From positions 1 through 64,000 of IMG/VR virus record IMGVR_UViG_3300010397_000047: 64,000 nt of DNA. One strand, 5' to 3'. Position 1 is the stretch's first letter. Every line of letters starts with the position of its first letter. This document shows positions 1 through 64,000 of the stretch, piece after piece. Source of the stretch: a virus. Under the pieces are notes generated by a model. That model ran no database searches, was not told where the DNA came from, and saw nothing but the letters and a program-made list of their open reading frames with translations. The translations under genes were made by a program, and so were the position numbers.

Positions 1-263
1 CGGAGCGGGGCTACAACCCGGAACCGTAGGGACTCGTAGAATTGCTGGGCTATGAAGTTGTCGGCCCTCGTTATCGCGAACACTAACCTTATGTCTTTCG
101 GCAAGGAGTCGATTAGCCGGTTCACTAGCCAACGACCTTTCCCCTGCCTACGCTCGGAGTTAACTACGATGTCGTAGATTTCTACCGTCTTCCCGCTCCC
201 GATCCGGTAGGTGAGGTAATCGGTCTTACCGAACTCAATCTTTATTAGGTTCCCGTCGAGCAC
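1..263 (-). CDS. GNAT-like N-acetyltransferase, partial (C-terminus runs off left edge)
   Basis: Not in the ORF track (no stop in window). Own minus-strand translation: VLDGNLIKIEFGKTDYLTYRIGSGKTVEIYDIVVNSERRQGKGRWLVNRLIDSLPKDIRLVFAITRADNFIAQQFYESLRFRVVAPL. The stretch VVNSERRQGKGRWL fits GNAT motif A (Q/R-x-x-G-x-G/A). The GTG at 263 is preceded by AAAGGA; an alternative GTG lies at 317. Start uncertain. Confidence 0.4.
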   Translation of the reverse strand, partial: MLDGNLIKIEFGKTDYLTYRIGSGKTVEIYDIVVNSERRQGKGRWLVNRLIDSLPKDIRLVFAITRADNFIAQQFYESLRFRVVAPL

Positions 264-1068
264 GGCTACGGTCCTTTCGGTTCCGCCGTAGGACCGATAT
301 TGAGATATCGGCGTCACAGCGGGCTACGATGAGTTGGTGGACTAAGCTAGCCAAGTCCTTCGGAAGACACGCGCCTCCGAATCCGTAGAGACCGTCCGGG
401 CCGGGGACTTCGGTATGTTTAGGATTGATCCAGCCCCCAGCGAGGAGCATAGCTAAGACCCGCTCCCAGTTCAGTCCTAGGGCTTCGGAGAGAAGGTTTA
501 TCTCGTTGAAGAACGATATCTTAACCGCGCTAAAAGCGTTTTGAAATAGCTTCGCTGCTTCGACGTTGTCGGAAGTATCCACGTACAGGTCTACCGTAGG
601 CCAGCGGCTCGTAACTAGGTCCCAAAGGGCTACGGCAGCGGGGTTCAATTCTCCTTCCTTCGTAGCGACGTTCCCGACGAGGTTCCGCGTAGGATACCGC
701 GCGTCGAAAGCTGCCGAGCGGACGGTGAGGAACTCCGGCCAATAGGCTAGGTTAGAAAGGCTGAACTTCTTCGCGAGGCTCTTCGTGTAGCCGATAGGAA
801 CCGTCGAGCGCAATACAAACGAAGCCGCGTTAACCGGGGCTTCTAGGGCTTTCGCGAAGAAGGTATCTATGTACGACGTATCGGCCTCGTACCTCCGCTC
901 TACCTGCGGGGTAGGAAGGCATACAAAGATAAGGTCCGCCTTTAAGACCTCGTTAAGGTCGTTCTTCGACCGCTCCGGTACTACGTCGTACACTAGGGTT
1001 TCTAAGGGGGCGAAGGCGCTAAGGGTAGCTCCGCCTACGATTCCGTTCCCGACGATTCCTAGCTTCAC
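235..1068 (-). CDS. UDP-glucose/GDP-mannose dehydrogenase family protein, short form
   Basis: Rossmann N-terminus KLGIVGNGIVGGA. Catalytic-Cys motif FGGACLPKD (family consensus GGxCxxKD). Only 277 aa, so the C-terminal nucleotide-sugar binding domain is missing. GTG start with AGGAG upstream. Confidence 0.55.
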   Translation of the reverse strand: MKLGIVGNGIVGGATLSAFAPLETLVYDVVPERSKNDLNEVLKADLIFVCLPTPQVERRYEADTSYIDTFFAKALEAPVNAASFVLRSTVPIGYTKSLAKKFSLSNLAYWPEFLTVRSAAFDARYPTRNLVGNVATKEGELNPAAVALWDLVTSRWPTVDLYVDTSDNVEAAKLFQNAFSAVKISFFNEINLLSEALGLNWERVLAMLLAGGWINPKHTEVPGPDGLYGFGGACLPKDLASLVHQLIVARCDADISISVLRRNRKDRSRARREPNKD

Positions 1069-1069
1069 G

Positions 1070-1270
1070 TCACACTCCTAGTTCGTTTCTCCGGGCTATC
1101 TCAGCCTCCAGGACTCTCGATAGACGCTGAAGTAATCCTACCGTGCCTTCTAGCTGGTCGGCTACCCGCTGGAGCCTATTTATCTTTGCCTCCATAGCAG
1201 AGAAACGATTCTCTATCTCGCCTAACCGAACGTGGATACGGATCAAGTTTAGGTTCGTGTCCCCTGGCAT
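1070..1270 (-). CDS. small coiled-coil protein, unknown function
   Basis: 66-aa ORF co-oriented and tightly packed between two sugar genes, with heptad-like sequence. No recognisable domain. Confidence 0.25.
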   Translation of the reverse strand: MPGDTNLNLIRIHVRLGEIENRFSAMEAKINRLQRVADQLEGTVGLLQRLSRVLEAEIARRNELGV

Positions 1271-2301
1271 CGGAAGTGTCTCCCCATAAAAGCTGTTAGC
1301 GAATCGATATCGCTCTTACGGGTCTTATTCCACATCAATCCCTTTAGACGGTCCTTACCGGCTAGCCCTATCTTCCGATTATAACCGGGGTCTCGGAGGC
1401 GGGACAGGGCCTCCTTAATTTCGGCGAGGCAGTTTTCTACGTCCGAAGGGGAAAGCGGGTCGTGCGTCTCCCGGTCGAAGGCTAGGCAAGTCTCTCCCGG
1501 TACGAATAGCTCTTGCATCCGGTTCCGCCAGATTAACCTACGACTGACGATTAGAGGGCACCCGGCAGCTAGGGCCTCGTAGAGAGCGTAGCCCGGCGCG
1601 TCGCTACTCTTTAGATGCACCATAGCTATAGTCTTCGTAAGCTGGACCCGTACCTCCCCGTGCTTTATAAGACCGTCCGGGCTGCCGGCCCCGTGGCACC
1701 GTACCCCTAGCTTACGTACTCCCTCTACTAGGGCAGCGTACCCCCAGCCCGTTAGGTTATGGATTAGGCAGAGCGGATTGTGGAAGTTGCAAGTGGGCCG
1801 TTCCTCCGAATACTCCTCGAACCGGTAGAAGGGGGGCCACGTAGCGTAGGATTTCGTCATCCAGGGGCCTTCTTCCCGGTACCACAGGTTCGGGGTAAGG
1901 ACCGGGCAGGGAGGATTAATCTCGTTACCGCAGTCCTCCGATCCGCGTATGACGTGCTCCGGCCTACCGCCGTTAATGCGGTACCAAAGGGTCCGGGAGC
2001 GTAGGCTATCGTGCTCCCTCCAGAGCTTCGGCCCGTTTCGGTGCGCTTTCACGTCTACATAAATGAAGTCCCTATCGTTGAACTGATCTATCCCGGCTTC
2101 GGGGATCGGGAAGGGCTGCTCGTAGCCCCAGCCCCGGACGAGGCTAGAGATATCGAGGACGTTATCGCATCCCGCCGAGCGGAGGAGCCGCTTTAGCGCG
2201 TCGTTCGGAATGTAGCTCTTAATCCCGATAGCGGAGAACATATCAACTAGGCTCTCTAGCGGCCCGGTATCGGCGCATTGAATAATAGCGTTCGGGATCA
2301 T
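1249..2301 (-). CDS. GT-B fold glycosyltransferase (GT1/GT4-like)
   Basis: C-terminal signature APGYALYEALAAGCPLIVSRR...FVPGETCLAF resembles the E-x7-E / EAmA-G-PvI region of group-1 glycosyltransferases. Confidence 0.55.
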   Translation of the reverse strand: MIPNAIIQCADTGPLESLVDMFSAIGIKSYIPNDALKRLLRSAGCDNVLDISSLVRGWGYEQPFPIPEAGIDQFNDRDFIYVDVKAHRNGPKLWREHDSLRSRTLWYRINGGRPEHVIRGSEDCGNEINPPCPVLTPNLWYREEGPWMTKSYATWPPFYRFEEYSEERPTCNFHNPLCLIHNLTGWGYAALVEGVRKLGVRCHGAGSPDGLIKHGEVRVQLTKTIAMVHLKSSDAPGYALYEALAAGCPLIVSRRLIWRNRMQELFVPGETCLAFDRETHDPLSPSDVENCLAEIKEALSRLRDPGYNRKIGLAGKDRLKGLMWNKTRKSDIDSLTAFMGRHFRCQGTRT

Positions 2302-2309
2302 AGTCGCTC

Positions 2310-2804
2310 CTAGTAAACGTGAGCCTGCCTTCTGAATGCTTTAACGCAAGGCCGGCAATACCTAGACTTCTTCTGGGCCTTCGCTCCGCACCCGGCGCAA
2401 TACCCGCAAGGTAAGGCTCCGGCCCTAATAGCTGCCACTCTCTGCTCCGGGGTTCTCCCTTTCATAGCCCCTTTTAAGGGCTTATAAATCAGGAGCCGGA
2501 ACTGGGTCTGCGACTCCGCTAACGACCTCTTGTTTCCTTTCCTATCGAACTCTACTTTGTAATGATGGCTGTTACAAAGCGGTACGATTAGGTCTATTCT
2601 CTTCCCGGTTAGTACCTCTCTACCGTAACTAATGTGATGTAGGCACGTAGCTTCTTGCCCGCAAAACTTACACCTCGTACCGAACGCTATCCAGACCCGC
2701 TCCGAGATACTCTTCCATAAGTCGCTCTGTAGGTACTCCTCATAGCTCGCGAAGCCTAGTTCATTAAGGAGTAAGTTGCGTTCTTTGTACGTGTTACCCG
2801 CCAT
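2310..2804 (-). CDS. HNH-type endonuclease-like zinc protein
   Basis: CKFCGQEATCLHHISYG...VPLCNSHHYKVE (CxxC...HH...CxxHH) plus a C-terminal Cys-rich ribbon (CGYCAGCG...CRPC). Confidence 0.5.
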   Translation of the reverse strand: MAGNTYKERNLLLNELGFASYEEYLQSDLWKSISERVWIAFGTRCKFCGQEATCLHHISYGREVLTGKRIDLIVPLCNSHHYKVEFDRKGNKRSLAESQTQFRLLIYKPLKGAMKGRTPEQRVAAIRAGALPCGYCAGCGAKAQKKSRYCRPCVKAFRRQAHVY

Positions 2805-3071
2805 GACAAAAACTCGCCCGTGGTGCGCACCACCCCCTCCCTACCCCCTAGGGTAGGTAAGAAATCAGTGAAAGGTTCGCTTGTGTAAATAGCCTTTTTC
2901 GTTTCGGCGTTTTCGTTTGGACCGGGACGCGGGGTAATGGCAGGATCAACATCACGGAGGCTAAAAGCCCCACCTGCTCGGTGGCCCGGAAAATCACAAG
3001 GAGGCGAGGGGCGACCTTATAAGCCCCTCTCTTTCACGACTGTTCAGGTAGTCGAAGGGTCGGATTATACC

Positions 3072-4019
3072 CTACCCCCTAACCCGGTTTTCCCCTAGGA
3101 GAGAAAGCGCGTCGAAATCCTCTCCGGGGAAGGAGGTAGCTTTAGGGTGCGGTCGGTTCCTCATTACGCTAAGCTCTCCGAGGTGTTGCGTTAGCGACGG
3201 GTTGTGGACGTATTCCTTAATCCCCTCCTTCGCTAGGGCCGTTACGATCCCTCCGTCGATAGCCTTCCAGCCTCTATGCGCATCCAAAGGACGTTCGATC
3301 ATGTGCTTCGAGGAGAGGAGGGCGCGGAAGGAGAGCGAATCGAAGACGAGAGCTAAGGCCCCTCGACCGAATTGGTTGGATAAATACCAGCCGGTCTTAC
3401 CTGCGGGGGCTAACTCTTGATTCGACGGGAAGGTGTAGAGGTTAAGGTATCCCTTCTCCGGGTACGGCGTAGCCTCTAGGTAGGCGCGAAGGTTAGGGAC
3501 TGTCACGAAGTCGTCTTGAAAGATAGCGTATCTATCCGCGTTCGGCTCCCGGCAGAACAATTCAATCGCAGCTAGCACCCAGTTGCCTTGAGTACGGATC
3601 GTCGGGTAGCGAAAGGTGAGCTCGTAAGGGAACTTATCCCAAGAGGCATCGGGCTTAGCCCCGTCGATAAAGAGCCGGGGCCTATCGAACCCGGCCTTAG
3701 CTAGTGAGGCAAGGGTCTTCGGGAGTAAGTCGTCTTTCCGATCCGGGACCGTCGTAAGCCCATAAGCCCATTTCAAGCGGCTCGGAGAGGGTTTAATCGC
3801 CATGGCTTCCTCTACGGAATAGGCTAACAAAGGGCAGGCTACTACGCGGGCGTTCTCGTCCCGGTATCCGTTACAGCAGGCCATCCCGTCGATAGCCGTA
3901 ACAAGGGTGCATTCCCCGAATACCTTACAGCCGAAGACCTTTAGCCCCGTGTTGTTCTTACAGTTCGGACAGCGGACTAGCTCCCCGGTCTCCGGTAATA
4001 GGTGGATGCAATGCCTCAT
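3072..4019 (-). CDS. putative GT-A fold glycosyltransferase with N-terminal Cys-rich domain
   Basis: WAYGLTTVPDRKDDLLPKTLASLAKAGFDRPRLFIDG followed by AIFQDDFV (DxD-like), which is a GT2-like layout. N-terminus carries CPNCKN...C...C clusters. Confidence 0.4.
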   Translation of the reverse strand: MRHCIHLLPETGELVRCPNCKNNTGLKVFGCKVFGECTLVTAIDGMACCNGYRDENARVVACPLLAYSVEEAMAIKPSPSRLKWAYGLTTVPDRKDDLLPKTLASLAKAGFDRPRLFIDGAKPDASWDKFPYELTFRYPTIRTQGNWVLAAIELFCREPNADRYAIFQDDFVTVPNLRAYLEATPYPEKGYLNLYTFPSNQELAPAGKTGWYLSNQFGRGALALVFDSLSFRALLSSKHMIERPLDAHRGWKAIDGGIVTALAKEGIKEYVHNPSLTQHLGELSVMRNRPHPKATSFPGEDFDALSLLGENRVRG

Positions 4020-4693
4020 ATGACGGTAAAGTCAGCGCTAGCCCCGGCGTTGTAAAGTAAGGCTACCTGAGCCGCTGTTAGAGCTTCGTCGTAAATGTAG
4101 CAATCGTCTAGGAAGATAAGGCCGTCAGTGCTACCGAAGAAGGAGAAGTCACCGCCGTCCCCGCCAGTAGCGTTGTCGGCGTGGTCTAGGACTCCGTCAA
4201 CGTAGATCGACGATATACCGGAACTGTTGTCGAAGGTACATACGACGTGGTGCCAAGAATCGTCGTTGACCACGACGTGACCGGCTATAGGACCGGCTCC
4301 GGCGTTGAACTCGATTTCGCCGTTGTCGAGACCGTTTATTACGAACCCTCTACCAGCGGAGCCTTCGGTGATTATAGCCTGGATAGACGACGCTGTGGCC
4401 GTCTTGATCCATACCGAATAGGAGAAACTAGCAGCGCTATCGTTCGTTATCGGGCCGGGAGTCGCTGGCGGCCACGTGACAGAGTTGCCGGTCTTAGCGC
4501 ACGTACCCCTAACGCCCCCTACAAACGTAAGGCCGATGTCCGATAGCGGATGCCCGTTGCCGCTCGAATCTACGAGACCGCTTCCGTGCCCGTCGTCGTT
4601 AAAGTACCAGGCCGCGAGAGGGCGAACGCTCCTCCCGCGCGTGTGGCAAACCTGGGCCATCGGGGAGGCATGTATCTTGACTTCGAGGTTCAT
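4016..4693 (-). CDS. LamG/concanavalin-A-like lectin domain protein (fibre-associated)
   Basis: FSYSVWIKT...GFVINGLDNGEIEFNAG...DDSWHHVVCTFDNSSGISSIYVDGVL is a typical Laminin_G_3 pattern. Lies directly downstream of the fibre genes. Confidence 0.6.
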   Translation of the reverse strand: MNLEVKIHASPMAQVCHTRGRSVRPLAAWYFNDDGHGSGLVDSSGNGHPLSDIGLTFVGGVRGTCAKTGNSVTWPPATPGPITNDSAASFSYSVWIKTATASSIQAIITEGSAGRGFVINGLDNGEIEFNAGAGPIAGHVVVNDDSWHHVVCTFDNSSGISSIYVDGVLDHADNATGGDGGDFSFFGSTDGLIFLDDCYIYDEALTAAQVALLYNAGASADFTVI

Positions 4694-4699
4694 AGAGTC

Positions 4700-5014
4700 C
4701 TATTCCGTTTCCGCGTCCATATAAACCGTTCCGGTCACCCCCGCAGCGGCCAGAGTGATCGTCACGGCGGTGTTCGTAGGGAACTTTAGCTTCGAGGCGA
4801 AGGTCAGAATCCCCGGCCCCCCAGCGGTGATATAGTAGGTCATCGTATTAGACCCCCAGGTGATCGTCAGACTCCCGTTCGTCGGAGTATCGCTATAGCT
4901 CCAACTCACGGAGGTCAGGACCCACCGGGCGGTAGCCTGGGCTGCTAGCGTCCGGGTAGCTGCCGTGTTAGAGCTAGGGGCCTGGGTTGAGATCGGCGTG
5001 AAAGCGTTAGCCAT
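4700..5014 (-). CDS. small Thr/Ala-rich virion-associated protein, unknown function
   Basis: 104-aa ORF translationally coupled within the fibre cluster. No domain recognised. Confidence 0.3.
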   Translation of the reverse strand: MANAFTPISTQAPSSNTAATRTLAAQATARWVLTSVSWSYSDTPTNGSLTITWGSNTMTYYITAGGPGILTFASKLKFPTNTAVTITLAAAGVTGTVYMDAETE

Positions 5015-5556
5015 TACTTTTCTCCACGAAGCTCTTTCCGCTTCTGATTAAGTTGTTCAAGTTGGGCGTCAAGGGCCTGTAGCTCGGCTTCCGTCTGGGC
5101 CTGCTTCTTCGCGCGGAACTCCTCCGTGCCTTCAACCTCTTCGACCCGCGCCTTTAGCCGCTTGTTCTCGTTCTCAGCGGTCGTAGCCCGGTTAGTTTGC
5201 TCCGCAGTCCTTTGCATCTGTAGAGCTACGTCCGCTCTAGCTCTATCCCGCTCGTCCTTCAGTCGGTTGATCTGGTCGGAGAGGGAGAGGATATTTTGAT
5301 CCCGGCTTAGGACAGCGGCTACCGCCTGATCCCTCTCGGTAGCCGTCCGGCCTAGAATGTCTTGCGTGTCCTTTAGTTCGGCCTGGAGCGAGTCGAAGGC
5401 TGCTACCTTTTCGTCGTGGAGAGACGACAGCCCGTGTAGATCGTTCTCCGTAGCGGTCTTCGCCTCTTTAACTTGACGTAGCTCCTCCTCCTTCTCTGCC
5501 AAGGCGAGGGAGGCGGTTTCGAGTTCACTAGCGACTTTTTGTAGAGCGGGGTGCAT
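5014..5556 (-). CDS. coiled-coil protein (possible fibre assembly or fibre-associated)
   Basis: Long heptad-rich sequence. Start re-set to the ATG at 5556 (MHPALQKV), which has AAGGAG 6 nt upstream; the track ORF begins at 5610 and overlaps the fibre gene. Confidence 0.35.
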   Translation of the reverse strand: MHPALQKVASELETASLALAEKEEELRQVKEAKTATENDLHGLSSLHDEKVAAFDSLQAELKDTQDILGRTATERDQAVAAVLSRDQNILSLSDQINRLKDERDRARADVALQMQRTAEQTNRATTAENENKRLKARVEEVEGTEEFRAKKQAQTEAELQALDAQLEQLNQKRKELRGEK

Positions 5557-5567
5557 TAGGTTCTCCT

Positions 5568-8414
5568 TTATCGAATACGACGGGCCGTTATCCCGCCGAA
5601 GACTTCGCACTTGGTTCCTGCGTAGTTTGCGTTGACGACTAAATAGATAGTCGTGGTTCCGACCAGGCTATATCTCTTTCGAGTAAGAGTCGCTGAAGTT
5701 ATGTAATTGGCCCCAGCACTAGGCTCGAAGGCAGTATAGGCTTCCGATCCGTCGGAACCCGGACTAGTGGCTGATACATCGCTGAAATAACAAGCGGCTC
5801 CGAATACCGTTAGCTTGGTGAGATAGAAGCTGGCAATGGCCTCGACATCCCAGTCCCCGGCTTCCAAAGTTATGCTGACGACGTCCGTATCGGTAGATAC
5901 GACGACGCTTATTCGGCTAGGGCCGTCCAAGTAGTCAGAGACGAACTCGCCTAGGTCTCCAGCGTCCGCGTCGGAGCCGTCCGTCACGCCCGGCAATTTC
6001 TGAATGCCCGACCAATCGTTATTCTGGGCCAGGTTAATTCCGAGCGTGCTGCCGGTCAGAGTCAAAGTTCCATCAGTGGCCCCGGTGACGAATAAAGTCC
6101 AAGTGGTAGTTCCAGAGCCGTTAGTCGAGAGACCGTAGCCAGAGGTTCCCGCCGTAGTTGGCCAGGTTAGGGTCCAGGTTCCGGCAGCGTTAGCCGACTT
6201 GACTGTAACCGTTCCGCTAGTGCTCCCCTTGAATAGGATAGACCCGGTAGTTCCCCCGGCTGCTCCTACCGTTATCGTCGTCGGGAAGACCGGGGCCGTA
6301 GCGAGGGCTACTACCGTTCCGCTCCCGGTCGTCGTCATTTCCCCGACGACCCCGCCGTTGTTATAGAGAATCCGTCCGCTCGTTCCTCCGGTAATCGTCG
6401 TCGTACCTATCGTGATCCCCGCGCTTACGGAGAGCGTATGCGTAGCGTGATCGTAGCTAAGCCCGGTCCCGATAGTCATAAAGACTATGGCGTTATCGGT
6501 ATCGTCCCAGCCCCATAGCCGATGCGCTCCGGGGTCGGAGAGGTTCGCGTTAGTTCCTCCGTTCGCGAGGGAGACCTGCCCGCTAAGCCCGGACGTAAGG
6601 TAAACCGGAGAGGTAGCTAGCCCGTAGGCAGTCATCATCGTCGCTACGTCACCGGTCTGCCGGGCTACCGGGGCTGTAGTACCGGAGCCGTCCAGGAAGT
6701 AGATACCGGGGGTACCAGAGGAAGGGTGCCCGCCCCGAAGAAAGGATAGGCCCGCCGTTAGCTGGATCAAGCCGAAGTCTAACCAGGCCCTTCGAGTACC
6801 GGCAGCCGTGCTGTTAGTGTTCCACTCGGAGAGGAGGTAGCCGCAACTACGATAAGTATTGCCTGGGTCTTGGTTCTGGAAAATCCAATTCTGACCGAAG
6901 CGGTTCCCCGGCGTACCGGTCGAGCCGTGTTTGCTGAGGAAGATGGTAGAGCTAGCCGTCGTGACAGCGTCCGACCGCGTGAAGGACGTAGAACCCGACG
7001 TACCGGTATCGAACGTCGTTATAACTCCAGAGCCGTCGTCGCCCCTTAGTACGACTCCGAACGTAGAGAACTGAGCGATATCGTTAGCGGCTCCGCTGTA
7101 CTTACGGATTCTAGCGATAACCGAGGTGTCGGTATTCGAGAAGCCCTGAACGATTACGGCTTCCGTCGAGTCGTTCGGAGCCGTGAAGGTCTGAGTATTG
7201 GACCAACCATTCGCCGTAGAGAGCGTATCGAACGTCCATACGCCTGCCGTGACGCGCGGTACGCCGGTAGACCCGGAGGAGTTTACGCCCGTCCCTCCCG
7301 CAGCTGCTGAGACAATAGAGCTTCCTAGCGAGATTACGATACCACCCATAACGGAGTCGCCAGTAGCCGTAGTCCCAGTCACCCCTACGTGCGTCGTAGA
7401 AACCCCGTCGTAATGAATAATTGCGAAGGCTGGGGCTTGACCTCCTGGGCCGTCTCCTACTAACCCGAAGACTGTGCCGACATTATCAATCCCTGATCCG
7501 CCGTTGCCTGGGATAGTAAGGACCGCTCTACCGTCTATGTCGCTAGTCCCCGGAGCTACGCCGTCAGTAATTGTCCATTCGATAGACTGCCTGGGTAAGT
7601 CCGCACTGAAGCTAGAGCGAAGGTCCATTGTCCCTATTTGCTGAGTAGCTCCGCTCGCTACCATTTCGAAGAAGGTAGACCCCGCCGTAGAAGTCTCTGA
7701 AGTAATAGTCCCCTTAACCGTCTTGTGCCCTAGGAAGGACTGTGTTCCGGTATTGACTACCCCCCGCTTGCCTAGCCCGGAGCCGTCTGCGTCGGGTAGA
7801 TTAAACGTAACCGTAGAGACGCTGGCGGCTATATTAAAGTCGCTCCCGCTAGTCCCGACAGTAAACGTATAGTCAGGCCCCGTAGCCGTTCCGGTAGTTC
7901 CGTCGATTGATCCGTCAGGGATCGTAGGCGCGGGAACGTCGAACACTACAGTATGACCACTAGCTCCGACTGTAGCTATTCCACTACCCAAGAAAATGTA
8001 GTCGGGTCCGGTAGCTACTCCAGCGGAGGCGTCTGTAATCGAACCGTCGCTACCTCCTCCAGCCGATCCTAGAGCTTGCCAGGCCCCGAACTTATCCCGG
8101 CCTACGATAATGTACTCTCCTTCGGGTATCGCTGAAGAGTGCATGTTAAAGATCGGGAGAGAGAACCCGCAAGCCTCTGGCCCCTCCGTTGGGTCTATGA
8201 TCTGGTAGATATCGCAGAGGGCGGAGCCGGGCACTACCCCGTTCGCTGGTAGACCTCCAGCGGGGATTAAGGCGATATAAGTCTCCGGGGCCTGATCGAT
8301 ATGCTCTTCGGAGCGGGGACGACCGGACGGATTTTGAGATTGACTCTTAACCTTCGTTAGGAAGGTCTCCAGTATTCTCTTATCGTTCTCCGAGAGTACC
8401 ATCAAGGTCGGCAT
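5568..8414 (-). CDS. tail fibre / receptor-binding protein
   Basis: 948 aa, extremely Gly/Thr/Ser/Ala-rich with internal repeats (TGPDYIFLGSG / TGPDYTFTVG). Has a distinct C-terminal globular region and sits downstream of the tape measure and tail-tip genes. Confidence 0.7.
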   Translation of the reverse strand: MPTLMVLSENDKRILETFLTKVKSQSQNPSGRPRSEEHIDQAPETYIALIPAGGLPANGVVPGSALCDIYQIIDPTEGPEACGFSLPIFNMHSSAIPEGEYIIVGRDKFGAWQALGSAGGGSDGSITDASAGVATGPDYIFLGSGIATVGASGHTVVFDVPAPTIPDGSIDGTTGTATGPDYTFTVGTSGSDFNIAASVSTVTFNLPDADGSGLGKRGVVNTGTQSFLGHKTVKGTITSETSTAGSTFFEMVASGATQQIGTMDLRSSFSADLPRQSIEWTITDGVAPGTSDIDGRAVLTIPGNGGSGIDNVGTVFGLVGDGPGGQAPAFAIIHYDGVSTTHVGVTGTTATGDSVMGGIVISLGSSIVSAAAGGTGVNSSGSTGVPRVTAGVWTFDTLSTANGWSNTQTFTAPNDSTEAVIVQGFSNTDTSVIARIRKYSGAANDIAQFSTFGVVLRGDDGSGVITTFDTGTSGSTSFTRSDAVTTASSTIFLSKHGSTGTPGNRFGQNWIFQNQDPGNTYRSCGYLLSEWNTNSTAAGTRRAWLDFGLIQLTAGLSFLRGGHPSSGTPGIYFLDGSGTTAPVARQTGDVATMMTAYGLATSPVYLTSGLSGQVSLANGGTNANLSDPGAHRLWGWDDTDNAIVFMTIGTGLSYDHATHTLSVSAGITIGTTTITGGTSGRILYNNGGVVGEMTTTGSGTVVALATAPVFPTTITVGAAGGTTGSILFKGSTSGTVTVKSANAAGTWTLTWPTTAGTSGYGLSTNGSGTTTWTLFVTGATDGTLTLTGSTLGINLAQNNDWSGIQKLPGVTDGSDADAGDLGEFVSDYLDGPSRISVVVSTDTDVVSITLEAGDWDVEAIASFYLTKLTVFGAACYFSDVSATSPGSDGSEAYTAFEPSAGANYITSATLTRKRYSLVGTTTIYLVVNANYAGTKCEVFGGITARRIR

Positions 8415-8424
8415 AGTGTCGAAC

Positions 8425-8925
8425 CTATTTCGGAAGGATCGTTACGAAAGCCACGGCTTCCTTCGCGCGGCCTCTTACCCGGAAGTCCCCTAGAGGTACG
8501 AGCGGGTAGATGAAGCGGGACGAAGCTCCGGGCGGGAGGGATTCGAGAGCGAGAATCGTCTCACCGGTCTTTACCCCAATCTCGATAACGCGGGACTCTA
8601 CCTCCTCCCGCTGCGCCTTCGAGAGGGTACGGCTGAACTTAGGCTGCTCGTTTTGGATAAGTAGCAGGCTAGCCCCGTCGTCCTTAATCCAGCCCGCGTC
8701 GAGAGGAACCCAGTCCTCGGTAAGTCTCATTCTCCTAGGGCCGTATACTTGCTCGTCCCCCTTTAGCTCCTTGGAGAAAGAACCGTCCACGGACTTAGGC
8801 TGCTCCGTAGGGGACTGGTGATAGATCGTCTCGACGAGGACTAGCCTCGACCGGTCCAACCGGGGCGCGGGCATTGATATAGAGCCGGTCGTTGTCGTAG
8901 CCCGCTGATTAGTAGGAGTGTTCAT
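8425..8925 (-). CDS. hypothetical tail-module protein
   Basis: 166-aa ORF packed between the HNH gene and the fibre gene. No domain recognised. Confidence 0.3.
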   Translation of the reverse strand: MNTPTNQRATTTTGSISMPAPRLDRSRLVLVETIYHQSPTEQPKSVDGSFSKELKGDEQVYGPRRMRLTEDWVPLDAGWIKDDGASLLLIQNEQPKFSRTLSKAQREEVESRVIEIGVKTGETILALESLPPGASSRFIYPLVPLGDFRVRGRAKEAVAFVTILPK

Positions 8926-9407
8926 TTGTAAGTCTCTACGGTTAGGCGGTAGGTCGTAAGAACCTCCTTGGAGGGAGGTAGCTGTAAGTCTAGCTTCTTC
9001 CGAAGCCCCGCGCGGTCTAACTGACTTAGCTTGTCGAACCTAGCCGGTTTCTTCTCCCGTTGATTTTGGACCCTTATCATTGCCTCTATCTGCTTCTCCG
9101 TAAGCCCCCGGCCTAGGCTAATCCAGTAGAGGAGGTTCGGGTTGTAAGACTGCCAATCGTCTAAATGTCCGATCCACAGGTGGCACTTCTCGCAGAGCGT
9201 ATAGAGGTTCCGCTCGTCTAGCTCTAGGTCGGGACGGCCTAGCTGAACTACGATATGGAACGGCCACTTGTGGTGTACGTTAAGTTCGACGGCTGGGCTA
9301 GTCCGTAGGCAAGCCAGGCAGTAGCCCTGAACCTTTACGTGCGCACGTTGTCGTTCGTCCCAGAAAGGGGAGCGGGGGAAGCTCGAAATTAGCGGAAAAG
9401 GAATCAC
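8922..9407 (-). CDS. HNH endonuclease
   Basis: CLACL...LNVHHKWPFH...NLYTLCEKCHLWIGH shows the CxxC...HH...N...CxxCH arrangement of HNH nucleases. Confidence 0.65.
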   Translation of the reverse strand: MIPFPLISSFPRSPFWDERQRAHVKVQGYCLACLRTSPAVELNVHHKWPFHIVVQLGRPDLELDERNLYTLCEKCHLWIGHLDDWQSYNPNLLYWISLGRGLTEKQIEAMIRVQNQREKKPARFDKLSQLDRAGLRKKLDLQLPPSKEVLTTYRLTVETYK

Positions 9408-9847
9408 TTCTCGAAAGCCTCCACGACGGCATCGAGGGCTGCCGTATTCGCCCGGAGCCGGAAGAAGTTCGTATCCCCGCTCGTCCCCGTGCCGGTCCCT
9501 GGGAAGTAATACTCTAGCAGGTTCCTACTGAACTTCAGGACGTAGGACTCTCCCGGCCCTACCTCTCCGAGCGGGTAGAACCTATTCGTGTTCGCGTCGT
9601 AGATGCCGTACTCGTAGTAGTTCGTAGAATCTAGGTTGCCTAAGCGGACGAAGCCCGGCGTGGTTAGCTCCCCGAAGCTAATGTTAGTGCCCGTCGTTAA
9701 GACCCGGACGGCCCCCGGCACCGGTCCCTTCGTACCGGTTACGGTAGCGTTGAAGGAGCTAGGGCGACTTTGATAGTCGATCCGCACGGTAGTCCCGCTC
9801 GTCTTACGGATCGTTAGGCTGCTACGGATTGAGGCTTCGTTAGCCAT
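9404..9847 (-). CDS. hypothetical virion (tail-tip) protein
   Basis: 147-aa ORF, translationally coupled within the tail module. Confidence 0.3.
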   Translation of the reverse strand: MANEASIRSSLTIRKTSGTTVRIDYQSRPSSFNATVTGTKGPVPGAVRVLTTGTNISFGELTTPGFVRLGNLDSTNYYEYGIYDANTNRFYPLGEVGPGESYVLKFSRNLLEYYFPGTGTGTSGDTNFFRLRANTAALDAVVEAFEK

Positions 9848-9858
9848 GGGTCGGTTCC

Positions 9859-11199
9859 TTAGAAGGAGAGCGGGATGCCCAGCATTAGAAAGTCGCTCTC
9901 CGAGTAATACTCAACGTGTATCTCCCCTTCGTTCGTAGGAGCACAAGCGTCACTCGTTCCGGTCCCGGAGAAATCGTACACTGGGAATATAACGTAGTCC
10001 CCCGGAGCATAGGTCACGAACGGGGAGTAGTAGTCCTGGTTATTGATCCCTACCGGTAACTGATCCCAGTTCGTAGAGCTACTGGGGGCCTCCGACGTAT
10101 TGCGAGACCAGGCCACGTAGAGGATTCCGTCGAACGTAACTACGTCCCCGCGTTCGTAGGTCTCCAGGTCGTTCCAGGCCTGTACTTGCGGAGGGATACT
10201 CCCGGCCAAGGCCCAAAAGTCCTCGTCTTGCGGATCGGTCCCTAGCGTAGCTTCGTCTCCGACTCGAATGTAATACTGAGGGGCTTCGGTTTGCGATCCG
10301 CTAGGCCAGTCTACGCAGACCCCTGCCGGTAGCCCTTCGCCGTTAAGGATGACCTTACAGTTCTCCCCCTTCTTGTCCTTGAACCTATCGAAGTGGGAGG
10401 GGTTCGCCGGGTCCGGGTCTTCTCCGTCTATCTCGTCGAGCACCCAATGGCCGTCGTTACCCCAGTGGCCGTGGAGCACCTTCCCGCCTTCGTCGAGAAT
10501 GTCCCGGTCGAAGGTATTGATATCGATGTCGAAGGTTAGCTTACGGTTGTAGTAGATATAGCAGGAGCCGTAAAACCTTCGCTCCCAAGGAGCTTCCGAG
10601 AGAAGGATAGTCCGCGCCGGAAGCCCCCATAGCGGGAAGGCGTTAACAGTGTTCATCATTATCGACGGAAGGATATACCCTTGATACGGGGTAGCTACGT
10701 TCTGCTCGATAACGACTCTTCCCCGGTTCTTGCTGAACTCGACCTGCGGCCCTCGTATCTGCTCGTGAGAGGACGTAAGGATAGGGAAGCCGAAGCGGTC
10801 CTCGGTAGCCTCTTCGTTGTAGTTCACGAAGGAGCCGTTAATCTTCGGGGGTTCGAGGAGCGGGTCTTCGATCTTCGTATCGTTGCATCGCTGCTTATCC
10901 GGGGGGAGGGGCTTCGAGCTAGCGTAGCAGGTCACGTCGAAATACTTATCGGCCCCGTCGGATATAACCGGCTTGGCTGTCCGCTTCTCCGTAAAGAACG
11001 CGGAGGAGTCTACGTCGGAGTCGATAGACCAAATGCTCCCGGCTTCGGGGAGACCTTCGCATTGCATAGCTAGGGCGGGGCCGTCCGTCGTCTCGCCCTT
11101 GACGCGGTAGACGACTTCGTAGTTGCGGTGTCCTTCGTCGTCCGTAGACCCGCTCCAGCTACGATGCGCTGCGTCTTGTCCTTCTATCTGAAAGCTCAT
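9859..11199 (-). CDS. tail-tip/baseplate protein with CBM5/12-like carbohydrate-binding motif
   Basis: Directly follows the tape measure gene. AWNDLETYERGDVVTFDGILYVAWSRNTSEAPSSSTNW fits the W..Y..GD.V.y.G.lY.a.W....P....W pattern of CBM5/12. Confidence 0.45.
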   Translation of the reverse strand: MSFQIEGQDAAHRSWSGSTDDEGHRNYEVVYRVKGETTDGPALAMQCEGLPEAGSIWSIDSDVDSSAFFTEKRTAKPVISDGADKYFDVTCYASSKPLPPDKQRCNDTKIEDPLLEPPKINGSFVNYNEEATEDRFGFPILTSSHEQIRGPQVEFSKNRGRVVIEQNVATPYQGYILPSIMMNTVNAFPLWGLPARTILLSEAPWERRFYGSCYIYYNRKLTFDIDINTFDRDILDEGGKVLHGHWGNDGHWVLDEIDGEDPDPANPSHFDRFKDKKGENCKVILNGEGLPAGVCVDWPSGSQTEAPQYYIRVGDEATLGTDPQDEDFWALAGSIPPQVQAWNDLETYERGDVVTFDGILYVAWSRNTSEAPSSSTNWDQLPVGINNQDYYSPFVTYAPGDYVIFPVYDFSGTGTSDACAPTNEGEIHVEYYSESDFLMLGIPLSF

Positions 11200-13430
11200 A
11201 AGTCGGCTCCGACTACTTGAATCGGCGGACGGTCGATAAGGATTCGTAGGGCATCCCTAATTTCCGTGAGCCTCGTTACGACCGTGGCCTGGCTATCCGA
11301 GCTACTGGAGCCGGAGCTAGTCCGGGCCTCCGCCGCGCTAGGTAAGGCCCCGGACGAAGCCGGAGAAGCTAAGGCCCTCGCTGCGTTAGCCGCTTGTTGC
11401 TGTGCCCTGCTATTCCCTGCGTCGATCTTGTCTCGATACGCTGCGATTCGGGTAAGGGCTTCGGCGGAGCGAGCGGCTACGGCTTCGAACTTCTCCAGCC
11501 CCTTCTCGGCTCCCTTCGAGAAGCCTCCGCCAATCTCCTCTCCGGCCTTCTCTGCTTCCCGTACTGACTCTTCGGTCCCTAGCGGTCCTAGGCGGGAAAG
11601 GCGGAACTCCTCCCAGGTCTGCTGAAGGTCGTCTCGCATTGCCTCCCATTCGGCCCGTAGAGCACGTTCGGTCTCCCCCATTTCTCTCCGGGGGATTTCG
11701 GGAAGGCTACGGATCGAGGAGCGGAAGCCTTCCGTGAGAGGAGTCCACATCCCTTCCGTGTTTAAGGTTATCCCTTGCCGTGGGTCCCGCATGAACCTGA
11801 CTAGCGCGTCTCCTAGCCCGCGAAAGATGTTCTTCGCGTTCTCGGCGATGTTCTTGAATACCGTCCCGGCGAAGTCGTGCATCGTGATAAAGATTTCCGC
11901 CCAGTTCTCCCCGACCCAACTCAGGATAGCTCCGATTACGGCGGGGAAGTGCTTAATCTCCTCGACCATTACGACCCAGCCGAGCTTAATCGAGACCCAG
12001 GCGAAGTTAGCAATCTTGTCGAAGTTCTTGATCGCGAACTCTGCCATAGTGATCGACAAGGCGATAGCGTCCGCGATATCGTCCCAGGTCGAAGTCGTCT
12101 CCCCGAAGATACTGGTCCACACGGAGGTTACTAGGTCGAGGACGAAGCCGAAGAGGGCCTTCATTCCTTCCCACCAGGTATACGCTACTTCCTTAATCGC
12201 GTCCCAGGCTATTACCGCCGCTTTCTTTAGCCCGTCCCAGGCAGTAATCATGAACGAGATAGCGGCAGCGATAATAGGCTGGGCCCAGTTCCAAAAGGCC
12301 CCTACCTTCGTCTTTATGAAGTCCCAGGCTACGAGCGCAGCAGCTTGTACGGTCTTCCAGGTCGATACGAGGTACTGCCAGATTATCAGCCCTACTTGCT
12401 TTAGGACGGAGATATAGGGCTTGGCGGTTTCTACAAGAGCCTTCCAAGCCTCCGAGACTCCGCCTAACTGATTCACCCAGTAGGCTATCGCGACTCCGCC
12501 CGCTACAATAGCGCCGATCAGTAACCCGACCCCACCGAACATAGTGTTAAAGATCGTACCGGCGAGGAGGATAAGCGGAGGTAGCGCGGCCATAGCGGCT
12601 ACGAGACCTACGACGACGGCAATAAGGAGCTTTCCTTCCTTCGGCATTTCCCGTAGCCAGCTTACTAAGTCCTTGAAGATCGTCGCTAGCGGGGCTGCGG
12701 CTTCGTCGATGACTTGACCGATATCGCCGAGGAGACCTTTCCAGGCTCTTCCCGCTCGCTCTAGCTCCGCGTTATTCGTAGACCCTAGCTCAATAGCGGT
12801 AGACCAGCCCGTGTTAACTAGCTGATTCGCCTTCGCCATTAGCTCCTGCTCGTCCGTAATCCCGCGTAGCTGCGGAATCATACGAGCCATGTGCTTCATC
12901 ATTTCCGTATTGCCTTGGCTCATTGCGACGGTAAAGCGTAGGTACTGCTCCGCGTTCCCGTCGTTTACCGCCCCGAAGGCAATAGCCCGCCTCGTAGCCT
13001 CCTGTGCTTGCCTCCCGGTTAGTCCGAAGGTCTCCGCTTGCCGTAGGAGAGCCATCGTGTCGCCGGTCGAAGCGTTCGTTTGAGAAGAGATAGACTGAGC
13101 GAATTCTAGGTACTGCTGAGAGAGGGCGTCTACCTCCCGCCCGTTCGAACGGAGGGTAGACGACATCTGGATAATCGACTTCTCTCGCTTATCCCAAATC
13201 TCTCCCGCATCGGAAAGGAACTTACTAGCCCCTAGCGCAGCCAGCCCCGATACGGCGGACCCGACGAAGCCCTGGATACTCCCGGACATTCCTTCGATCT
13301 GCTTCGTAGCTTCGGCGATATGCTGAGCCGTAGCCGTTGAACCAGTCTGCGCCTCCTTTAGCATGCTAGCGTAGGAGGAGCCGTCACCTACTAGCCGGAT
13401 TATCAGCCGTTCTAGTTCGGTCTCGTTCAT
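11196..13430 (-). CDS. tail tape measure protein
   Basis: 744 aa, helical, with central hydrophobic Gly/Ala-rich segments (LLIAVVVGLVAAMAALPPLILLAGTIF...). Lies immediately downstream of the G/GT chaperone pair. Confidence 0.75.
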   Translation of the reverse strand: MNETELERLIIRLVGDGSSYASMLKEAQTGSTATAQHIAEATKQIEGMSGSIQGFVGSAVSGLAALGASKFLSDAGEIWDKREKSIIQMSSTLRSNGREVDALSQQYLEFAQSISSQTNASTGDTMALLRQAETFGLTGRQAQEATRRAIAFGAVNDGNAEQYLRFTVAMSQGNTEMMKHMARMIPQLRGITDEQELMAKANQLVNTGWSTAIELGSTNNAELERAGRAWKGLLGDIGQVIDEAAAPLATIFKDLVSWLREMPKEGKLLIAVVVGLVAAMAALPPLILLAGTIFNTMFGGVGLLIGAIVAGGVAIAYWVNQLGGVSEAWKALVETAKPYISVLKQVGLIIWQYLVSTWKTVQAAALVAWDFIKTKVGAFWNWAQPIIAAAISFMITAWDGLKKAAVIAWDAIKEVAYTWWEGMKALFGFVLDLVTSVWTSIFGETTSTWDDIADAIALSITMAEFAIKNFDKIANFAWVSIKLGWVVMVEEIKHFPAVIGAILSWVGENWAEIFITMHDFAGTVFKNIAENAKNIFRGLGDALVRFMRDPRQGITLNTEGMWTPLTEGFRSSIRSLPEIPRREMGETERALRAEWEAMRDDLQQTWEEFRLSRLGPLGTEESVREAEKAGEEIGGGFSKGAEKGLEKFEAVAARSAEALTRIAAYRDKIDAGNSRAQQQAANAARALASPASSGALPSAAEARTSSGSSSSDSQATVVTRLTEIRDALRILIDRPPIQVVGADL

Positions 13431-14274
13431 CCTTCGACTCTCTCCGGGGCCTTCACCGGGTTCCCGTCTCTATCGACGTAGTGGATAATCGTGGGGCCGC
13501 TGATTCGGCTAGAGGCTAAGGAAGTCCCGCGCCCCTTCTTCTTTTGCTTCGCCCTCCGCTTCGGGTTGTCGTAGCGGAGCTTAAAGTCCTGAAGCCCTAC
13601 CTGGTCTGGGTGCTTATGAAGAACCCGGCGTACCTCTAGGGCTATCTGCATTAGATAGCTCTGGGTCTTATCCGGGTTGTTAAGGTCTTCCGTAGACCAA
13701 TCCGCTAGGGCTACCGCCTGACGATGAGTTAGCGGCCCCTCCCAGCCTAGGACTTGAGAGAGAGGGAGCCGGAAGTCTCGGACGAGGCGGAATTGCTCGC
13801 CGTAGACGAGGAGGACTTTTTTGCGGTCTCGTCCTCCAATAGCTTCGCCCGCTCCTTTTGAAGCTCGGCTATCTGCTTGTCGATAGCCTCTACCGTGCGA
13901 TCTTCCTTTAGCCCGCTGATCTTTTGAGCTAGCTCGAAGATCGGCTTCACGATACGGACAGAGGGCCAGAGGCGGATAACCGACTCCGGGACGGGCCTGC
14001 GCCGGACTTCTCCCGCGTTCTTATAGACCTCGAAGAGGCAGTTGGCGACTAGGTAAGGCTCCGCGTCCGCCATCTTCTCGATAGACGTGGGCTTCATGTT
14101 CTCGTTGAACTTCGTGGCGGCCATAAGGAGGTTACGGTATCCGACCACTACTCCCTCGGTAGCTTCGACTAGGACGAACTCTTTCACAATGTCTCTCCCC
14201 TCCTCGTCCTTCGTCTCAATCGAAACGGAGGCTTCGATAGGGGAGAGATTTACGAGCCGTAGAGCCAATTCCAT
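13427..14274 (-). CDS. tail assembly chaperone, -1 frameshift fusion product (GT-like)
   Basis: The -1 frame is open from the slippery site through the 74-aa track ORF 13427..13651. Predicted junction: ...ETAKK|VLLVYGEQFRLVRDFRLPLSQVLGWEGPLTHRQAVALADWSTEDLNNPDKTQSYLMQIALEV... Confidence 0.6.
13747..14274 (-). CDS. tail assembly chaperone (G-like, zero-frame product)
   Basis: Sits between the tail tube and tape measure genes. Contains an A_AAA_AAG slippery site near its 3' end. Confidence 0.7.
   Translation of the reverse strand: MELALRLVNLSPIEASVSIETKDEEGRDIVKEFVLVEATEGVVVGYRNLLMAATKFNENMKPTSIEKMADAEPYLVANCLFEVYKNAGEVRRRPVPESVIRLWPSVRIVKPIFELAQKISGLKEDRTVEAIDKQIAELQKERAKLLEDETAKKSSSSTASNSASSETSGSLSLKS
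13816..13822 (-). other. -1 programmed ribosomal frameshift slippery heptamer A_AAA_AAG
   Basis: Plus strand 13816-13822 is ctttttt, which is AAAAAAG on the coding strand. Zero-frame codons are GCA AAA AAG (A K K), phase checked against the stop at 13747-13749. Confidence 0.65.
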
Positions 14275-14339
14275 GGGTTGCTAGTCCTTTGAGTAAGAGA
14301 GTGAGTAAGGGTTAATAGCGAGCCGTACTACGGAGCCTC

Positions 14340-14822
14340 TTATGTACCGACGACCTCCGTGAGAACGGCTTCGGCTTCGACGCGATTGACCGGGTCGTAG
14401 TTGGTCTGGACGATAGTGAGCGTAGCTTCCGGGAAGCCCCCGTCAACCGACATTTCGCCTAACTCGGCTTTCTGAAGATAGCCGTAGTAGCAATACGTCG
14501 ATCCGTCCGGGAACGTCTCCGTGATCGTGTCCTCCGCGTTGATAAGGGTCCGGCGAGCTTGGTCCTTGAACTTCGCGTCGAACCCGCACTTCACCGTCGC
14601 TTCGCCCGGAGTGTAGAGAGTCCTCGGCGCGAAGACGCGGGTACGGTTGTTGTGCATCGTCGTGATGTCGATCTTCTCACCGCCGTCGATAGACGCGGGC
14701 GTCACGGCCTTTTCCCAGAAGCTAGCCGCTGGGAGCCGAGCGAAGGTGATAAGACACTTGAACCCCTCCGGGATGATTACCCCGCTAGGAGTCGTTCGAG
14801 CAGTAGGGGTAGGGGCCGCCAT
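14340..14822 (-). CDS. major tail tube protein
   Basis: 160-aa ORF immediately upstream of the G/GT chaperone pair, with a strong RBS (GGAGGAAC). No sheath gene is present. Confidence 0.6.
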   Translation of the reverse strand: MAAPTPTARTTPSGVIIPEGFKCLITFARLPAASFWEKAVTPASIDGGEKIDITTMHNNRTRVFAPRTLYTPGEATVKCGFDAKFKDQARRTLINAEDTITETFPDGSTYCYYGYLQKAELGEMSVDGGFPEATLTIVQTNYDPVNRVEAEAVLTEVVGT

Positions 14823-14837
14823 AGAAGTTCCTCCGGG

Positions 14838-15308
14838 TTAGGCCGTGCGTCTAATCGAGGCTACGGCGTTTATCGTAAACAGCTTACGGGCGCTAGTCGG
14901 TTCCTTGCCTAGGACCAGGACGTTCCCTAGGCCGGAAACGCTCCATATCAAGTAGTGATAGTGCGTAGTCCCTATTGTCAGGGCCACGTTCTCTAGGTAG
15001 ACCGACTCTGCTAGGTACTGACGAATCTCGTTTGCCTTACGCCAGCCGGTAGCGTGATCGGTAGCTCGTACTCGCACCTGAAACCCGTGAGCCTCGAATA
15101 CCTCTCCGTCGAACTGGGCCCGCCCGCTACTACGGCCCGGCGTGTCGTAGATCGTTACGCAGTTGTCCGGGGCTGCGGGTTCGGCGGAGACGTAATTGGG
15201 CCAGGCTTCTCCGTCTCCTGGCTCTGACGTCTTACCGTTAGCTACGAGGAGAGCTTGGAGTATATCAGCCGGGGAGTGCTGGAATACTAGGCTCATACGT
15301 CTCCCCAC
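14838..15308 (-). CDS. tail terminator / head-tail joining protein
   Basis: Position between the HK97 gp10-like gene and the tube gene, and size of 156 aa. Confidence 0.35.
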   Translation of the reverse strand: MGRRMSLVFQHSPADILQALLVANGKTSEPGDGEAWPNYVSAEPAAPDNCVTIYDTPGRSSGRAQFDGEVFEAHGFQVRVRATDHATGWRKANEIRQYLAESVYLENVALTIGTTHYHYLIWSVSGLGNVLVLGKEPTSARKLFTINAVASIRRTA

Positions 15309-15490
15309 ATCGTCCGCTGTTTCTTCTTAACTGGCTGCGTAGCCTTCGCGACGGCTTCCGCTAGGGCTTCGGGGTTCGACTCCTTCTTCTCCTCGGGCAC
15401 GGGTAAGGGGCGTAGGGCGCGGGAGACGGTAAGGATAAAGGCCAGCCCGGTAACGATCCCCCAGAAGAAGCCGTGTAGGAACTCGAACAT
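15293..15490 (-). CDS. small single-pass membrane protein
   Basis: FFWGIVTGLAFILTV hydrophobic helix followed by a charged C-terminus. Confidence 0.3.
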   Translation of the reverse strand: MFEFLHGFFWGIVTGLAFILTVSRALRPLPVPEEKKESNPEALAEAVAKATQPVKKKQRTMWGDV

Positions 15491-15494
15491 AGGG

Positions 15495-15845
15495 CTATTT
15501 CTCCATCCTCGTAAAGGCGCTGTTCTTTAAGGCCCCCGTATCGACCGGTACGAGCTTTTGGCTCTCCCGCTGGAGCCTTAGCCCGGCTAGAAGGAGGGCC
15601 ATGCCTAGGCTCTTCCCCTTTGCTAGAGCCTGCTTAACGATACTCGCTAGCTCCTTCCCTAGAGTACGGGCGGGTTGCTCTAAGAACTTCGCTTGCCCGA
15701 CCTTATGGGTAGCCTCTAGGTTTTCGTGTACATAGAGAGCGTAAGCCTGCGTAAAGCCGACGACGACGGAGACTCCTTCGCTAGCCTCCTTCTCCCGCGC
15801 CTTTAGCTCCGCCTTTAGGCTCTCCAGTCCTTCGATCCTAGCCAC
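15495..15845 (-). CDS. HK97 gp10-family head-tail adaptor
   Basis: C-terminal LVPVDTGALKNS matches the vP.dTG.L+.S signature of the HK97 gp10 family. Confidence 0.6.
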   Translation of the reverse strand: MARIEGLESLKAELKAREKEASEGVSVVVGFTQAYALYVHENLEATHKVGQAKFLEQPARTLGKELASIVKQALAKGKSLGMALLLAGLRLQRESQKLVPVDTGALKNSAFTRMEK

Positions 15846-15847
15846 GG

Positions 15848-16243
15848 CTAACTTCCTTCGTTACGCGGAGTGTCCTTATAGAACACCAGGCCCACGGTCC
15901 TCCGTTCGAACCGGTTCTTTAGGTCCGTGCCGTACTTCGACACTCGGACCTCCATTACAAAGTCGTCTCCGAAAGCAGAGCCGGTTCCGTACCAATCGGC
16001 TAACGCTCCGAGCCACATTCGGCTTCCGAGATAGATGTCTCGGTCTACTACGGCGGTAGCGTCTACGCTTACCGGGTCTCCTTGCGAATTAGTCATCTGG
16101 GTCTCGGTCCAGACCCACCGTACTAGAATTTCTACCGGATCGGCTACGTTAACTTCCCCGTACCGATCTACCGCCGCGTCCCCGTCTACGGCGTTCCAAA
16201 GGACCGCTTTTTGATACCGGTCTTTCTTCTCTAGGGCCGGCAT
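15848..16243 (-). CDS. head closure / head-tail joining protein
   Basis: Size and position in the connector module. Confidence 0.4.
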   Translation of the reverse strand: MPALEKKDRYQKAVLWNAVDGDAAVDRYGEVNVADPVEILVRWVWTETQMTNSQGDPVSVDATAVVDRDIYLGSRMWLGALADWYGTGSAFGDDFVMEVRVSKYGTDLKNRFERRTVGLVFYKDTPRNEGS

Positions 16244-16259
16244 TTAAGACTCCGTTAAA

Positions 16260-16291
16260 ACATTTCCTAGCGGCCCCTAGACATTTCCTAG
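16260..16291 (-). repeat. two direct copies of 11-mer ACATTTCCTAG (plus strand) spaced 21 bp
   Basis: Copies at 16260..16270 and 16281..16291, inside the 60-bp gap upstream of 15848..16243. Reads CTAGGAAATGT on the coding strand. Confidence 0.6.
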
Positions 16292-16303
16292 GCAACGCCC
16301 GGC

Positions 16304-16741
16304 CTACCTTCGGTCCTCGTAGTCGATCTGGCTAGAGGGGTTCTTTCCTAGCCACGACCCCCCGGCCCTCTTCCGCTCTTTCCCGCCGATAGCGTCTAAG
16401 CAGCCGGAGGGGTCTAGGCGCATCGCGTGCTGCCCGTATAACGTAGACTCGAAGTACATAGCCGTCTGCCCTGCGAAGCTCCCGCTAGCGTCTACGGTAG
16501 AGCGGGAGGTATAGGGCTTATCGGAGACCGCGTAGAAGTGCGCAGCGAGCCATCGTTCGATTAGCTCTAGCTTCGCAGCCGTTAGGGTCTTCCCCTTCGC
16601 CGTAGCACACTCTACTACGTCGTCTACGATAGAGGAAGCGGTCTCGATAAACGGGTCTAGGTCCGGGTTATCTCCGCTTAGGCGCGGCCCGTAGTCGTCC
16701 ATCAGGACTTTAGCAACGGCAGTAGCGTTCGTTCGAGACAT
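16304..16741 (-). CDS. head-tail connector protein
   Basis: 145-aa ORF, the first gene of the connector module after the capsid/exported module. Confidence 0.4.
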   Translation of the reverse strand: MSRTNATAVAKVLMDDYGPRLSGDNPDLDPFIETASSIVDDVVECATAKGKTLTAAKLELIERWLAAHFYAVSDKPYTSRSTVDASGSFAGQTAMYFESTLYGQHAMRLDPSGCLDAIGGKERKRAGGSWLGKNPSSQIDYEDRR

Positions 16742-16859
16742 CCCGTACTTTCGTCTAGGAAGAAACCCCTGCCCCTTCTAACAGCCCTCTGAAAGCTCAC
16801 TCTACCTCTCGCGGGGTTAGCGGAGCCGGCATCCGGTTATCGGAGGCAGGGAGTAGGGC

Positions 16860-17042
16860 CTACGACTTCGGCAACATGCCCTTCGTCGCCATGTGGTCCT
16901 TCACGCCCCCGACGTTTTCCAGAGTCGGGTTGTTGAGCAGACCTTCGAGAATCGACACGATCATGTCGTCGATAGGCGTGGGCGTCTTCGCCGCAGCCAG
17001 CTTGAGTAGGGGCAGGATACCCCGTAGTACGGTCAGGATCAT
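16860..17042 (-). CDS. small hypothetical protein (hydrophobic N-terminus)
   Basis: 60-aa ORF with AGAGG upstream of the start. Confidence 0.25.
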   Translation of the reverse strand: MILTVLRGILPLLKLAAAKTPTPIDDMIVSILEGLLNNPTLENVGGVKDHMATKGMLPKS

Positions 17043-17060
17043 AGGGAGACCTCTTTCTAG

Positions 17061-17282
17061 CTAAAGTATCTCTACCGAGTCGTAGGGTATATCGAGTACC
17101 CTCTTACCGTCGCTCAGTAGAAGTTCGAACATTTCCTTACCCCGGAGTACGAATGCGGTAGGAACTCCCGACCGCATTTCGCCCTCTAGGAACCCCACCC
17201 GCTCCTTCGTGTCATCCGTGTCTAGTATCCAGAGCGAGCGGGGCTTCTTAAACCGGATCGTAATCGCCTTGCGCTGGGTCAT
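17061..17282 (-). CDS. hypothetical protein
   Basis: 73-aa ORF co-oriented with its neighbours. Confidence 0.25.
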   Translation of the reverse strand: MTQRKAITIRFKKPRSLWILDTDDTKERVGFLEGEMRSGVPTAFVLRGKEMFELLLSDGKRVLDIPYDSVEIL

Positions 17283-17333
17283 CGGACCCTCCCGGAGGCG
17301 AAGGACGCTAACTGCGCCCGGCTCTTATTAGCG

Positions 17334-17963
17334 TCAAGAAGAGCAGGCTCGTCCTCCGCCTCCGCCTCCTCCGCCGAACGACGGCATCCCTCCGAACGGC
17401 ATACCGGCGAAGCCTCCGTATCCTTGATTCGCCGAAATCTGCTCCGGTAAGAACTGGAGCGGAGACGACTGAGGATAATTACGCATGCGTATTTCGTTAC
17501 GGATATCTACGTCCGTCGCGCTAACCGGGACTCCGTAGCCCAGCTTCTCAGGGCCGGGTACGACGACAATCCTAGGGGTCGTATTCCCCGCGTTCTCCTT
17601 AACACGAACCGATATTGCTCCTTCGACCGGCCTGGCTGGGATTCCGATAAAGAGCACGAGAGGCTTCCCGGTCTTCATATGAAGTTCCCAGGCTTTTCGG
17701 TACTCGTCCGAGTCCTCCCGGCTCTTCTCCGTTTCCTTTAGGGCCGTCTTAAATAGCTCGGTCGTCGAGCAATGACACACGTCGCAGCAGTCGCACTTCC
17801 CGTTCACGCACCCGCAGGAGCCGGTCGTAGCCGTCGTCTTCTTCGTCCGGTCCTGTTGGGCTAAGAGAAGCTGGGCCGTAGCCTTGGCCTTCGCGACTTC
17901 CGCCTGAGCAAACGCGGGCGACACCAGCAGGGCGAACCCGATACAGCTAAGGAGCCATCGCAT
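17334..17963 (-). CDS. secreted Cys-cluster / Gly-rich protein
   Basis: Signal peptide MRWLLSCIGFALLVSPAFA-QA. Cys cluster CGCVNGKCDCCDVCHC. C-terminal GYGGFAGMPFGGMPSFGGGGGGGG. Confidence 0.45.
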   Translation of the reverse strand: MRWLLSCIGFALLVSPAFAQAEVAKAKATAQLLLAQQDRTKKTTATTGSCGCVNGKCDCCDVCHCSTTELFKTALKETEKSREDSDEYRKAWELHMKTGKPLVLFIGIPARPVEGAISVRVKENAGNTTPRIVVVPGPEKLGYGVPVSATDVDIRNEIRMRNYPQSSPLQFLPEQISANQGYGGFAGMPFGGMPSFGGGGGGGGRACSS

Positions 17964-19038
17964 AGGTCACTTCCTTTCGTAGGGCAAAACGGGCGAAGTT
18001 ATTGGGTTGACGAGGAACATTCACGAACCAGTCTAGCTCCCGCCTGGGCCATCCCTTAACGGCGGAGAAGGCCCAGGAGTCCTTCTGTCCTAGAATCCTT
18101 TGGATCGTTCCTGAATCCGTCCAGAAACCGGAGTCGGGGGGATTACCGAACCCTACCGGTCCCTCGTTCGGCCTAGGCCCCCAAGAGTTTTCGATATGGC
18201 CGTACTCCTTCCCGCCTTCGATGTGATACCCGTCGAGACACATACAGTGGGCCCAGGAGCCTCGCGGAGGTTTAACCCCGTTGCTATCCCGGTTCCCTTC
18301 GAAGCCGACGTTCGAGCAGATAGCGATTGCGTACCCGGAGGCGATGGCCTTCTTCGCTTCGGCCCAGGTATTGACTTGAGTAATATCCTTAACCGGGTGC
18401 TCCTTGGCTATCGTTAGGAGAGCTTCCGGGGGGCCGGGCTTATCGCCGAACTTACGACAAGTCGCTACGCTGTAGACGGTAAGGTCGTAGGAGTCGTACT
18501 TCCCCCTGGCTACCACTCCCCATTTCTGGACGAACTGAGCAGCCCAGGCTCCTACCGACCCGTCTCCTCGGATACCTCCGCCGATCTGTACCCGGCTACC
18601 TCCGTAAGTGACTTCCTCGACGATGTCCTTATACTCGTCCGCGCCCCCGTTCGTAAGGACGATCTGGGTGGCTAGCGTCCGGGCTACGGCGTTGTTAGTG
18701 CCGAAGGAGACGCAAGAGCCGATTTGTCCTTGGTTCTTCGACGGAGGGTTAGCGTTGAAGAGCTTCTTGTAGGACTCCCAGAGGTAGACCTTATCGGGGA
18801 TCGGGTCTTGCGACTTGTACGCCGGGGTATCGGAGAAGACCTTGAACTCTAAAAACCTCTTAACGTCGTCCACGGCTTCGGGGTTAGGAATCCAACCCAT
18901 CTCACCCGGCTCGAAGATCGGCTCCGGGATCGGAGGGAGCGGAATGTCCTTGGGCCAAAAGCCGAGGGCCGCTAGGATGCCCGCTAGGGTCGTAACGCCG
19001 AACCAGATCAGGTATGCCTTCCAATTCTTGGGGATCAT
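17947..19038 (-). CDS. membrane-anchored papain-like (C1 family) cysteine peptidase
   Basis: N-terminal TM helix AYLIWFGVTTLAGILAALGFW. Catalytic motifs QGQIGSCVSFG (Q...GSC), WAHCMCLDGY (His) and IENSWG (Asn). Confidence 0.7.
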   Translation of the reverse strand: MIPKNWKAYLIWFGVTTLAGILAALGFWPKDIPLPPIPEPIFEPGEMGWIPNPEAVDDVKRFLEFKVFSDTPAYKSQDPIPDKVYLWESYKKLFNANPPSKNQGQIGSCVSFGTNNAVARTLATQIVLTNGGADEYKDIVEEVTYGGSRVQIGGGIRGDGSVGAWAAQFVQKWGVVARGKYDSYDLTVYSVATCRKFGDKPGPPEALLTIAKEHPVKDITQVNTWAEAKKAIASGYAIAICSNVGFEGNRDSNGVKPPRGSWAHCMCLDGYHIEGGKEYGHIENSWGPRPNEGPVGFGNPPDSGFWTDSGTIQRILGQKDSWAFSAVKGWPRRELDWFVNVPRQPNNFARFALRKEVTYAMAP

Positions 19039-19042
19039 CGGT

Positions 19043-19318
19043 TTAATCCTTTACTCCTAAGCGGTCTACCACCCACTGCCGATTGCCGTGCGAAAACGGG
19101 ATCGTCCAGTAGACCGTATAATAGTCATAGGGGCCTCGGAACGTCGGGACGGTCCTATAGCCGGAGAGGGTCACTCCCGGTACTTTCCAGCGTAGCCCGC
19201 GCTCTTCGTAGATCAGCGTAGGACCGTCCGGGAACGACCCTACGCTATAGAGCCTCCAGTCTCCCTCGAACGCGAAGGAGAACCACGTCCACAGTACTAG
19301 GTAGAAGACCGGGAGCAC
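19043..19318 (-). CDS. small membrane/exported protein
   Basis: Hydrophobic N-terminus MLPVFYLVLWTWFSFAF. Confidence 0.3.
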   Translation of the reverse strand: MLPVFYLVLWTWFSFAFEGDWRLYSVGSFPDGPTLIYEERGLRWKVPGVTLSGYRTVPTFRGPYDYYTVYWTIPFSHGNRQWVVDRLGVKD

Positions 19319-19320
19319 GG

Positions 19321-20076
19321 CTACTTCACCTCACTGAGCGACTTCGCTATCCGGGTAAAGACTTCGATAGCGCGGGGGCGTAGGTCCGGGTCGAGCTTCA
19401 AGTCCGGGTTCGTACCGAGACTCGTTGCTATCTCCGCACTTATGACCTTCCGTACTTCGATTAAGGCTCCGGGGGCTATCATCTTCTCTGCTACCTTCTT
19501 CATGTCCGAAAGTAGCTCCCCCGTCGTCGTAATCGCTGGCTGGCGGGAGTGGTCGATCATAGCCTCGTAGAGACCTTGTAGCATTACCTTCGCCCCGGCC
19601 TTTACGGAAGGCGCGGAGGTATCCGCCGTATATGCAGCTTGTAGCTTCGCCGTTAGTACGGAGGGTTTATTGTCCGGGCCGGGAGGCTTCGGGTCCGGTG
19701 GTTTCGGATCGGGGGGCTTAGGTCCGGGGCCGGGGTCAGGGGGATTCCCGACGACGAGCCAGCAGGTAGCTATCTCCGAAGCTAGGTTTTCTTTCCCGCA
19801 CCAGGACTCTACCTTGTATCGACCGGGGGCTAAAGGAGCGATGTAGACCCGCCCTTTGGCCTGCGCTGCGATCTGAGGACCGAAGAGCTTTTCTAGGTCG
19901 AACTCCGTTACAGCCGGGTCCGCTCGCCATTTCGGGGGTCCGCCGTCTACGATAGGTACGATCAGGGCTATCCCCCCCGGATTGACCGCAACCTCCGTCT
20001 TCTCGAACTTGACGGACTGAGCCTGTAGAGCCGGGGCGATTAGGAAGACCAGGGCTAGTCCGATTAACTTACGCAT
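19321..20076 (-). CDS. secreted protein with Pro-rich linker
   Basis: Signal peptide LALVFLIAPALQA-QS and linker PPDPGPGPKPPDPKPPDPKPPGPDNKP. RBS GAGGTG. Confidence 0.45.
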   Translation of the reverse strand: MRKLIGLALVFLIAPALQAQSVKFEKTEVAVNPGGIALIVPIVDGGPPKWRADPAVTEFDLEKLFGPQIAAQAKGRVYIAPLAPGRYKVESWCGKENLASEIATCWLVVGNPPDPGPGPKPPDPKPPDPKPPGPDNKPSVLTAKLQAAYTADTSAPSVKAGAKVMLQGLYEAMIDHSRQPAITTTGELLSDMKKVAEKMIAPGALIEVRKVISAEIATSLGTNPDLKLDPDLRPRAIEVFTRIAKSLSEVK

Positions 20077-20114
20077 TGTCGCACCTCAGAAGGAAAGAGT
20101 GAGATTGCCTAGCC

Positions 20115-20129
20115 GAGGGAAGGGCCGAT
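20115..20129 (-). promoter_or_regulatory. degenerate copy of the late-gene leader motif (coding strand ATCGGCCCTTCCCTC)
   Basis: About 40 nt upstream of the 20076 start, followed by a G-poor CT-rich leader AATCTCACTCTTTCCTTCTGAGG. Confidence 0.35.
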
Positions 20130-20131
20130 CC

Positions 20132-20623
20132 CTACTCCTCGTCGTCTTCGTCCTCGTTCTCGTCTCCGGGGTCTTCGGAGCTAAGGCCCGGTTCGGAGTC
20201 CGCCGCTTCGATAGCAGCGATAATTTCGCTCTTCTTCGTAAGACCGTCGAGGGAGATTTCCCGCTCCTCCGCGATAGCCCGAAGCTCCATAACCGTAAGG
20301 GCCTTGTAGTCCGTATCGCTCTCGTCTTCGTCCCCGGAGCGGAAGGTCTTGCTGCGGGCGGGGGTCTTGTCGGAGAGCCGCTCGAACTTGATCGAATGTG
20401 GCCCCTGATTAAAGCGGCGAGCTAAGTCCTGCTTCGAGTCGATAATGTCGCCGGAGTAGGTCCGCGTCGCGCCCTGATAGACGTGGTTCTTGCCGCCTGA
20501 TTCGAGGCACCCGTCGCACACGCATCCCGGAGGGCCGTCACCTAGGTGCGCCCCGGTAATGAGGCGGAACTTCCCGCCCTTCTCGTTGCGAATCCGACCC
20601 TTCGACCGTAGAGTGTTTGCCAT
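20132..20623 (-). CDS. HeH/SAP (Rho-N-like) domain protein with acidic tail
   Basis: LTVMELRAIAEEREISLDGLTKKSEIIAAIEA helix-extended-helix motif, and a C-terminal DENEDEDDEE tail. Confidence 0.45.
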   Translation of the reverse strand: MANTLRSKGRIRNEKGGKFRLITGAHLGDGPPGCVCDGCLESGGKNHVYQGATRTYSGDIIDSKQDLARRFNQGPHSIKFERLSDKTPARSKTFRSGDEDESDTDYKALTVMELRAIAEEREISLDGLTKKSEIIAAIEAADSEPGLSSEDPGDENEDEDDEE

Positions 20624-20652
20624 GATCTATTACCTTTCGTGAGTGAGTGAGT

Positions 20653-20661
20653 ATGGGCGAT
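20653..20661 (-). promoter_or_regulatory. late-gene leader motif copy (coding strand ATCGCCCAT)
   Basis: Coding strand reads GCATCGCCCATACTCACTCACTCACGAAAGGTAATAGATC-ATG (start 20623). Confidence 0.45.
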
Positions 20662-20674
20662 GCCGGTCTTTTCT

Positions 20675-20941
20675 TTAGTTGACGTACTCGCCTTTGCCTT
20701 CGGCTTCGGAGCCTTCGTCTTCCGCCGCAGCGATCTTCTCCGCCTTACGGCGAGGCTGCCAGGCGGTAACTTCGCAAAGGTCTTCGCAGTGCGCATCGAA
20801 GGAATGCTTACCATCCTCCGATTCGAGAGCGAGGGTGCCGAGAGGCTTCCCGGAGTATTCGTCGTAGATCGACTTCACGACGCAAGTACCCTTCTCCGGG
20901 TGCTTCACCTTGTCTCCGATCTTCGGCTTATCGTTCAACAT
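20675..20941 (-). CDS. hypothetical small protein
   Basis: 88-aa ORF with its own motif-bearing leader and AAGGA RBS. Confidence 0.35.
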   Translation of the reverse strand: MLNDKPKIGDKVKHPEKGTCVVKSIYDEYSGKPLGTLALESEDGKHSFDAHCEDLCEVTAWQPRRKAEKIAAAEDEGSEAEGKGEYVN

Positions 20942-20972
20942 CGTCAGGGTTCCTTGAGTAAGAGTATGCGGT

Positions 20973-20981
20973 GAGGGCGAT
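20973..20981 (-). promoter_or_regulatory. late-gene leader motif copy (coding strand ATCGCCCTC)
   Basis: Coding strand reads GAATCGCCCTCACCGCATACTCTTACTCAAGGAACCCTGACGA-ATG (start 20941). Confidence 0.5.
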
Positions 20982-20990
20982 TCGGAGGGC

Positions 20991-21173
20991 CTACTTATTG
21001 TCCTTCGGCTTCGCGTCCTTCAGGGCCTTAACTGCCGCGTCTCTCGTTGCGCGAAGCTGCTTGACGTTCGCGGAGAATTTCAGCAGGTCGGGAGTCGGGG
21101 TAGAGAAGAGGGCCTTGCACTGCTCGAAGATCGCAGCAGTATAGGCTTCGTCTACCGCTCGGTTCTCGTCCAT
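20991..21173 (-). CDS. hypothetical small protein
   Basis: Start re-set to the in-frame ATG (MDENRAV...), which has AGGGGGTGA upstream and a CT-rich leader. The track ORF extends to 21254. Confidence 0.35.
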   Translation of the reverse strand: MDENRAVDEAYTAAIFEQCKALFSTPTPDLLKFSANVKQLRATRDAAVKALKDAKPKDNK

Positions 21174-21266
21174 CGGATCACCCCCTATCTTGGGTTGGAG
21201 GAAGGAAAAGCCGGGGAGGAGGGATGGAAAGCCTCGCTCCCCGACCGACCGCATGATGACTTCTCT

Positions 21267-21635
21267 TTACGCCGGGTTCGGCGAGGGCGGAGGCGTAAGG
21301 TCGTCGAGGGCCTTCACCCGCTCCGCTGTAGCTCCGATCCGGGCTTCGATCTGATCGAGGAGGGCCTGGTCTTCGGGAGAAATCGGGCCAGGGTTGTTTT
21401 GAAGATCGGCGATCATCTGCTTCAACGCCGCGATATCGCCTGAGATGCCGGTCACGGCTTCGTCGATCTTCGCTTGGTGCTGATTGACCTTCGCCGCGAA
21501 TTCGCTAATAGCCGACATAATTCTTTCTCCTTGGTTGTACAGGCGAATGAGGGAGACCGAAATCGACTGAAGGAGGGCTGCGAGCTTCGGGTCGAAGTTA
21601 CACTTGTCCTTCTTACCGAAAAGGAAGTCTAGCAT
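21267..21635 (-). CDS. hypothetical helical protein
   Basis: 122-aa ORF downstream of the MCP gene. Confidence 0.35.
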   Translation of the reverse strand: MLDFLFGKKDKCNFDPKLAALLQSISVSLIRLYNQGERIMSAISEFAAKVNQHQAKIDEAVTGISGDIAALKQMIADLQNNPGPISPEDQALLDQIEARIGATAERVKALDDLTPPPSPNPA

Positions 21636-21680
21636 CTCAGCCCCCCCGTTCGTTATCCTAGGTTATGGAGTGCCGCTCGC

Positions 21681-22913
21681 TTACGCGGTCGTACCGTGGA
21701 GGATACCGGTACGACTGTTGTAGTCGCTACGGAGGCGAGGAACCTTGATCGCCATCGTCTTGAAGCGAAGCTCCAGCCCGCCCTTCTCTTGCCACTGGAC
21801 GATAGTGATATCCATACCGTCCACTAGCTCCGCAACTTCGCTCGTCATCTGGACGAAGATGAGGGTGAAGGTCGAGGTAAGACGATCCAACCGGCGAACG
21901 TCCTGGATATCCGGGTTCTTCAAGAGCATCGTGCGGAGAGTCTCACCGGGGTTATTCCCGCCGCTAACCGCGTAGACCCGATTCATGTACTGCGTCCAGT
22001 CAATGCTGTGATACAGGATGAACGGGCCGTAGAAGAACTGCGCGTACAACTGATCGAGGGCCGCCAGGATTTCGTTGTGCGCCGTATCCGGGGTCCAACC
22101 ACCGCCCGAAGGAGCCGTGAAGTTGGTCTTCGTAAGACGCTGCGGGAAGTTCGTGTACCCGTAGACCGTCGAAGTACCGGTGTGGATACCCGGCCCCGCC
22201 GTCTGCGTAGCGTAGGTAACGCCGGTGACGTTGCCGATGAGCTGATCTTCGAGGGACTCACCGACCCGGCGAGAACACGCTTCGCCCATCACCATATCGA
22301 ACGGCGTATCCGAATTGCGGCTGACCATGAGCTCGCGTTCGGAGTACCCGAAGTCGCTGTGGGTAATCGGGAGAGGCAAGGAGCGGAGGATAAACTGGGG
22401 CGTATCCGTCCGGCCATCGGTCGTGGCGTTCATATCGACCATAGCCTCGCCAGGGTCGTTCATCGCCTGGTATTCGAGGGTCATCTTACCCATGGCGTTG
22501 AACCCGCCGTAGGACGAAGCCCCCGCCAGGTCTTCGACTGCCCGGAGCCGCTGGCGAGCCGCACGGGCGCAGCGACGGTCCAGCTCAATCCAGTCCTCCT
22601 TACGGAGCGTAGCCGCGTTCGCCGCCAGCGGAAGGCCGTAGCCCCGGTTGGCAAGGTCTTGGATAAGGTAGGTACGGAGGAGCGGCTTTCGCTCACCGCC
22701 CGTCGAATCGTTGACGGTATACCCGCCGTCTACGTCCTGGATCGTAACGCAGGCCCGCCCGCGCCGGTCGAGGAACGGCTGACGGAGCCTTCCCCAGTTA
22801 CGGTCGGGGAGACTCAAGCCTCCTCCGCCGATGGAATTCATTACGCCGGTTCGGGGCAAGGCTCCTTGCGCCGCCAGCGTCGGGTTCGGAATTGCACGGT
22901 CAAGAAGAGGCAT
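21681..22913 (-). CDS. major capsid protein (encapsulin/HK97-fold type)
   Basis: 410 aa, preceded by scaffold and decoration genes. LRKEDWIELDRRCARAARQRLRAVEDL resembles the N-terminal signature of encapsulin-like capsid proteins. Confidence 0.8.
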   Translation of the reverse strand: MPLLDRAIPNPTLAAQGALPRTGVMNSIGGGGLSLPDRNWGRLRQPFLDRRGRACVTIQDVDGGYTVNDSTGGERKPLLRTYLIQDLANRGYGLPLAANAATLRKEDWIELDRRCARAARQRLRAVEDLAGASSYGGFNAMGKMTLEYQAMNDPGEAMVDMNATTDGRTDTPQFILRSLPLPITHSDFGYSERELMVSRNSDTPFDMVMGEACSRRVGESLEDQLIGNVTGVTYATQTAGPGIHTGTSTVYGYTNFPQRLTKTNFTAPSGGGWTPDTAHNEILAALDQLYAQFFYGPFILYHSIDWTQYMNRVYAVSGGNNPGETLRTMLLKNPDIQDVRRLDRLTSTFTLIFVQMTSEVAELVDGMDITIVQWQEKGGLELRFKTMAIKVPRLRSDYNSRTGILHGTTA

Positions 22914-22949
22914 CGTAGTTCTCCGCAGTGTAGAAAGTAAAGTAGAGGG

Positions 22950-22968
22950 AGGGCGATACGGGCGATAC
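22950..22968 (-). promoter_or_regulatory. late-gene leader motif, tandem copy (GGGCGATAC x2 on plus strand)
   Basis: Copies at 22951..22959 and 22960..22968. Coding strand reads GTATCGCCCGTATCGCCCTCCCTCTACTTTACTTTCTACACTGCGGAGAACTACG-ATG (MCP start 22913). Confidence 0.5.
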
Positions 22969-22974
22969 TAGGGA

Positions 22975-23496
22975 TTAATGTCCGGTCCAGATACACCAGA
23001 GCATCTTGTCCTCGGTCGGATCGGTGATAGCTTCGAGGGCCATCGCCACTTCCGTCTCCGGCGTGCTCGTCGTAACCTGAACCTTACCGCTACCGGTATC
23101 GACGGTAAGCAGGTCTCCGGCGACAACGTCGTCCGCCGTACCGGTGACGTTCTTGAAGAGAAGGTTGCACTCGCAGCCGGGGAGCGGGATGAAGCCGAAG
23201 AGACGGGTGCCGCTTCCGGTTCCGTAGGCATCGCCCGCTGAGCTGCTGCTCGACGAGGCAACCCCCGCCGCAGCCTTGCCCTGAAGGATGTCCTCCGTCA
23301 CGACGATGAACGGACCCTTCGGACGATCCCCGTCAGCGTCACGGGAGTAAATCTTCCAGGCATGCTTTCCGCCGATAAGGGACTGGGTAGGGTCGATCTG
23401 GACGATCATACCAGGGTAGAGGGTTTCGCCGGAAGCCAGGTAGCCTTCGACCTTGTACCCCCTGTCTGGAGTAAGGATAACGCGATTGTTCTTCAT
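22975..23496 (-). CDS. putative head decoration / capsid accessory protein
   Basis: 173-aa ORF between the scaffold and MCP genes, with its own motif-bearing leader. Confidence 0.4.
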   Translation of the reverse strand: MKNNRVILTPDRGYKVEGYLASGETLYPGMIVQIDPTQSLIGGKHAWKIYSRDADGDRPKGPFIVVTEDILQGKAAAGVASSSSSSAGDAYGTGSGTRLFGFIPLPGCECNLLFKNVTGTADDVVAGDLLTVDTGSGKVQVTTSTPETEVAMALEAITDPTEDKMLWCIWTGH

Positions 23497-23526
23497 CGAT
23501 GTCTCCGGGGTAGGGAATGTATAGGG

Positions 23527-23535
23527 GAGGGCGAT
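23527..23535 (-). promoter_or_regulatory. late-gene leader motif copy (coding strand ATCGCCCTC)
   Basis: Coding strand reads CCCTAATCGCCCTCCCCTATACATTCCCTACCCCGGAGACATCG-ATG (start 23496). Confidence 0.5.
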
Positions 23536-23554
23536 TAGGGACGGTCAATAACGA

Positions 23555-25654
23555 CTAGGCCTGAGCCTTCTTCCGGTTGTTCGTCGGCTCGTAGGTAGCG
23601 CGGGCCGATTCGATATCGAGGATGTCCGCCGCTTCGTTGTCGGTGAGGGTGAAGCCTCCGCCCGGACCTCCCGCCGCGCCCCGGAAGTCCACCACGTCGT
23701 CGTTGTCGCTCGTATTCGCGACGGGGAGAAGGTCCACGAGGTCACGAAGCTCGTCAATCGACTTCGAGAGGAGCTTCGTACCCATCTTCTGCCGCTGGTC
23801 CGCGTCCGCGATGTTACTGACCAGCTTACGGACGAGCTTCACCCGCTCCGCCTTCTCGATGCTCATTGCGTTCCGAACGGCGGACTGAATCGCGGGAGGA
23901 GCCGAAGCGAGCCATTGCTGAGTCGTCTGCGACTTCGCGGGCTTCGCGTTCGCGGTAGCCTTTCGAGCGGGGCGAGCGTTCTGCACGGCGGTAGGGTCGT
24001 TACCCGCACTAGCGTTCGCGTCTTCGGACATGAGCTCCATCCCGGCTCCTTCGTCCGCGTCGTCGGTAGCCGCAGCAGCTGCCGGGGCCGGAGGAGTCGC
24101 ACCGCCGAGCCGGTCTAGGACTTCGGAGAGCTTGCTTTGAAGCTCGTTCACGAAGCCTACCGGGTCCGAAGCCGGGTCAGTAGCGATACCCAGGAAGTCC
24201 GCGAGACCGGCGATATCCACGCCCGCCGCTTCCGCGTCGTCGGCGTTCAACGCGCCCTTCTTGTTCCGCACGGCGTTCACGACGATAACCGTCTTCGTGT
24301 TATCGACGAGCTTCTTCAGCTTGTCGTCGGTGAACTTGTTAAGCACCGCCACGTCGTCCTTGCCCTTCCAGCAGTCACAGTTCGCCGTGAGATACTGGAT
24401 CATTTCGTTACGCTTCATGTTCGCTCCTAATGAATGCCGGGTAAATAGGGATCGAATCTTAGACACGACCGAAGCAGCCTTATCCGCTAGGCTCTTCGAC
24501 TTGGGTGTTGACTTAGCCGGAGCCTTCGTCGGCGCGGCCTTCGCTACGGGTACGGGTTTCTTCGGGGCGAGCCGGGCTACCGGTATCTTCGCCTCCGCGT
24601 CCTTCTTCGCGAGGAGCTTCGTAGCTCTCTTCAGGTCCGCCTTCCGTTCGGGAGACCTCGCGGCCTTCGTAGCAGCGGAGGCTTTCGCGTCCGTAGCTTT
24701 CGAGGCTTGCTTGAACTTAGCGAACTCCTTCAAGGCGTCTCGTTCCTTACCACCGGCTTTAAGGTGAGCCTCCTTGAACTTGTTAAACTCCTTCGCCGTT
24801 CCCTTCGTGCTAGTGCTTCCGCCTCCGCACGGCTTCCCCCAGCACATTCGTTCGTTCACTGCGAGGGAGAGGATAAGAGCGACGGCTTCCCGGTTACTAG
24901 CCAGCCTATCCGCCTGCTGCGCTATCCGGGTCTTCGCCTCCGCGCTACCGGCCTTCGCTGCTTCCGAGGGCTTCTCTTCTTCCTTCTCCTTGCCCTTCTT
25001 CGCAGCTTTATCGGCTTCGTCCTCGTCTCCCTCTTCGTCCTCGTCGCAGGGCTTACCCCAGCACATCTGCTCGTTCACGTTCACCCCGCACCCGTCCGCG
25101 TTCGAGCAGGCTCCTAGCTGATCGGGGAGGACCGCTAAATGATCCGGCTTATAGTTCCGGGCTACCGCGTCGTAGCTTTGCGGCCCGTTTACCCCGTTGT
25201 GAACCGCGCCTTTCTCAGCCGGGAAGTTCTCCGTGAAGAGACCGGTGCTTAGCTCTATCGGCTCACCTTTTTGTAGCCGGGGGAGGATACGGTGTTCCGG
25301 CTTTAGCTTCGTGTCGTAGGACCGCGTTAGCTCTACGTCGAACCAGGTCTCGCCCTCGTGCTTATCCGTGAACTCGTTATTGAAGAGCGTACCTATTTGG
25401 CTTTCCCGGAGTACGCTGGGATGGCGGGCGGATATGTAGTTGCCGTTCTCGTCTTGAGGATGGTAGACGACAATCGGCATCCCATTCCAAGACCCCATGT
25501 CCTTCCCGACTTCCTCCGGGGGGTAGAGGAGCTTACCTTCGGACCCGGCTAGCACTCCGGGGACAATCAGCGTAGACTTCGCGACCAGGTACTTTCGCCC
25601 GTGCATTTCCTCTAGTCGAGGCTTCTCCAGGTTCGTAAGCAGAACCCTTTCCAT
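23555..25654 (-). CDS. scaffolding / prohead-maturation protein (DUF2213-like N-terminal domain)
   Basis: Sits between the Mu-F-like and MCP genes. N-terminus (GVLAGSEGKLLYPPEEVGKDMGSWNGMPIVVYHP) recalls DUF2213 (from memory). Long Ala/Lys/Glu-rich middle region. Duplicated NE(Q/R)MCWGKPC motif. Confidence 0.6.
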   Translation of the reverse strand: MERVLLTNLEKPRLEEMHGRKYLVAKSTLIVPGVLAGSEGKLLYPPEEVGKDMGSWNGMPIVVYHPQDENGNYISARHPSVLRESQIGTLFNNEFTDKHEGETWFDVELTRSYDTKLKPEHRILPRLQKGEPIELSTGLFTENFPAEKGAVHNGVNGPQSYDAVARNYKPDHLAVLPDQLGACSNADGCGVNVNEQMCWGKPCDEDEEGDEDEADKAAKKGKEKEEEKPSEAAKAGSAEAKTRIAQQADRLASNREAVALILSLAVNERMCWGKPCGGGSTSTKGTAKEFNKFKEAHLKAGGKERDALKEFAKFKQASKATDAKASAATKAARSPERKADLKRATKLLAKKDAEAKIPVARLAPKKPVPVAKAAPTKAPAKSTPKSKSLADKAASVVSKIRSLFTRHSLGANMKRNEMIQYLTANCDCWKGKDDVAVLNKFTDDKLKKLVDNTKTVIVVNAVRNKKGALNADDAEAAGVDIAGLADFLGIATDPASDPVGFVNELQSKLSEVLDRLGGATPPAPAAAAATDDADEGAGMELMSEDANASAGNDPTAVQNARPARKATANAKPAKSQTTQQWLASAPPAIQSAVRNAMSIEKAERVKLVRKLVSNIADADQRQKMGTKLLSKSIDELRDLVDLLPVANTSDNDDVVDFRGAAGGPGGGFTLTDNEAADILDIESARATYEPTNNRKKAQA

Positions 25655-25704
25655 CCTTCCACTTTACGAAAATCGTGAAGTTCAGGGAAGAGCAGAATTG
25701 AAGT

Positions 25705-25712
25705 GAGGGCGA
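25705..25712 (-). promoter_or_regulatory. late-gene leader motif copy (coding strand TCGCCCTC)
   Basis: Coding strand reads TTTAATCTCGCCCTCACTTCAATTCTGCTCTTCCCTGAACTTCAC...GTGGAAGG-ATG (start 25654). Confidence 0.45.
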
Positions 25713-25730
25713 GATTAAATCGTAGGGGTT

Positions 25731-25994
25731 TTAGGCAGGGACTTTGTACACCGCCCGCTTCCCTTGATGAAGAATCACTAAGCGGTAAAAGAACTTGCGA
25801 TTCAAGTACTGACAAAGGATATCGCAACCGGTCGGGCGTATCCGCTTGCGTAACGCCGTGAGGTGAGCCGCCACGTTTCGCAACGGTCCTAGCTCGTCGT
25901 CGAGGCACTCGTGAAGCTCTTCCCGCGTGTGTAATTCCCCGTCCGAAAGCACCTTGAGCATTCTGGTCTGGATTGGAGTAAATCCGTGGATCAT
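25731..25994 (-). CDS. stand-alone OmpR/PhoB-type winged-helix DNA-binding protein
   Basis: FTPIQTRMLKVLSDGELHTREELHECL...LRNVAAHLTALRKRIRPTGCDILC...FFYRLV parallels the Trans_reg_C pattern LTp.E..LL..L....g.v.sre.L......vdvhI..LRkKl....I.tv.g.GYrl. No receiver domain. Confidence 0.55.
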   Translation of the reverse strand: MIHGFTPIQTRMLKVLSDGELHTREELHECLDDELGPLRNVAAHLTALRKRIRPTGCDILCQYLNRKFFYRLVILHQGKRAVYKVPA

Positions 25995-27896
25995 CTATCC
26001 CCCTCCTACGATGAACCGGCTGAACTCCTTTAGATCGTTACCCACAATTGGTTCGGGCCGATTCGGGGAAATCGAGGCATCTGCCCCGGTCCAAGCAGAT
26101 CGGTCGTTCCCCCCTTCCCGCTCTACCGACTCGTCGAGGGAATCCGCGATAGAGGACTTGGTATCCTTTTGGTTGTCGTCGTCTTCACCCACGTTCGCAG
26201 GAATCCAGGCACACCGACAATTCGGGTGCCGAGGGAGAAGGCCGCGCGCTTCTTCGAGCTTTAGCACTACCCCTTCGAGAGGCTCGCATAGCTCGCATAC
26301 CTTATCGTCTCCGGTCGTACTCCATTCGACAGCTACGCCTACCTCTTCGACCCCTAGCTGGGAGAGAGCTTCTAGCTGACCTTCGGCGTGCGCCCGGATA
26401 ATCTCCGTGCGGGCTATCGTTAAGGCCCGCTCTCTCCCTATGTCTAGGTCGTTATCGAGGTCACGGGCGATATCGCGGGGAGACTTGCCTTGTACTAGGC
26501 CGTCCGCTAGAGCACGGGTCATCCTCTGTGCCATCTGGCTCGTTACCCCTTCTAGCTCGTCGAAGCTACGACCCGCCAGTAGCTTTACCTTCTCGACGGC
26601 TACCGGGCGGGCAAAGGAGGACCGCAAGAACTCTTCCTTCGTCCCCCGGTAGAAGTCTAGGCCCTCCTTATTCTCGTCGATAATCCGCTGTGCCTTCTTC
26701 GTATCGTCGAAGGCCCGGCCCGCTCCCTTCTTAAACCCCTCTTCGACGTAGGCTGCCCATAGCTGCTCTTCGGTACGGGAGCGGATCGTAGCGTCCATTT
26801 GGGCTTTCAGCCACTGCTTAAACGCCTTGATCTTATCCGGGTTGCTATGGAAGTTCCAGCGGGCGTTACCTACTACGTTCTTCGCCGGGAATAGGACCGC
26901 AGCGTCGTCCGCACTAGGCGTAGACTTATCTGTAGGGTTCTCCTTGAATATAAGGTCCGCTAGCTCTACGGCCTTCTCCTTCGGGGCTTCGGCTAGCTCT
27001 TCGAGTACGGCGGTAAGGATCGCAATGTACCAGTCGTTATAGCCTTGCCGCTCTAAAGCCTCCGCAATCGTTCGAGCATCGTCGTCGGAGAGAGCGGAGT
27101 CCTTGGCGTTTCCTACCGGCTGCGTTCTCTTAGAGAGGAAGCCCTTCAATCCTCCGGCTAGCTTGCCGACCCCTTCCTTCACGAGACCCTTCGCAGCCCG
27201 GTAGGTAGCCATCGGGTTGCGGGCCGTAGAGTAGGCTAGGTACGCGCCGGTAGCCGGAGGAACGATCCAGGTAGCCGATTGAACCCCGGCCCCTACTCCG
27301 CTAGCCGTCAGTCCTATCGAGAGCGGCTTGAAGAGAGCTAGGTCCGCCGCAGAGAGTACCCCGCGTAGCTTAGCCGCTTGCTCCGGCGTACTCCCCCGCT
27401 CTATCGAAGTCCTCTCGGCTAGAGCCTGGGAAGCGGTCCATCCCGCGAAGGCCGTGTGGTAAACCGCCGTGAGGACCGTCTGGACTGGCGAGGGTAGCTT
27501 CTCGAACTGCTGCACGAACTTCTCTTTCAAGAAGTGCTCTACGGCTCCGGCCTTCGCTCCCGCCGCTTTCAGCTTGTCCAGGATCGACGACCTACCCTCT
27601 CCTCCTACCTCGTCCGGGGCCGCTACTCCGCTAGGGCAAGGGCCGGGTATCCCGCTTCCCGGACCTCCGCAGTTCATAGGCATCGCGAAGTTAAGGGCAA
27701 AGGGGTTCGGGCGAGGATGTAGCCCTAGTGCGTCCTCTTCGACGATAAGGCGGAAGATATCGTAGCGGAGCCTAGCGAACTTGCTCTTCACTTCGCGAAT
27801 GAACTTACGACGGAGGCTGGCCGTCCTCGTCGGATCGACCCGTAGAGGATTGGGAGCCTTCTTCCTCTTTGCGTTGAAGACCGTTCTACGCTTCAC
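25995..27896 (-). CDS. head morphogenesis protein (Mu F / SPP1 gp7 family)
   Basis: C-terminal ALTIARTEIIRAHAEGQLEAL...DDKVCELCEPLEGVV...LPRHPNCRCAWIP is the classic Phage_Mu_F signature. Lies downstream of the portal gene. Confidence 0.8.
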   Translation of the reverse strand: MKRRTVFNAKRKKAPNPLRVDPTRTASLRRKFIREVKSKFARLRYDIFRLIVEEDALGLHPRPNPFALNFAMPMNCGGPGSGIPGPCPSGVAAPDEVGGEGRSSILDKLKAAGAKAGAVEHFLKEKFVQQFEKLPSPVQTVLTAVYHTAFAGWTASQALAERTSIERGSTPEQAAKLRGVLSAADLALFKPLSIGLTASGVGAGVQSATWIVPPATGAYLAYSTARNPMATYRAAKGLVKEGVGKLAGGLKGFLSKRTQPVGNAKDSALSDDDARTIAEALERQGYNDWYIAILTAVLEELAEAPKEKAVELADLIFKENPTDKSTPSADDAAVLFPAKNVVGNARWNFHSNPDKIKAFKQWLKAQMDATIRSRTEEQLWAAYVEEGFKKGAGRAFDDTKKAQRIIDENKEGLDFYRGTKEEFLRSSFARPVAVEKVKLLAGRSFDELEGVTSQMAQRMTRALADGLVQGKSPRDIARDLDNDLDIGRERALTIARTEIIRAHAEGQLEALSQLGVEEVGVAVEWSTTGDDKVCELCEPLEGVVLKLEEARGLLPRHPNCRCAWIPANVGEDDDNQKDTKSSIADSLDESVEREGGNDRSAWTGADASISPNRPEPIVGNDLKEFSRFIVGGG

Positions 27897-28022
27897 GGGG
27901 CCTCCTCCGCTTCTTCGAGCGAATCTTTCGACGGAGAGCGTTGATACGACCGGCTAGCCGCTTACTACGGTCCTCCAGTCTCCGCAGCCGACGATACATT
28001 GAAGCTATGCTAGGCATCGTTC

Positions 28023-29705
28023 CTACTCCGGGAGAACGGAAGCCGAATAATCCGGGGTCTCAGTAGCGTCCGGCTCGTTAGGTTCGGGCGGAACGGGCGG
28101 GGGCGCGGGCGGAGCTAGCGGACTCTCCGCCGCTTCAGCCGCACTCGTTAGGATTGATGCGGCCTCTCGCTCTTCGAGGTTATCGAACTGCGTCATCCAG
28201 GCCATCGGGGGGATGAGGGCCTCGACGTTCCCGCTAACGTAGGTCGAATAGGCCTGCGCCTTCTTCACGAGCAGGTCCGCCCTATCCGAATCCGTCTGCG
28301 AGTCTAGGTCCGGCCATTCCACCCGGTAGCTCGTCGGGACCGGTAAGACCCCGCAGCTAATCAGTCGATCTACGAAGGGAACGATAATGCGGGGCGTAAT
28401 GTAGTTGCTTTGCCGGAATCGTAGCCGGTCGTTCCACGCTGCGTCGTCTTGAGAAGAAGCTAGCTCCCCGCGTTCGCTGCCCATAAACACCCGCTTCGGT
28501 ATCCCTAGCTGAATACAGATAGCCATGATCTGCGCGTCGATCTGCGGGGTAGGATCGACGACTTGCGGAGAGAGGGTCTTAGCGCTCATGCCCATTAGGG
28601 AGAGGTAGCGCTGAAGCCCGTTCATATAGTTCTCCATCATGTCCCTAAGCCCGCCCGTATCTAGCTCTACGTCTCCGCCTAGCTGAGGGTGGGTCTCTAA
28701 GGACAGTCCTGGGAAAGCTCCGCGCCAGTACATTTCCGCCGAACCGCTGTAGAGCTTCTGAAGGTCTAAGAGCCGGTAGAGAACCGGGCGCATACGGGGC
28801 CGTCCGAAGATTTCGGAGTAGCCCCGGTTATCGGCCACGTGAAGGATACGGGTCCAGTGGACGTAGAGAGTAGACATCGGCATCCCGATCCCGCCGAAGC
28901 TCTCTCTCGGATCGGAGAGCGTAATCGCATACCGGATCGGCTGACCGTAGCGCGGGCTACTTCGGTTCGATTCGTACTGAACGACCTGAACTAAGGACTG
29001 AGGGAACGCGCGGAGGAAGAGCAGCCTCGTACCGTCCTTCCGGGGAGAGACCGTTGAAGGATCGGCAGTGCTTCCTCCGTACTGGGCATCGGTCCCGAAC
29101 ATTTCCTTTTCGGACGGAACGAGGTTAACCTTCTGCCCGTTCTTCGGGAGGATGATATTACAGGTAGGGCCGGGCTTCTCGGCTTGCCGCTTATTGACGG
29201 GCATCGCCCCGCCCATAGGGACCGAGGGAGGGTAGCCGTCGTCGAAGCCGAGCAGGAGTACGCCGAAGTATCCTATCCCACTCAGCTCATCGACTCGTTG
29301 AAGGTACTCCCAGACCGGCGAGGAGTCCTCTTCTCCGTAGTAGCTGTTCTCTCCTCGGAGCGAGCGGGAGAGGTTATCCCAGCCCTCCTCGAAGGCCGTC
29401 ACGTCGTTCGCGTCCTCGGTCTCGTAGACGGTCGGTTGTACTTGCCAGGACTCTCGCGGGAGGACTTCGACGACGCGGGCCGCTATCGCCTCCCGGTTAT
29501 ACAAGTCCTGATACTCCTGCGCGGAGATACCTTCGAGGTTCTTCGGGTAGCCGCATTCGTCCGTGATGTCCCGGCGCGGATCGAAGAACTGCCGGAATAG
29601 CTCCTGCCGCCCGGTCATTGCGTTGTTGATAAGCCGGTAGAGCTTCTCGTCGATCTTCCTACCGTTCCCGCTCCCGTTCGTAGTCGTACTCTTAGCCTTA
29701 GCCAT
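28023..29705 (-). CDS. portal protein
   Basis: 560 aa, between the TerL and Mu-F-like genes. Overall resemblance to DUF1073-type portals (from memory, unverified). Confidence 0.7.
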   Translation of the reverse strand: MAKAKSTTTNGSGNGRKIDEKLYRLINNAMTGRQELFRQFFDPRRDITDECGYPKNLEGISAQEYQDLYNREAIAARVVEVLPRESWQVQPTVYETEDANDVTAFEEGWDNLSRSLRGENSYYGEEDSSPVWEYLQRVDELSGIGYFGVLLLGFDDGYPPSVPMGGAMPVNKRQAEKPGPTCNIILPKNGQKVNLVPSEKEMFGTDAQYGGSTADPSTVSPRKDGTRLLFLRAFPQSLVQVVQYESNRSSPRYGQPIRYAITLSDPRESFGGIGMPMSTLYVHWTRILHVADNRGYSEIFGRPRMRPVLYRLLDLQKLYSGSAEMYWRGAFPGLSLETHPQLGGDVELDTGGLRDMMENYMNGLQRYLSLMGMSAKTLSPQVVDPTPQIDAQIMAICIQLGIPKRVFMGSERGELASSQDDAAWNDRLRFRQSNYITPRIIVPFVDRLISCGVLPVPTSYRVEWPDLDSQTDSDRADLLVKKAQAYSTYVSGNVEALIPPMAWMTQFDNLEEREAASILTSAAEAAESPLAPPAPPPVPPEPNEPDATETPDYSASVLPE

Positions 29706-29925
29706 TGCAAGCCCTCGCGTAGCGTTCGTAGGTGTTTTCGGTATAGGCGTCTAGTTCTTCGATACAGCTATCAGCGGAGGCTACCATGTCGCCGGTATTC
29801 GCGTCGAAGATTTCGAACCAGGATATATTGGGTTGGAAGAAGAGGAAACGGACGGTACACGGGAGGCAGTCGGCAGTGCCTTCGTACTCCGTACCGTCCG
29901 TATCGAAGAAGAGAAAGTAATACAC
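29698..29925 (-). CDS. hypothetical small acidic protein
   Basis: 75-aa ORF overlapping the portal start by 8 nt. Confidence 0.25.
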   Translation of the reverse strand: MYYFLFFDTDGTEYEGTADCLPCTVRFLFFQPNISWFEIFDANTGDMVASADSCIEELDAYTENTYERYARACNG

Positions 29926-29952
29926 CTGAGGCTCCCTCCTACCTATGTCTCC

Positions 29953-30141
29953 CTAGGTGCGGGTTCCGCACTGGTTACAGACCCACCCTCCTCCGAAGGC
30001 GCAAACGATAAACCAGATCGGTAGCCACAGTCCGCAAGTAGCTACGAGGAGGATCGAATGAAGCTGAATGTTCGGACGCTGCCAGCTAGCTAACCGGGGC
30101 TTACCGCAGCACTTGCATCGGATCGACTTACTGAAAGGCAC
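29953..30141 (-). CDS. small zinc-ribbon membrane protein
   Basis: CKCCG...(hydrophobic ILLVATCGLWLPIWFIVCAFGGGW)...CNQCG. Confidence 0.3.
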   Translation of the reverse strand: MPFSKSIRCKCCGKPRLASWQRPNIQLHSILLVATCGLWLPIWFIVCAFGGGWVCNQCGTRT

Positions 30142-30153
30142 GACTATCTCCCG

Positions 30154-31713
30154 TTAAGCGGCTCCAGCTACGGCTCTCCTAGCCCGATGCGTCATTGCAT
30201 GGAAAGCTATTGCCAAGGCGTCTAGCTCATCCGGGCTATGACCAATAATCTCGACAAGGCACTTCTCCCTACTCCCCGGCTTCTTGTTCTTCGACCTAAT
30301 CTTCAATCGGCCTTCCCCGTCTGTCTCGAAAGGGATCGGAGCCATTTGCTGCCTTACCGCTGAATATTCCCGTGGAATACCAAAGGTAACTCTTTTTGAG
30401 TCTATCGGGCAGCCCTCTGGGTCTAGCGCGAGCCGGAGCGCGCCGTACATTTCGGCCCGGCGATTGAAGTAGGCATAGCGGTCTTCGCGGTTCTCCACCC
30501 GCTCTTCCATTTGTCTCATACCTCGCTTAGGGTCCATCATAATGGATTCGCCGAATGCTACGGTGCGGACGTTATAGCCGTCGCGCCTTAAACGATCCGC
30601 GTGTTCCTTTCCTCCACCTCGATCAAAGCACACTTGCTCGGCTTGAAGATTGAATCGCCGCATAAGCTCTAGGGTCTTCGTCGGAACTACCGACGTATCG
30701 GGGGTCTTCATAGACAGAAGGAAGATCAGCCCGTACTCGTCGATTACCGCGAAGGCCGTAGAGTCTCCCCCTTGCGCCGGGTCGATCCCTAGGGCCTTCG
30801 CTACCCGCGTCCTCCCCTTTAGAGACCGCGCCATTCTCTCCGCCCGGTCTAGCCAGGCTGGAGGATAGAGAAGGACTTCCGCTCCTTCGTAGAACTCCGC
30901 ATCCAGCTTAATGCATTGCGTTACGGTATCCCATTCCCTACGCCGGATAAGGTAGTCTCCGTAGGTAAGGATGCCGGGAAGGACTTTACGGAAGGAGGGC
31001 TTCAGGCCCGCTCTTATCTCAGCTAACGCTAGCCTTACGTTGGGGCTGTCCTCCGCCTTGATCTTAATCACCTTGCTGTAGTACCCCTTACCGTCCTCGC
31101 TTCTAACGTCCCCTCGCTTCGTAGCCTTACGGAAGAGGTTCTCGCAAGGGTGCGGGTTCCCGATAATGAGGAGACCCTTAGCCCATTCCGCCATGTGGTC
31201 GAACACGGCAGGCTCCGCCCCGCTCGCTTCGTCTACGATCCCTAGCGCGTGATCAGCGTGGTGCCCCGATAAGCTCTCCGGCTTCTCCGCTACCATGCCG
31301 ATTAGGTAGCCGTACTTGTCCTCCTTACCGTTAATGATTCGGCGGATACCGGTCTCCCGGTGCTTCACGATTAACGGCCCGCCCTTATCGCTCGTAAGCG
31401 GGTAGCGACTAGTCTGGATAAACCGGCCTATCTCCCCCCAGAGTACGTCGAGGTGCTTATCCTTAACGGAAGTCGTTACGACCCGGCACTCCCCCCGCCC
31501 CGTGAACCCGGAGGTAAGGAAGTAGCTGAGAGCCAGGAAGCCCGCCGTGAAGTCCTTCCCTAGCATATTGCCCGCAGGTACTACGGTCTGATAGTTGTCT
31601 ATCGTCGAGTAGATAATCTCCCGCTGCTTATCGTAGAAATGTACCTTCGGCCATAGGAGCTTCGCTAGGGCTATCGGATCGATTCGCCGGGAGAGAGCTT
31701 CGCCTAGATTCAT
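30154..31713 (-). CDS. terL: terminase large subunit
   Basis: ATPase motifs (VVPAGNMLGKDFT Walker A-like, GIVDEASG Walker B) and a C-terminal RNase-H-like nuclease region (LGIDPAQGGDSTAFAV). Sits upstream of the portal gene. Confidence 0.85.
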   Translation of the reverse strand: MNLGEALSRRIDPIALAKLLWPKVHFYDKQREIIYSTIDNYQTVVPAGNMLGKDFTAGFLALSYFLTSGFTGRGECRVVTTSVKDKHLDVLWGEIGRFIQTSRYPLTSDKGGPLIVKHRETGIRRIINGKEDKYGYLIGMVAEKPESLSGHHADHALGIVDEASGAEPAVFDHMAEWAKGLLIIGNPHPCENLFRKATKRGDVRSEDGKGYYSKVIKIKAEDSPNVRLALAEIRAGLKPSFRKVLPGILTYGDYLIRRREWDTVTQCIKLDAEFYEGAEVLLYPPAWLDRAERMARSLKGRTRVAKALGIDPAQGGDSTAFAVIDEYGLIFLLSMKTPDTSVVPTKTLELMRRFNLQAEQVCFDRGGGKEHADRLRRDGYNVRTVAFGESIMMDPKRGMRQMEERVENREDRYAYFNRRAEMYGALRLALDPEGCPIDSKRVTFGIPREYSAVRQQMAPIPFETDGEGRLKIRSKNKKPGSREKCLVEIIGHSPDELDALAIAFHAMTHRARRAVAGAA

Positions 31714-31916
31714 CCCGTCTTCCCTCTCCCTCGAATCCTCCGAGACTTCGCCTGGACTACGACTTTCAGCCGATCCGTCTCCGTCCTCGGTACGTCCTCC
31801 GGTACTTTCCCGAAGAGCCTATGTCTTTTACAGTACAGCCCAGTGTTACACCGACAAGGCTCCTCTGGGTTATGATCTACGATTCCGTCCTTAATCCCCC
31901 TCATGGGTCTCTCCAT
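31710..31916 (-). CDS. hypothetical small protein
   Basis: 68-aa ORF between the TerS-like and TerL genes. Confidence 0.25.
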   Translation of the reverse strand: MERPMRGIKDGIVDHNPEEPCRCNTGLYCKRHRLFGKVPEDVPRTETDRLKVVVQAKSRRIRGRGKTG

Positions 31917-32535
31917 TTAAGCTAGGAGCCGGAGGAGCTACCGTAGCTCCCTCGACTTCCCCTAAGCTCTCTAATGCCTTAATCTGGTCCTCGATAAAGT
32001 CTCCCTCCGACGTAGCCCGCGCCGCGCTGAAGAGATTGTTCCAGTCGATATTAATGAAGTTGACGTTGTTTTGGTCCTGCTTTAGAAGCCCGACGAGCCG
32101 GCATCGGAGCGTGATACAGCGTTCGACTCCTTCCAGCCACTTCGTATCCCCGTCCCTCTTCTTCGTCTCCTTCGTTTCCTTACCGGGGATCAACTCACGC
32201 TCTTCCGTTACGTTCCCATCCTCATCCCGCTTCCACCTCCAAACACTTTCGATCTTCGTGCTAGTGAAGGGCTTCAAGGACCGTTCGTACCCTTCCCAGT
32301 AGGTCCGCTCCAGCTGATCGATCTTCGCCAGCTCAACGGCCTTACGCTGATCGAAGTCTACCACAGCAGCTGCTATCCAAAGCTCCTGAATCTTCTTCAG
32401 GTCAATGCTTATCGTAGCCTCACTAACCTTCGTCTGCTTGGCAATCTCATACTGAGTCAAACCCTGCACGTACAGCTGGGCTACCTTTAGCCTCCGCTCA
32501 TTCGCAGCCACTTGAGCTAACTTCGAAGCAGGCAT
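31891..32535 (-). CDS. putative terminase small subunit (HTH)
   Basis: N-terminal HTH LYVQGLTQYEIAKQTKVSEATISIDLKKI. First gene of the packaging module. Confidence 0.5.
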   Translation of the reverse strand: MPASKLAQVAANERRLKVAQLYVQGLTQYEIAKQTKVSEATISIDLKKIQELWIAAAVVDFDQRKAVELAKIDQLERTYWEGYERSLKPFTSTKIESVWRWKRDEDGNVTEERELIPGKETKETKKRDGDTKWLEGVERCITLRCRLVGLLKQDQNNVNFINIDWNNLFSAARATSEGDFIEDQIKALESLGEVEGATVAPPAPSLNGETHEGD

Positions 32536-32665
32536 GATTATTAGTCAAGGCTTAGCGCGTTGATAGCGCAGCCCGTTCCCCTCCACAACCGATTTTAGCT
32601 GAACTCCCGACCTTCAGGTAAGCGTATAGGCTTAGAAGGAAACCCAACTGGTTCCATTATGAGAT

Positions 32666-32836
32666 TCACTTCCGATATGCCGCACTACTCCCTTTCTTCC
32701 CCTTACCGTCGAGGTGTAGCCTAGCGTTCGGGTAGACGTGAGGCGGAGGCGGTAGACCTCCGGCCCTACGCTGCCTGGCCCGGCTGTCCTCTTCCCTCTG
32801 GATCGCTCTCATCTTCCGATAGCTGAACTTGAACAT
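32666..32836 (-). CDS. possible small basic protein (56 aa, below the track cutoff)
   Basis: Own translation: MFKFSYRKMRAIQREEDSRARQRRAGGLPPPPHVYPNARLHLDGKGKKGSSAAYRK. AGGGAG lies 6 nt upstream of the ATG. Confidence 0.3.
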   Translation of the reverse strand: MFKFSYRKMRAIQREEDSRARQRRAGGLPPPPHVYPNARLHLDGKGKKGSSAAYRK

Positions 32837-32857
32837 ATCGATCTCCCTTGTACTGAG

Positions 32858-34072
32858 TTACCCGATCCCTAGACTAACCGCCTCTCTTCTCTTCCCTACT
32901 AACCCCGCCATAGCCGGTCGTCCTAAACATAACCCCTCGATACGCGGTATCGCTGAGTTGCGTAGATACTCCTCGCTCAAGTCGATCCCTACCCCGAATC
33001 GCCCTAGGTCTAAGGCTACGGCTAGAGCGGTCCCCGATCCGGCGAACGGGTCTAAGACGACCTGCGGCCTTACCCTCTCGCAGATACACCCGCAGGTCTT
33101 CTCCCAGCCCTTCGTTATGACCTCGACTCCAGCGACGGAGTTAGGGCAGCTATTACCTTCGGCCCGCCCCGCCTCGCTCTCCCCCGTCCTCTTCACGTAG
33201 TCATTCGGACGATCCCGCGTTATCGCCAACTTGTCTACGACCCTTCGGTACGGGCTTCCGCATTCAGCGCATTCGCCGTGAGCCGAAGTACCGGCTAAGA
33301 CGCAAGGCTCTACGAGCTTCCGGGGGAACGTCGCGAAGTGCTTACCTGCGTAGCCCTCCTTTGCTATCTTCCATACCGATGGCTTGTTCCGCGTTCCGGT
33401 TGCGTAAGGCTCTACTTTCGTCTCCGCGCCGAACACTCGACCGTTCGTTAAGACTCCGGCCCCCGCTACCTCCCCCCGCTCTAACTCCGTGGCCGATTCC
33501 CTTACGTCCCGGAACGCTGCCTCGTTACTCTCCAGGCTCCTCGTACCTTCCTCCCGAATAGCGTCAGCGTCGTAATACCAGTCCTTCGATTGGCTGAAGA
33601 GGAAGACGTACTCGTGAGCGTTCCGGCAAGGGTTAAAGACGGGAGACGGCATAGGGTCCGGCTTCCACCAGATTATGTCTTGGCGGAGTATCCAGCCGTC
33701 GTCTTGCAAGGCGCGGGCTACCATCCAGGGTACGCCGAGGAGACCGGACCTCCGGCACTTACGCTTCGGCCCGTAGCAGTCCCCTAGGTTAAGCCATAGC
33801 GTACCGTTCCTACGAAGGACTCGGCTTAGGAGCCGGAACACTTCGACTAACCGAGCTACGAACTCCTCTGGCGTATCCTCTTGCCCTAGCTCTAAGGAGC
33901 GGTCTACCCCGTGATAGTCCCTAATGCCCCAGTACGGCGGAGAGGTAACGATAGACTGGACGAAGCCCTCCGGGAGTCTACTAGCTACGGCGCGAACGTC
34001 TCCAGCGAAAAGCCGGGCCGTTGCGCCGTTGTCGTTCGTGCTCCAAAAAGGCTTCAGCGGTATAGTCGGCAT
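32858..34072 (-). CDS. DNA methyltransferase (N6-adenine/N4-cytosine, beta-class order)
   Basis: IVTSPPYWG (motif IV, S/DPPY) lies N-terminal and VLDPFAGSGTA (motif I) C-terminal. A Cys-ribbon insert CAECGSPY is present. Confidence 0.8.
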   Translation of the reverse strand: MPTIPLKPFWSTNDNGATARLFAGDVRAVASRLPEGFVQSIVTSPPYWGIRDYHGVDRSLELGQEDTPEEFVARLVEVFRLLSRVLRRNGTLWLNLGDCYGPKRKCRRSGLLGVPWMVARALQDDGWILRQDIIWWKPDPMPSPVFNPCRNAHEYVFLFSQSKDWYYDADAIREEGTRSLESNEAAFRDVRESATELERGEVAGAGVLTNGRVFGAETKVEPYATGTRNKPSVWKIAKEGYAGKHFATFPRKLVEPCVLAGTSAHGECAECGSPYRRVVDKLAITRDRPNDYVKRTGESEAGRAEGNSCPNSVAGVEVITKGWEKTCGCICERVRPQVVLDPFAGSGTALAVALDLGRFGVGIDLSEEYLRNSAIPRIEGLCLGRPAMAGLVGKRREAVSLGIG

Positions 34073-34160
34073 TCCTTCGATCCTTCGTTGGCTAGGAAAA
34101 TAGCTAGGAAAATCGGAGAGCTATTCGGGGGAACCCTTACGCCGTTCGGAGGGCTTTTCG

Positions 34161-35231
34161 CTAGCTCCGCTTTCGGTTCGCCCTGATCGACTTTAGCTCC
34201 TCCTCCAGTCCCTTTATCCGACCCTCGGAGGCTTTCCGCTCTTCGTCCTTTAGCTCGTCGAGCTTCCTGAAAGCCCGGTCTAGGTCGGAGACCGACTTTG
34301 TTAGCTCGTCCCGCTGACGGATAAGTTCCGCGATTTGCTGCTTACGGGCCGTAATCTCCGTCCACTCCTCCGCAATCTCTTTGAGTTGAGATTTTACCTT
34401 AGCCCGCGCCTTTAAGTCCTTCGCCCACTGTTTCTCGTCCCGAAGCGGAGCTATCTGCGCCTCGATAAGCTCTCGGAACTTCTCTGGCTCTAGCGAGTCT
34501 AGCTCCCACGACTCGTCCCCGAACCGGTTAACGTAGGTCTTGTATCGACTGTCTGTGATCTTCGCCGGGTTAGGAGGGGGGCCGTACTCCTCGATCTGCT
34601 CCATAGTCAGGGCTACCCGGACGAACTCGCAGTCACTCATAAAGGTCTTATGGAGCCGGTCGTAGATATCCCTACTCATATCGATCCCGCTAGGATCGTG
34701 ATCACCGAAGTGAATAATGTAAGGCTTCTGCCCCTTCTCTACGTGACCCTGGAGCCGTAACGAAGCCCTCCACATTTCGGAGAGGGACGTATACCCTCTA
34801 CACACGAAGTAGGGGATGTCGTTCTCCTCGCAGACCCCGGAGATAACGCCGGACAGCGCGTCCTTCTCTACCCAGACTTCGGGCCGGTACTCCTGGTCCT
34901 TCCACATATCGATATGATACCAGGCCGTTAGCTTGTCTAGCGCGTCCTGCGGCCCGGAGTAGTGCTGTAGCTCGGAGAGGCTTCGGGTACGGTCGCAAAG
35001 GTGATTCCAGTCGATCCTCCCGGCTAACCTAGCGGCCCCGATAATGTCTCCTAGCCGCTTGTAGCTCTTCTGCTTGTTCGGTATGTACCCCTTGGCAACG
35101 AAGCGGTAGTAGAGAGAGCGGAGAGTAATCAGGATTCCCTTCTCCGCGTAGCTCTCTAGGATTTCGTTCGCACGGGCTATCGTGTTGGCGTGTCCCTTCG
35201 TAAACCGCTTCGGGACGTAGGTAATCTTCAT
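34161..35231 (-). CDS. Topoisomerase VI subunit A / Spo11-like protein (5Y-CAP + Toprim) with C-terminal coiled coil
   Basis: ITLRSLYYRFV (winged-helix Tyr-Tyr as in R-D-I-Y-Y), EVWVEKDAL (Toprim Glu, compare VVEKDA), CRGYTS (compare GKGYPD) and FGDHDPSGIDM (DxDPxG). Confidence 0.65.
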   Translation of the reverse strand: MKITYVPKRFTKGHANTIARANEILESYAEKGILITLRSLYYRFVAKGYIPNKQKSYKRLGDIIGAARLAGRIDWNHLCDRTRSLSELQHYSGPQDALDKLTAWYHIDMWKDQEYRPEVWVEKDALSGVISGVCEENDIPYFVCRGYTSLSEMWRASLRLQGHVEKGQKPYIIHFGDHDPSGIDMSRDIYDRLHKTFMSDCEFVRVALTMEQIEEYGPPPNPAKITDSRYKTYVNRFGDESWELDSLEPEKFRELIEAQIAPLRDEKQWAKDLKARAKVKSQLKEIAEEWTEITARKQQIAELIRQRDELTKSVSDLDRAFRKLDELKDEERKASEGRIKGLEEELKSIRANRKRS

Positions 35232-37504
35232 TAGACCGGCTCCTCCGTAATCCCGTGTACAATCTCCGAGTAGAGCCTTCGGAGCCTATTGCTAAGCCGC
35301 CAACGGGGCCGAGACTGAAGACCCGCCGCTAGCTGAGCCGTGAAGTATTCGGCTGCCCCGATCTGCCCTAAGAAGCGGAGCATCTTCTGCTCTTCCTCTG
35401 GCTTATGGTGAGTAAGGATTGCCATAGCCTTCGTCTCTAGCCCGGAGGCTCCCGCTTCGTAAAGGTGCTTAGCGATGTCGAGGGTTCTACCCCTAGCCGT
35501 GTCGAGAGCGGTCTTCGTAACTCTCCGCATTACCTCGTCGTCTACGACCGTTCTATTGAGGACGACGGCTAGGCACTTCGCTAGTCGGGTAAGCTGCGAA
35601 GCTAGGCGCGCGCTGAACTCTCGCTCCGCGCTCTCGTCCTGCTTGATCGACGGTCTAGCCCGCATATAGGCTACGAACTTCCCTAGCTTCGCGCATTTCA
35701 CTAAGGCTTCGGGAGGCGTATCGACCCCGGCAAGAAGCTCACGGGCATTCGACCGGAGGTACTCGATAAAGCCCCCGGTGAGCTGCATAGCGTTCACTAG
35801 GGCCGGGTCTTGCTGAGTCTCCTTCGTACCGTCCGACTCGAAGGCCATATTGGCGTCCATACGATTCACGACCCGGAGGAGAATCTCGTCCTCTAAGTCT
35901 TCGTCGATACGGTCCATAATTACGCAGTCGAGGAACCTCTCCCCTAGCTCTGAGGAGTCTAGCTTACGGAGCGAAGACGTACCGCAGATAATAACCGTAC
36001 AGTTAATCGCTTCGTGATCGGTACTCATCTGGTTCCCATACTGAGAGCGGATGTTACGACCGTAGAAGGCCCGAAGCTGAGAGAGAACCTGAGTCACGTT
36101 CGGAAGCTGAAGAAGCGTATCCCCGTCGTTAATGACGAGGGTCTTATCGCGGAGCCGTTCGACCATTGACATATTCTCCGACCCTTCCTTGTCGCTTTGA
36201 TAGCCGCTGATTAACCCGCCCGTGAGAGTATCCTTGGGATAGATATACTTCCGGTTGATCGACATCGCCTCGCATAGCGTAGACTTCCCGCAGCTAGCCG
36301 GGCCGATAACCTTAATCCAAAGCTGATCTCCTACGGCCTTCGTTGAGGTAGAGCAAGCTAGCATAACGCTAAGCGCCCTGTCTAGCCCCTCCGTCCAGCG
36401 CATTGCCTTACGCCACGCCGTCACTAGCTCCTTCCAATCGTCGCAAGGCACGCACTCCATCTCAAGTCCGCCGCTAGCGCTAGCCTTCTTCGTCCGACCG
36501 GCTACCCATTCGGGAGGGATCGGACGGACCCTCCCAAGCAGGTTGCGAAGGAGCGGTAGCCGTTCCGGGATCGACTTCCCCTCGGAGAGTAAGTCCCTTA
36601 CGTCGTAGCCGCTAGGCTTGTCCTTATCGTAGCCTCCTTCTCCCCAAGCTAGATAATGAACCTCTAACGGAGGCTCCGCCGCTCTTCCGAGGATTCCCGC
36701 TACCCGCCTCATTCCCGCCCAGCCTACTGGCTCTATCGGCTCTCCCGTCTTAGGATGAGGGCGCGGGTGATCGGAGTCGTAGAGCAGGACGACCTTACGC
36801 CCTGAGAAGAGCGGTACGAAGTTATCGTTAAATACGTTACACCCCGGCGCAGCGATAACATTCGCCCGGCTATAGAGGCTAGAGGCTTCGCTACCGGTCC
36901 TCTCTAACGGAGGGTTGTGCTGCCCGTTCGCTGAGTCAGCGGGCTTAGCGGAGCGTAGCGTCTCCCACAACGCCATAGCGTCCCAAGGGCCTTCGCATAG
37001 GTAGACGGTAGGCTTACTGTAGTCGAACTGGTGCGCGCCGAAGACTTGATGTGATAGCTCCGGGGTAGCTAAGAGGAGCTTCTTACCCGTCGATACGTCC
37101 TTCACGTAGCGGTATAGTTGATTGAGCTTCCCGTCCGGGCTAAAGCCGGGGAGTATCCAGTCCCCGTTAAGAATGGACTGGCAGACTCCCCAGTGAGCCA
37201 AGGTCATCGGGTCTGCTAGCTTACGCTCCGCCGCTAGCCCGTCTATGTTCCCGTTCGTTAGCTCGTCGGACTTGTTCCAAAGGAGCCGGAGGAAGGTATA
37301 GATGTTACCTCCCCCCTTCTCCGATCCCTCCCCGCATACGAAGCACCGCCAAAGGCCGGTCCCTATATTAACGGAGAACTTCCCGGACTTTCCGCAGAAA
37401 GGACAATCTGCGACAGCCTGAGCTTCTCCCTCCCGATACTCTAGCCTTACCCCGTGGAAGAGATAGGGCTTTAGGTTCTTCGGCGTATTCGTTACGACCG
37501 GCAT
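35231..37504 (-). CDS. bifunctional DNA primase-helicase
   Basis: Zinc ribbon CPFCGKSGKF...WRCFVCG. Toprim motifs LCEGPWDAMAL and VVLLYDSDHP. C-terminal P-loop IGPASCGKST and Walker B LVINDGD. Confidence 0.8.
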   Translation of the reverse strand: MPVVTNTPKNLKPYLFHGVRLEYREGEAQAVADCPFCGKSGKFSVNIGTGLWRCFVCGEGSEKGGGNIYTFLRLLWNKSDELTNGNIDGLAAERKLADPMTLAHWGVCQSILNGDWILPGFSPDGKLNQLYRYVKDVSTGKKLLLATPELSHQVFGAHQFDYSKPTVYLCEGPWDAMALWETLRSAKPADSANGQHNPPLERTGSEASSLYSRANVIAAPGCNVFNDNFVPLFSGRKVVLLYDSDHPRPHPKTGEPIEPVGWAGMRRVAGILGRAAEPPLEVHYLAWGEGGYDKDKPSGYDVRDLLSEGKSIPERLPLLRNLLGRVRPIPPEWVAGRTKKASASGGLEMECVPCDDWKELVTAWRKAMRWTEGLDRALSVMLACSTSTKAVGDQLWIKVIGPASCGKSTLCEAMSINRKYIYPKDTLTGGLISGYQSDKEGSENMSMVERLRDKTLVINDGDTLLQLPNVTQVLSQLRAFYGRNIRSQYGNQMSTDHEAINCTVIICGTSSLRKLDSSELGERFLDCVIMDRIDEDLEDEILLRVVNRMDANMAFESDGTKETQQDPALVNAMQLTGGFIEYLRSNARELLAGVDTPPEALVKCAKLGKFVAYMRARPSIKQDESAEREFSARLASQLTRLAKCLAVVLNRTVVDDEVMRRVTKTALDTARGRTLDIAKHLYEAGASGLETKAMAILTHHKPEEEQKMLRFLGQIGAAEYFTAQLAAGLQSRPRWRLSNRLRRLYSEIVHGITEEPV

Positions 37505-37537
37505 GGATGGAATCTCCTTTGGCTAAAAGCCGATAGT

Positions 37538-38266
37538 TTACCCTGGGAGGATAGCCGTAGGGCGACTGTGTTCCTTACAGAAGTGATGGTGCTCCTCCTT
37601 ATCGAAGGCCCGGTTAGAGTCGTGGCAGCTAACCGTAGCGGGCTTACCGCAGACTTCGCAGGACTTACCCTCGTAGGTCTCCTGCGGAGCTTCCGGTGTA
37701 GAGGAGCACTCGTCGTAGACAATCGTCCTGTGCTCTTGCGCCGCTCGGAAGATATCGGACAAGACCGACTTAGAAGCCTGCGGAGGGCCGATGCTAAAAT
37801 GAACCGTGTTCCCGATAGGGCCGAAGGTCAAGTTAGGCCGGGCCTTTAGTTCTTGGTTGTAAGCCACGGTCCTAGGTCGTAAGGCTTCTCGCTCTTCGCC
37901 CCGATCCCGGTTCTGCTCGGCTGCGAGTACGTCCGCGTACTTCTCCGGGTAGCGAACGCGGAGCTTACGGATATTCCCCGCCATAACCTCGGCTAGATCG
38001 AAGCCGAGCGTATTACAAGCCTGAGCGATATACCAGAGCAAATCCCCTAGCTCCTCCTTCACGTTGATCGTATCGAGGGACTGTCCGTAGTAGACGGCCT
38101 TTTGTAGCTGACCGGCTAGCTCCCCGGCTTCGGCGGATATCCCGATGATCGCGTGGTTTAGCCTGGTGAGGTCAATCTGATTACCGCGCGTGAAGAGACG
38201 TTGCGCGGCCTTATCCTGATCGCACTCGGTCCTCGCAACTAGCCGCTGGTAGATGTTAGCTTCCAT
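37538..38266 (-). CDS. mazG: MazG-like nucleoside triphosphate pyrophosphohydrolase with C-terminal Cys/His extension
   Basis: EAGELAGQLQK...KEELGDLLWYIAQ (MazG EExxE/D core) and RVRYPEKY. The C-terminus carries CEVCGKPATVSCHD...HHHFCKEH. Confidence 0.7.
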   Translation of the reverse strand: MEANIYQRLVARTECDQDKAAQRLFTRGNQIDLTRLNHAIIGISAEAGELAGQLQKAVYYGQSLDTINVKEELGDLLWYIAQACNTLGFDLAEVMAGNIRKLRVRYPEKYADVLAAEQNRDRGEEREALRPRTVAYNQELKARPNLTFGPIGNTVHFSIGPPQASKSVLSDIFRAAQEHRTIVYDECSSTPEAPQETYEGKSCEVCGKPATVSCHDSNRAFDKEEHHHFCKEHSRPTAILPG

Positions 38267-38841
38267 TAGTAGTTACGAACCTCCCAAAAGACTGTGTTGA
38301 AGTTAGGAAGAGTCCCCCACCGTCTTTCGTAAGCGGAGAACTCTACCACGTGATCTGGGTAAAGGTCTAGTAGCTCGTTCAGCCAGTCGTAGCTGTTAGA
38401 GCAAAGAGCCTCCCGGAGTAACGAGACCGCTAGTATACCGAAGACGGAAGCCGACTCCCTTGCTAGGGCTATTCGCATAGGCTCCTTAACCCGCGTGTAG
38501 TAGAGATAAAGCCCCCGCTCAGTTCGCATTACCTCCCCTTGGAGTAAGAGGCTTTGCTCGACGAGCGGGGGTATCTGCATAGACGTATACCAGTCTTCGA
38601 TCCTACCTCCAATCGTATTCGGCGCGTTCTTCCAATACATATAAGCCCGAAGGAACGGCTGCTTGTAGTAGGACTTCCCTCCGGCTACCGCCCCGTTACG
38701 CAGGTGAAACAAGGAGCCGTTACGCGGAGCCTCTTCCTTGAACCTCTCCGGGTCTAGCCAAGTCGGAGAGGCGTTACCGAACTCTCCGGCAGCGTACCGC
38801 TTAACGAAGTCTCTCTTCGTCCGTACAGGCTCCCTCGTCAT
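38266..38841 (-). CDS. hypothetical protein embedded in the nucleotide-metabolism module
   Basis: 191-aa ORF, translationally coupled (ATGA-type overlaps) to the ThyA-fold and MazG genes. No domain recognised. Confidence 0.35.
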   Translation of the reverse strand: MTREPVRTKRDFVKRYAAGEFGNASPTWLDPERFKEEAPRNGSLFHLRNGAVAGGKSYYKQPFLRAYMYWKNAPNTIGGRIEDWYTSMQIPPLVEQSLLLQGEVMRTERGLYLYYTRVKEPMRIALARESASVFGILAVSLLREALCSNSYDWLNELLDLYPDHVVEFSAYERRWGTLPNFNTVFWEVRNY

Positions 38842-39917
38842 TTGACTCTCCTCTCAATCCAGTTCGTAGCGGCTATCCGCCAGTCGTCCGACATAATCTT
38901 AGCGCAGACGCGAAGGGCGTTAGCGTACTCCTTCCGCTTGTAGTAATGAAACGCTACGCACATAGGCTGCGCGACGTTCCAAAGGAAGGGTTCGTTATAC
39001 TCCCCTACCATTCCGTCTCGGCTGTGCCGCTCTACGAACTCTTTAACCTCCCGGTCGAAGCGGATCGGGTCTACGACGAGCGGAACGAGCGTAGGGCAAT
39101 GATAAGCCCCGTAGCTCAAATCGTCTTCCTTCAGCCATTCCTCCGGTCGGAACCGCTCCGTGTAGACGTGGAGGTTATTCGTGAACTGGTTGTAGACCCC
39201 CGGTAAGACTCCTAAGCACGCCGCCACGTACTCTTGAAGGAAAGCGAAGTGGACGACGTTAGCCCCTAGCGCGCCCCAGATAAGATCGTTCGAGCGGTTC
39301 GTAACGGTCATATCGAGGACGTTGTAGTACGCTAACGTCGGGCCGGTCTCCTTGTCAGAGAACTTCTCCTCGACCTCCCGGAGAGAGAACATGGCACTAA
39401 GGTTACAGCACACGTCCTTCGACGTATCGACCCGGAGTAGATCGTCTTCGACGTTCCACATAGTCAGGACGGCCCTACGGCTATTCGGGTGAGTCTTGAG
39501 GTGCTTAACGATTACCTCTAGCTGATCCGTATAGTCCGGGGGAGAGACCCGCCAACGATACCCGTAGGCTCCGTTAGCGAACGGGCTATCCCCGTCCTGA
39601 ACCTGGGCAGCGTAGTTCGCCGAGTAGTAAGAGAGCGGCGCGATATCCTGCCGGCCCGCTAGCATCCAGAGGCTCTCGTACAGGTGGAAGAACGGGTTAG
39701 CGTCCCGCGCCCGATTGAACAGTACCTTCTCCTTTGGGTGTGTGTACGTGATCGTGACCGGCGCTTCGATCATTAAGACCTCTCCGACCCGGCTAGGCTT
39801 ACGGACTATCGGGTTGAGGCCCAGAAAGAAACGGTCCTTCATGTCCCTCTGACCGTCGTAGAAGAACTGGACTAGCTCTCGGAAGGCCGTGTTAACATTG
39901 CGGGTTTTTAGGTGCAT
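38838..39917 (-). CDS. thymidylate synthase (ThyA)-fold enzyme, candidate dUMP hydroxymethylase
   Basis: RARDANPFFHLYESLWMLAGRQD (R..N..F...E.lW.L.G), candidate catalytic Cys in DVCCNLSAMF, and NRSNDLIWGALGANVVHFAFL aligning to ThyA [20 protein letters not shown] with Asn retained. Confidence 0.8.
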   Translation of the reverse strand: MHLKTRNVNTAFRELVQFFYDGQRDMKDRFFLGLNPIVRKPSRVGEVLMIEAPVTITYTHPKEKVLFNRARDANPFFHLYESLWMLAGRQDIAPLSYYSANYAAQVQDGDSPFANGAYGYRWRVSPPDYTDQLEVIVKHLKTHPNSRRAVLTMWNVEDDLLRVDTSKDVCCNLSAMFSLREVEEKFSDKETGPTLAYYNVLDMTVTNRSNDLIWGALGANVVHFAFLQEYVAACLGVLPGVYNQFTNNLHVYTERFRPEEWLKEDDLSYGAYHCPTLVPLVVDPIRFDREVKEFVERHSRDGMVGEYNEPFLWNVAQPMCVAFHYYKRKEYANALRVCAKIMSDDWRIAATNWIERRVK

Positions 39918-40491
39918 AGCGTCCTCCGGTTAGAGTGTGGAATTCGAATAGGAATAGGCTCTCGGCTTCTTGCCAGCTGACCGGTCTCCAGTTTAAGTCC
40001 GCGAAGGTTCTCTCCTCGTAGAGAGTAATCGGCTGGTATTTGTCCTGCATCCTCGCGTGAGAGAACTGCTTGGACTCGTAGATACGGGTAGCTACCGCCG
40101 CTTCGTAACGAACGGCTAGCCGGTCTACCCTTTCTACCTCGGCGTGATCGGTCTCTTCGCAGCCGAACTTCCTATAGATAACCTCCTGAACGTGGGCCTC
40201 TATCTCTCGGTAGCGGGCGAACTCCGGGGACTCCTTAATCCACTTGTTCACGTCCCCTAGGTACGCTTCGCTGGCGTCGTGAAGGAGAGCCTGTAGCGCG
40301 TGCTCCCGGTCGGAGAGGAGAGACGCTACGAACGAATGATACGCTACTGATATCGGGAAGAAGGTAGCTCCGACGAATCGGTTGACGATAGCTAGGTGAT
40401 GTGCAATATCCTCGATACAAATAAGCTCCGGCTTCGGGTCGAAGGGATTCACTACCTTCCCAGTAAAGGTCGTCATAATCGGTTCTCGCAT
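39892..40491 (-). CDS. HD-domain phosphohydrolase (YfbR-like 5'-deoxynucleotidase)
   Basis: IAHHLAIVNRF ... LLHDASEAYLGD (H...HD...D). Start re-set to the ATG at 40491 (MREPIM) with GAAGGGG upstream. The track start at 40551 is a TTG lying inside the neighbouring promoter region. Confidence 0.65.
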   Translation of the reverse strand: MREPIMTTFTGKVVNPFDPKPELICIEDIAHHLAIVNRFVGATFFPISVAYHSFVASLLSDREHALQALLHDASEAYLGDVNKWIKESPEFARYREIEAHVQEVIYRKFGCEETDHAEVERVDRLAVRYEAAVATRIYESKQFSHARMQDKYQPITLYEERTFADLNWRPVSWQEAESLFLFEFHTLTGGRYAPKNPQC

Positions 40492-40519
40492 CGTAAACCC
40501 CTTCTCGCCTTGTAGATAC

Positions 40520-40536
40520 GATTTTCTCAGAAAATC
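40520..40536. promoter_or_regulatory. perfect inverted repeat GATTTTC-TCA-GAAAATC upstream of the plus-strand promoter
   Basis: 7-bp arms, 22 bp upstream of the -35 at 40559. GATTTTCTCA recurs at 59553..59562. Confidence 0.45.
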
Positions 40537-40558
40537 AGTAAATTTCCTCAAATTGGGC

Positions 40559-40587
40559 TTGACGAACTCCGAAGTAGAGCGTAGAGT
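40559..40587 (+). promoter_or_regulatory. sigma70-like promoter TTGACG-N17-TAGAGT with CCGAAG in the spacer
   Basis: TTGACG at 40559-64, 17-nt spacer aactCCGAAGtagagcg, TAGAGT at 40582-87. About 75 nt upstream of the 40663 ATG (AAAGGAG RBS). Confidence 0.5.
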
Positions 40588-40662
40588 ATAACGGACGGGT
40601 TAAGGGTAAGTAGACGTTCGATCTAACAACCCTAGCACCCGCATACCCAAAGGAGCTAGATC

Positions 40663-40992
40663 ATGACTACCGCTACCGCAACGAAGACCCCGAAGGCTAC
40701 GAAAAAGGCCGGACTCCGCAAGCCCCAGTACCGTATCCTGAAAGCCCTCTCAAAGAAGTCCCCGATGACCCGCTCTGAAATCGCTGGTAAGGCCCCGGTC
40801 GATATCGCTGCTTGCGTCGAGTACATCGGCTCCTCGGACACGGCGGTTCGGAAGGCGAACGACAAGAAGCACTTCCCCTCCCTGATCACCCTCGGTCTCG
40901 TGAAGTTCGCGAACGACGAGGACGCTACCGGAGCCTCCTACGAAATCACGGCGAAGGGCCGCACCGAAGCGAAGAACGCGCCGAAGGAGTAA
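40663..40992 (+). CDS. winged-helix DNA-binding protein with Lys/Thr/Ala-rich N-terminal tail
   Basis: TKTPKATKKAGLRKPQYRILKALSKKSPMTRSEIAGKA (MarR/ArsR-like wHTH start). The only plus-strand gene inside the leftward block, with its own promoter and terminator. Confidence 0.5.
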   Translation: MTTATATKTPKATKKAGLRKPQYRILKALSKKSPMTRSEIAGKAPVDIAACVEYIGSSDTAVRKANDKKHFPSLITLGLVKFANDEDATGASYEITAKGRTEAKNAPKE

Positions 40993-41002
40993 GCTCGGCC
41001 CT

Positions 41003-41011
41003 ATCGCCCTC
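41003..41011 (+). promoter_or_regulatory. copy of the ATCGCCCTC motif on the plus strand
   Basis: CTATCGCCCTCTCCTCTACTCACCCC lies directly after the 40992 stop and before the terminator hairpin. Confidence 0.35.
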
Positions 41012-41021
41012 TCCTCTACTC

Positions 41022-41052
41022 ACCCCGGTTAATCGCCGGGGTTTCTTCTTTT
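41022..41052 (+). terminator. rho-independent terminator
   Basis: ACCCCGG-ttaatcg-CCGGGGT followed by TTCTTCTTTT. Overlaps the last codons of the convergent gene 41029..41601. Confidence 0.6.
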
Positions 41053-41601
41053 ATAGAGAGCCGTCGAAGCGGCGTGCTGACGCCGGGAATGCTTAACGTA
41101 GTCGTAGCCTTCGATCTTGAACCCTTTCCAGTAGTCGTCTAGGTCCGCCTTCTCCAGCCCGTAGACCTTATAGTTCATATGCAGCTTTACGCAGGCTACG
41201 TCGGTGAAGACTAGATAGCGGGGCTTAACCGCTTCTACCGCTTCGTCGAGGAGCATCCGGGCTACGACCGTCGTTAGGTTGAAGTCGGCTAGGAGCAGAT
41301 CGACCGGAGGAGCGTTGTAAGGGACCATGAACGGTTCGACTCGGAGTACCGTAGCCTCTCCTCTCCAAGCCGCTACCGCCGTTAGCCGATCCGACTCGTA
41401 TCCGATTAGCGTAGCTCCGGGGAACCTCTTTAGCGCGGCCTCGGCCCAGCTACCTAGTCCGTAGCGGATATCGAGGATCGTCTTCACGTCGGCTACCGGT
41501 ATAGCTTCGATACAATCCCGCATCGCGTTCCGGTTAGCGGCTAGCCCCTTCAACCCGATAAAGCGAGCGGGGGTCTGTTGCGTAGTCTTGTCTTGCTTCA
41601 T
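41029..41601 (-). CDS. putative Rossmann-fold SAM-dependent methyltransferase
   Basis: ILDIRYGLGSWA (motif I-like), ATLIGYESD (acidic end of beta-2) and VDLLLADFN (motif IV-like). Start re-set to the ATG at 41601 (MKQDK), 6 nt after the upstream stop. Confidence 0.4.
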   Translation of the reverse strand: MKQDKTTQQTPARFIGLKGLAANRNAMRDCIEAIPVADVKTILDIRYGLGSWAEAALKRFPGATLIGYESDRLTAVAAWRGEATVLRVEPFMVPYNAPPVDLLLADFNLTTVVARMLLDEAVEAVKPRYLVFTDVACVKLHMNYKVYGLEKADLDDYWKGFKIEGYDYVKHSRRQHAASTALYKRRNPGD

Positions 41602-41606
41602 TGTTG

Positions 41607-42437
41607 TTACCCGATATTCCAGAGGAGCGCTGAGCCGTAGGTCTTCCGGCCTTCCTTCATCCACCATCGAAAGGCTTTCAAGTCGTAGTAAGGATTACAG
41701 GGCCAAGGCGGGGTAGGCCCGTCTTCGGCTACATCCTTGTACTCGTATCCCTCGTCGATTAGGGTTAGCCGGGCTTCGATCCCTGCCGCGTCCGTAATAT
41801 ACTTCCTTATCTCTCCGTGAGACCGCGAATACCCTAGGTGAATGATATAGTTAGGAGCCGTCCCTAGTCCTCGGATTACTCCGGCTGCTATCGTCCCGCT
41901 ACTAATCGGGATAAGGACCGTCTCGAAGCCTCTCTCCCCTAGGGTCGTCTCCTTCGAAGTCTCTACTACGGACTCCGCTAGCTTCAGAGCGTTAGGGATC
42001 ATAACCCCGTTCCGCGCCTCGGTTAGCTTACGAGCTGTATGATAAAGTATAGCCGATCTACCGGCTGGTAACGGGGCTAGCTCCGCCCCTAGCTCCTTCG
42101 CTCTTAGCTGAGGCTCTCTCGGACCCGGCTCGTACTTGAACTCCGGGTAGTAATTAACGCACTGCTTACCGAGTAGTTGGCAGGCCCTAGCTACGGCGTG
42201 ACCGGCTTGAGAATGTCGGGTATCGAGAACCCCGATTAGGTTCTCCGGTCGTTTCTTTACCCAGACGTAGACCCCCCGCGCCTTACTAAACGGAGGGCCG
42301 GGAGGAGGGCAAGATAGGTCTTCCCTCTTCACGTACAACCCGTACTCCGTCCGGTAATCTTGAATAGGAGTACCTTCGCGCAGCATGCCGCCCGCTACGA
42401 TCCTACTTAGGGGTTTCATTCGCTGCGTCCTCCGCAC
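41607..42437 (-). CDS. PLP-dependent fold-type II enzyme (ACC deaminase / D-cysteine desulfhydrase-like)
   Basis: TPIQDY...LYVKREDLS...FSKARG parallels TPl...l.iKRDDl..GGNKxRK (PLP lysine). Later IPISSGTIAAG corresponds to the Gly-rich phosphate loop. Confidence 0.6.
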   Translation of the reverse strand: MRRTQRMKPLSRIVAGGMLREGTPIQDYRTEYGLYVKREDLSCPPPGPPFSKARGVYVWVKKRPENLIGVLDTRHSQAGHAVARACQLLGKQCVNYYPEFKYEPGPREPQLRAKELGAELAPLPAGRSAILYHTARKLTEARNGVMIPNALKLAESVVETSKETTLGERGFETVLIPISSGTIAAGVIRGLGTAPNYIIHLGYSRSHGEIRKYITDAAGIEARLTLIDEGYEYKDVAEDGPTPPWPCNPYYDLKAFRWWMKEGRKTYGSALLWNIG

Positions 42438-42591
42438 AGTCTCGACAAAGCGGTTCGGCCTTGTTTCGGGCTGGGATGTAGTATTCCTTCCGGCACTTCC
42501 CGCAGATTACTAGCCGACTCTTCCTGTAGTTAAAGAACGGAGAAGCCGCTATCTTGTGGTACCTTCCTACCCGTCTACGTCCGTTCACCAC
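42403..42591 (-). CDS. small zinc-ribbon protein
   Basis: 62-aa ORF with CGKCRK...CRDC. Confidence 0.3.
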   Translation of the reverse strand: MVNGRRRVGRYHKIAASPFFNYRKSRLVICGKCRKEYYIPARNKAEPLCRDCAEDAANETPK

Positions 42592-43478
42592 AATCCTCCT
42601 TCCCTTCCTCCTCGGAAGAGCCGCTGAGCTAGCTTCGTCCTACCGAACCGTAGAAGCCCGGAGCGGACGGCCTTAATGTCTTCGCCTAGATGGTAATGGC
42701 CCTTCGTATAAGAGAACCACTTACATAGGATCGTCTCCGCCTCTTGCGGCCCTATTATCCGCTTGAAGTCCGGGGGAGCGCTAAGGGTGCGAAGCTCCGA
42801 GAGGATACGGGCTACAGCCCAGGTAGCCGGACGGGTTTGACCTTCCCTTATTAGCGGGGGCTTCCCTTCCTCTTCCCAGAGCATCTGCGCGCCTTCGGTC
42901 GGAGACCCTTCGTACATTGCGGTCTCTACGTCGAAGTGTATCCGGGCTAACCCTAGCCGCTCTAGCATGTCGGCCACCTTAAAGGCTATCCAGGGGCCGA
43001 AGCCTACCCAAGTCTTCACGTGTTCAACAACGTACTCGGCGGATAGGTCGTGGAACACCGTATCTCCGACCTTAGCCCCGGTTTGTTTTGCGTAGTCGTC
43101 CGATACAAACATTATTGTCGCCGGGGCTAGGCTACGGGCGAACGGACTAAAGAGTTTGCTCAACCCTTGACTCTGTAGGAACTCTACTGACTTCCTAGCG
43201 TTCTCTCCCCGGAAGTGCCGACGTTCAGAGGAGCGCGGGTAGTCCTTCGATCCTGCCGCTGTACGCATCCGATCCCAGTAGGCTAGGTCTTCGGCTTCCG
43301 CTATCCACGAAGCCGTACCGACGTGATAGAACCCCCAGTAGGCTAGGAGCCATCGCTGAAGTAGTTCCGGTTCTAGCTCCGCGTTGTAGAGGACGACGTA
43401 GACCGGGTCAAGGTCTAGGGTCTCTAGTAGCTGCCGTCCGAAGTCATAACAAGATAACAAGGCTTCATCTTCTATCAT
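42585..43478 (-). CDS. HhH-glycosylase-fold protein, candidate second aGPT-Pplase paralogue
   Basis: GFGPWIAFKVADMLERLG resembles the HhH-GPD GIGPWTA motif and aligns with GLGGFMAYEIVCDLRY of 46193..47155. Also carries ERRHFRGENARK. Confidence 0.45.
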   Translation of the reverse strand: MIEDEALLSCYDFGRQLLETLDLDPVYVVLYNAELEPELLQRWLLAYWGFYHVGTASWIAEAEDLAYWDRMRTAAGSKDYPRSSERRHFRGENARKSVEFLQSQGLSKLFSPFARSLAPATIMFVSDDYAKQTGAKVGDTVFHDLSAEYVVEHVKTWVGFGPWIAFKVADMLERLGLARIHFDVETAMYEGSPTEGAQMLWEEEGKPPLIREGQTRPATWAVARILSELRTLSAPPDFKRIIGPQEAETILCKWFSYTKGHYHLGEDIKAVRSGLLRFGRTKLAQRLFRGGREGGLW

Positions 43479-43647
43479 CAGACTCGTACCTATCTAGAGG
43501 TTTTCTAACGATCCTGACACCGCCTCCTGCTCTTCTCTCGTCCCGCAGCAAAGGTCTTTCTTCGTAGAACACTCCAATGGCTCTGAGGTAACGACCGTAG
43601 AACCGCGTGCGGGCTTTCTTGCGCGGCCTTGTATAGTCCTGGATCAT
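43465..43647 (-). CDS. hypothetical small basic protein
   Basis: 60-aa ORF bridging the radical SAM gene and the Pplase-like gene. Confidence 0.2.
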   Translation of the reverse strand: MIQDYTRPRKKARTRFYGRYLRAIGVFYEERPLLRDERRAGGGVRIVRKPLDRYESDDRR

Positions 43648-43648
43648 G

Positions 43649-45130
43649 TTACACCAGCGGTAGTTCGATCTTCCGGCCCTTCGCGGAGCCTACAGGTAGC
43701 TTCAAGTCTGCCGCGCGTACCGCATTAGCCTGCCCCGCTAGCTCGTCTCCGCAACGGGGCTTCCCTTCGCTCCCCGGCGTATCGTTCTCGCTAGCACAGT
43801 GGAGGCAACCAGAAGGCGGGCACTCTTCGACCGGGCGGAAGTTCTCCTTGTCGGAGTCCCGCGTGTAGACCGGGACAGCGTGACCGTGGCATTGGTCGGC
43901 TGTAGTGTACTCCCGCCCTATACTTACCCCAGTCTTCGACGTAATGTTACCGGCTTCGTCCCGTTCGTAGCGGTACTCGTAGCAGGTAGCGTAGGTCAGC
44001 CCGTACCTCTTCGCATAGGTGCTGTAGAGCTTATGCGCCCTTAGTCGGTAGCTTTCCTCTACGCAGCGCTGCCCGCCCTGATTGTCCGTGAATAGCTCCG
44101 CGAACTTCTTGCCTCGATCCCCGAACCGCTTGATCATTCTCTCCGCCATCGTCGGTGCCCAGGAGTACCCGGCTTCTACGAACTTGACGATGACATGATC
44201 CGCTCCAGCGTCCGCTAGGAGTTGGAAGAGGTTGATAATGTCGTCGTGGCTCGTTACGCCGGGGACGATAGGGTTACATTGTATCGAGACGTAGACCCCT
44301 GCGGCCTTTAGCCTTCGGATATCGTCTAGGTGATCGGTTAAAGGTAAGGCTCCGGGGGAGAGGGCTTTCCAATCCTCCTGGTTGCTCGTGTTAATAGACT
44401 TCTGCGCGTAGCTATGTGGGTCGATCCGCAGTAGCTCTACGGCCCAGTCGGGATAGCGAAGCCGGGATAAGAAGAAGATCGGAAGCCCGACCCTTACGAA
44501 CTCCCGCGCCGCTTCTTCCGTGTTGTGGTAGAAGGCTTCGAGGGGGAGGAACGGGTCTGTGAAGGAAGAGAAATACCCGGCTGCTCCCCTACGCATTTTA
44601 TTAAGCTGTGCCCGAATTTGCTCACCGTAAGAGAGAGGTACGGTGATAAGACCGCTTCCTCGGTAGCCCCGGAAACCTGAATTGACATAACAGAAAGCGC
44701 ATCCCACGGCGCACCAGCCTCCGTAAGGCTCTGTAAGCACTGCCTCAGTAAAGCAAGGGCGTGCTCTAGTCCCTTCGGGTTCGTGGAGTCCTTTGTACCA
44801 CCCTTGGAGCGGCTTCGCATTGTCTATCCTCGTATGGGGGTAAGGAGAGAGGTAGGCTACGACCTCCTTCCGGTTCTCTTCCTTCGCGTTGCGGGTCATC
44901 CCTATCCGAACGTCACGGACCTTCGTGCGCCCTAGATACGGGTCGTCGATTTCCCGGATCGGCCCTAGCTCTTCGCGCGGTTCCTTCGACATAAAGTAGT
45001 TATACGTCGTAGCCGCTGTATTGTCGTCGTCTCCGACGTTCTGAACCGTGATCCACGTTTGTTCTTGATCCATAAAGCCCCGCGAAATAAAAGGTAGAGG
45101 AGACGTAGACTCCGTGGCAATAGAGGGCAT
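43649..45130 (-). CDS. radical SAM enzyme (SplB / DNA-photolyase-like context)
   Basis: PYGGWCAVGCAFCYVNSGF contains the CxxxCxxC 4Fe-4S/SAM cluster motif. 493 aa. Confidence 0.8.
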   Translation of the reverse strand: MPSIATESTSPLPFISRGFMDQEQTWITVQNVGDDDNTAATTYNYFMSKEPREELGPIREIDDPYLGRTKVRDVRIGMTRNAKEENRKEVVAYLSPYPHTRIDNAKPLQGWYKGLHEPEGTRARPCFTEAVLTEPYGGWCAVGCAFCYVNSGFRGYRGSGLITVPLSYGEQIRAQLNKMRRGAAGYFSSFTDPFLPLEAFYHNTEEAAREFVRVGLPIFFLSRLRYPDWAVELLRIDPHSYAQKSINTSNQEDWKALSPGALPLTDHLDDIRRLKAAGVYVSIQCNPIVPGVTSHDDIINLFQLLADAGADHVIVKFVEAGYSWAPTMAERMIKRFGDRGKKFAELFTDNQGGQRCVEESYRLRAHKLYSTYAKRYGLTYATCYEYRYERDEAGNITSKTGVSIGREYTTADQCHGHAVPVYTRDSDKENFRPVEECPPSGCLHCASENDTPGSEGKPRCGDELAGQANAVRAADLKLPVGSAKGRKIELPLV

Positions 45131-45224
45131 TGGAGACTAACGAGGCCAAGCCGGATCGGTTAGAATCCTGCCGCTCGGAGGCTTACACGTTAGCGGCTCC
45201 GCCCAGAGCATTGAGCTAGCTCCT

Positions 45225-45779
45225 CTACCTAAGCCAACTGAGGACGATCTTAGGAGCCTGTTCGGGAGAGCATCGCCGGCAGTCTACCCCGGCTTCGAGG
45301 AGCTTCCCCCGCGCCCTCTCTATAGTAGCGACTCGATTGACCGTGTTCCGGGGGTCTAGCTCTTTTTCGTTCCCGGCTTCGGCCCTCCGGCTTTTTATCT
45401 GCGCTAGGCACCGCTCTATCGGGGTCGTAAGGAAGAGGACGCGGAGATTCTTTAGCTGCACGCTCCACTTCGTATCTTCGGAGAGGAGAAGCCCTTCGCA
45501 GATTACGAACCGGGCCTTACACTGGATCGACTCGATAAGCTCGAAGACCTCCCGCGCGGAGCCTATCGTATCGCAGCCCCCGCACGGAGATTCGTAGTGG
45601 CCGAGGACGATTACCCGCGTCTCCGGCTCCTCCCCGTACTCGTAGTAGAGAGGCTGCTTACGCTTCGCCACGTAGACCGGATCGAAGCGGGCGTTAGACC
45701 CGGCTACAAAGCCCTCCATTATCCTTCGGACGGCTGTAGACTTCCCTGAGCCGGACGTACCGCGTAGTTGGATGATCAT
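45225..45779 (-). CDS. P-loop kinase, candidate 5-hmdU DNA kinase
   Basis: Walker A LRGTSGSGKST at the extreme N-terminus and Walker B-like FVICEGLLL. 184 aa, in the same operon as the aGPT-Pplase-like gene. Confidence 0.55.
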   Translation of the reverse strand: MIIQLRGTSGSGKSTAVRRIMEGFVAGSNARFDPVYVAKRKQPLYYEYGEEPETRVIVLGHYESPCGGCDTIGSAREVFELIESIQCKARFVICEGLLLSEDTKWSVQLKNLRVLFLTTPIERCLAQIKSRRAEAGNEKELDPRNTVNRVATIERARGKLLEAGVDCRRCSPEQAPKIVLSWLR

Positions 45780-45991
45780 TAGGAGTACCCTGACCCGTTA
45801 GTGGTATCTGTGATTAGCTCCTCTATCGTCCGCTTCTGGTCCGGGGTAAAGCCGTTAACCTTTCTAAGAACGTCCTTGGCTAGCCCACTGCGAGAGAACG
45901 CCAGAGGCTTATCCTCTAGTAAAGCTATTCTTACGTCTCTCATAGAGAGGAGATTATGAAGGGCCTGGAACTCCTCGAAAGTTAGTTGCAT
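45779..45991 (-). CDS. hypothetical small protein
   Basis: 70-aa ORF with a coupled (ATGA-type) junction to the kinase gene. Confidence 0.25.
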   Translation of the reverse strand: MQLTFEEFQALHNLLSMRDVRIALLEDKPLAFSRSGLAKDVLRKVNGFTPDQKRTIEELITDTTNGSGYS

Positions 45992-45996
45992 AGCCG

Positions 45997-46200
45997 CTAT
46001 CCTCCTAACTTACTCTCTAGTTCTTCGATCTGTTTCTGTAGCTGCCCTATTGCATGCTGGCTCTCTACCCGGAGCCGGGCTAGCTCCGACGAAAGGTTAG
46101 CTACCTCCGCTTTGAGGGCCTGCACCGCCGTGTTCGCGTTATAGGCGTTAGACTTCGCGTTGTTAATAATAGCCCGGTCTTCTGAAGATAGCTTAGACAC
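45997..46200 (-). CDS. small coiled-coil protein
   Basis: 67-aa heptad-rich ORF. Confidence 0.25.
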   Translation of the reverse strand: MSKLSSEDRAIINNAKSNAYNANTAVQALKAEVANLSSELARLRVESQHAIGQLQKQIEELESKLGG

Positions 46201-47155
46201 CGGCGTACCTCCTCTTCATCTTACCGTCCTCCGCTAGCGCCCGCTCGTACTTGTCGTACTCGCATAGGGAGTGCTCTATCTCCCGCATTTCGAAGGGGGG
46301 CATCTTCGGTAGCCGCTGTCGGACGACCTGGAGGAGAGTCTTCATCCGCTCTAGCCAGTCCTTCGGGAGCGGAGGAGACGTTGCGTTATTACCCTTCGGG
46401 AAGTCCTCTCCAGCGATACGAAGGAGACCCCTAGCACATCCAGGGCCGGGGTTACACCAGGTCAGTTTATCCGGCGCGTTCTCTAGGAGGTAAGTATACC
46501 GTAGATCGCAAACAATTTCGTAGGCCATAAAGCCTCCTAGACCGTCGAAGGCCGTAAGCCTTCTGTGTACGGCTTCCATTGAGCAGGAGGCCCCCGGATC
46601 GTTAATCGTCGGGTGCTCTGGCTCTACGTTCTGTAGTAGCTCCTTCCGCGCCTCCCACACGTTCGTAATACGCCGGAGGATAGCCGTTAGCTTAGGCTCC
46701 CCTGCCGGAGAGTTAATCATGTAGGCCCCGGTGAAGATCGGGCTTCGACCCTCTAAGCGGAGCCTAGCTTCCTTCGGGTCCCATTCGACGAGGAGGTTAG
46801 TACGGAAGCCGTCTCGTACCCCGTCTTTCGTCCCCATTAGCACGTCTGCCGTAGCCGGTAGGTTAAACCAACGGAAGGCTACCGTAGCGAAGAGTACGCG
46901 CGGATCGTCTCGAAGAGGCTCCCTGATATGAGTACGAAACCACTGCGTAACCTTATCGTTCTCCCGGTACGGATTCGTGAAGAAGAACTTCTGTAGTACC
47001 TCGTCGTCAGTCCAAGGCTTCGGCTTCCCGGCCCTACGGCGGAGGTAGACCTGGTGCCGCTCTCGTATCCAGTAGAGGAACCTTTCGAGCGGAGAGAGCT
47101 TCTTAACGTCGGCTGTCTTCATTGAGTCACCCCGCTCCCCTTGCAAGGATAGCAA
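46193..47155 (-). CDS. alpha-glutamyl/putrescinyl thymine pyrophosphorylase (aGPT-Pplase) clade-1-like DNA base hypermodification protein
   Basis: ERFLYWIRERHQVYLRRRAGKPKPWTDDEVLQKFFFTNPYRENDKVTQWF matches my recollection of the family signature (RERH.I..+R..G.P.PWT.D.IL..f.F.N.YRE.D+vT.W). The start may instead be the downstream MKTADV. Confidence 0.6.
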   Translation of the reverse strand: MLSLQGERGDSMKTADVKKLSPLERFLYWIRERHQVYLRRRAGKPKPWTDDEVLQKFFFTNPYRENDKVTQWFRTHIREPLRDDPRVLFATVAFRWFNLPATADVLMGTKDGVRDGFRTNLLVEWDPKEARLRLEGRSPIFTGAYMINSPAGEPKLTAILRRITNVWEARKELLQNVEPEHPTINDPGASCSMEAVHRRLTAFDGLGGFMAYEIVCDLRYTYLLENAPDKLTWCNPGPGCARGLLRIAGEDFPKGNNATSPPLPKDWLERMKTLLQVVRQRLPKMPPFEMREIEHSLCEYDKYERALAEDGKMKRRYAGV

Positions 47156-47526
47156 GTATCGTCGTTCGAATTACGCCCGCTCCCTAGACAGGCCTTGCAG
47201 CGGAAGTTCGTCCGTATCCAGTCCTCTACTTCGTTGACGACCTTAATATACTCTCGCGAGGGGGACATAGAGACCTCCTGCCCGATAGAGTAGGCTTCCC
47301 AGACCTTATCCCGTAGCTCCCTCGGTAGCCGCATCCAATGGCTGTAGCAGCCCCACATAGCCGGAGGTACGGTCTTAGTACAGCCGGGATAATGACAATG
47401 ATGATCCCTCGTCTGTCCTTGGCCCTTAACGTAGGCTACCTTCTCCTCCTTCGTAACGACGGGGGCCGGAGTATTCTTACGAAGAGGTTTTGGCGGAGTC
47501 TTCATAACGTCATTCCCTCCCCCCAA
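47119..47526 (-). CDS. zinc-binding protein with DnaJ-type CxxCxGxG repeat
   Basis: HHCHYPGCTK...WGCYSHW and C-terminal CKACLGSG...CYPCKGSG. Confidence 0.35.
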   Translation of the reverse strand: MGGGNDVMKTPPKPLRKNTPAPVVTKEEKVAYVKGQGQTRDHHCHYPGCTKTVPPAMWGCYSHWMRLPRELRDKVWEAYSIGQEVSMSPSREYIKVVNEVEDWIRTNFRCKACLGSGRNSNDDTCYPCKGSGVTQ

Positions 47527-49565
47527 TTGTTAGCGTGGTATTCGATTCCGACCGGCGTAGGTATCCCGAAGTCGGCTCCCCCTAGCTCCATTGTCTTCGC
47601 TATCTCCTTAATCCGACCTAAGTTGGTCATCCAAGGCCGGAGACCCCTACCGCGCGGGAAGTCGAATACCATTTCGTCGTGTACCTGGAGCGTAATGTAG
47701 TAGCCGCGCGGGTCTTTCCTAGTCCACTCCTCTAGGATCGGGGCGCAGCGTATCATGGCCTTCATCGTCCACCACATCGCCGATCCTTGGATATGATAGT
47801 TAAGCGGTACGGTCGGAAGGATATCTCCCCACTCGGAGCGGGTGCATAGGAGCGGATAGCCGCGCTCCGGGTCTACCGTCCGGTCGGGGATCGTCTCTAC
47901 ATATCCGTACTGCTTCGCGAAGCGTATCCATTTTTGGTTCAGGGCTTCCTTCTTCTCGAACCTAGCTAGGAGCTTGGCGTGAGACCCCGGACGACCGAAA
48001 GCCCGGTCAGCCGTCCCCTTACCGTCCGCTCGGTTCACGGCCCCGTATCCTACCGCGAAGTCTCCGTTCTTACATCGTTGATACCAAGACGCAGCGTACT
48101 TCTTCTTACAGTAAGGCCCGGCCTTATCTAGCCCGACCTCCTTAACCGCCGCTGCCCATAGGTCTTCGTAGACGATAGAGAAGTTGAGTATATGTTCCGA
48201 CCCGTAGTAAGGAGGGTCTTTCTCCCGCTCAAACAGGTCTATCAGGTCTTTCTCCCCGCACTCGTAAGCGGGTAGTCGTAGTTCAATGTTCTTCGCGTCT
48301 ATGCTCCACCACTCCCTATCCGGCCCTGGTCCAAAGGCTTCCCGTAGATTCGTCTCCTCCTTCTTACTGACCTGCTGCCCGTTCGGATTGTAGCTGGCGA
48401 AGCGGAGCGTATCAGTGCCGGTAGGGTTAAGCGCCGGATAGATTCGGAACGTGTCGGGGTCGTTCGTAGGGAGCATGAACTTGTCGTAGCTCGCTAGGAA
48501 GCCTAGGGCCGTTCCTTTACCCCTCCAGCGAACTAGATTCTGGATAAACGAGAGCGGCTTACTGTGCGGCTCTAACGTCGCTAGGTAGTGCGGGATAGCT
48601 ACCTTGCTATCGAGACTAGGGTTGGTCGTCTTCGCCTTCGGGTTAGGGATCGGCTCTAGCTTCATAACCTCGAAGCAGAACTGCCTTAGCGAATTGTTAA
48701 CCGCCCCCTTCGGTAGCTTTAGATCGAAGCCGTAGGAGGAGGCTAGGTTAACGCACTTCCGGGCACAGGACTCTTGATCCTCCCTATAGCTGACCTCTAA
48801 CCGGTTCTTCCTAGCCCGGCTCCCCGTCAGCCCGCAGTTCTCGATAGAGTGCACTACCGGGAGGACTTTTAGCCGCTCCCGGTAGATGTTCCAGAGCTTC
48901 CTTCGCTCTATTTCTATCTTCATCTTCTTCCACAGCGCGAGCGTTACCGCGCTATCTGCGTTAGCGTACTCGCGGAGGACCGTGTACCAAGGGTGATCGG
49001 GGGGATACCCCTGCTTGAGGGCTAGGGTTCTCGGCAACCAGGAGTCGTTCTTCCATGGCTTCTCCTCGTCTCGTTGTGAGCCCCCTTTAACCGAGGGCAT
49101 AGTTGCTAGCCCTTCCTCCGCTAGCTTCCAATCCGGGAAGGTCTTCTTTACTAGCTTCCGGGCCTCCGTACAAGCCTCCTTTAGCCTCTCTTCGTAGGGC
49201 GCGATGTCTACGCCTAGGTAGACGAGAGCCATTGAAGTAAGATCGTGAGGCTGATTCGACGCGAGAAGGTGCCCGGCTAGGAGCGTATCGTAGGTCCGGC
49301 TCCAATCCCACGGGGTCTTACGGTGCCACACCGTCTCTAGCGCCTTAACGTCGAACTTCGCATTTTGTAGTACGACCTCCTCCGCGTCTACCCGAACGCT
49401 AATCTCGAACAAGTCCCCCTTCGGTATATTCGGTTCCCGCGTTAACGGGTCTACGTCCCATTCCCAGTAAAGCTGATCCCCGTTCTCTTCGCAGATAGTC
49501 ACGAAGAACGGCTTAGCCCCGTGCTTTAGGTCTACTCCGGTCGTTTCGGTATCTAGGGAGATCAT
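47502..49565 (-). CDS. family A DNA polymerase with 3'-5' exonuclease domain
   Basis: ExoI ISLDTETTG. Motif A SIDAKNIELR, motif B RCKNGDFAVGYG and motif C LQVHDEMVF. Confidence 0.9.
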   Translation of the reverse strand: MISLDTETTGVDLKHGAKPFFVTICEENGDQLYWEWDVDPLTREPNIPKGDLFEISVRVDAEEVVLQNAKFDVKALETVWHRKTPWDWSRTYDTLLAGHLLASNQPHDLTSMALVYLGVDIAPYEERLKEACTEARKLVKKTFPDWKLAEEGLATMPSVKGGSQRDEEKPWKNDSWLPRTLALKQGYPPDHPWYTVLREYANADSAVTLALWKKMKIEIERRKLWNIYRERLKVLPVVHSIENCGLTGSRARKNRLEVSYREDQESCARKCVNLASSYGFDLKLPKGAVNNSLRQFCFEVMKLEPIPNPKAKTTNPSLDSKVAIPHYLATLEPHSKPLSFIQNLVRWRGKGTALGFLASYDKFMLPTNDPDTFRIYPALNPTGTDTLRFASYNPNGQQVSKKEETNLREAFGPGPDREWWSIDAKNIELRLPAYECGEKDLIDLFEREKDPPYYGSEHILNFSIVYEDLWAAAVKEVGLDKAGPYCKKKYAASWYQRCKNGDFAVGYGAVNRADGKGTADRAFGRPGSHAKLLARFEKKEALNQKWIRFAKQYGYVETIPDRTVDPERGYPLLCTRSEWGDILPTVPLNYHIQGSAMWWTMKAMIRCAPILEEWTRKDPRGYYITLQVHDEMVFDFPRGRGLRPWMTNLGRIKEIAKTMELGGADFGIPTPVGIEYHANNWGEGMTL

Positions 49566-49591
49566 TGCGCGTAGGCTCCGCCGTAGAAATG

Positions 49592-49624
49592 CTACGGCCT
49601 AGGGTATCCGTCTCTAGGCCGTAG
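49592..49624 (-). terminator. strong intergenic hairpin (11-bp perfect stem)
   Basis: CTACGGCCTAG-N11-CTAGGCCGTAG between 49649..50731 and the polymerase gene. There is no clear U-tract, so it may be an attenuator or processing site rather than a full terminator. Confidence 0.35.
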
Positions 49625-49648
49625 CTCCCCTCAAACCACTGCTTCGCG

Positions 49649-50731
49649 TTACGCCGCTCCTTCGAGGGAGTCCCACTTCACCTTCTTGTACACGACCTTC
49701 GGGTTGTCGAGGTTCTTTAGCGAGACGGTCTGCTCTGCCTCTTCGACCGTAGCCACTTCGCACTCGACTCCCTTCTCAGCGGGCTTCTTCGTCTTCGGGT
49801 TGACCGGCTTGTAGAGGTAGACCTCGCCTACTTCCGGCTTCCATTCGGCCCCGGTAGTCGTAGCGGAAGCCGTAGCGGTAGCCCCGCCCTTCTTCGCCGC
49901 TTCGATCATCGCCGCAATCGCTGCCCAGTTAGCCGCGTTGGCTACCTGATCGTCGGGGATACCGGCTTCGGCAGCTAGCTCAGAGAGCTTATTCATAGCC
50001 GCTTCGTCCGAGGCGTTATCTGCGGCTACCGCGAGGGCGTTCACGTCCGGCTCCTCCGGCTGCTTCGGAGCCGTGGCTGCCTTCGTCGGGGGCTTCGGCG
50101 GGATATCCGTAGGCGGAGAGAGAGTCGTGGAAGTCTGCGTAGGTGTCCCGGAGCTTCCTTCGACCACGGCAGGCCCGCCTTCGTCCGGGGTAAAGTCTAC
50201 GACCCCGTTCCACTGGTGATTCACGCGGGGGTTCGGGTAATCCTTCGTAGCCTCCCCCTTCCACGTGCGGAACTTGAAGAAGGGCGCAGCCTCCTTCAGC
50301 GCGGCTACCGTCCCCTCTAAGTCCTCGAACTGCATCTGCGTCGTGTCGATACCGAGCTTACGAAGCTCGTTATAAATCCAGGCCAGGTGATCGTCCACGG
50401 TCTTCCGGGAGCGAGTCGGAGTCGGATAGAGCGGCTCGGTAATCGAGGTGCGGAGACCTTCGACGTGAACCTTACCGTTCTTCGTCTCGACATCGACAGG
50501 AATATGAACCGTGCCGGCTGCGTAGAAGTAATACTCCCCCGCGTTATCCTTCCCGGCCTTGACCTGATCGAACTTAATATCCACGAGCTGCGCGATGCCG
50601 TTCTCGATCCCTTCGGGAAGCTCCCCGAATTCGGAGTACGTCGTCTCGTCCGCCTTGTGCGCTTCGTGCGCCTTCTTCAGCGTATCGCCCATCTTGGCGT
50701 AGAGTCCGCTTTTTCCTTTTTGAACCGGCAT
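49649..50731 (-). CDS. putative ssDNA-binding / recombination accessory protein
   Basis: Call rests on position only (between the Sak4-like ATPase and polymerase genes). Low-complexity Pro/Thr/Ala linker, then a C-terminal domain. Confidence 0.25.
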   Translation of the reverse strand: MPVQKGKSGLYAKMGDTLKKAHEAHKADETTYSEFGELPEGIENGIAQLVDIKFDQVKAGKDNAGEYYFYAAGTVHIPVDVETKNGKVHVEGLRTSITEPLYPTPTRSRKTVDDHLAWIYNELRKLGIDTTQMQFEDLEGTVAALKEAAPFFKFRTWKGEATKDYPNPRVNHQWNGVVDFTPDEGGPAVVEGSSGTPTQTSTTLSPPTDIPPKPPTKAATAPKQPEEPDVNALAVAADNASDEAAMNKLSELAAEAGIPDDQVANAANWAAIAAMIEAAKKGGATATASATTTGAEWKPEVGEVYLYKPVNPKTKKPAEKGVECEVATVEEAEQTVSLKNLDNPKVVYKKVKWDSLEGAA

Positions 50732-50777
50732 ACTAGGTCTCCTTGCGTTACGGTAGGTTGAAGGGGCTAAATGACGA

Positions 50778-51677
50778 TCATCGCCCTCGTATTAGCTCAT
50801 ATATCTTACTAAAGTCCGGGTCTACGATTTCAGTAGGCAGGGTACGGCCCTTCGGTAGCCGGAACTTCGTAGTGAAGACCGGGTCAGGGGCCGTCCGTAG
50901 ACAATACTCGACCTCCCCCGCTACGACCTGAGTAGTGCTAATAGTCTTCGCCAGCTTCCCTACTCCGACCGTCGTTTGCTTCTGAACTGTCTTTAACCGA
51001 ATGTACGTTTGGCAGATGTAGTCTACCGCCGTATTAAGCCAGCCGGTTAGGGACGGAGTAAGCCCGGAGCCTACCGAAGGCAGGATAAGATCGCTCGTAC
51101 CCTCGGTATTGAACTCCCTCTCCTGCGCAACTATTACGACGTGAGATGATAGGCCGAGGAGGGCGCGAAGGAACTCCTTGCATTGTAAGGCTAGTTGACC
51201 GTACTGCTGTTGGCTAGCTAGGCCCCAGGTCTTCTGCGCCGGGATTTCCTCCAGCCCTAGTATCTCCTTTAGAACTAAGTCCTGAAACCCTGTCGCGTGA
51301 TCGAGGACGACCGTCTTGAATTGACCGGAGGAGGAGACGTAGCCTACTATCTCTAGTAGCTCCTTCGACTCGTTAAGGACGACCTGGCTGATTTGCCCCC
51401 GGTTCTCCGGCGTATCGAGGCTCCTAAGCTCTCCGGGCTTCGATCCCCCGGAGCAAATCACGGCGAGGATCGGCTTAGGGAAAGTCCCCCACAGCGTCGT
51501 CTTCCCCGTCCCGCTTCGACCGTAGAGGTTGATCTTTATCCCTTCGTTCGCGTCGAAGCCTATCGGGGCTATCCGGCTAAGTACCGAACCGTTAGGTAAC
51601 GGCGTTGTCGGGGTCGAAGCACTCGTGATCGTCGGAGTAGGCTTCGGCGCGGTCTGGCGTTGCGGTCGTACTGGCAT
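50778..51677 (-). CDS. AAA_24 / Sak4-like RecA-fold ATPase
   Basis: KINLYGRSGTGKTTLWGTFPKP Walker A and VVLDHATG Walker B-like. Sits next to the exonuclease gene. Confidence 0.65.
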   Translation of the reverse strand: MPVRPQRQTAPKPTPTITSASTPTTPLPNGSVLSRIAPIGFDANEGIKINLYGRSGTGKTTLWGTFPKPILAVICSGGSKPGELRSLDTPENRGQISQVVLNESKELLEIVGYVSSSGQFKTVVLDHATGFQDLVLKEILGLEEIPAQKTWGLASQQQYGQLALQCKEFLRALLGLSSHVVIVAQEREFNTEGTSDLILPSVGSGLTPSLTGWLNTAVDYICQTYIRLKTVQKQTTVGVGKLAKTISTTQVVAGEVEYCLRTAPDPVFTTKFRLPKGRTLPTEIVDPDFSKIYELIRGR

Positions 51678-51861
51678 CCTTGATCTCCTGAAGAATCTGG
51701 CTTAGCTTGTCTCTCAACGGTTCGATATCATCCTCGTTAATAACGATTGTATCCCCGTCGTCGGAGTCTCTCAACACAAGGTGTCGGAAGCCTCCAGCTG
51801 GTTTAGAGTCCAGCCTTAGATCGTGAGTCCCTATTATCTCTTCGAACATTGAGCTCGTCAT
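51592..51861 (-). CDS. hypothetical acidic protein
   Basis: 89-aa ORF; the start probably lies further downstream because of the overlap. Confidence 0.25.
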   Translation of the reverse strand: MTSSMFEEIIGTHDLRLDSKPAGGFRHLVLRDSDDGDTIVINEDDIEPLRDKLSQILQEIKDASTTATPDRAEAYSDDHECFDPDNAVT

Positions 51862-52922
51862 CCTAGCTCCTCGAATAACTTCTCGCGTCTCTCCAGCCCG
51901 ACCTCCGAACCGGTATCGAGGTACTCGTCTAGGTCCGAAGAGCCTCCTTCGTCGAGGACGTTGTAGACTCCGAACGGGTGACGCCAGTGTAGCGGAGGAG
52001 AGACGAACTCTTGTAGCCGGTGCGGGTTAGTTAATGTGTCGTACCATCCGCATACGTTCTCTAGGATCGGGTCGAGGCACTCGCTTCGGAACTTCGCTAT
52101 GTCGGCTTCCGATATCTCTACCTTCCACCGGGCGAACCATTCGCCGATTCTACCCGCCGCGCGGTCCTCCTCTAGCTTCTTCAGCATAGACTCTACAGAC
52201 TTATGAGCGGATCGGCGGACTACGTTATAGCGAACCCCTCCGAACGGGCACTCGTACTCGTCCTCTCCGCAGACGTGGGCTACGGTATAGAGCATCGTCT
52301 GTAGGTCGAACTTGAGCTGCCGGGTTATCTTTAGGCCGTCTATACTGCTCTTCGTCTTGTTCTCTTGAAGAAAGACCTTCGCCCCCCGCCCGGTCCCAAT
52401 GATATCCCCACCGTCCTGCTTGCCCCGAAGCCGAACTATCCGACCCGAAGGCAGCTTGTAGCTAACGTCGAAGACCTTCTCCTGAAACAACGGGGTCCGG
52501 TCTACCACGTCCGGGTGCGCCTTCCAATAATCGACGTAGAGAGGGAAGGTCGCTAGGCACATCTGGTACCAATGCTCTACCTGCTCCTGCTGTAGTCGGT
52601 GCTTAGTACAGAGAGCGGAGCCGTAGAGCTTTAGGGCTAACTTCCAATCCCGGTTCCCGCCTAGCGCCTCCTCGCAGGTATGCCACATGTGCCCGTAGTC
52701 GATAGGGGCGTAGAACCTCTCCGGTACGTCTAGCCCCTCGATGTACTTGACCCGGAACCTTTCCCGGCAGACTAGGAAGGTAGAGAGCATCGAGTAGGAG
52801 ATACCGTCTACCTCCGGCCCCTTCCACAGCGGCTCTCTTCTCCGCTCTCCGGGCTTCCGCGCCCCCTGAGATTCGAGCTTGCTCGCTAGGCCGGTCTTCG
52901 CTTTCTTCGGGATCGTAGGCAC
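51858..52922 (-). CDS. PD-(D/E)XK exonuclease (RecB/Cas4-like)
   Basis: GKQDGGD...VFLQENKTKSS provides a D...E-x-K core. Sits in a recombination module with the Sak4-like ATPase. Confidence 0.55.
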   Translation of the reverse strand: MPTIPKKAKTGLASKLESQGARKPGERRREPLWKGPEVDGISYSMLSTFLVCRERFRVKYIEGLDVPERFYAPIDYGHMWHTCEEALGGNRDWKLALKLYGSALCTKHRLQQEQVEHWYQMCLATFPLYVDYWKAHPDVVDRTPLFQEKVFDVSYKLPSGRIVRLRGKQDGGDIIGTGRGAKVFLQENKTKSSIDGLKITRQLKFDLQTMLYTVAHVCGEDEYECPFGGVRYNVVRRSAHKSVESMLKKLEEDRAAGRIGEWFARWKVEISEADIAKFRSECLDPILENVCGWYDTLTNPHRLQEFVSPPLHWRHPFGVYNVLDEGGSSDLDEYLDTGSEVGLERREKLFEELG

Positions 52923-52924
52923 GG

Positions 52925-64000: not shown

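Follow-up and report, generated by a model that had tools for sequence, protein, structure and literature searches.

Six enzyme genes, all on the minus strand, lie directly downstream of a family-A DNA polymerase gene in the window (the whole stretch of uncultured-phage DNA analysed, 64,000 nucleotides), and the question is which modified thymidine their products would make. In the initial annotation, they were described as a 5-hmdU-based thymidine hypermodification cluster whose enzyme set maps onto no characterised product. The six open reading frames were recovered at the coordinates given below, and all motifs quoted for them are present in the translations. Sequence comparison pairs five of the six genes one to one with homologues in Pseudomonas phage M6, gp51-gp55. 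This homology upholds the assignment of the cluster and removes the claim of an unmapped set, since biochemical reconstitution of the M6 steps (gp54, gp51, gp53, and gp52, in this order) yielded 5-(2-aminoethyl)-dU (5-NedU) (PMC8989533). The region 41029-47155 is interpreted as an M6-type, post-replicative, 5-hmdU-based thymidine hypermodification cassette, and its core pathway is very likely that of M6. What is new compared with the already characterised five-enzyme set is a sixth gene, which encodes a methyltransferase (41029-41601). The best reading, with a probability of about 0.7, would be the pathway of M6 extended by a methylation that is optional.

The clade-1 aGPT-Pplase (46193-47155), a homologue of M6 gp55 (36% identity), matched PF18723 HMUDK_hel, the former aGPT-Pplase clade 1 of Pfam (E 9.7e-48), and keeps the EIEHSLCEYDKYER motif. 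The P-loop 5-hmdU DNA kinase (45225-45779; conserved Walker A, GTSGSGKST) was aligned over its full length with the M6 gp54 group in a profile-profile comparison (hhalign; probability 99.9%, E 7.1e-37), as expected from its initial description; its match to PF18748 (E 0.0036) is below the Pfam cut-off, and this family was weakly matched by all six members of its subgroup. The clade-2 aGPT-Pplase, or amino-acid:DNA transferase (AADT, 42585-43478), is a homologue of M6 gp51 (33% identity) and matched PF18724 ADDT (E 4.5e-14), so both Pplase-type proteins were placed by Pfam. Among solved amino-acid:DNA transferases, it matched 25qc (E 4.9e-40) and the glycinyltransferase 8z2m (E 2.5e-35). The alignment with YuA and M6 revealed conservation of the catalytic Cys252, the metal ligands E248/T249, and all six glycine-pocket residues (D24, E85, K167, K253, Y262, and D267) defined in the YuA Pplase2-DNA-glycine structure (PMC13458397). 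The AADT is predicted to be a glycine:DNA transferase.

The radical SAM enzyme (43649-45130; phrog_9252, E 2.7e-187) is 59% identical to M6 gp53, the N-alpha-glycinylthymidine to C-alpha-glycinylthymidine isomerase, and conserves CX3CX2C (as CAVGCAFC) together with the auxiliary cysteines of its C-terminal part (TCYEY, DQCHG, CPPSGCLHC, and PRCG). The fold-type II PLP enzyme (41607-42437; PF00291 PALP, E 4.6e-09; phrog_7093, E 8e-64) is 48% identical to M6 gp52, the C-alpha-glycinylthymidine decarboxylase. Its Schiff-base lysine is conserved, with the FSKARG lysine aligned to gp52 K36. The recognition of both enzyme classes was thus confirmed, as was that of the methyltransferase fold (AF2 and Foldseek, see below); the PLP enzyme had been regarded as a lyase or deaminase and, by homology, is a decarboxylase homologue instead.

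The Zn-ribbon and coiled-coil reading frames interspersed among the enzyme genes are present in the window and, according to tblastn, are not conserved in the related loci. The small ORFs within the cluster, all on the minus strand, are a 67-aa coiled-coil ORF (45997-46200), a 70-aa ORF (45779-45991), a 60-aa ORF between the radical SAM and AADT genes (43465-43647), and a 62-aa Zn-ribbon ORF (CxxC...CxxC, 42403-42591); for none of the four did tblastn find a counterpart in the related loci. The ENA record has a 61-aa gene called at the site of the Zn-ribbon ORF. Related contigs display combinatorial diversity, for example, a set of radical SAM, AADT, FAD, and aldo-keto-reductase genes in one of them (L013).

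The upstream neighbour of the cluster is the family-A DNA polymerase with a 3'-5' exonuclease (PolA, 47502-49565, minus strand; PF00476, E 4.5e-23; PF01612, E 4.3e-07), which occupies the same position in four related loci. A 135-aa Cys-rich (CxxC) protein (47119-47526, minus strand) with a weak DnaJ CXXCXGXG match (E 0.0019) and a homologue in only one of the related loci is probably outside the pathway. On the other side, a 109-aa Lys-rich protein (40663-40992, plus strand), convergent with the cluster, gave no significant family match; tblastn found its homologues with matching position and orientation in seven related loci. A GC-rich, terminator-like hairpin with a T-run (41022-41042), found by consensus scan only, lies between this gene and the converging methyltransferase gene. 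Further on, four minus-strand genes follow. The HD-domain 5'-deoxynucleotidase-like protein (39892-40551; phrog_318, E 9.3e-40; a weak PF12917 YfbR-like match) is a candidate part of a pre-replicative nucleotide-pool module, and its position is occupied by gp59 in M6 and gp17 in FP1. The thymidylate synthase (TS) homologue (38838-39917; PF00303, E 1.5e-18; phrog_5131, E 2e-81), 38% identical to M6 gp58, is a candidate dUMP hydroxymethylase that would supply 5-hmdU. A 191-aa protein (38266-38841) had no match in Pfam, PHROG, NCBIfam, PADLOC, or PDB; its homologues adjoin TS in six related loci. The MazG-like nucleotide pyrophosphohydrolase (37538-38266; PF03819, E 7.5e-10; phrog_229, E 6.9e-37) is a candidate for dTTP/dUTP clearance.

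In total, the window shares six families with M6/Yuavirus (PMC5889632, PMC8989533): the kinase, clade-2 Pplase, radical SAM isomerase, PLP decarboxylase, clade-1 Pplase, and TS-like hydroxymethylase. In both, an HD nucleotidase is nearby and PolA is in the neighbourhood. The phage backbone, however, is unrelated to that of M6 (PolA 22% identical, no megablast match), and the gene order differs: clade-1 Pplase, kinase, radical SAM, AADT, PLP, and methyltransferase in the window, versus AADT, PLP, radical SAM, kinase, and clade-1 Pplase in M6. The window also encodes MazG; the M6 region compared (19.3 kb) showed none.

By homology with the reconstituted enzymes, the TS-like, HD, and MazG proteins would bias the nucleotide pool, and 5-hmdU would be incorporated instead of T. 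After replication, 5-hmdU in DNA would be phosphorylated by the P-loop kinase, and glycine would displace the phosphate through the AADT to give N-alpha-glycinylthymidine. The radical SAM enzyme may then convert it to C-alpha-glycinylthymidine, and decarboxylation by the PLP enzyme would yield 5-NedU. For the methyltransferase, the likeliest reaction would be single or repeated methylation of the primary amine that decarboxylation leaves exposed on 5-NedU.

The very frequent CTAG-containing sites had been named as a further fit to a modification. GCTAGC indeed occurs above dinucleotide-preserving shuffles (61 observed, 30.6 ± 5.1 expected), but CCTAGG is at expectation (38 versus 37.2), and both are at about 0.9 of the maximal-order Markov expectation. 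Their frequency is largely explained by lower-order composition and is a weak argument for modification.

The methyltransferase (190 aa, minus strand), which has no homologue in M6, is encoded straight after the PLP gene, its ATG being 5 nt past the PLP stop codon. The protein itself gave no significant Pfam, PHROG, or NCBIfam match; weak matches to Pfam FtsJ were obtained for 12 of 27 family members. The AF2 model (pLDDT 90.6) had 849 Foldseek matches in PDB at E ≤ 1e-3, and among the 50 matches listed, all were SAM methyltransferases, mostly small-molecule O-/N-methyltransferases. By fold, the modelled protein is assigned as a class I SAM-dependent methyltransferase. The nearest solved structures are generic class I methyltransferases (TM 0.5-0.6), and therefore the substrate atom is unreadable from homology. 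The family alignment shows no variation in motif I or in the acidic residue of motif II; its invariant elements are D44-x-R-Y-G-x-G-x-W, G67-x-E69, DLLLADFN108, FTDV, and H141-x-N143. DFN stands where the DNA-methyltransferase motif IV would be, and there is no target-recognition domain. A conventional N6/N4 DNA methyltransferase is encoded elsewhere in the window, so methylation is not unique to the cluster.

The family is rare, comprising 180 clusters at E ≤ 1e-3 among 1.84 billion representatives and being absent, at the pattern level, from 185,579 species genomes. Searches starting from the methyltransferase led to M6-type clusters in 14 of 14 contexts, including those of distant members (E 5e-22, 5e-17, and 4e-11), each with a PLP gene and, where the contig extends far enough, a radical SAM gene. 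At least six gene orders include the methyltransferase gene, which neighbours the PLP or radical SAM gene except in Pam3; it overlaps the PLP gene or starts a few nucleotides after it, and in several loci it is located between the PLP and radical SAM genes or between the radical SAM and AADT genes. The polymerases of the phage lineages bearing it share only about 22% identity. Among 55 clusters selected by radical SAM, nine (16%) carried it, and in the radical SAM tree such clusters are intermingled with those lacking it. The core enzymes most likely act on the same substrates in both kinds of cluster because the methyltransferase-less relatives have radical SAM and PLP enzymes 70-74% and 60-67% identical, respectively, to those of the window. 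The methyltransferase is probably tied functionally to the pathway, and we infer that it is an optional, late tailoring module. The novelty proposed for the cluster thus holds for this additional, pathway-linked enzyme and not for the remaining five, which are known from M6.

A cultured example is the Pseudanabaena cyanophage Pam3 (ON014755.1), in which gp39 belongs distantly to the methyltransferase family (HMM E 1.1e-13) and the gp39-gp52 region also includes PLP, radical SAM, Pplase2, kinase, Pplase1, and TS genes. The gp39 gene is located 2.4 kb upstream of PLP, and its product is much diverged, with DYN versus DFN. No study of Pam3 DNA modification was found in the literature. Pam3 also encodes a Spo11/TopoVI-A-like protein 48% identical to that at 34161-35231 of the window.

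The phage might produce plain 5-NedU, with the methyltransferase acting on another target (host or phage RNA, protein, a small molecule, or a DNA base) and placed here for expression timing only. In M6, the five core genes are enough to make 5-NedU, 84% of the sampled clusters have no methyltransferase, the weak Pfam matches of the family are to FtsJ-type RNA methyltransferases, and the Pam3 gene adjoins neither PLP nor radical SAM. Yet the 14 independently retrieved methyltransferases all belong to one cluster type despite varied gene orders and diverged polymerases, the searches of 1.84 billion representatives and 185,579 genomes turned up the family nowhere else, and the protein has DFN in place of the DNA-methyltransferase motif IV and no target-recognition domain; this explanation is unlikely. 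Methylation could also take place earlier, with the glycinylthymidine carboxylate esterified (as by CmoM and Trm9 on tRNA U34) or the secondary amine of N-alpha-glycinylthymidine methylated, so that some of the flux would go to a second end product. The placement of the gene next to radical SAM, PLP, or AADT genes in several loci fits this, and the tRNA U34 side-chain methyltransferases CmoM (8k5l) and TrmR (5zw3) are among the Foldseek matches, although dozens of further class I methyltransferases match at least as well. The PLP decarboxylase needs a free primary amine and a carboxylate (PMC8989533), so such an intermediate would block it, yet the decarboxylase gene was present with the methyltransferase in all loci examined, and we consider early methylation quite improbable.

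In the initial annotation, the two Pplases were treated as unusual or as a hint of two adducts, and a sulfur- or amino-acid-derived adduct made with a PLP lyase/deaminase was considered as well. The Glu-x3-Cys motif of the clade-1 Pplase, resembling the catalytic one of clade 2, and the diversity of related contigs such as L013 are compatible with this idea. It conflicts with the one-to-one match to M6, the conserved active sites and glycine pocket, and the resemblance of the PLP enzyme to a proven decarboxylase. Both Pplase clades are the norm in characterised phages: M6, ViI, and phiW-14 have one Pplase gene per clade each, while SP10 has a Pplase domain fused to the kinase (PMC5889632, Table 3), and M6 gp55 is dispensable in vitro (PMC8989533). 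Family searches, Pfam and PHROG among them, detected no sulfur-handling enzyme, and nothing supports a sulfur-derived adduct. The clade-1 Pplase is the usual second paralogue, present in every known hypermodifying phage, and could perform additional chemistry. A two-adduct or sulfur-adduct pathway is already largely refuted and extremely improbable.

The preferred reading, methylation of the 5-NedU amine, parallels the N-acetylation of 5-NmdU in PaMx11 and the methylation of nm5U to mnm5U in tRNA. PaMx11 makes 5-acetylaminomethyl-dU with a glycine transferase (gp46), a flavin lyase (gp47), and an acetyltransferase (gp48) (PMC8989533, PMC11472151). The kinase and glycine-transferase front end is common to PaMx11 and the window, 8z2m being the gp46 structure; in the window, the radical SAM and PLP enzymes replace the flavin lyase, and the methyltransferase replaces the acetyltransferase. 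The final enzyme of PaMx11 caps an exposed primary amine, which is the logic proposed here. In tRNA, the C5 side chains of U34 are methylated by small class I SAM methyltransferases (MnmC2/MnmM, converting nm5U to mnm5U, CmoM, and TrmR). The parallel between cmnm5U/MnmC and DNA pathways was already drawn by Lee et al. The likeness is an analogy and does not establish membership: no specific sequence relationship of the window methyltransferase to these enzymes was found, and they act on tRNA, whereas its substrate would be duplex DNA. The chance that the virion DNA contains a methylated thymidine derivative is about even, and N-methylated 5-NedU as the specific product is a more tentative suggestion. 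If true, the methyltransferase would add a still undescribed methyl decoration to 5-NedU-type DNA.

The six minus-strand genes singled out in the initial annotation were recovered at the same coordinates in the ORF list, downstream of a family-A DNA polymerase gene (47502-49565; PF00476 plus exonuclease), and every peptide quoted there was present in the translations. They encode a clade-1 aGPT-Pplase (46193-47155), a P-loop protein (45225-45779), a radical SAM enzyme (rSAM; 43649-45130), a clade-2 aGPT-Pplase or amino-acid:DNA transferase (AADT; 42585-43478), a PLP enzyme (41607-42437), and a 190-aa protein assigned by fold to the class I SAM methyltransferases (41029-41601). The proposed placement of both Pplase-like proteins was upheld by profile searches: the clade-1 protein matched PF18723 (HMUDK_hel) with an E-value of 9.7e-48 (163.4 bits versus a cut-off of 25; 274 of 281 model positions), and the AADT matched PF18724 (ADDT) with an E-value of 4.5e-14. 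The rSAM matched phrog_9252 (E 2.7e-187), and the PLP enzyme contained a PALP domain (36.5 bits versus a cut-off of 35). Searched as single proteins, the P-loop protein gave generic P-loop matches and PF18748 below the cut-off, and the methyltransferase had no Pfam or PHROG match. An NCBIfam search yielded weak generic matches at most, and a PADLOC scan of five cluster proteins found nothing. No nucleotide-level relative of the 37.5-49.6 kb region was detected by megablast among 50,697 phage records. The small ORFs between the cluster genes are not conserved.

The window belongs to a metagenomic contig of 66.9 kb, which was traced through the AADT after a look-up of the exact 190-aa product had given no record. 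Its remainder carries tailed-phage genes (terminase, portal, head morphogenesis, and primase). A thymidylate synthase (TS) homologue (38838-39917) lies 1.1 kb downstream of the cluster, and an HD nucleotidase (39892-40551) and a MazG protein (37538-38266) are encoded outside the range covered by the initial annotation. In the related loci L003 (11704-13716) and L004 (11795-13837), the TS-homologue genes are interrupted by intein and HNH domains. Beside the TS homologue, a conserved 191-aa protein (38266-38841, minus strand) had no match in any family library searched or in the PDB; its homologues directly adjoin the TS homologue in L008, L009, L010, L013, L015, and L018, and it showed no similarity to gp56, found in the comparable slot of Pseudomonas phage M6. 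Convergent with the cluster is a plus-strand gene (40663-40992) for a 109-aa protein, Lys-rich at its N-terminus, which may serve in DNA binding or regulation; the gene is followed by a hairpin/T-run (41022-41042). Its position and orientation are the same in L003, L004, L008-L011, and L014, whether or not the locus has the methyltransferase. Farther away, a minus-strand gene (34161-35231) encodes a phrog_6247 protein annotated as 'DNA topoisomerase', with Spo11/TopoVI-A-like motifs (LRSLYY, EVWVEKD, and GDHDPSG), a C-terminal coiled coil, and no Pfam or PDB sequence match. This protein is 48% identical to gp41 of the cultured Pseudanabaena phage Pam3 (L022 10537-11433), located inside the Pam3 hypermodification cluster, and 42% identical to the product of an L015 ORF (5543-6496) lying between the genes for PolA and the clade-1 Pplase. 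Apart from the cluster, the window also encodes a conventional N6/N4 DNA methyltransferase (32858-34072, minus strand; PF01555, E 1.9e-35; phrog_67), with homologues in L004 and L009 whose matches fall into two or three pieces.

The window rSAM, searched by tblastn against cultured phages, matched 72 records, mainly Pseudomonas Yuavirus (M6 and YuA-like) and Bordetella Vojvodinavirus, at 58-59% identity. Its M6 counterpart, gp53 (59% identity over 450 aa), sits within the block gp51-gp55, and the same method paired the PLP enzyme with gp52 (48%), the AADT with gp51 (33%), the clade-1 Pplase with gp55 (36%), the P-loop protein with gp54 (26%), and the TS homologue with gp58 (38%). The kinase assignment of the P-loop protein was unambiguous at the profile level (hhalign against the M6 gp54 group: probability 99.9%, E 7.1e-37, full length). 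The M6 pathway has been reconstituted by Lee et al.: the gp54 kinase produces 5-phosphomethyl-dU in DNA, gp51 transfers glycine to give N-alpha-GlyT (GlyT, glycinylthymidine), the gp53 rSAM isomerises it to C-alpha-GlyT, and the gp52 PLP enzyme decarboxylates the latter to 5-(2-aminoethyl)-dU (5-NedU), with gp55 being dispensable in vitro (PMC8989533). One Pplase per clade is listed for each of M6, ViI, and phiW-14, and in SP10 a Pplase domain is fused to the kinase (Table 3 of Lee et al. 2018, PMC5889632). Given the gp51-gp55 correspondence and these published data, the enzyme set maps onto a characterised product, the possession of two Pplases is normal, and the PLP enzyme is homologous to a decarboxylase rather than being a lyase or deaminase. 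The initial annotation had taken the opposite position on all three points, reading the PLP enzyme as ACC deaminase/D-Cys desulfhydrase-like; the database matches were to a general PALP domain and, weakly (E 0.0047), to a Ser/Thr dehydratase in NCBIfam, and the nearest characterised protein is gp52. Of the six defining features of an M6-type 5-NedU cluster, the window set has the four given by the kinase, AADT, rSAM, and PLP enzyme, with the TS homologue as a candidate for the fifth. It departs from the sixth, the absence of any further tailoring enzyme, by the additional SAM methyltransferase at 41029-41601, for which no counterpart was found in the gp51-gp55 region of M6 by tblastn, nor in M6 or FP1 by HMM. 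Judged by homology to the reconstituted enzymes, the core is very probably an M6-type 5-NedU pathway, in which kinase action, glycine transfer, radical isomerisation, and decarboxylation would lead to 5-NedU, with the TS homologue as a putative dUMP hydroxymethylase supplying 5-hmdU.

Active-site and specificity residues were compared with those of the characterised proteins. A 2026 structure of YuA Pplase2, which is 97% identical to M6 gp51, defines the catalytic Cys, the metal ligands, and a glycine pocket formed by D24, E96, K159, K248, Y257, and D262; the K and Y positions of the pocket suffice to switch the donor between diamine and glycine (PMC13458397). In the alignment, the window AADT keeps the full residue set (D24, E85, K167, E248/T249, C252, K253, Y262, and D267), and the same residues are invariant, D24 nearly so, in ten AADT homologues, some from clusters that have the methyltransferase and some from clusters that lack it. 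With the catalytic Cys, metal ligands, and pocket retained, and with matches to the solved transferases 25qc (E 4.9e-40) and 8z2m (E 2.5e-35), glycine is the predicted donor. The lysine of the PLP enzyme motif FSKARG aligns with K36 of gp52, the Schiff-base lysine. The CX3CX2C motif of the rSAM (CAVGCAFC) and its C-terminal cysteines, the presumed site of a second cluster, are invariant in the family alignment. The kinase Walker A motif and the Glu-x3-Cys motif of the clade-1 Pplase are also conserved. Profile-profile comparison of the two Pplase clades, based on shallow alignments, aligned no more than a local stretch of 28 columns, at the HhH motif singled out in the initial annotation (probability 7.5%, E 0.0047); their paralogy is accepted on the basis of the Pfam/Iyer classification and the common Glu-x3-Cys motif. 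Against PDB sequences, the PLP enzyme had no match at E<=0.01, and nothing was found with the rSAM and clade-1 Pplase profiles.

The product of 41029-41601 is, by its modelled fold, a class I (Rossmann-fold) SAM-dependent methyltransferase. The identical sequence occurs as a JGI-predicted protein, and metagenomes supplied 27 homologues. The family alignment contains an invariant D44-x-R-Y-G48-x-G50-x-W (motif I), a G-x-E at which the second strand ends, with E69 invariant, a D-F-N, likewise invariant, following the fourth strand, and FTDV and H-x-N motifs. The AlphaFold2 model built from this alignment (pLDDT 90.6, pTM 0.87) shows alternating strands and helices. Foldseek returned 849 PDB matches at E<=1e-3, and the best 50 of the 849 were all SAM methyltransferases, with small-molecule O- and N-methyltransferases at the top; a fold search of BFVD found unnamed phage 'AdoMet_MTases' and nothing else. 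Weak Pfam FtsJ matches were obtained for 12 of the 27 family members, and others matched Methyltransf_25, _5, or _23. Single-sequence and profile searches against PDB sequences gave non-significant methyltransferase matches (best E 0.018-0.038). A conventional DNA base methyltransferase was considered and rejected, since the 190-aa protein lacks both a target-recognition domain and a (D/N/S)PP(Y/F/W) or PC motif IV, having D-F-N instead; no member among the 27 matched PF01555 or a C5-methyltransferase model. Gene callers differ on the start codon: ENA gives 212 aa from an ATG at 41667, with a 61-nt overlap with the PLP gene, and JGI gives 190 aa from 41601, the position at which all homologues start. 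Among 1.84 billion representatives, the family HMM recovered 180 clusters at E<=1e-3, 39 of them at E<=1e-30; in 185,579 species genomes, scanned by pattern, none was found. Cultured phages, searched by tblastn with the window methyltransferase and with the distant member P0094, gave no match; Pam3 was reached with P0063 alone.

The genomic contexts of the methyltransferase were retrieved with the protein itself (n=14: L003, L004, L006, L008-L011, L016-L018, the distant L019-L021, and Pam3 gp39). All 14 are clusters with the PLP enzyme, the AADT, the kinase, and, where the contig extends far enough, the rSAM. The order Pp1-KIN-rSAM-AADT-PLP-MT (Pp1, clade-1 Pplase; KIN, kinase; MT, methyltransferase) was found in the window and most others. 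The remaining arrangements were rSAM-MT-HNH-AADT-PLP in L006, AADT-PLP-MT-rSAM-KIN-Pp1 on an M6-like backbone in L016 and L045, AADT-PLP-rSAM-MT-KIN-Pp1 in L019 and L089, PLP-MT-rSAM-AADT-KIN-Pp1 in L074, and MT-PLP-KIN-rSAM in L017. Five nucleotides separate the PLP stop codon from the methyltransferase ATG in the window, and the two genes overlap in L004 and L016. In the reverse census, the rSAM profile recovered 80 IMG/VR loci, 55 of which had rSAM, AADT, PLP enzyme, and kinase; the methyltransferase was present in 9 of these 55 (16%), and in 6 of 38 among loci flanked on both sides. Loci with and without it are interleaved in the rSAM neighbour-joining tree, where the M6/Yuavirus crown group lacks it. 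In L014 and L015, also without it, the rSAM (70-71%) and PLP enzyme (60-67% identity) are no farther from the window proteins than those of relatives having the methyltransferase. Such a distribution is typical of an optional module, acquired or lost on repeated occasions, with core enzyme activity unchanged. The conserved association makes a functional link between the methyltransferase and the pathway probable, and an unrelated target for the enzyme, patchy as its distribution is, appears unlikely.

Association and chemistry together suggest that the methyltransferase would act last, on the primary amine freed by decarboxylation. This order is favoured because the PLP enzyme requires a free primary amine and a carboxylate, because the divergence of the core enzymes does not track the presence of the methyltransferase, and because its gene usually follows that of the PLP enzyme. 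Capping of such an amine has precedents. In tRNA, nm5U is methylated to mnm5U. In phage DNA, the PaMx11 acetyltransferase acts on 5-NmdU (PMC8989533). Esterification or N-methylation of a glycinyl intermediate, to which the same requirement of the PLP enzyme applies, is improbable. Still less credit is given to the two adducts or the sulfur-derived adduct envisaged in the initial annotation: two Pplases occur in M6 itself, and no enzyme supporting a sulfur adduct is present. The chances that the virion contains a methylated base are put at about even, and its identification specifically as N-methyl-5-NedU is more tentative. The most far-reaching interpretation, with a probability of roughly 0.38, is that phages with this cluster type (the window phage, about one-sixth of virome rSAM/PLP-type clusters, and possibly Pam3) make an undescribed hypermodified thymine, 5-NedU with a mono-, di-, or trimethylated side-chain amine.

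Some related loci differ in their enzyme content. L021 (7312-8723) encodes two mutually unrelated methyltransferases after the PLP enzyme, a 235-aa protein of the Methyltransf_11/12/25 type and then a 240-aa distant family member, an arrangement compatible with stepwise multiple methylation. Pam3 (ON014755.1, 30603-41235), a freshwater cyanophage, has the full rSAM/PLP-type gene set together with the distant family member gp39; no report on its DNA modification was found in the searchable literature. In L013 (11173-12947; same contig as L026; rSAM 74% identical to that of the window), the genes after rSAM and AADT encode a DAO-type FAD oxidoreductase (PF01266) and an aldo/keto reductase (PF00248), and there is neither a PLP enzyme nor a methyltransferase, making another uncharacterised enzyme combination. 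The L018 rSAM (1718-4111) has 797 aa versus the usual ~480 and probably carries an insertion.

Palindrome usage was analysed over the whole window. The frequent CTAG sites had been taken as a possible footprint of modification; their frequency is explained by lower-order composition, and the counts provide no usable support. CTAG occurs 411 times versus 237 expected from base composition, with a ratio of 0.97 to the maximal-order Markov expectation. Compared with dinucleotide shuffles, GCTAGC is about twofold above expectation (61 versus 30.6 +/- 5.1) and CCTAGG is at expectation (38 versus 37.2), each being at ~0.9 of the Markov expectation. More notably, many other 6-bp palindromes are strongly avoided (observed versus maximal-order Markov): CCCGGG (0 versus 57), CGATCG (0 versus 43), TCCGGA (0 versus 34.5), CGGCCG (1 versus 34), GGGCCC (4 versus 34), GTCGAC (0 versus 31), CCGCGG (0 versus 29), and GACGTC (3 versus 28). 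GCTAGC (61), GATATC (40), and CCTAGG (38) are tolerated, and CATG and TGCA are ~fourfold under the base-composition expectation. This avoidance fits a phage under restriction pressure.

Hypermodified thymidines shield the DNA of phages against nucleases, restriction enzymes among them. No description of methylated 5-NedU or of this 190-aa methyltransferase family was found in the literature searched, the coverage of which was incomplete. Lee et al. 2021 described contigs from metagenomes as 'identical or nearly identical' to M6 and mentioned co-associated enzyme families, which they left unaddressed (PMC8989533); if the methyltransferase is irrelevant, the region is one more metagenomic M6-like 5-NedU cluster of the kind already noted there. 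The idea is tractable, as the M6 enzymes have already been reconstituted and the cultured phage Pam3 has a distant family member. Tailoring is known to proceed by isomerisation, decarboxylation, flavin-dependent lysis, and acetylation; a SAM methyltransferase dedicated to the rSAM/PLP branch would extend this repertoire with methylation. If the proposal is true, the 190-aa protein would found a new methyltransferase family whose target is the side chain of a hypermodified base in DNA instead of a canonical base, and the L021 pair would point to methylation in multiple steps. The prediction would then be a novel natural base in DNA, changed in charge, bulk, and reactivity; as a secondary, tertiary, or quaternary amine, for instance, it would withstand amine-directed chemistry or recognition.
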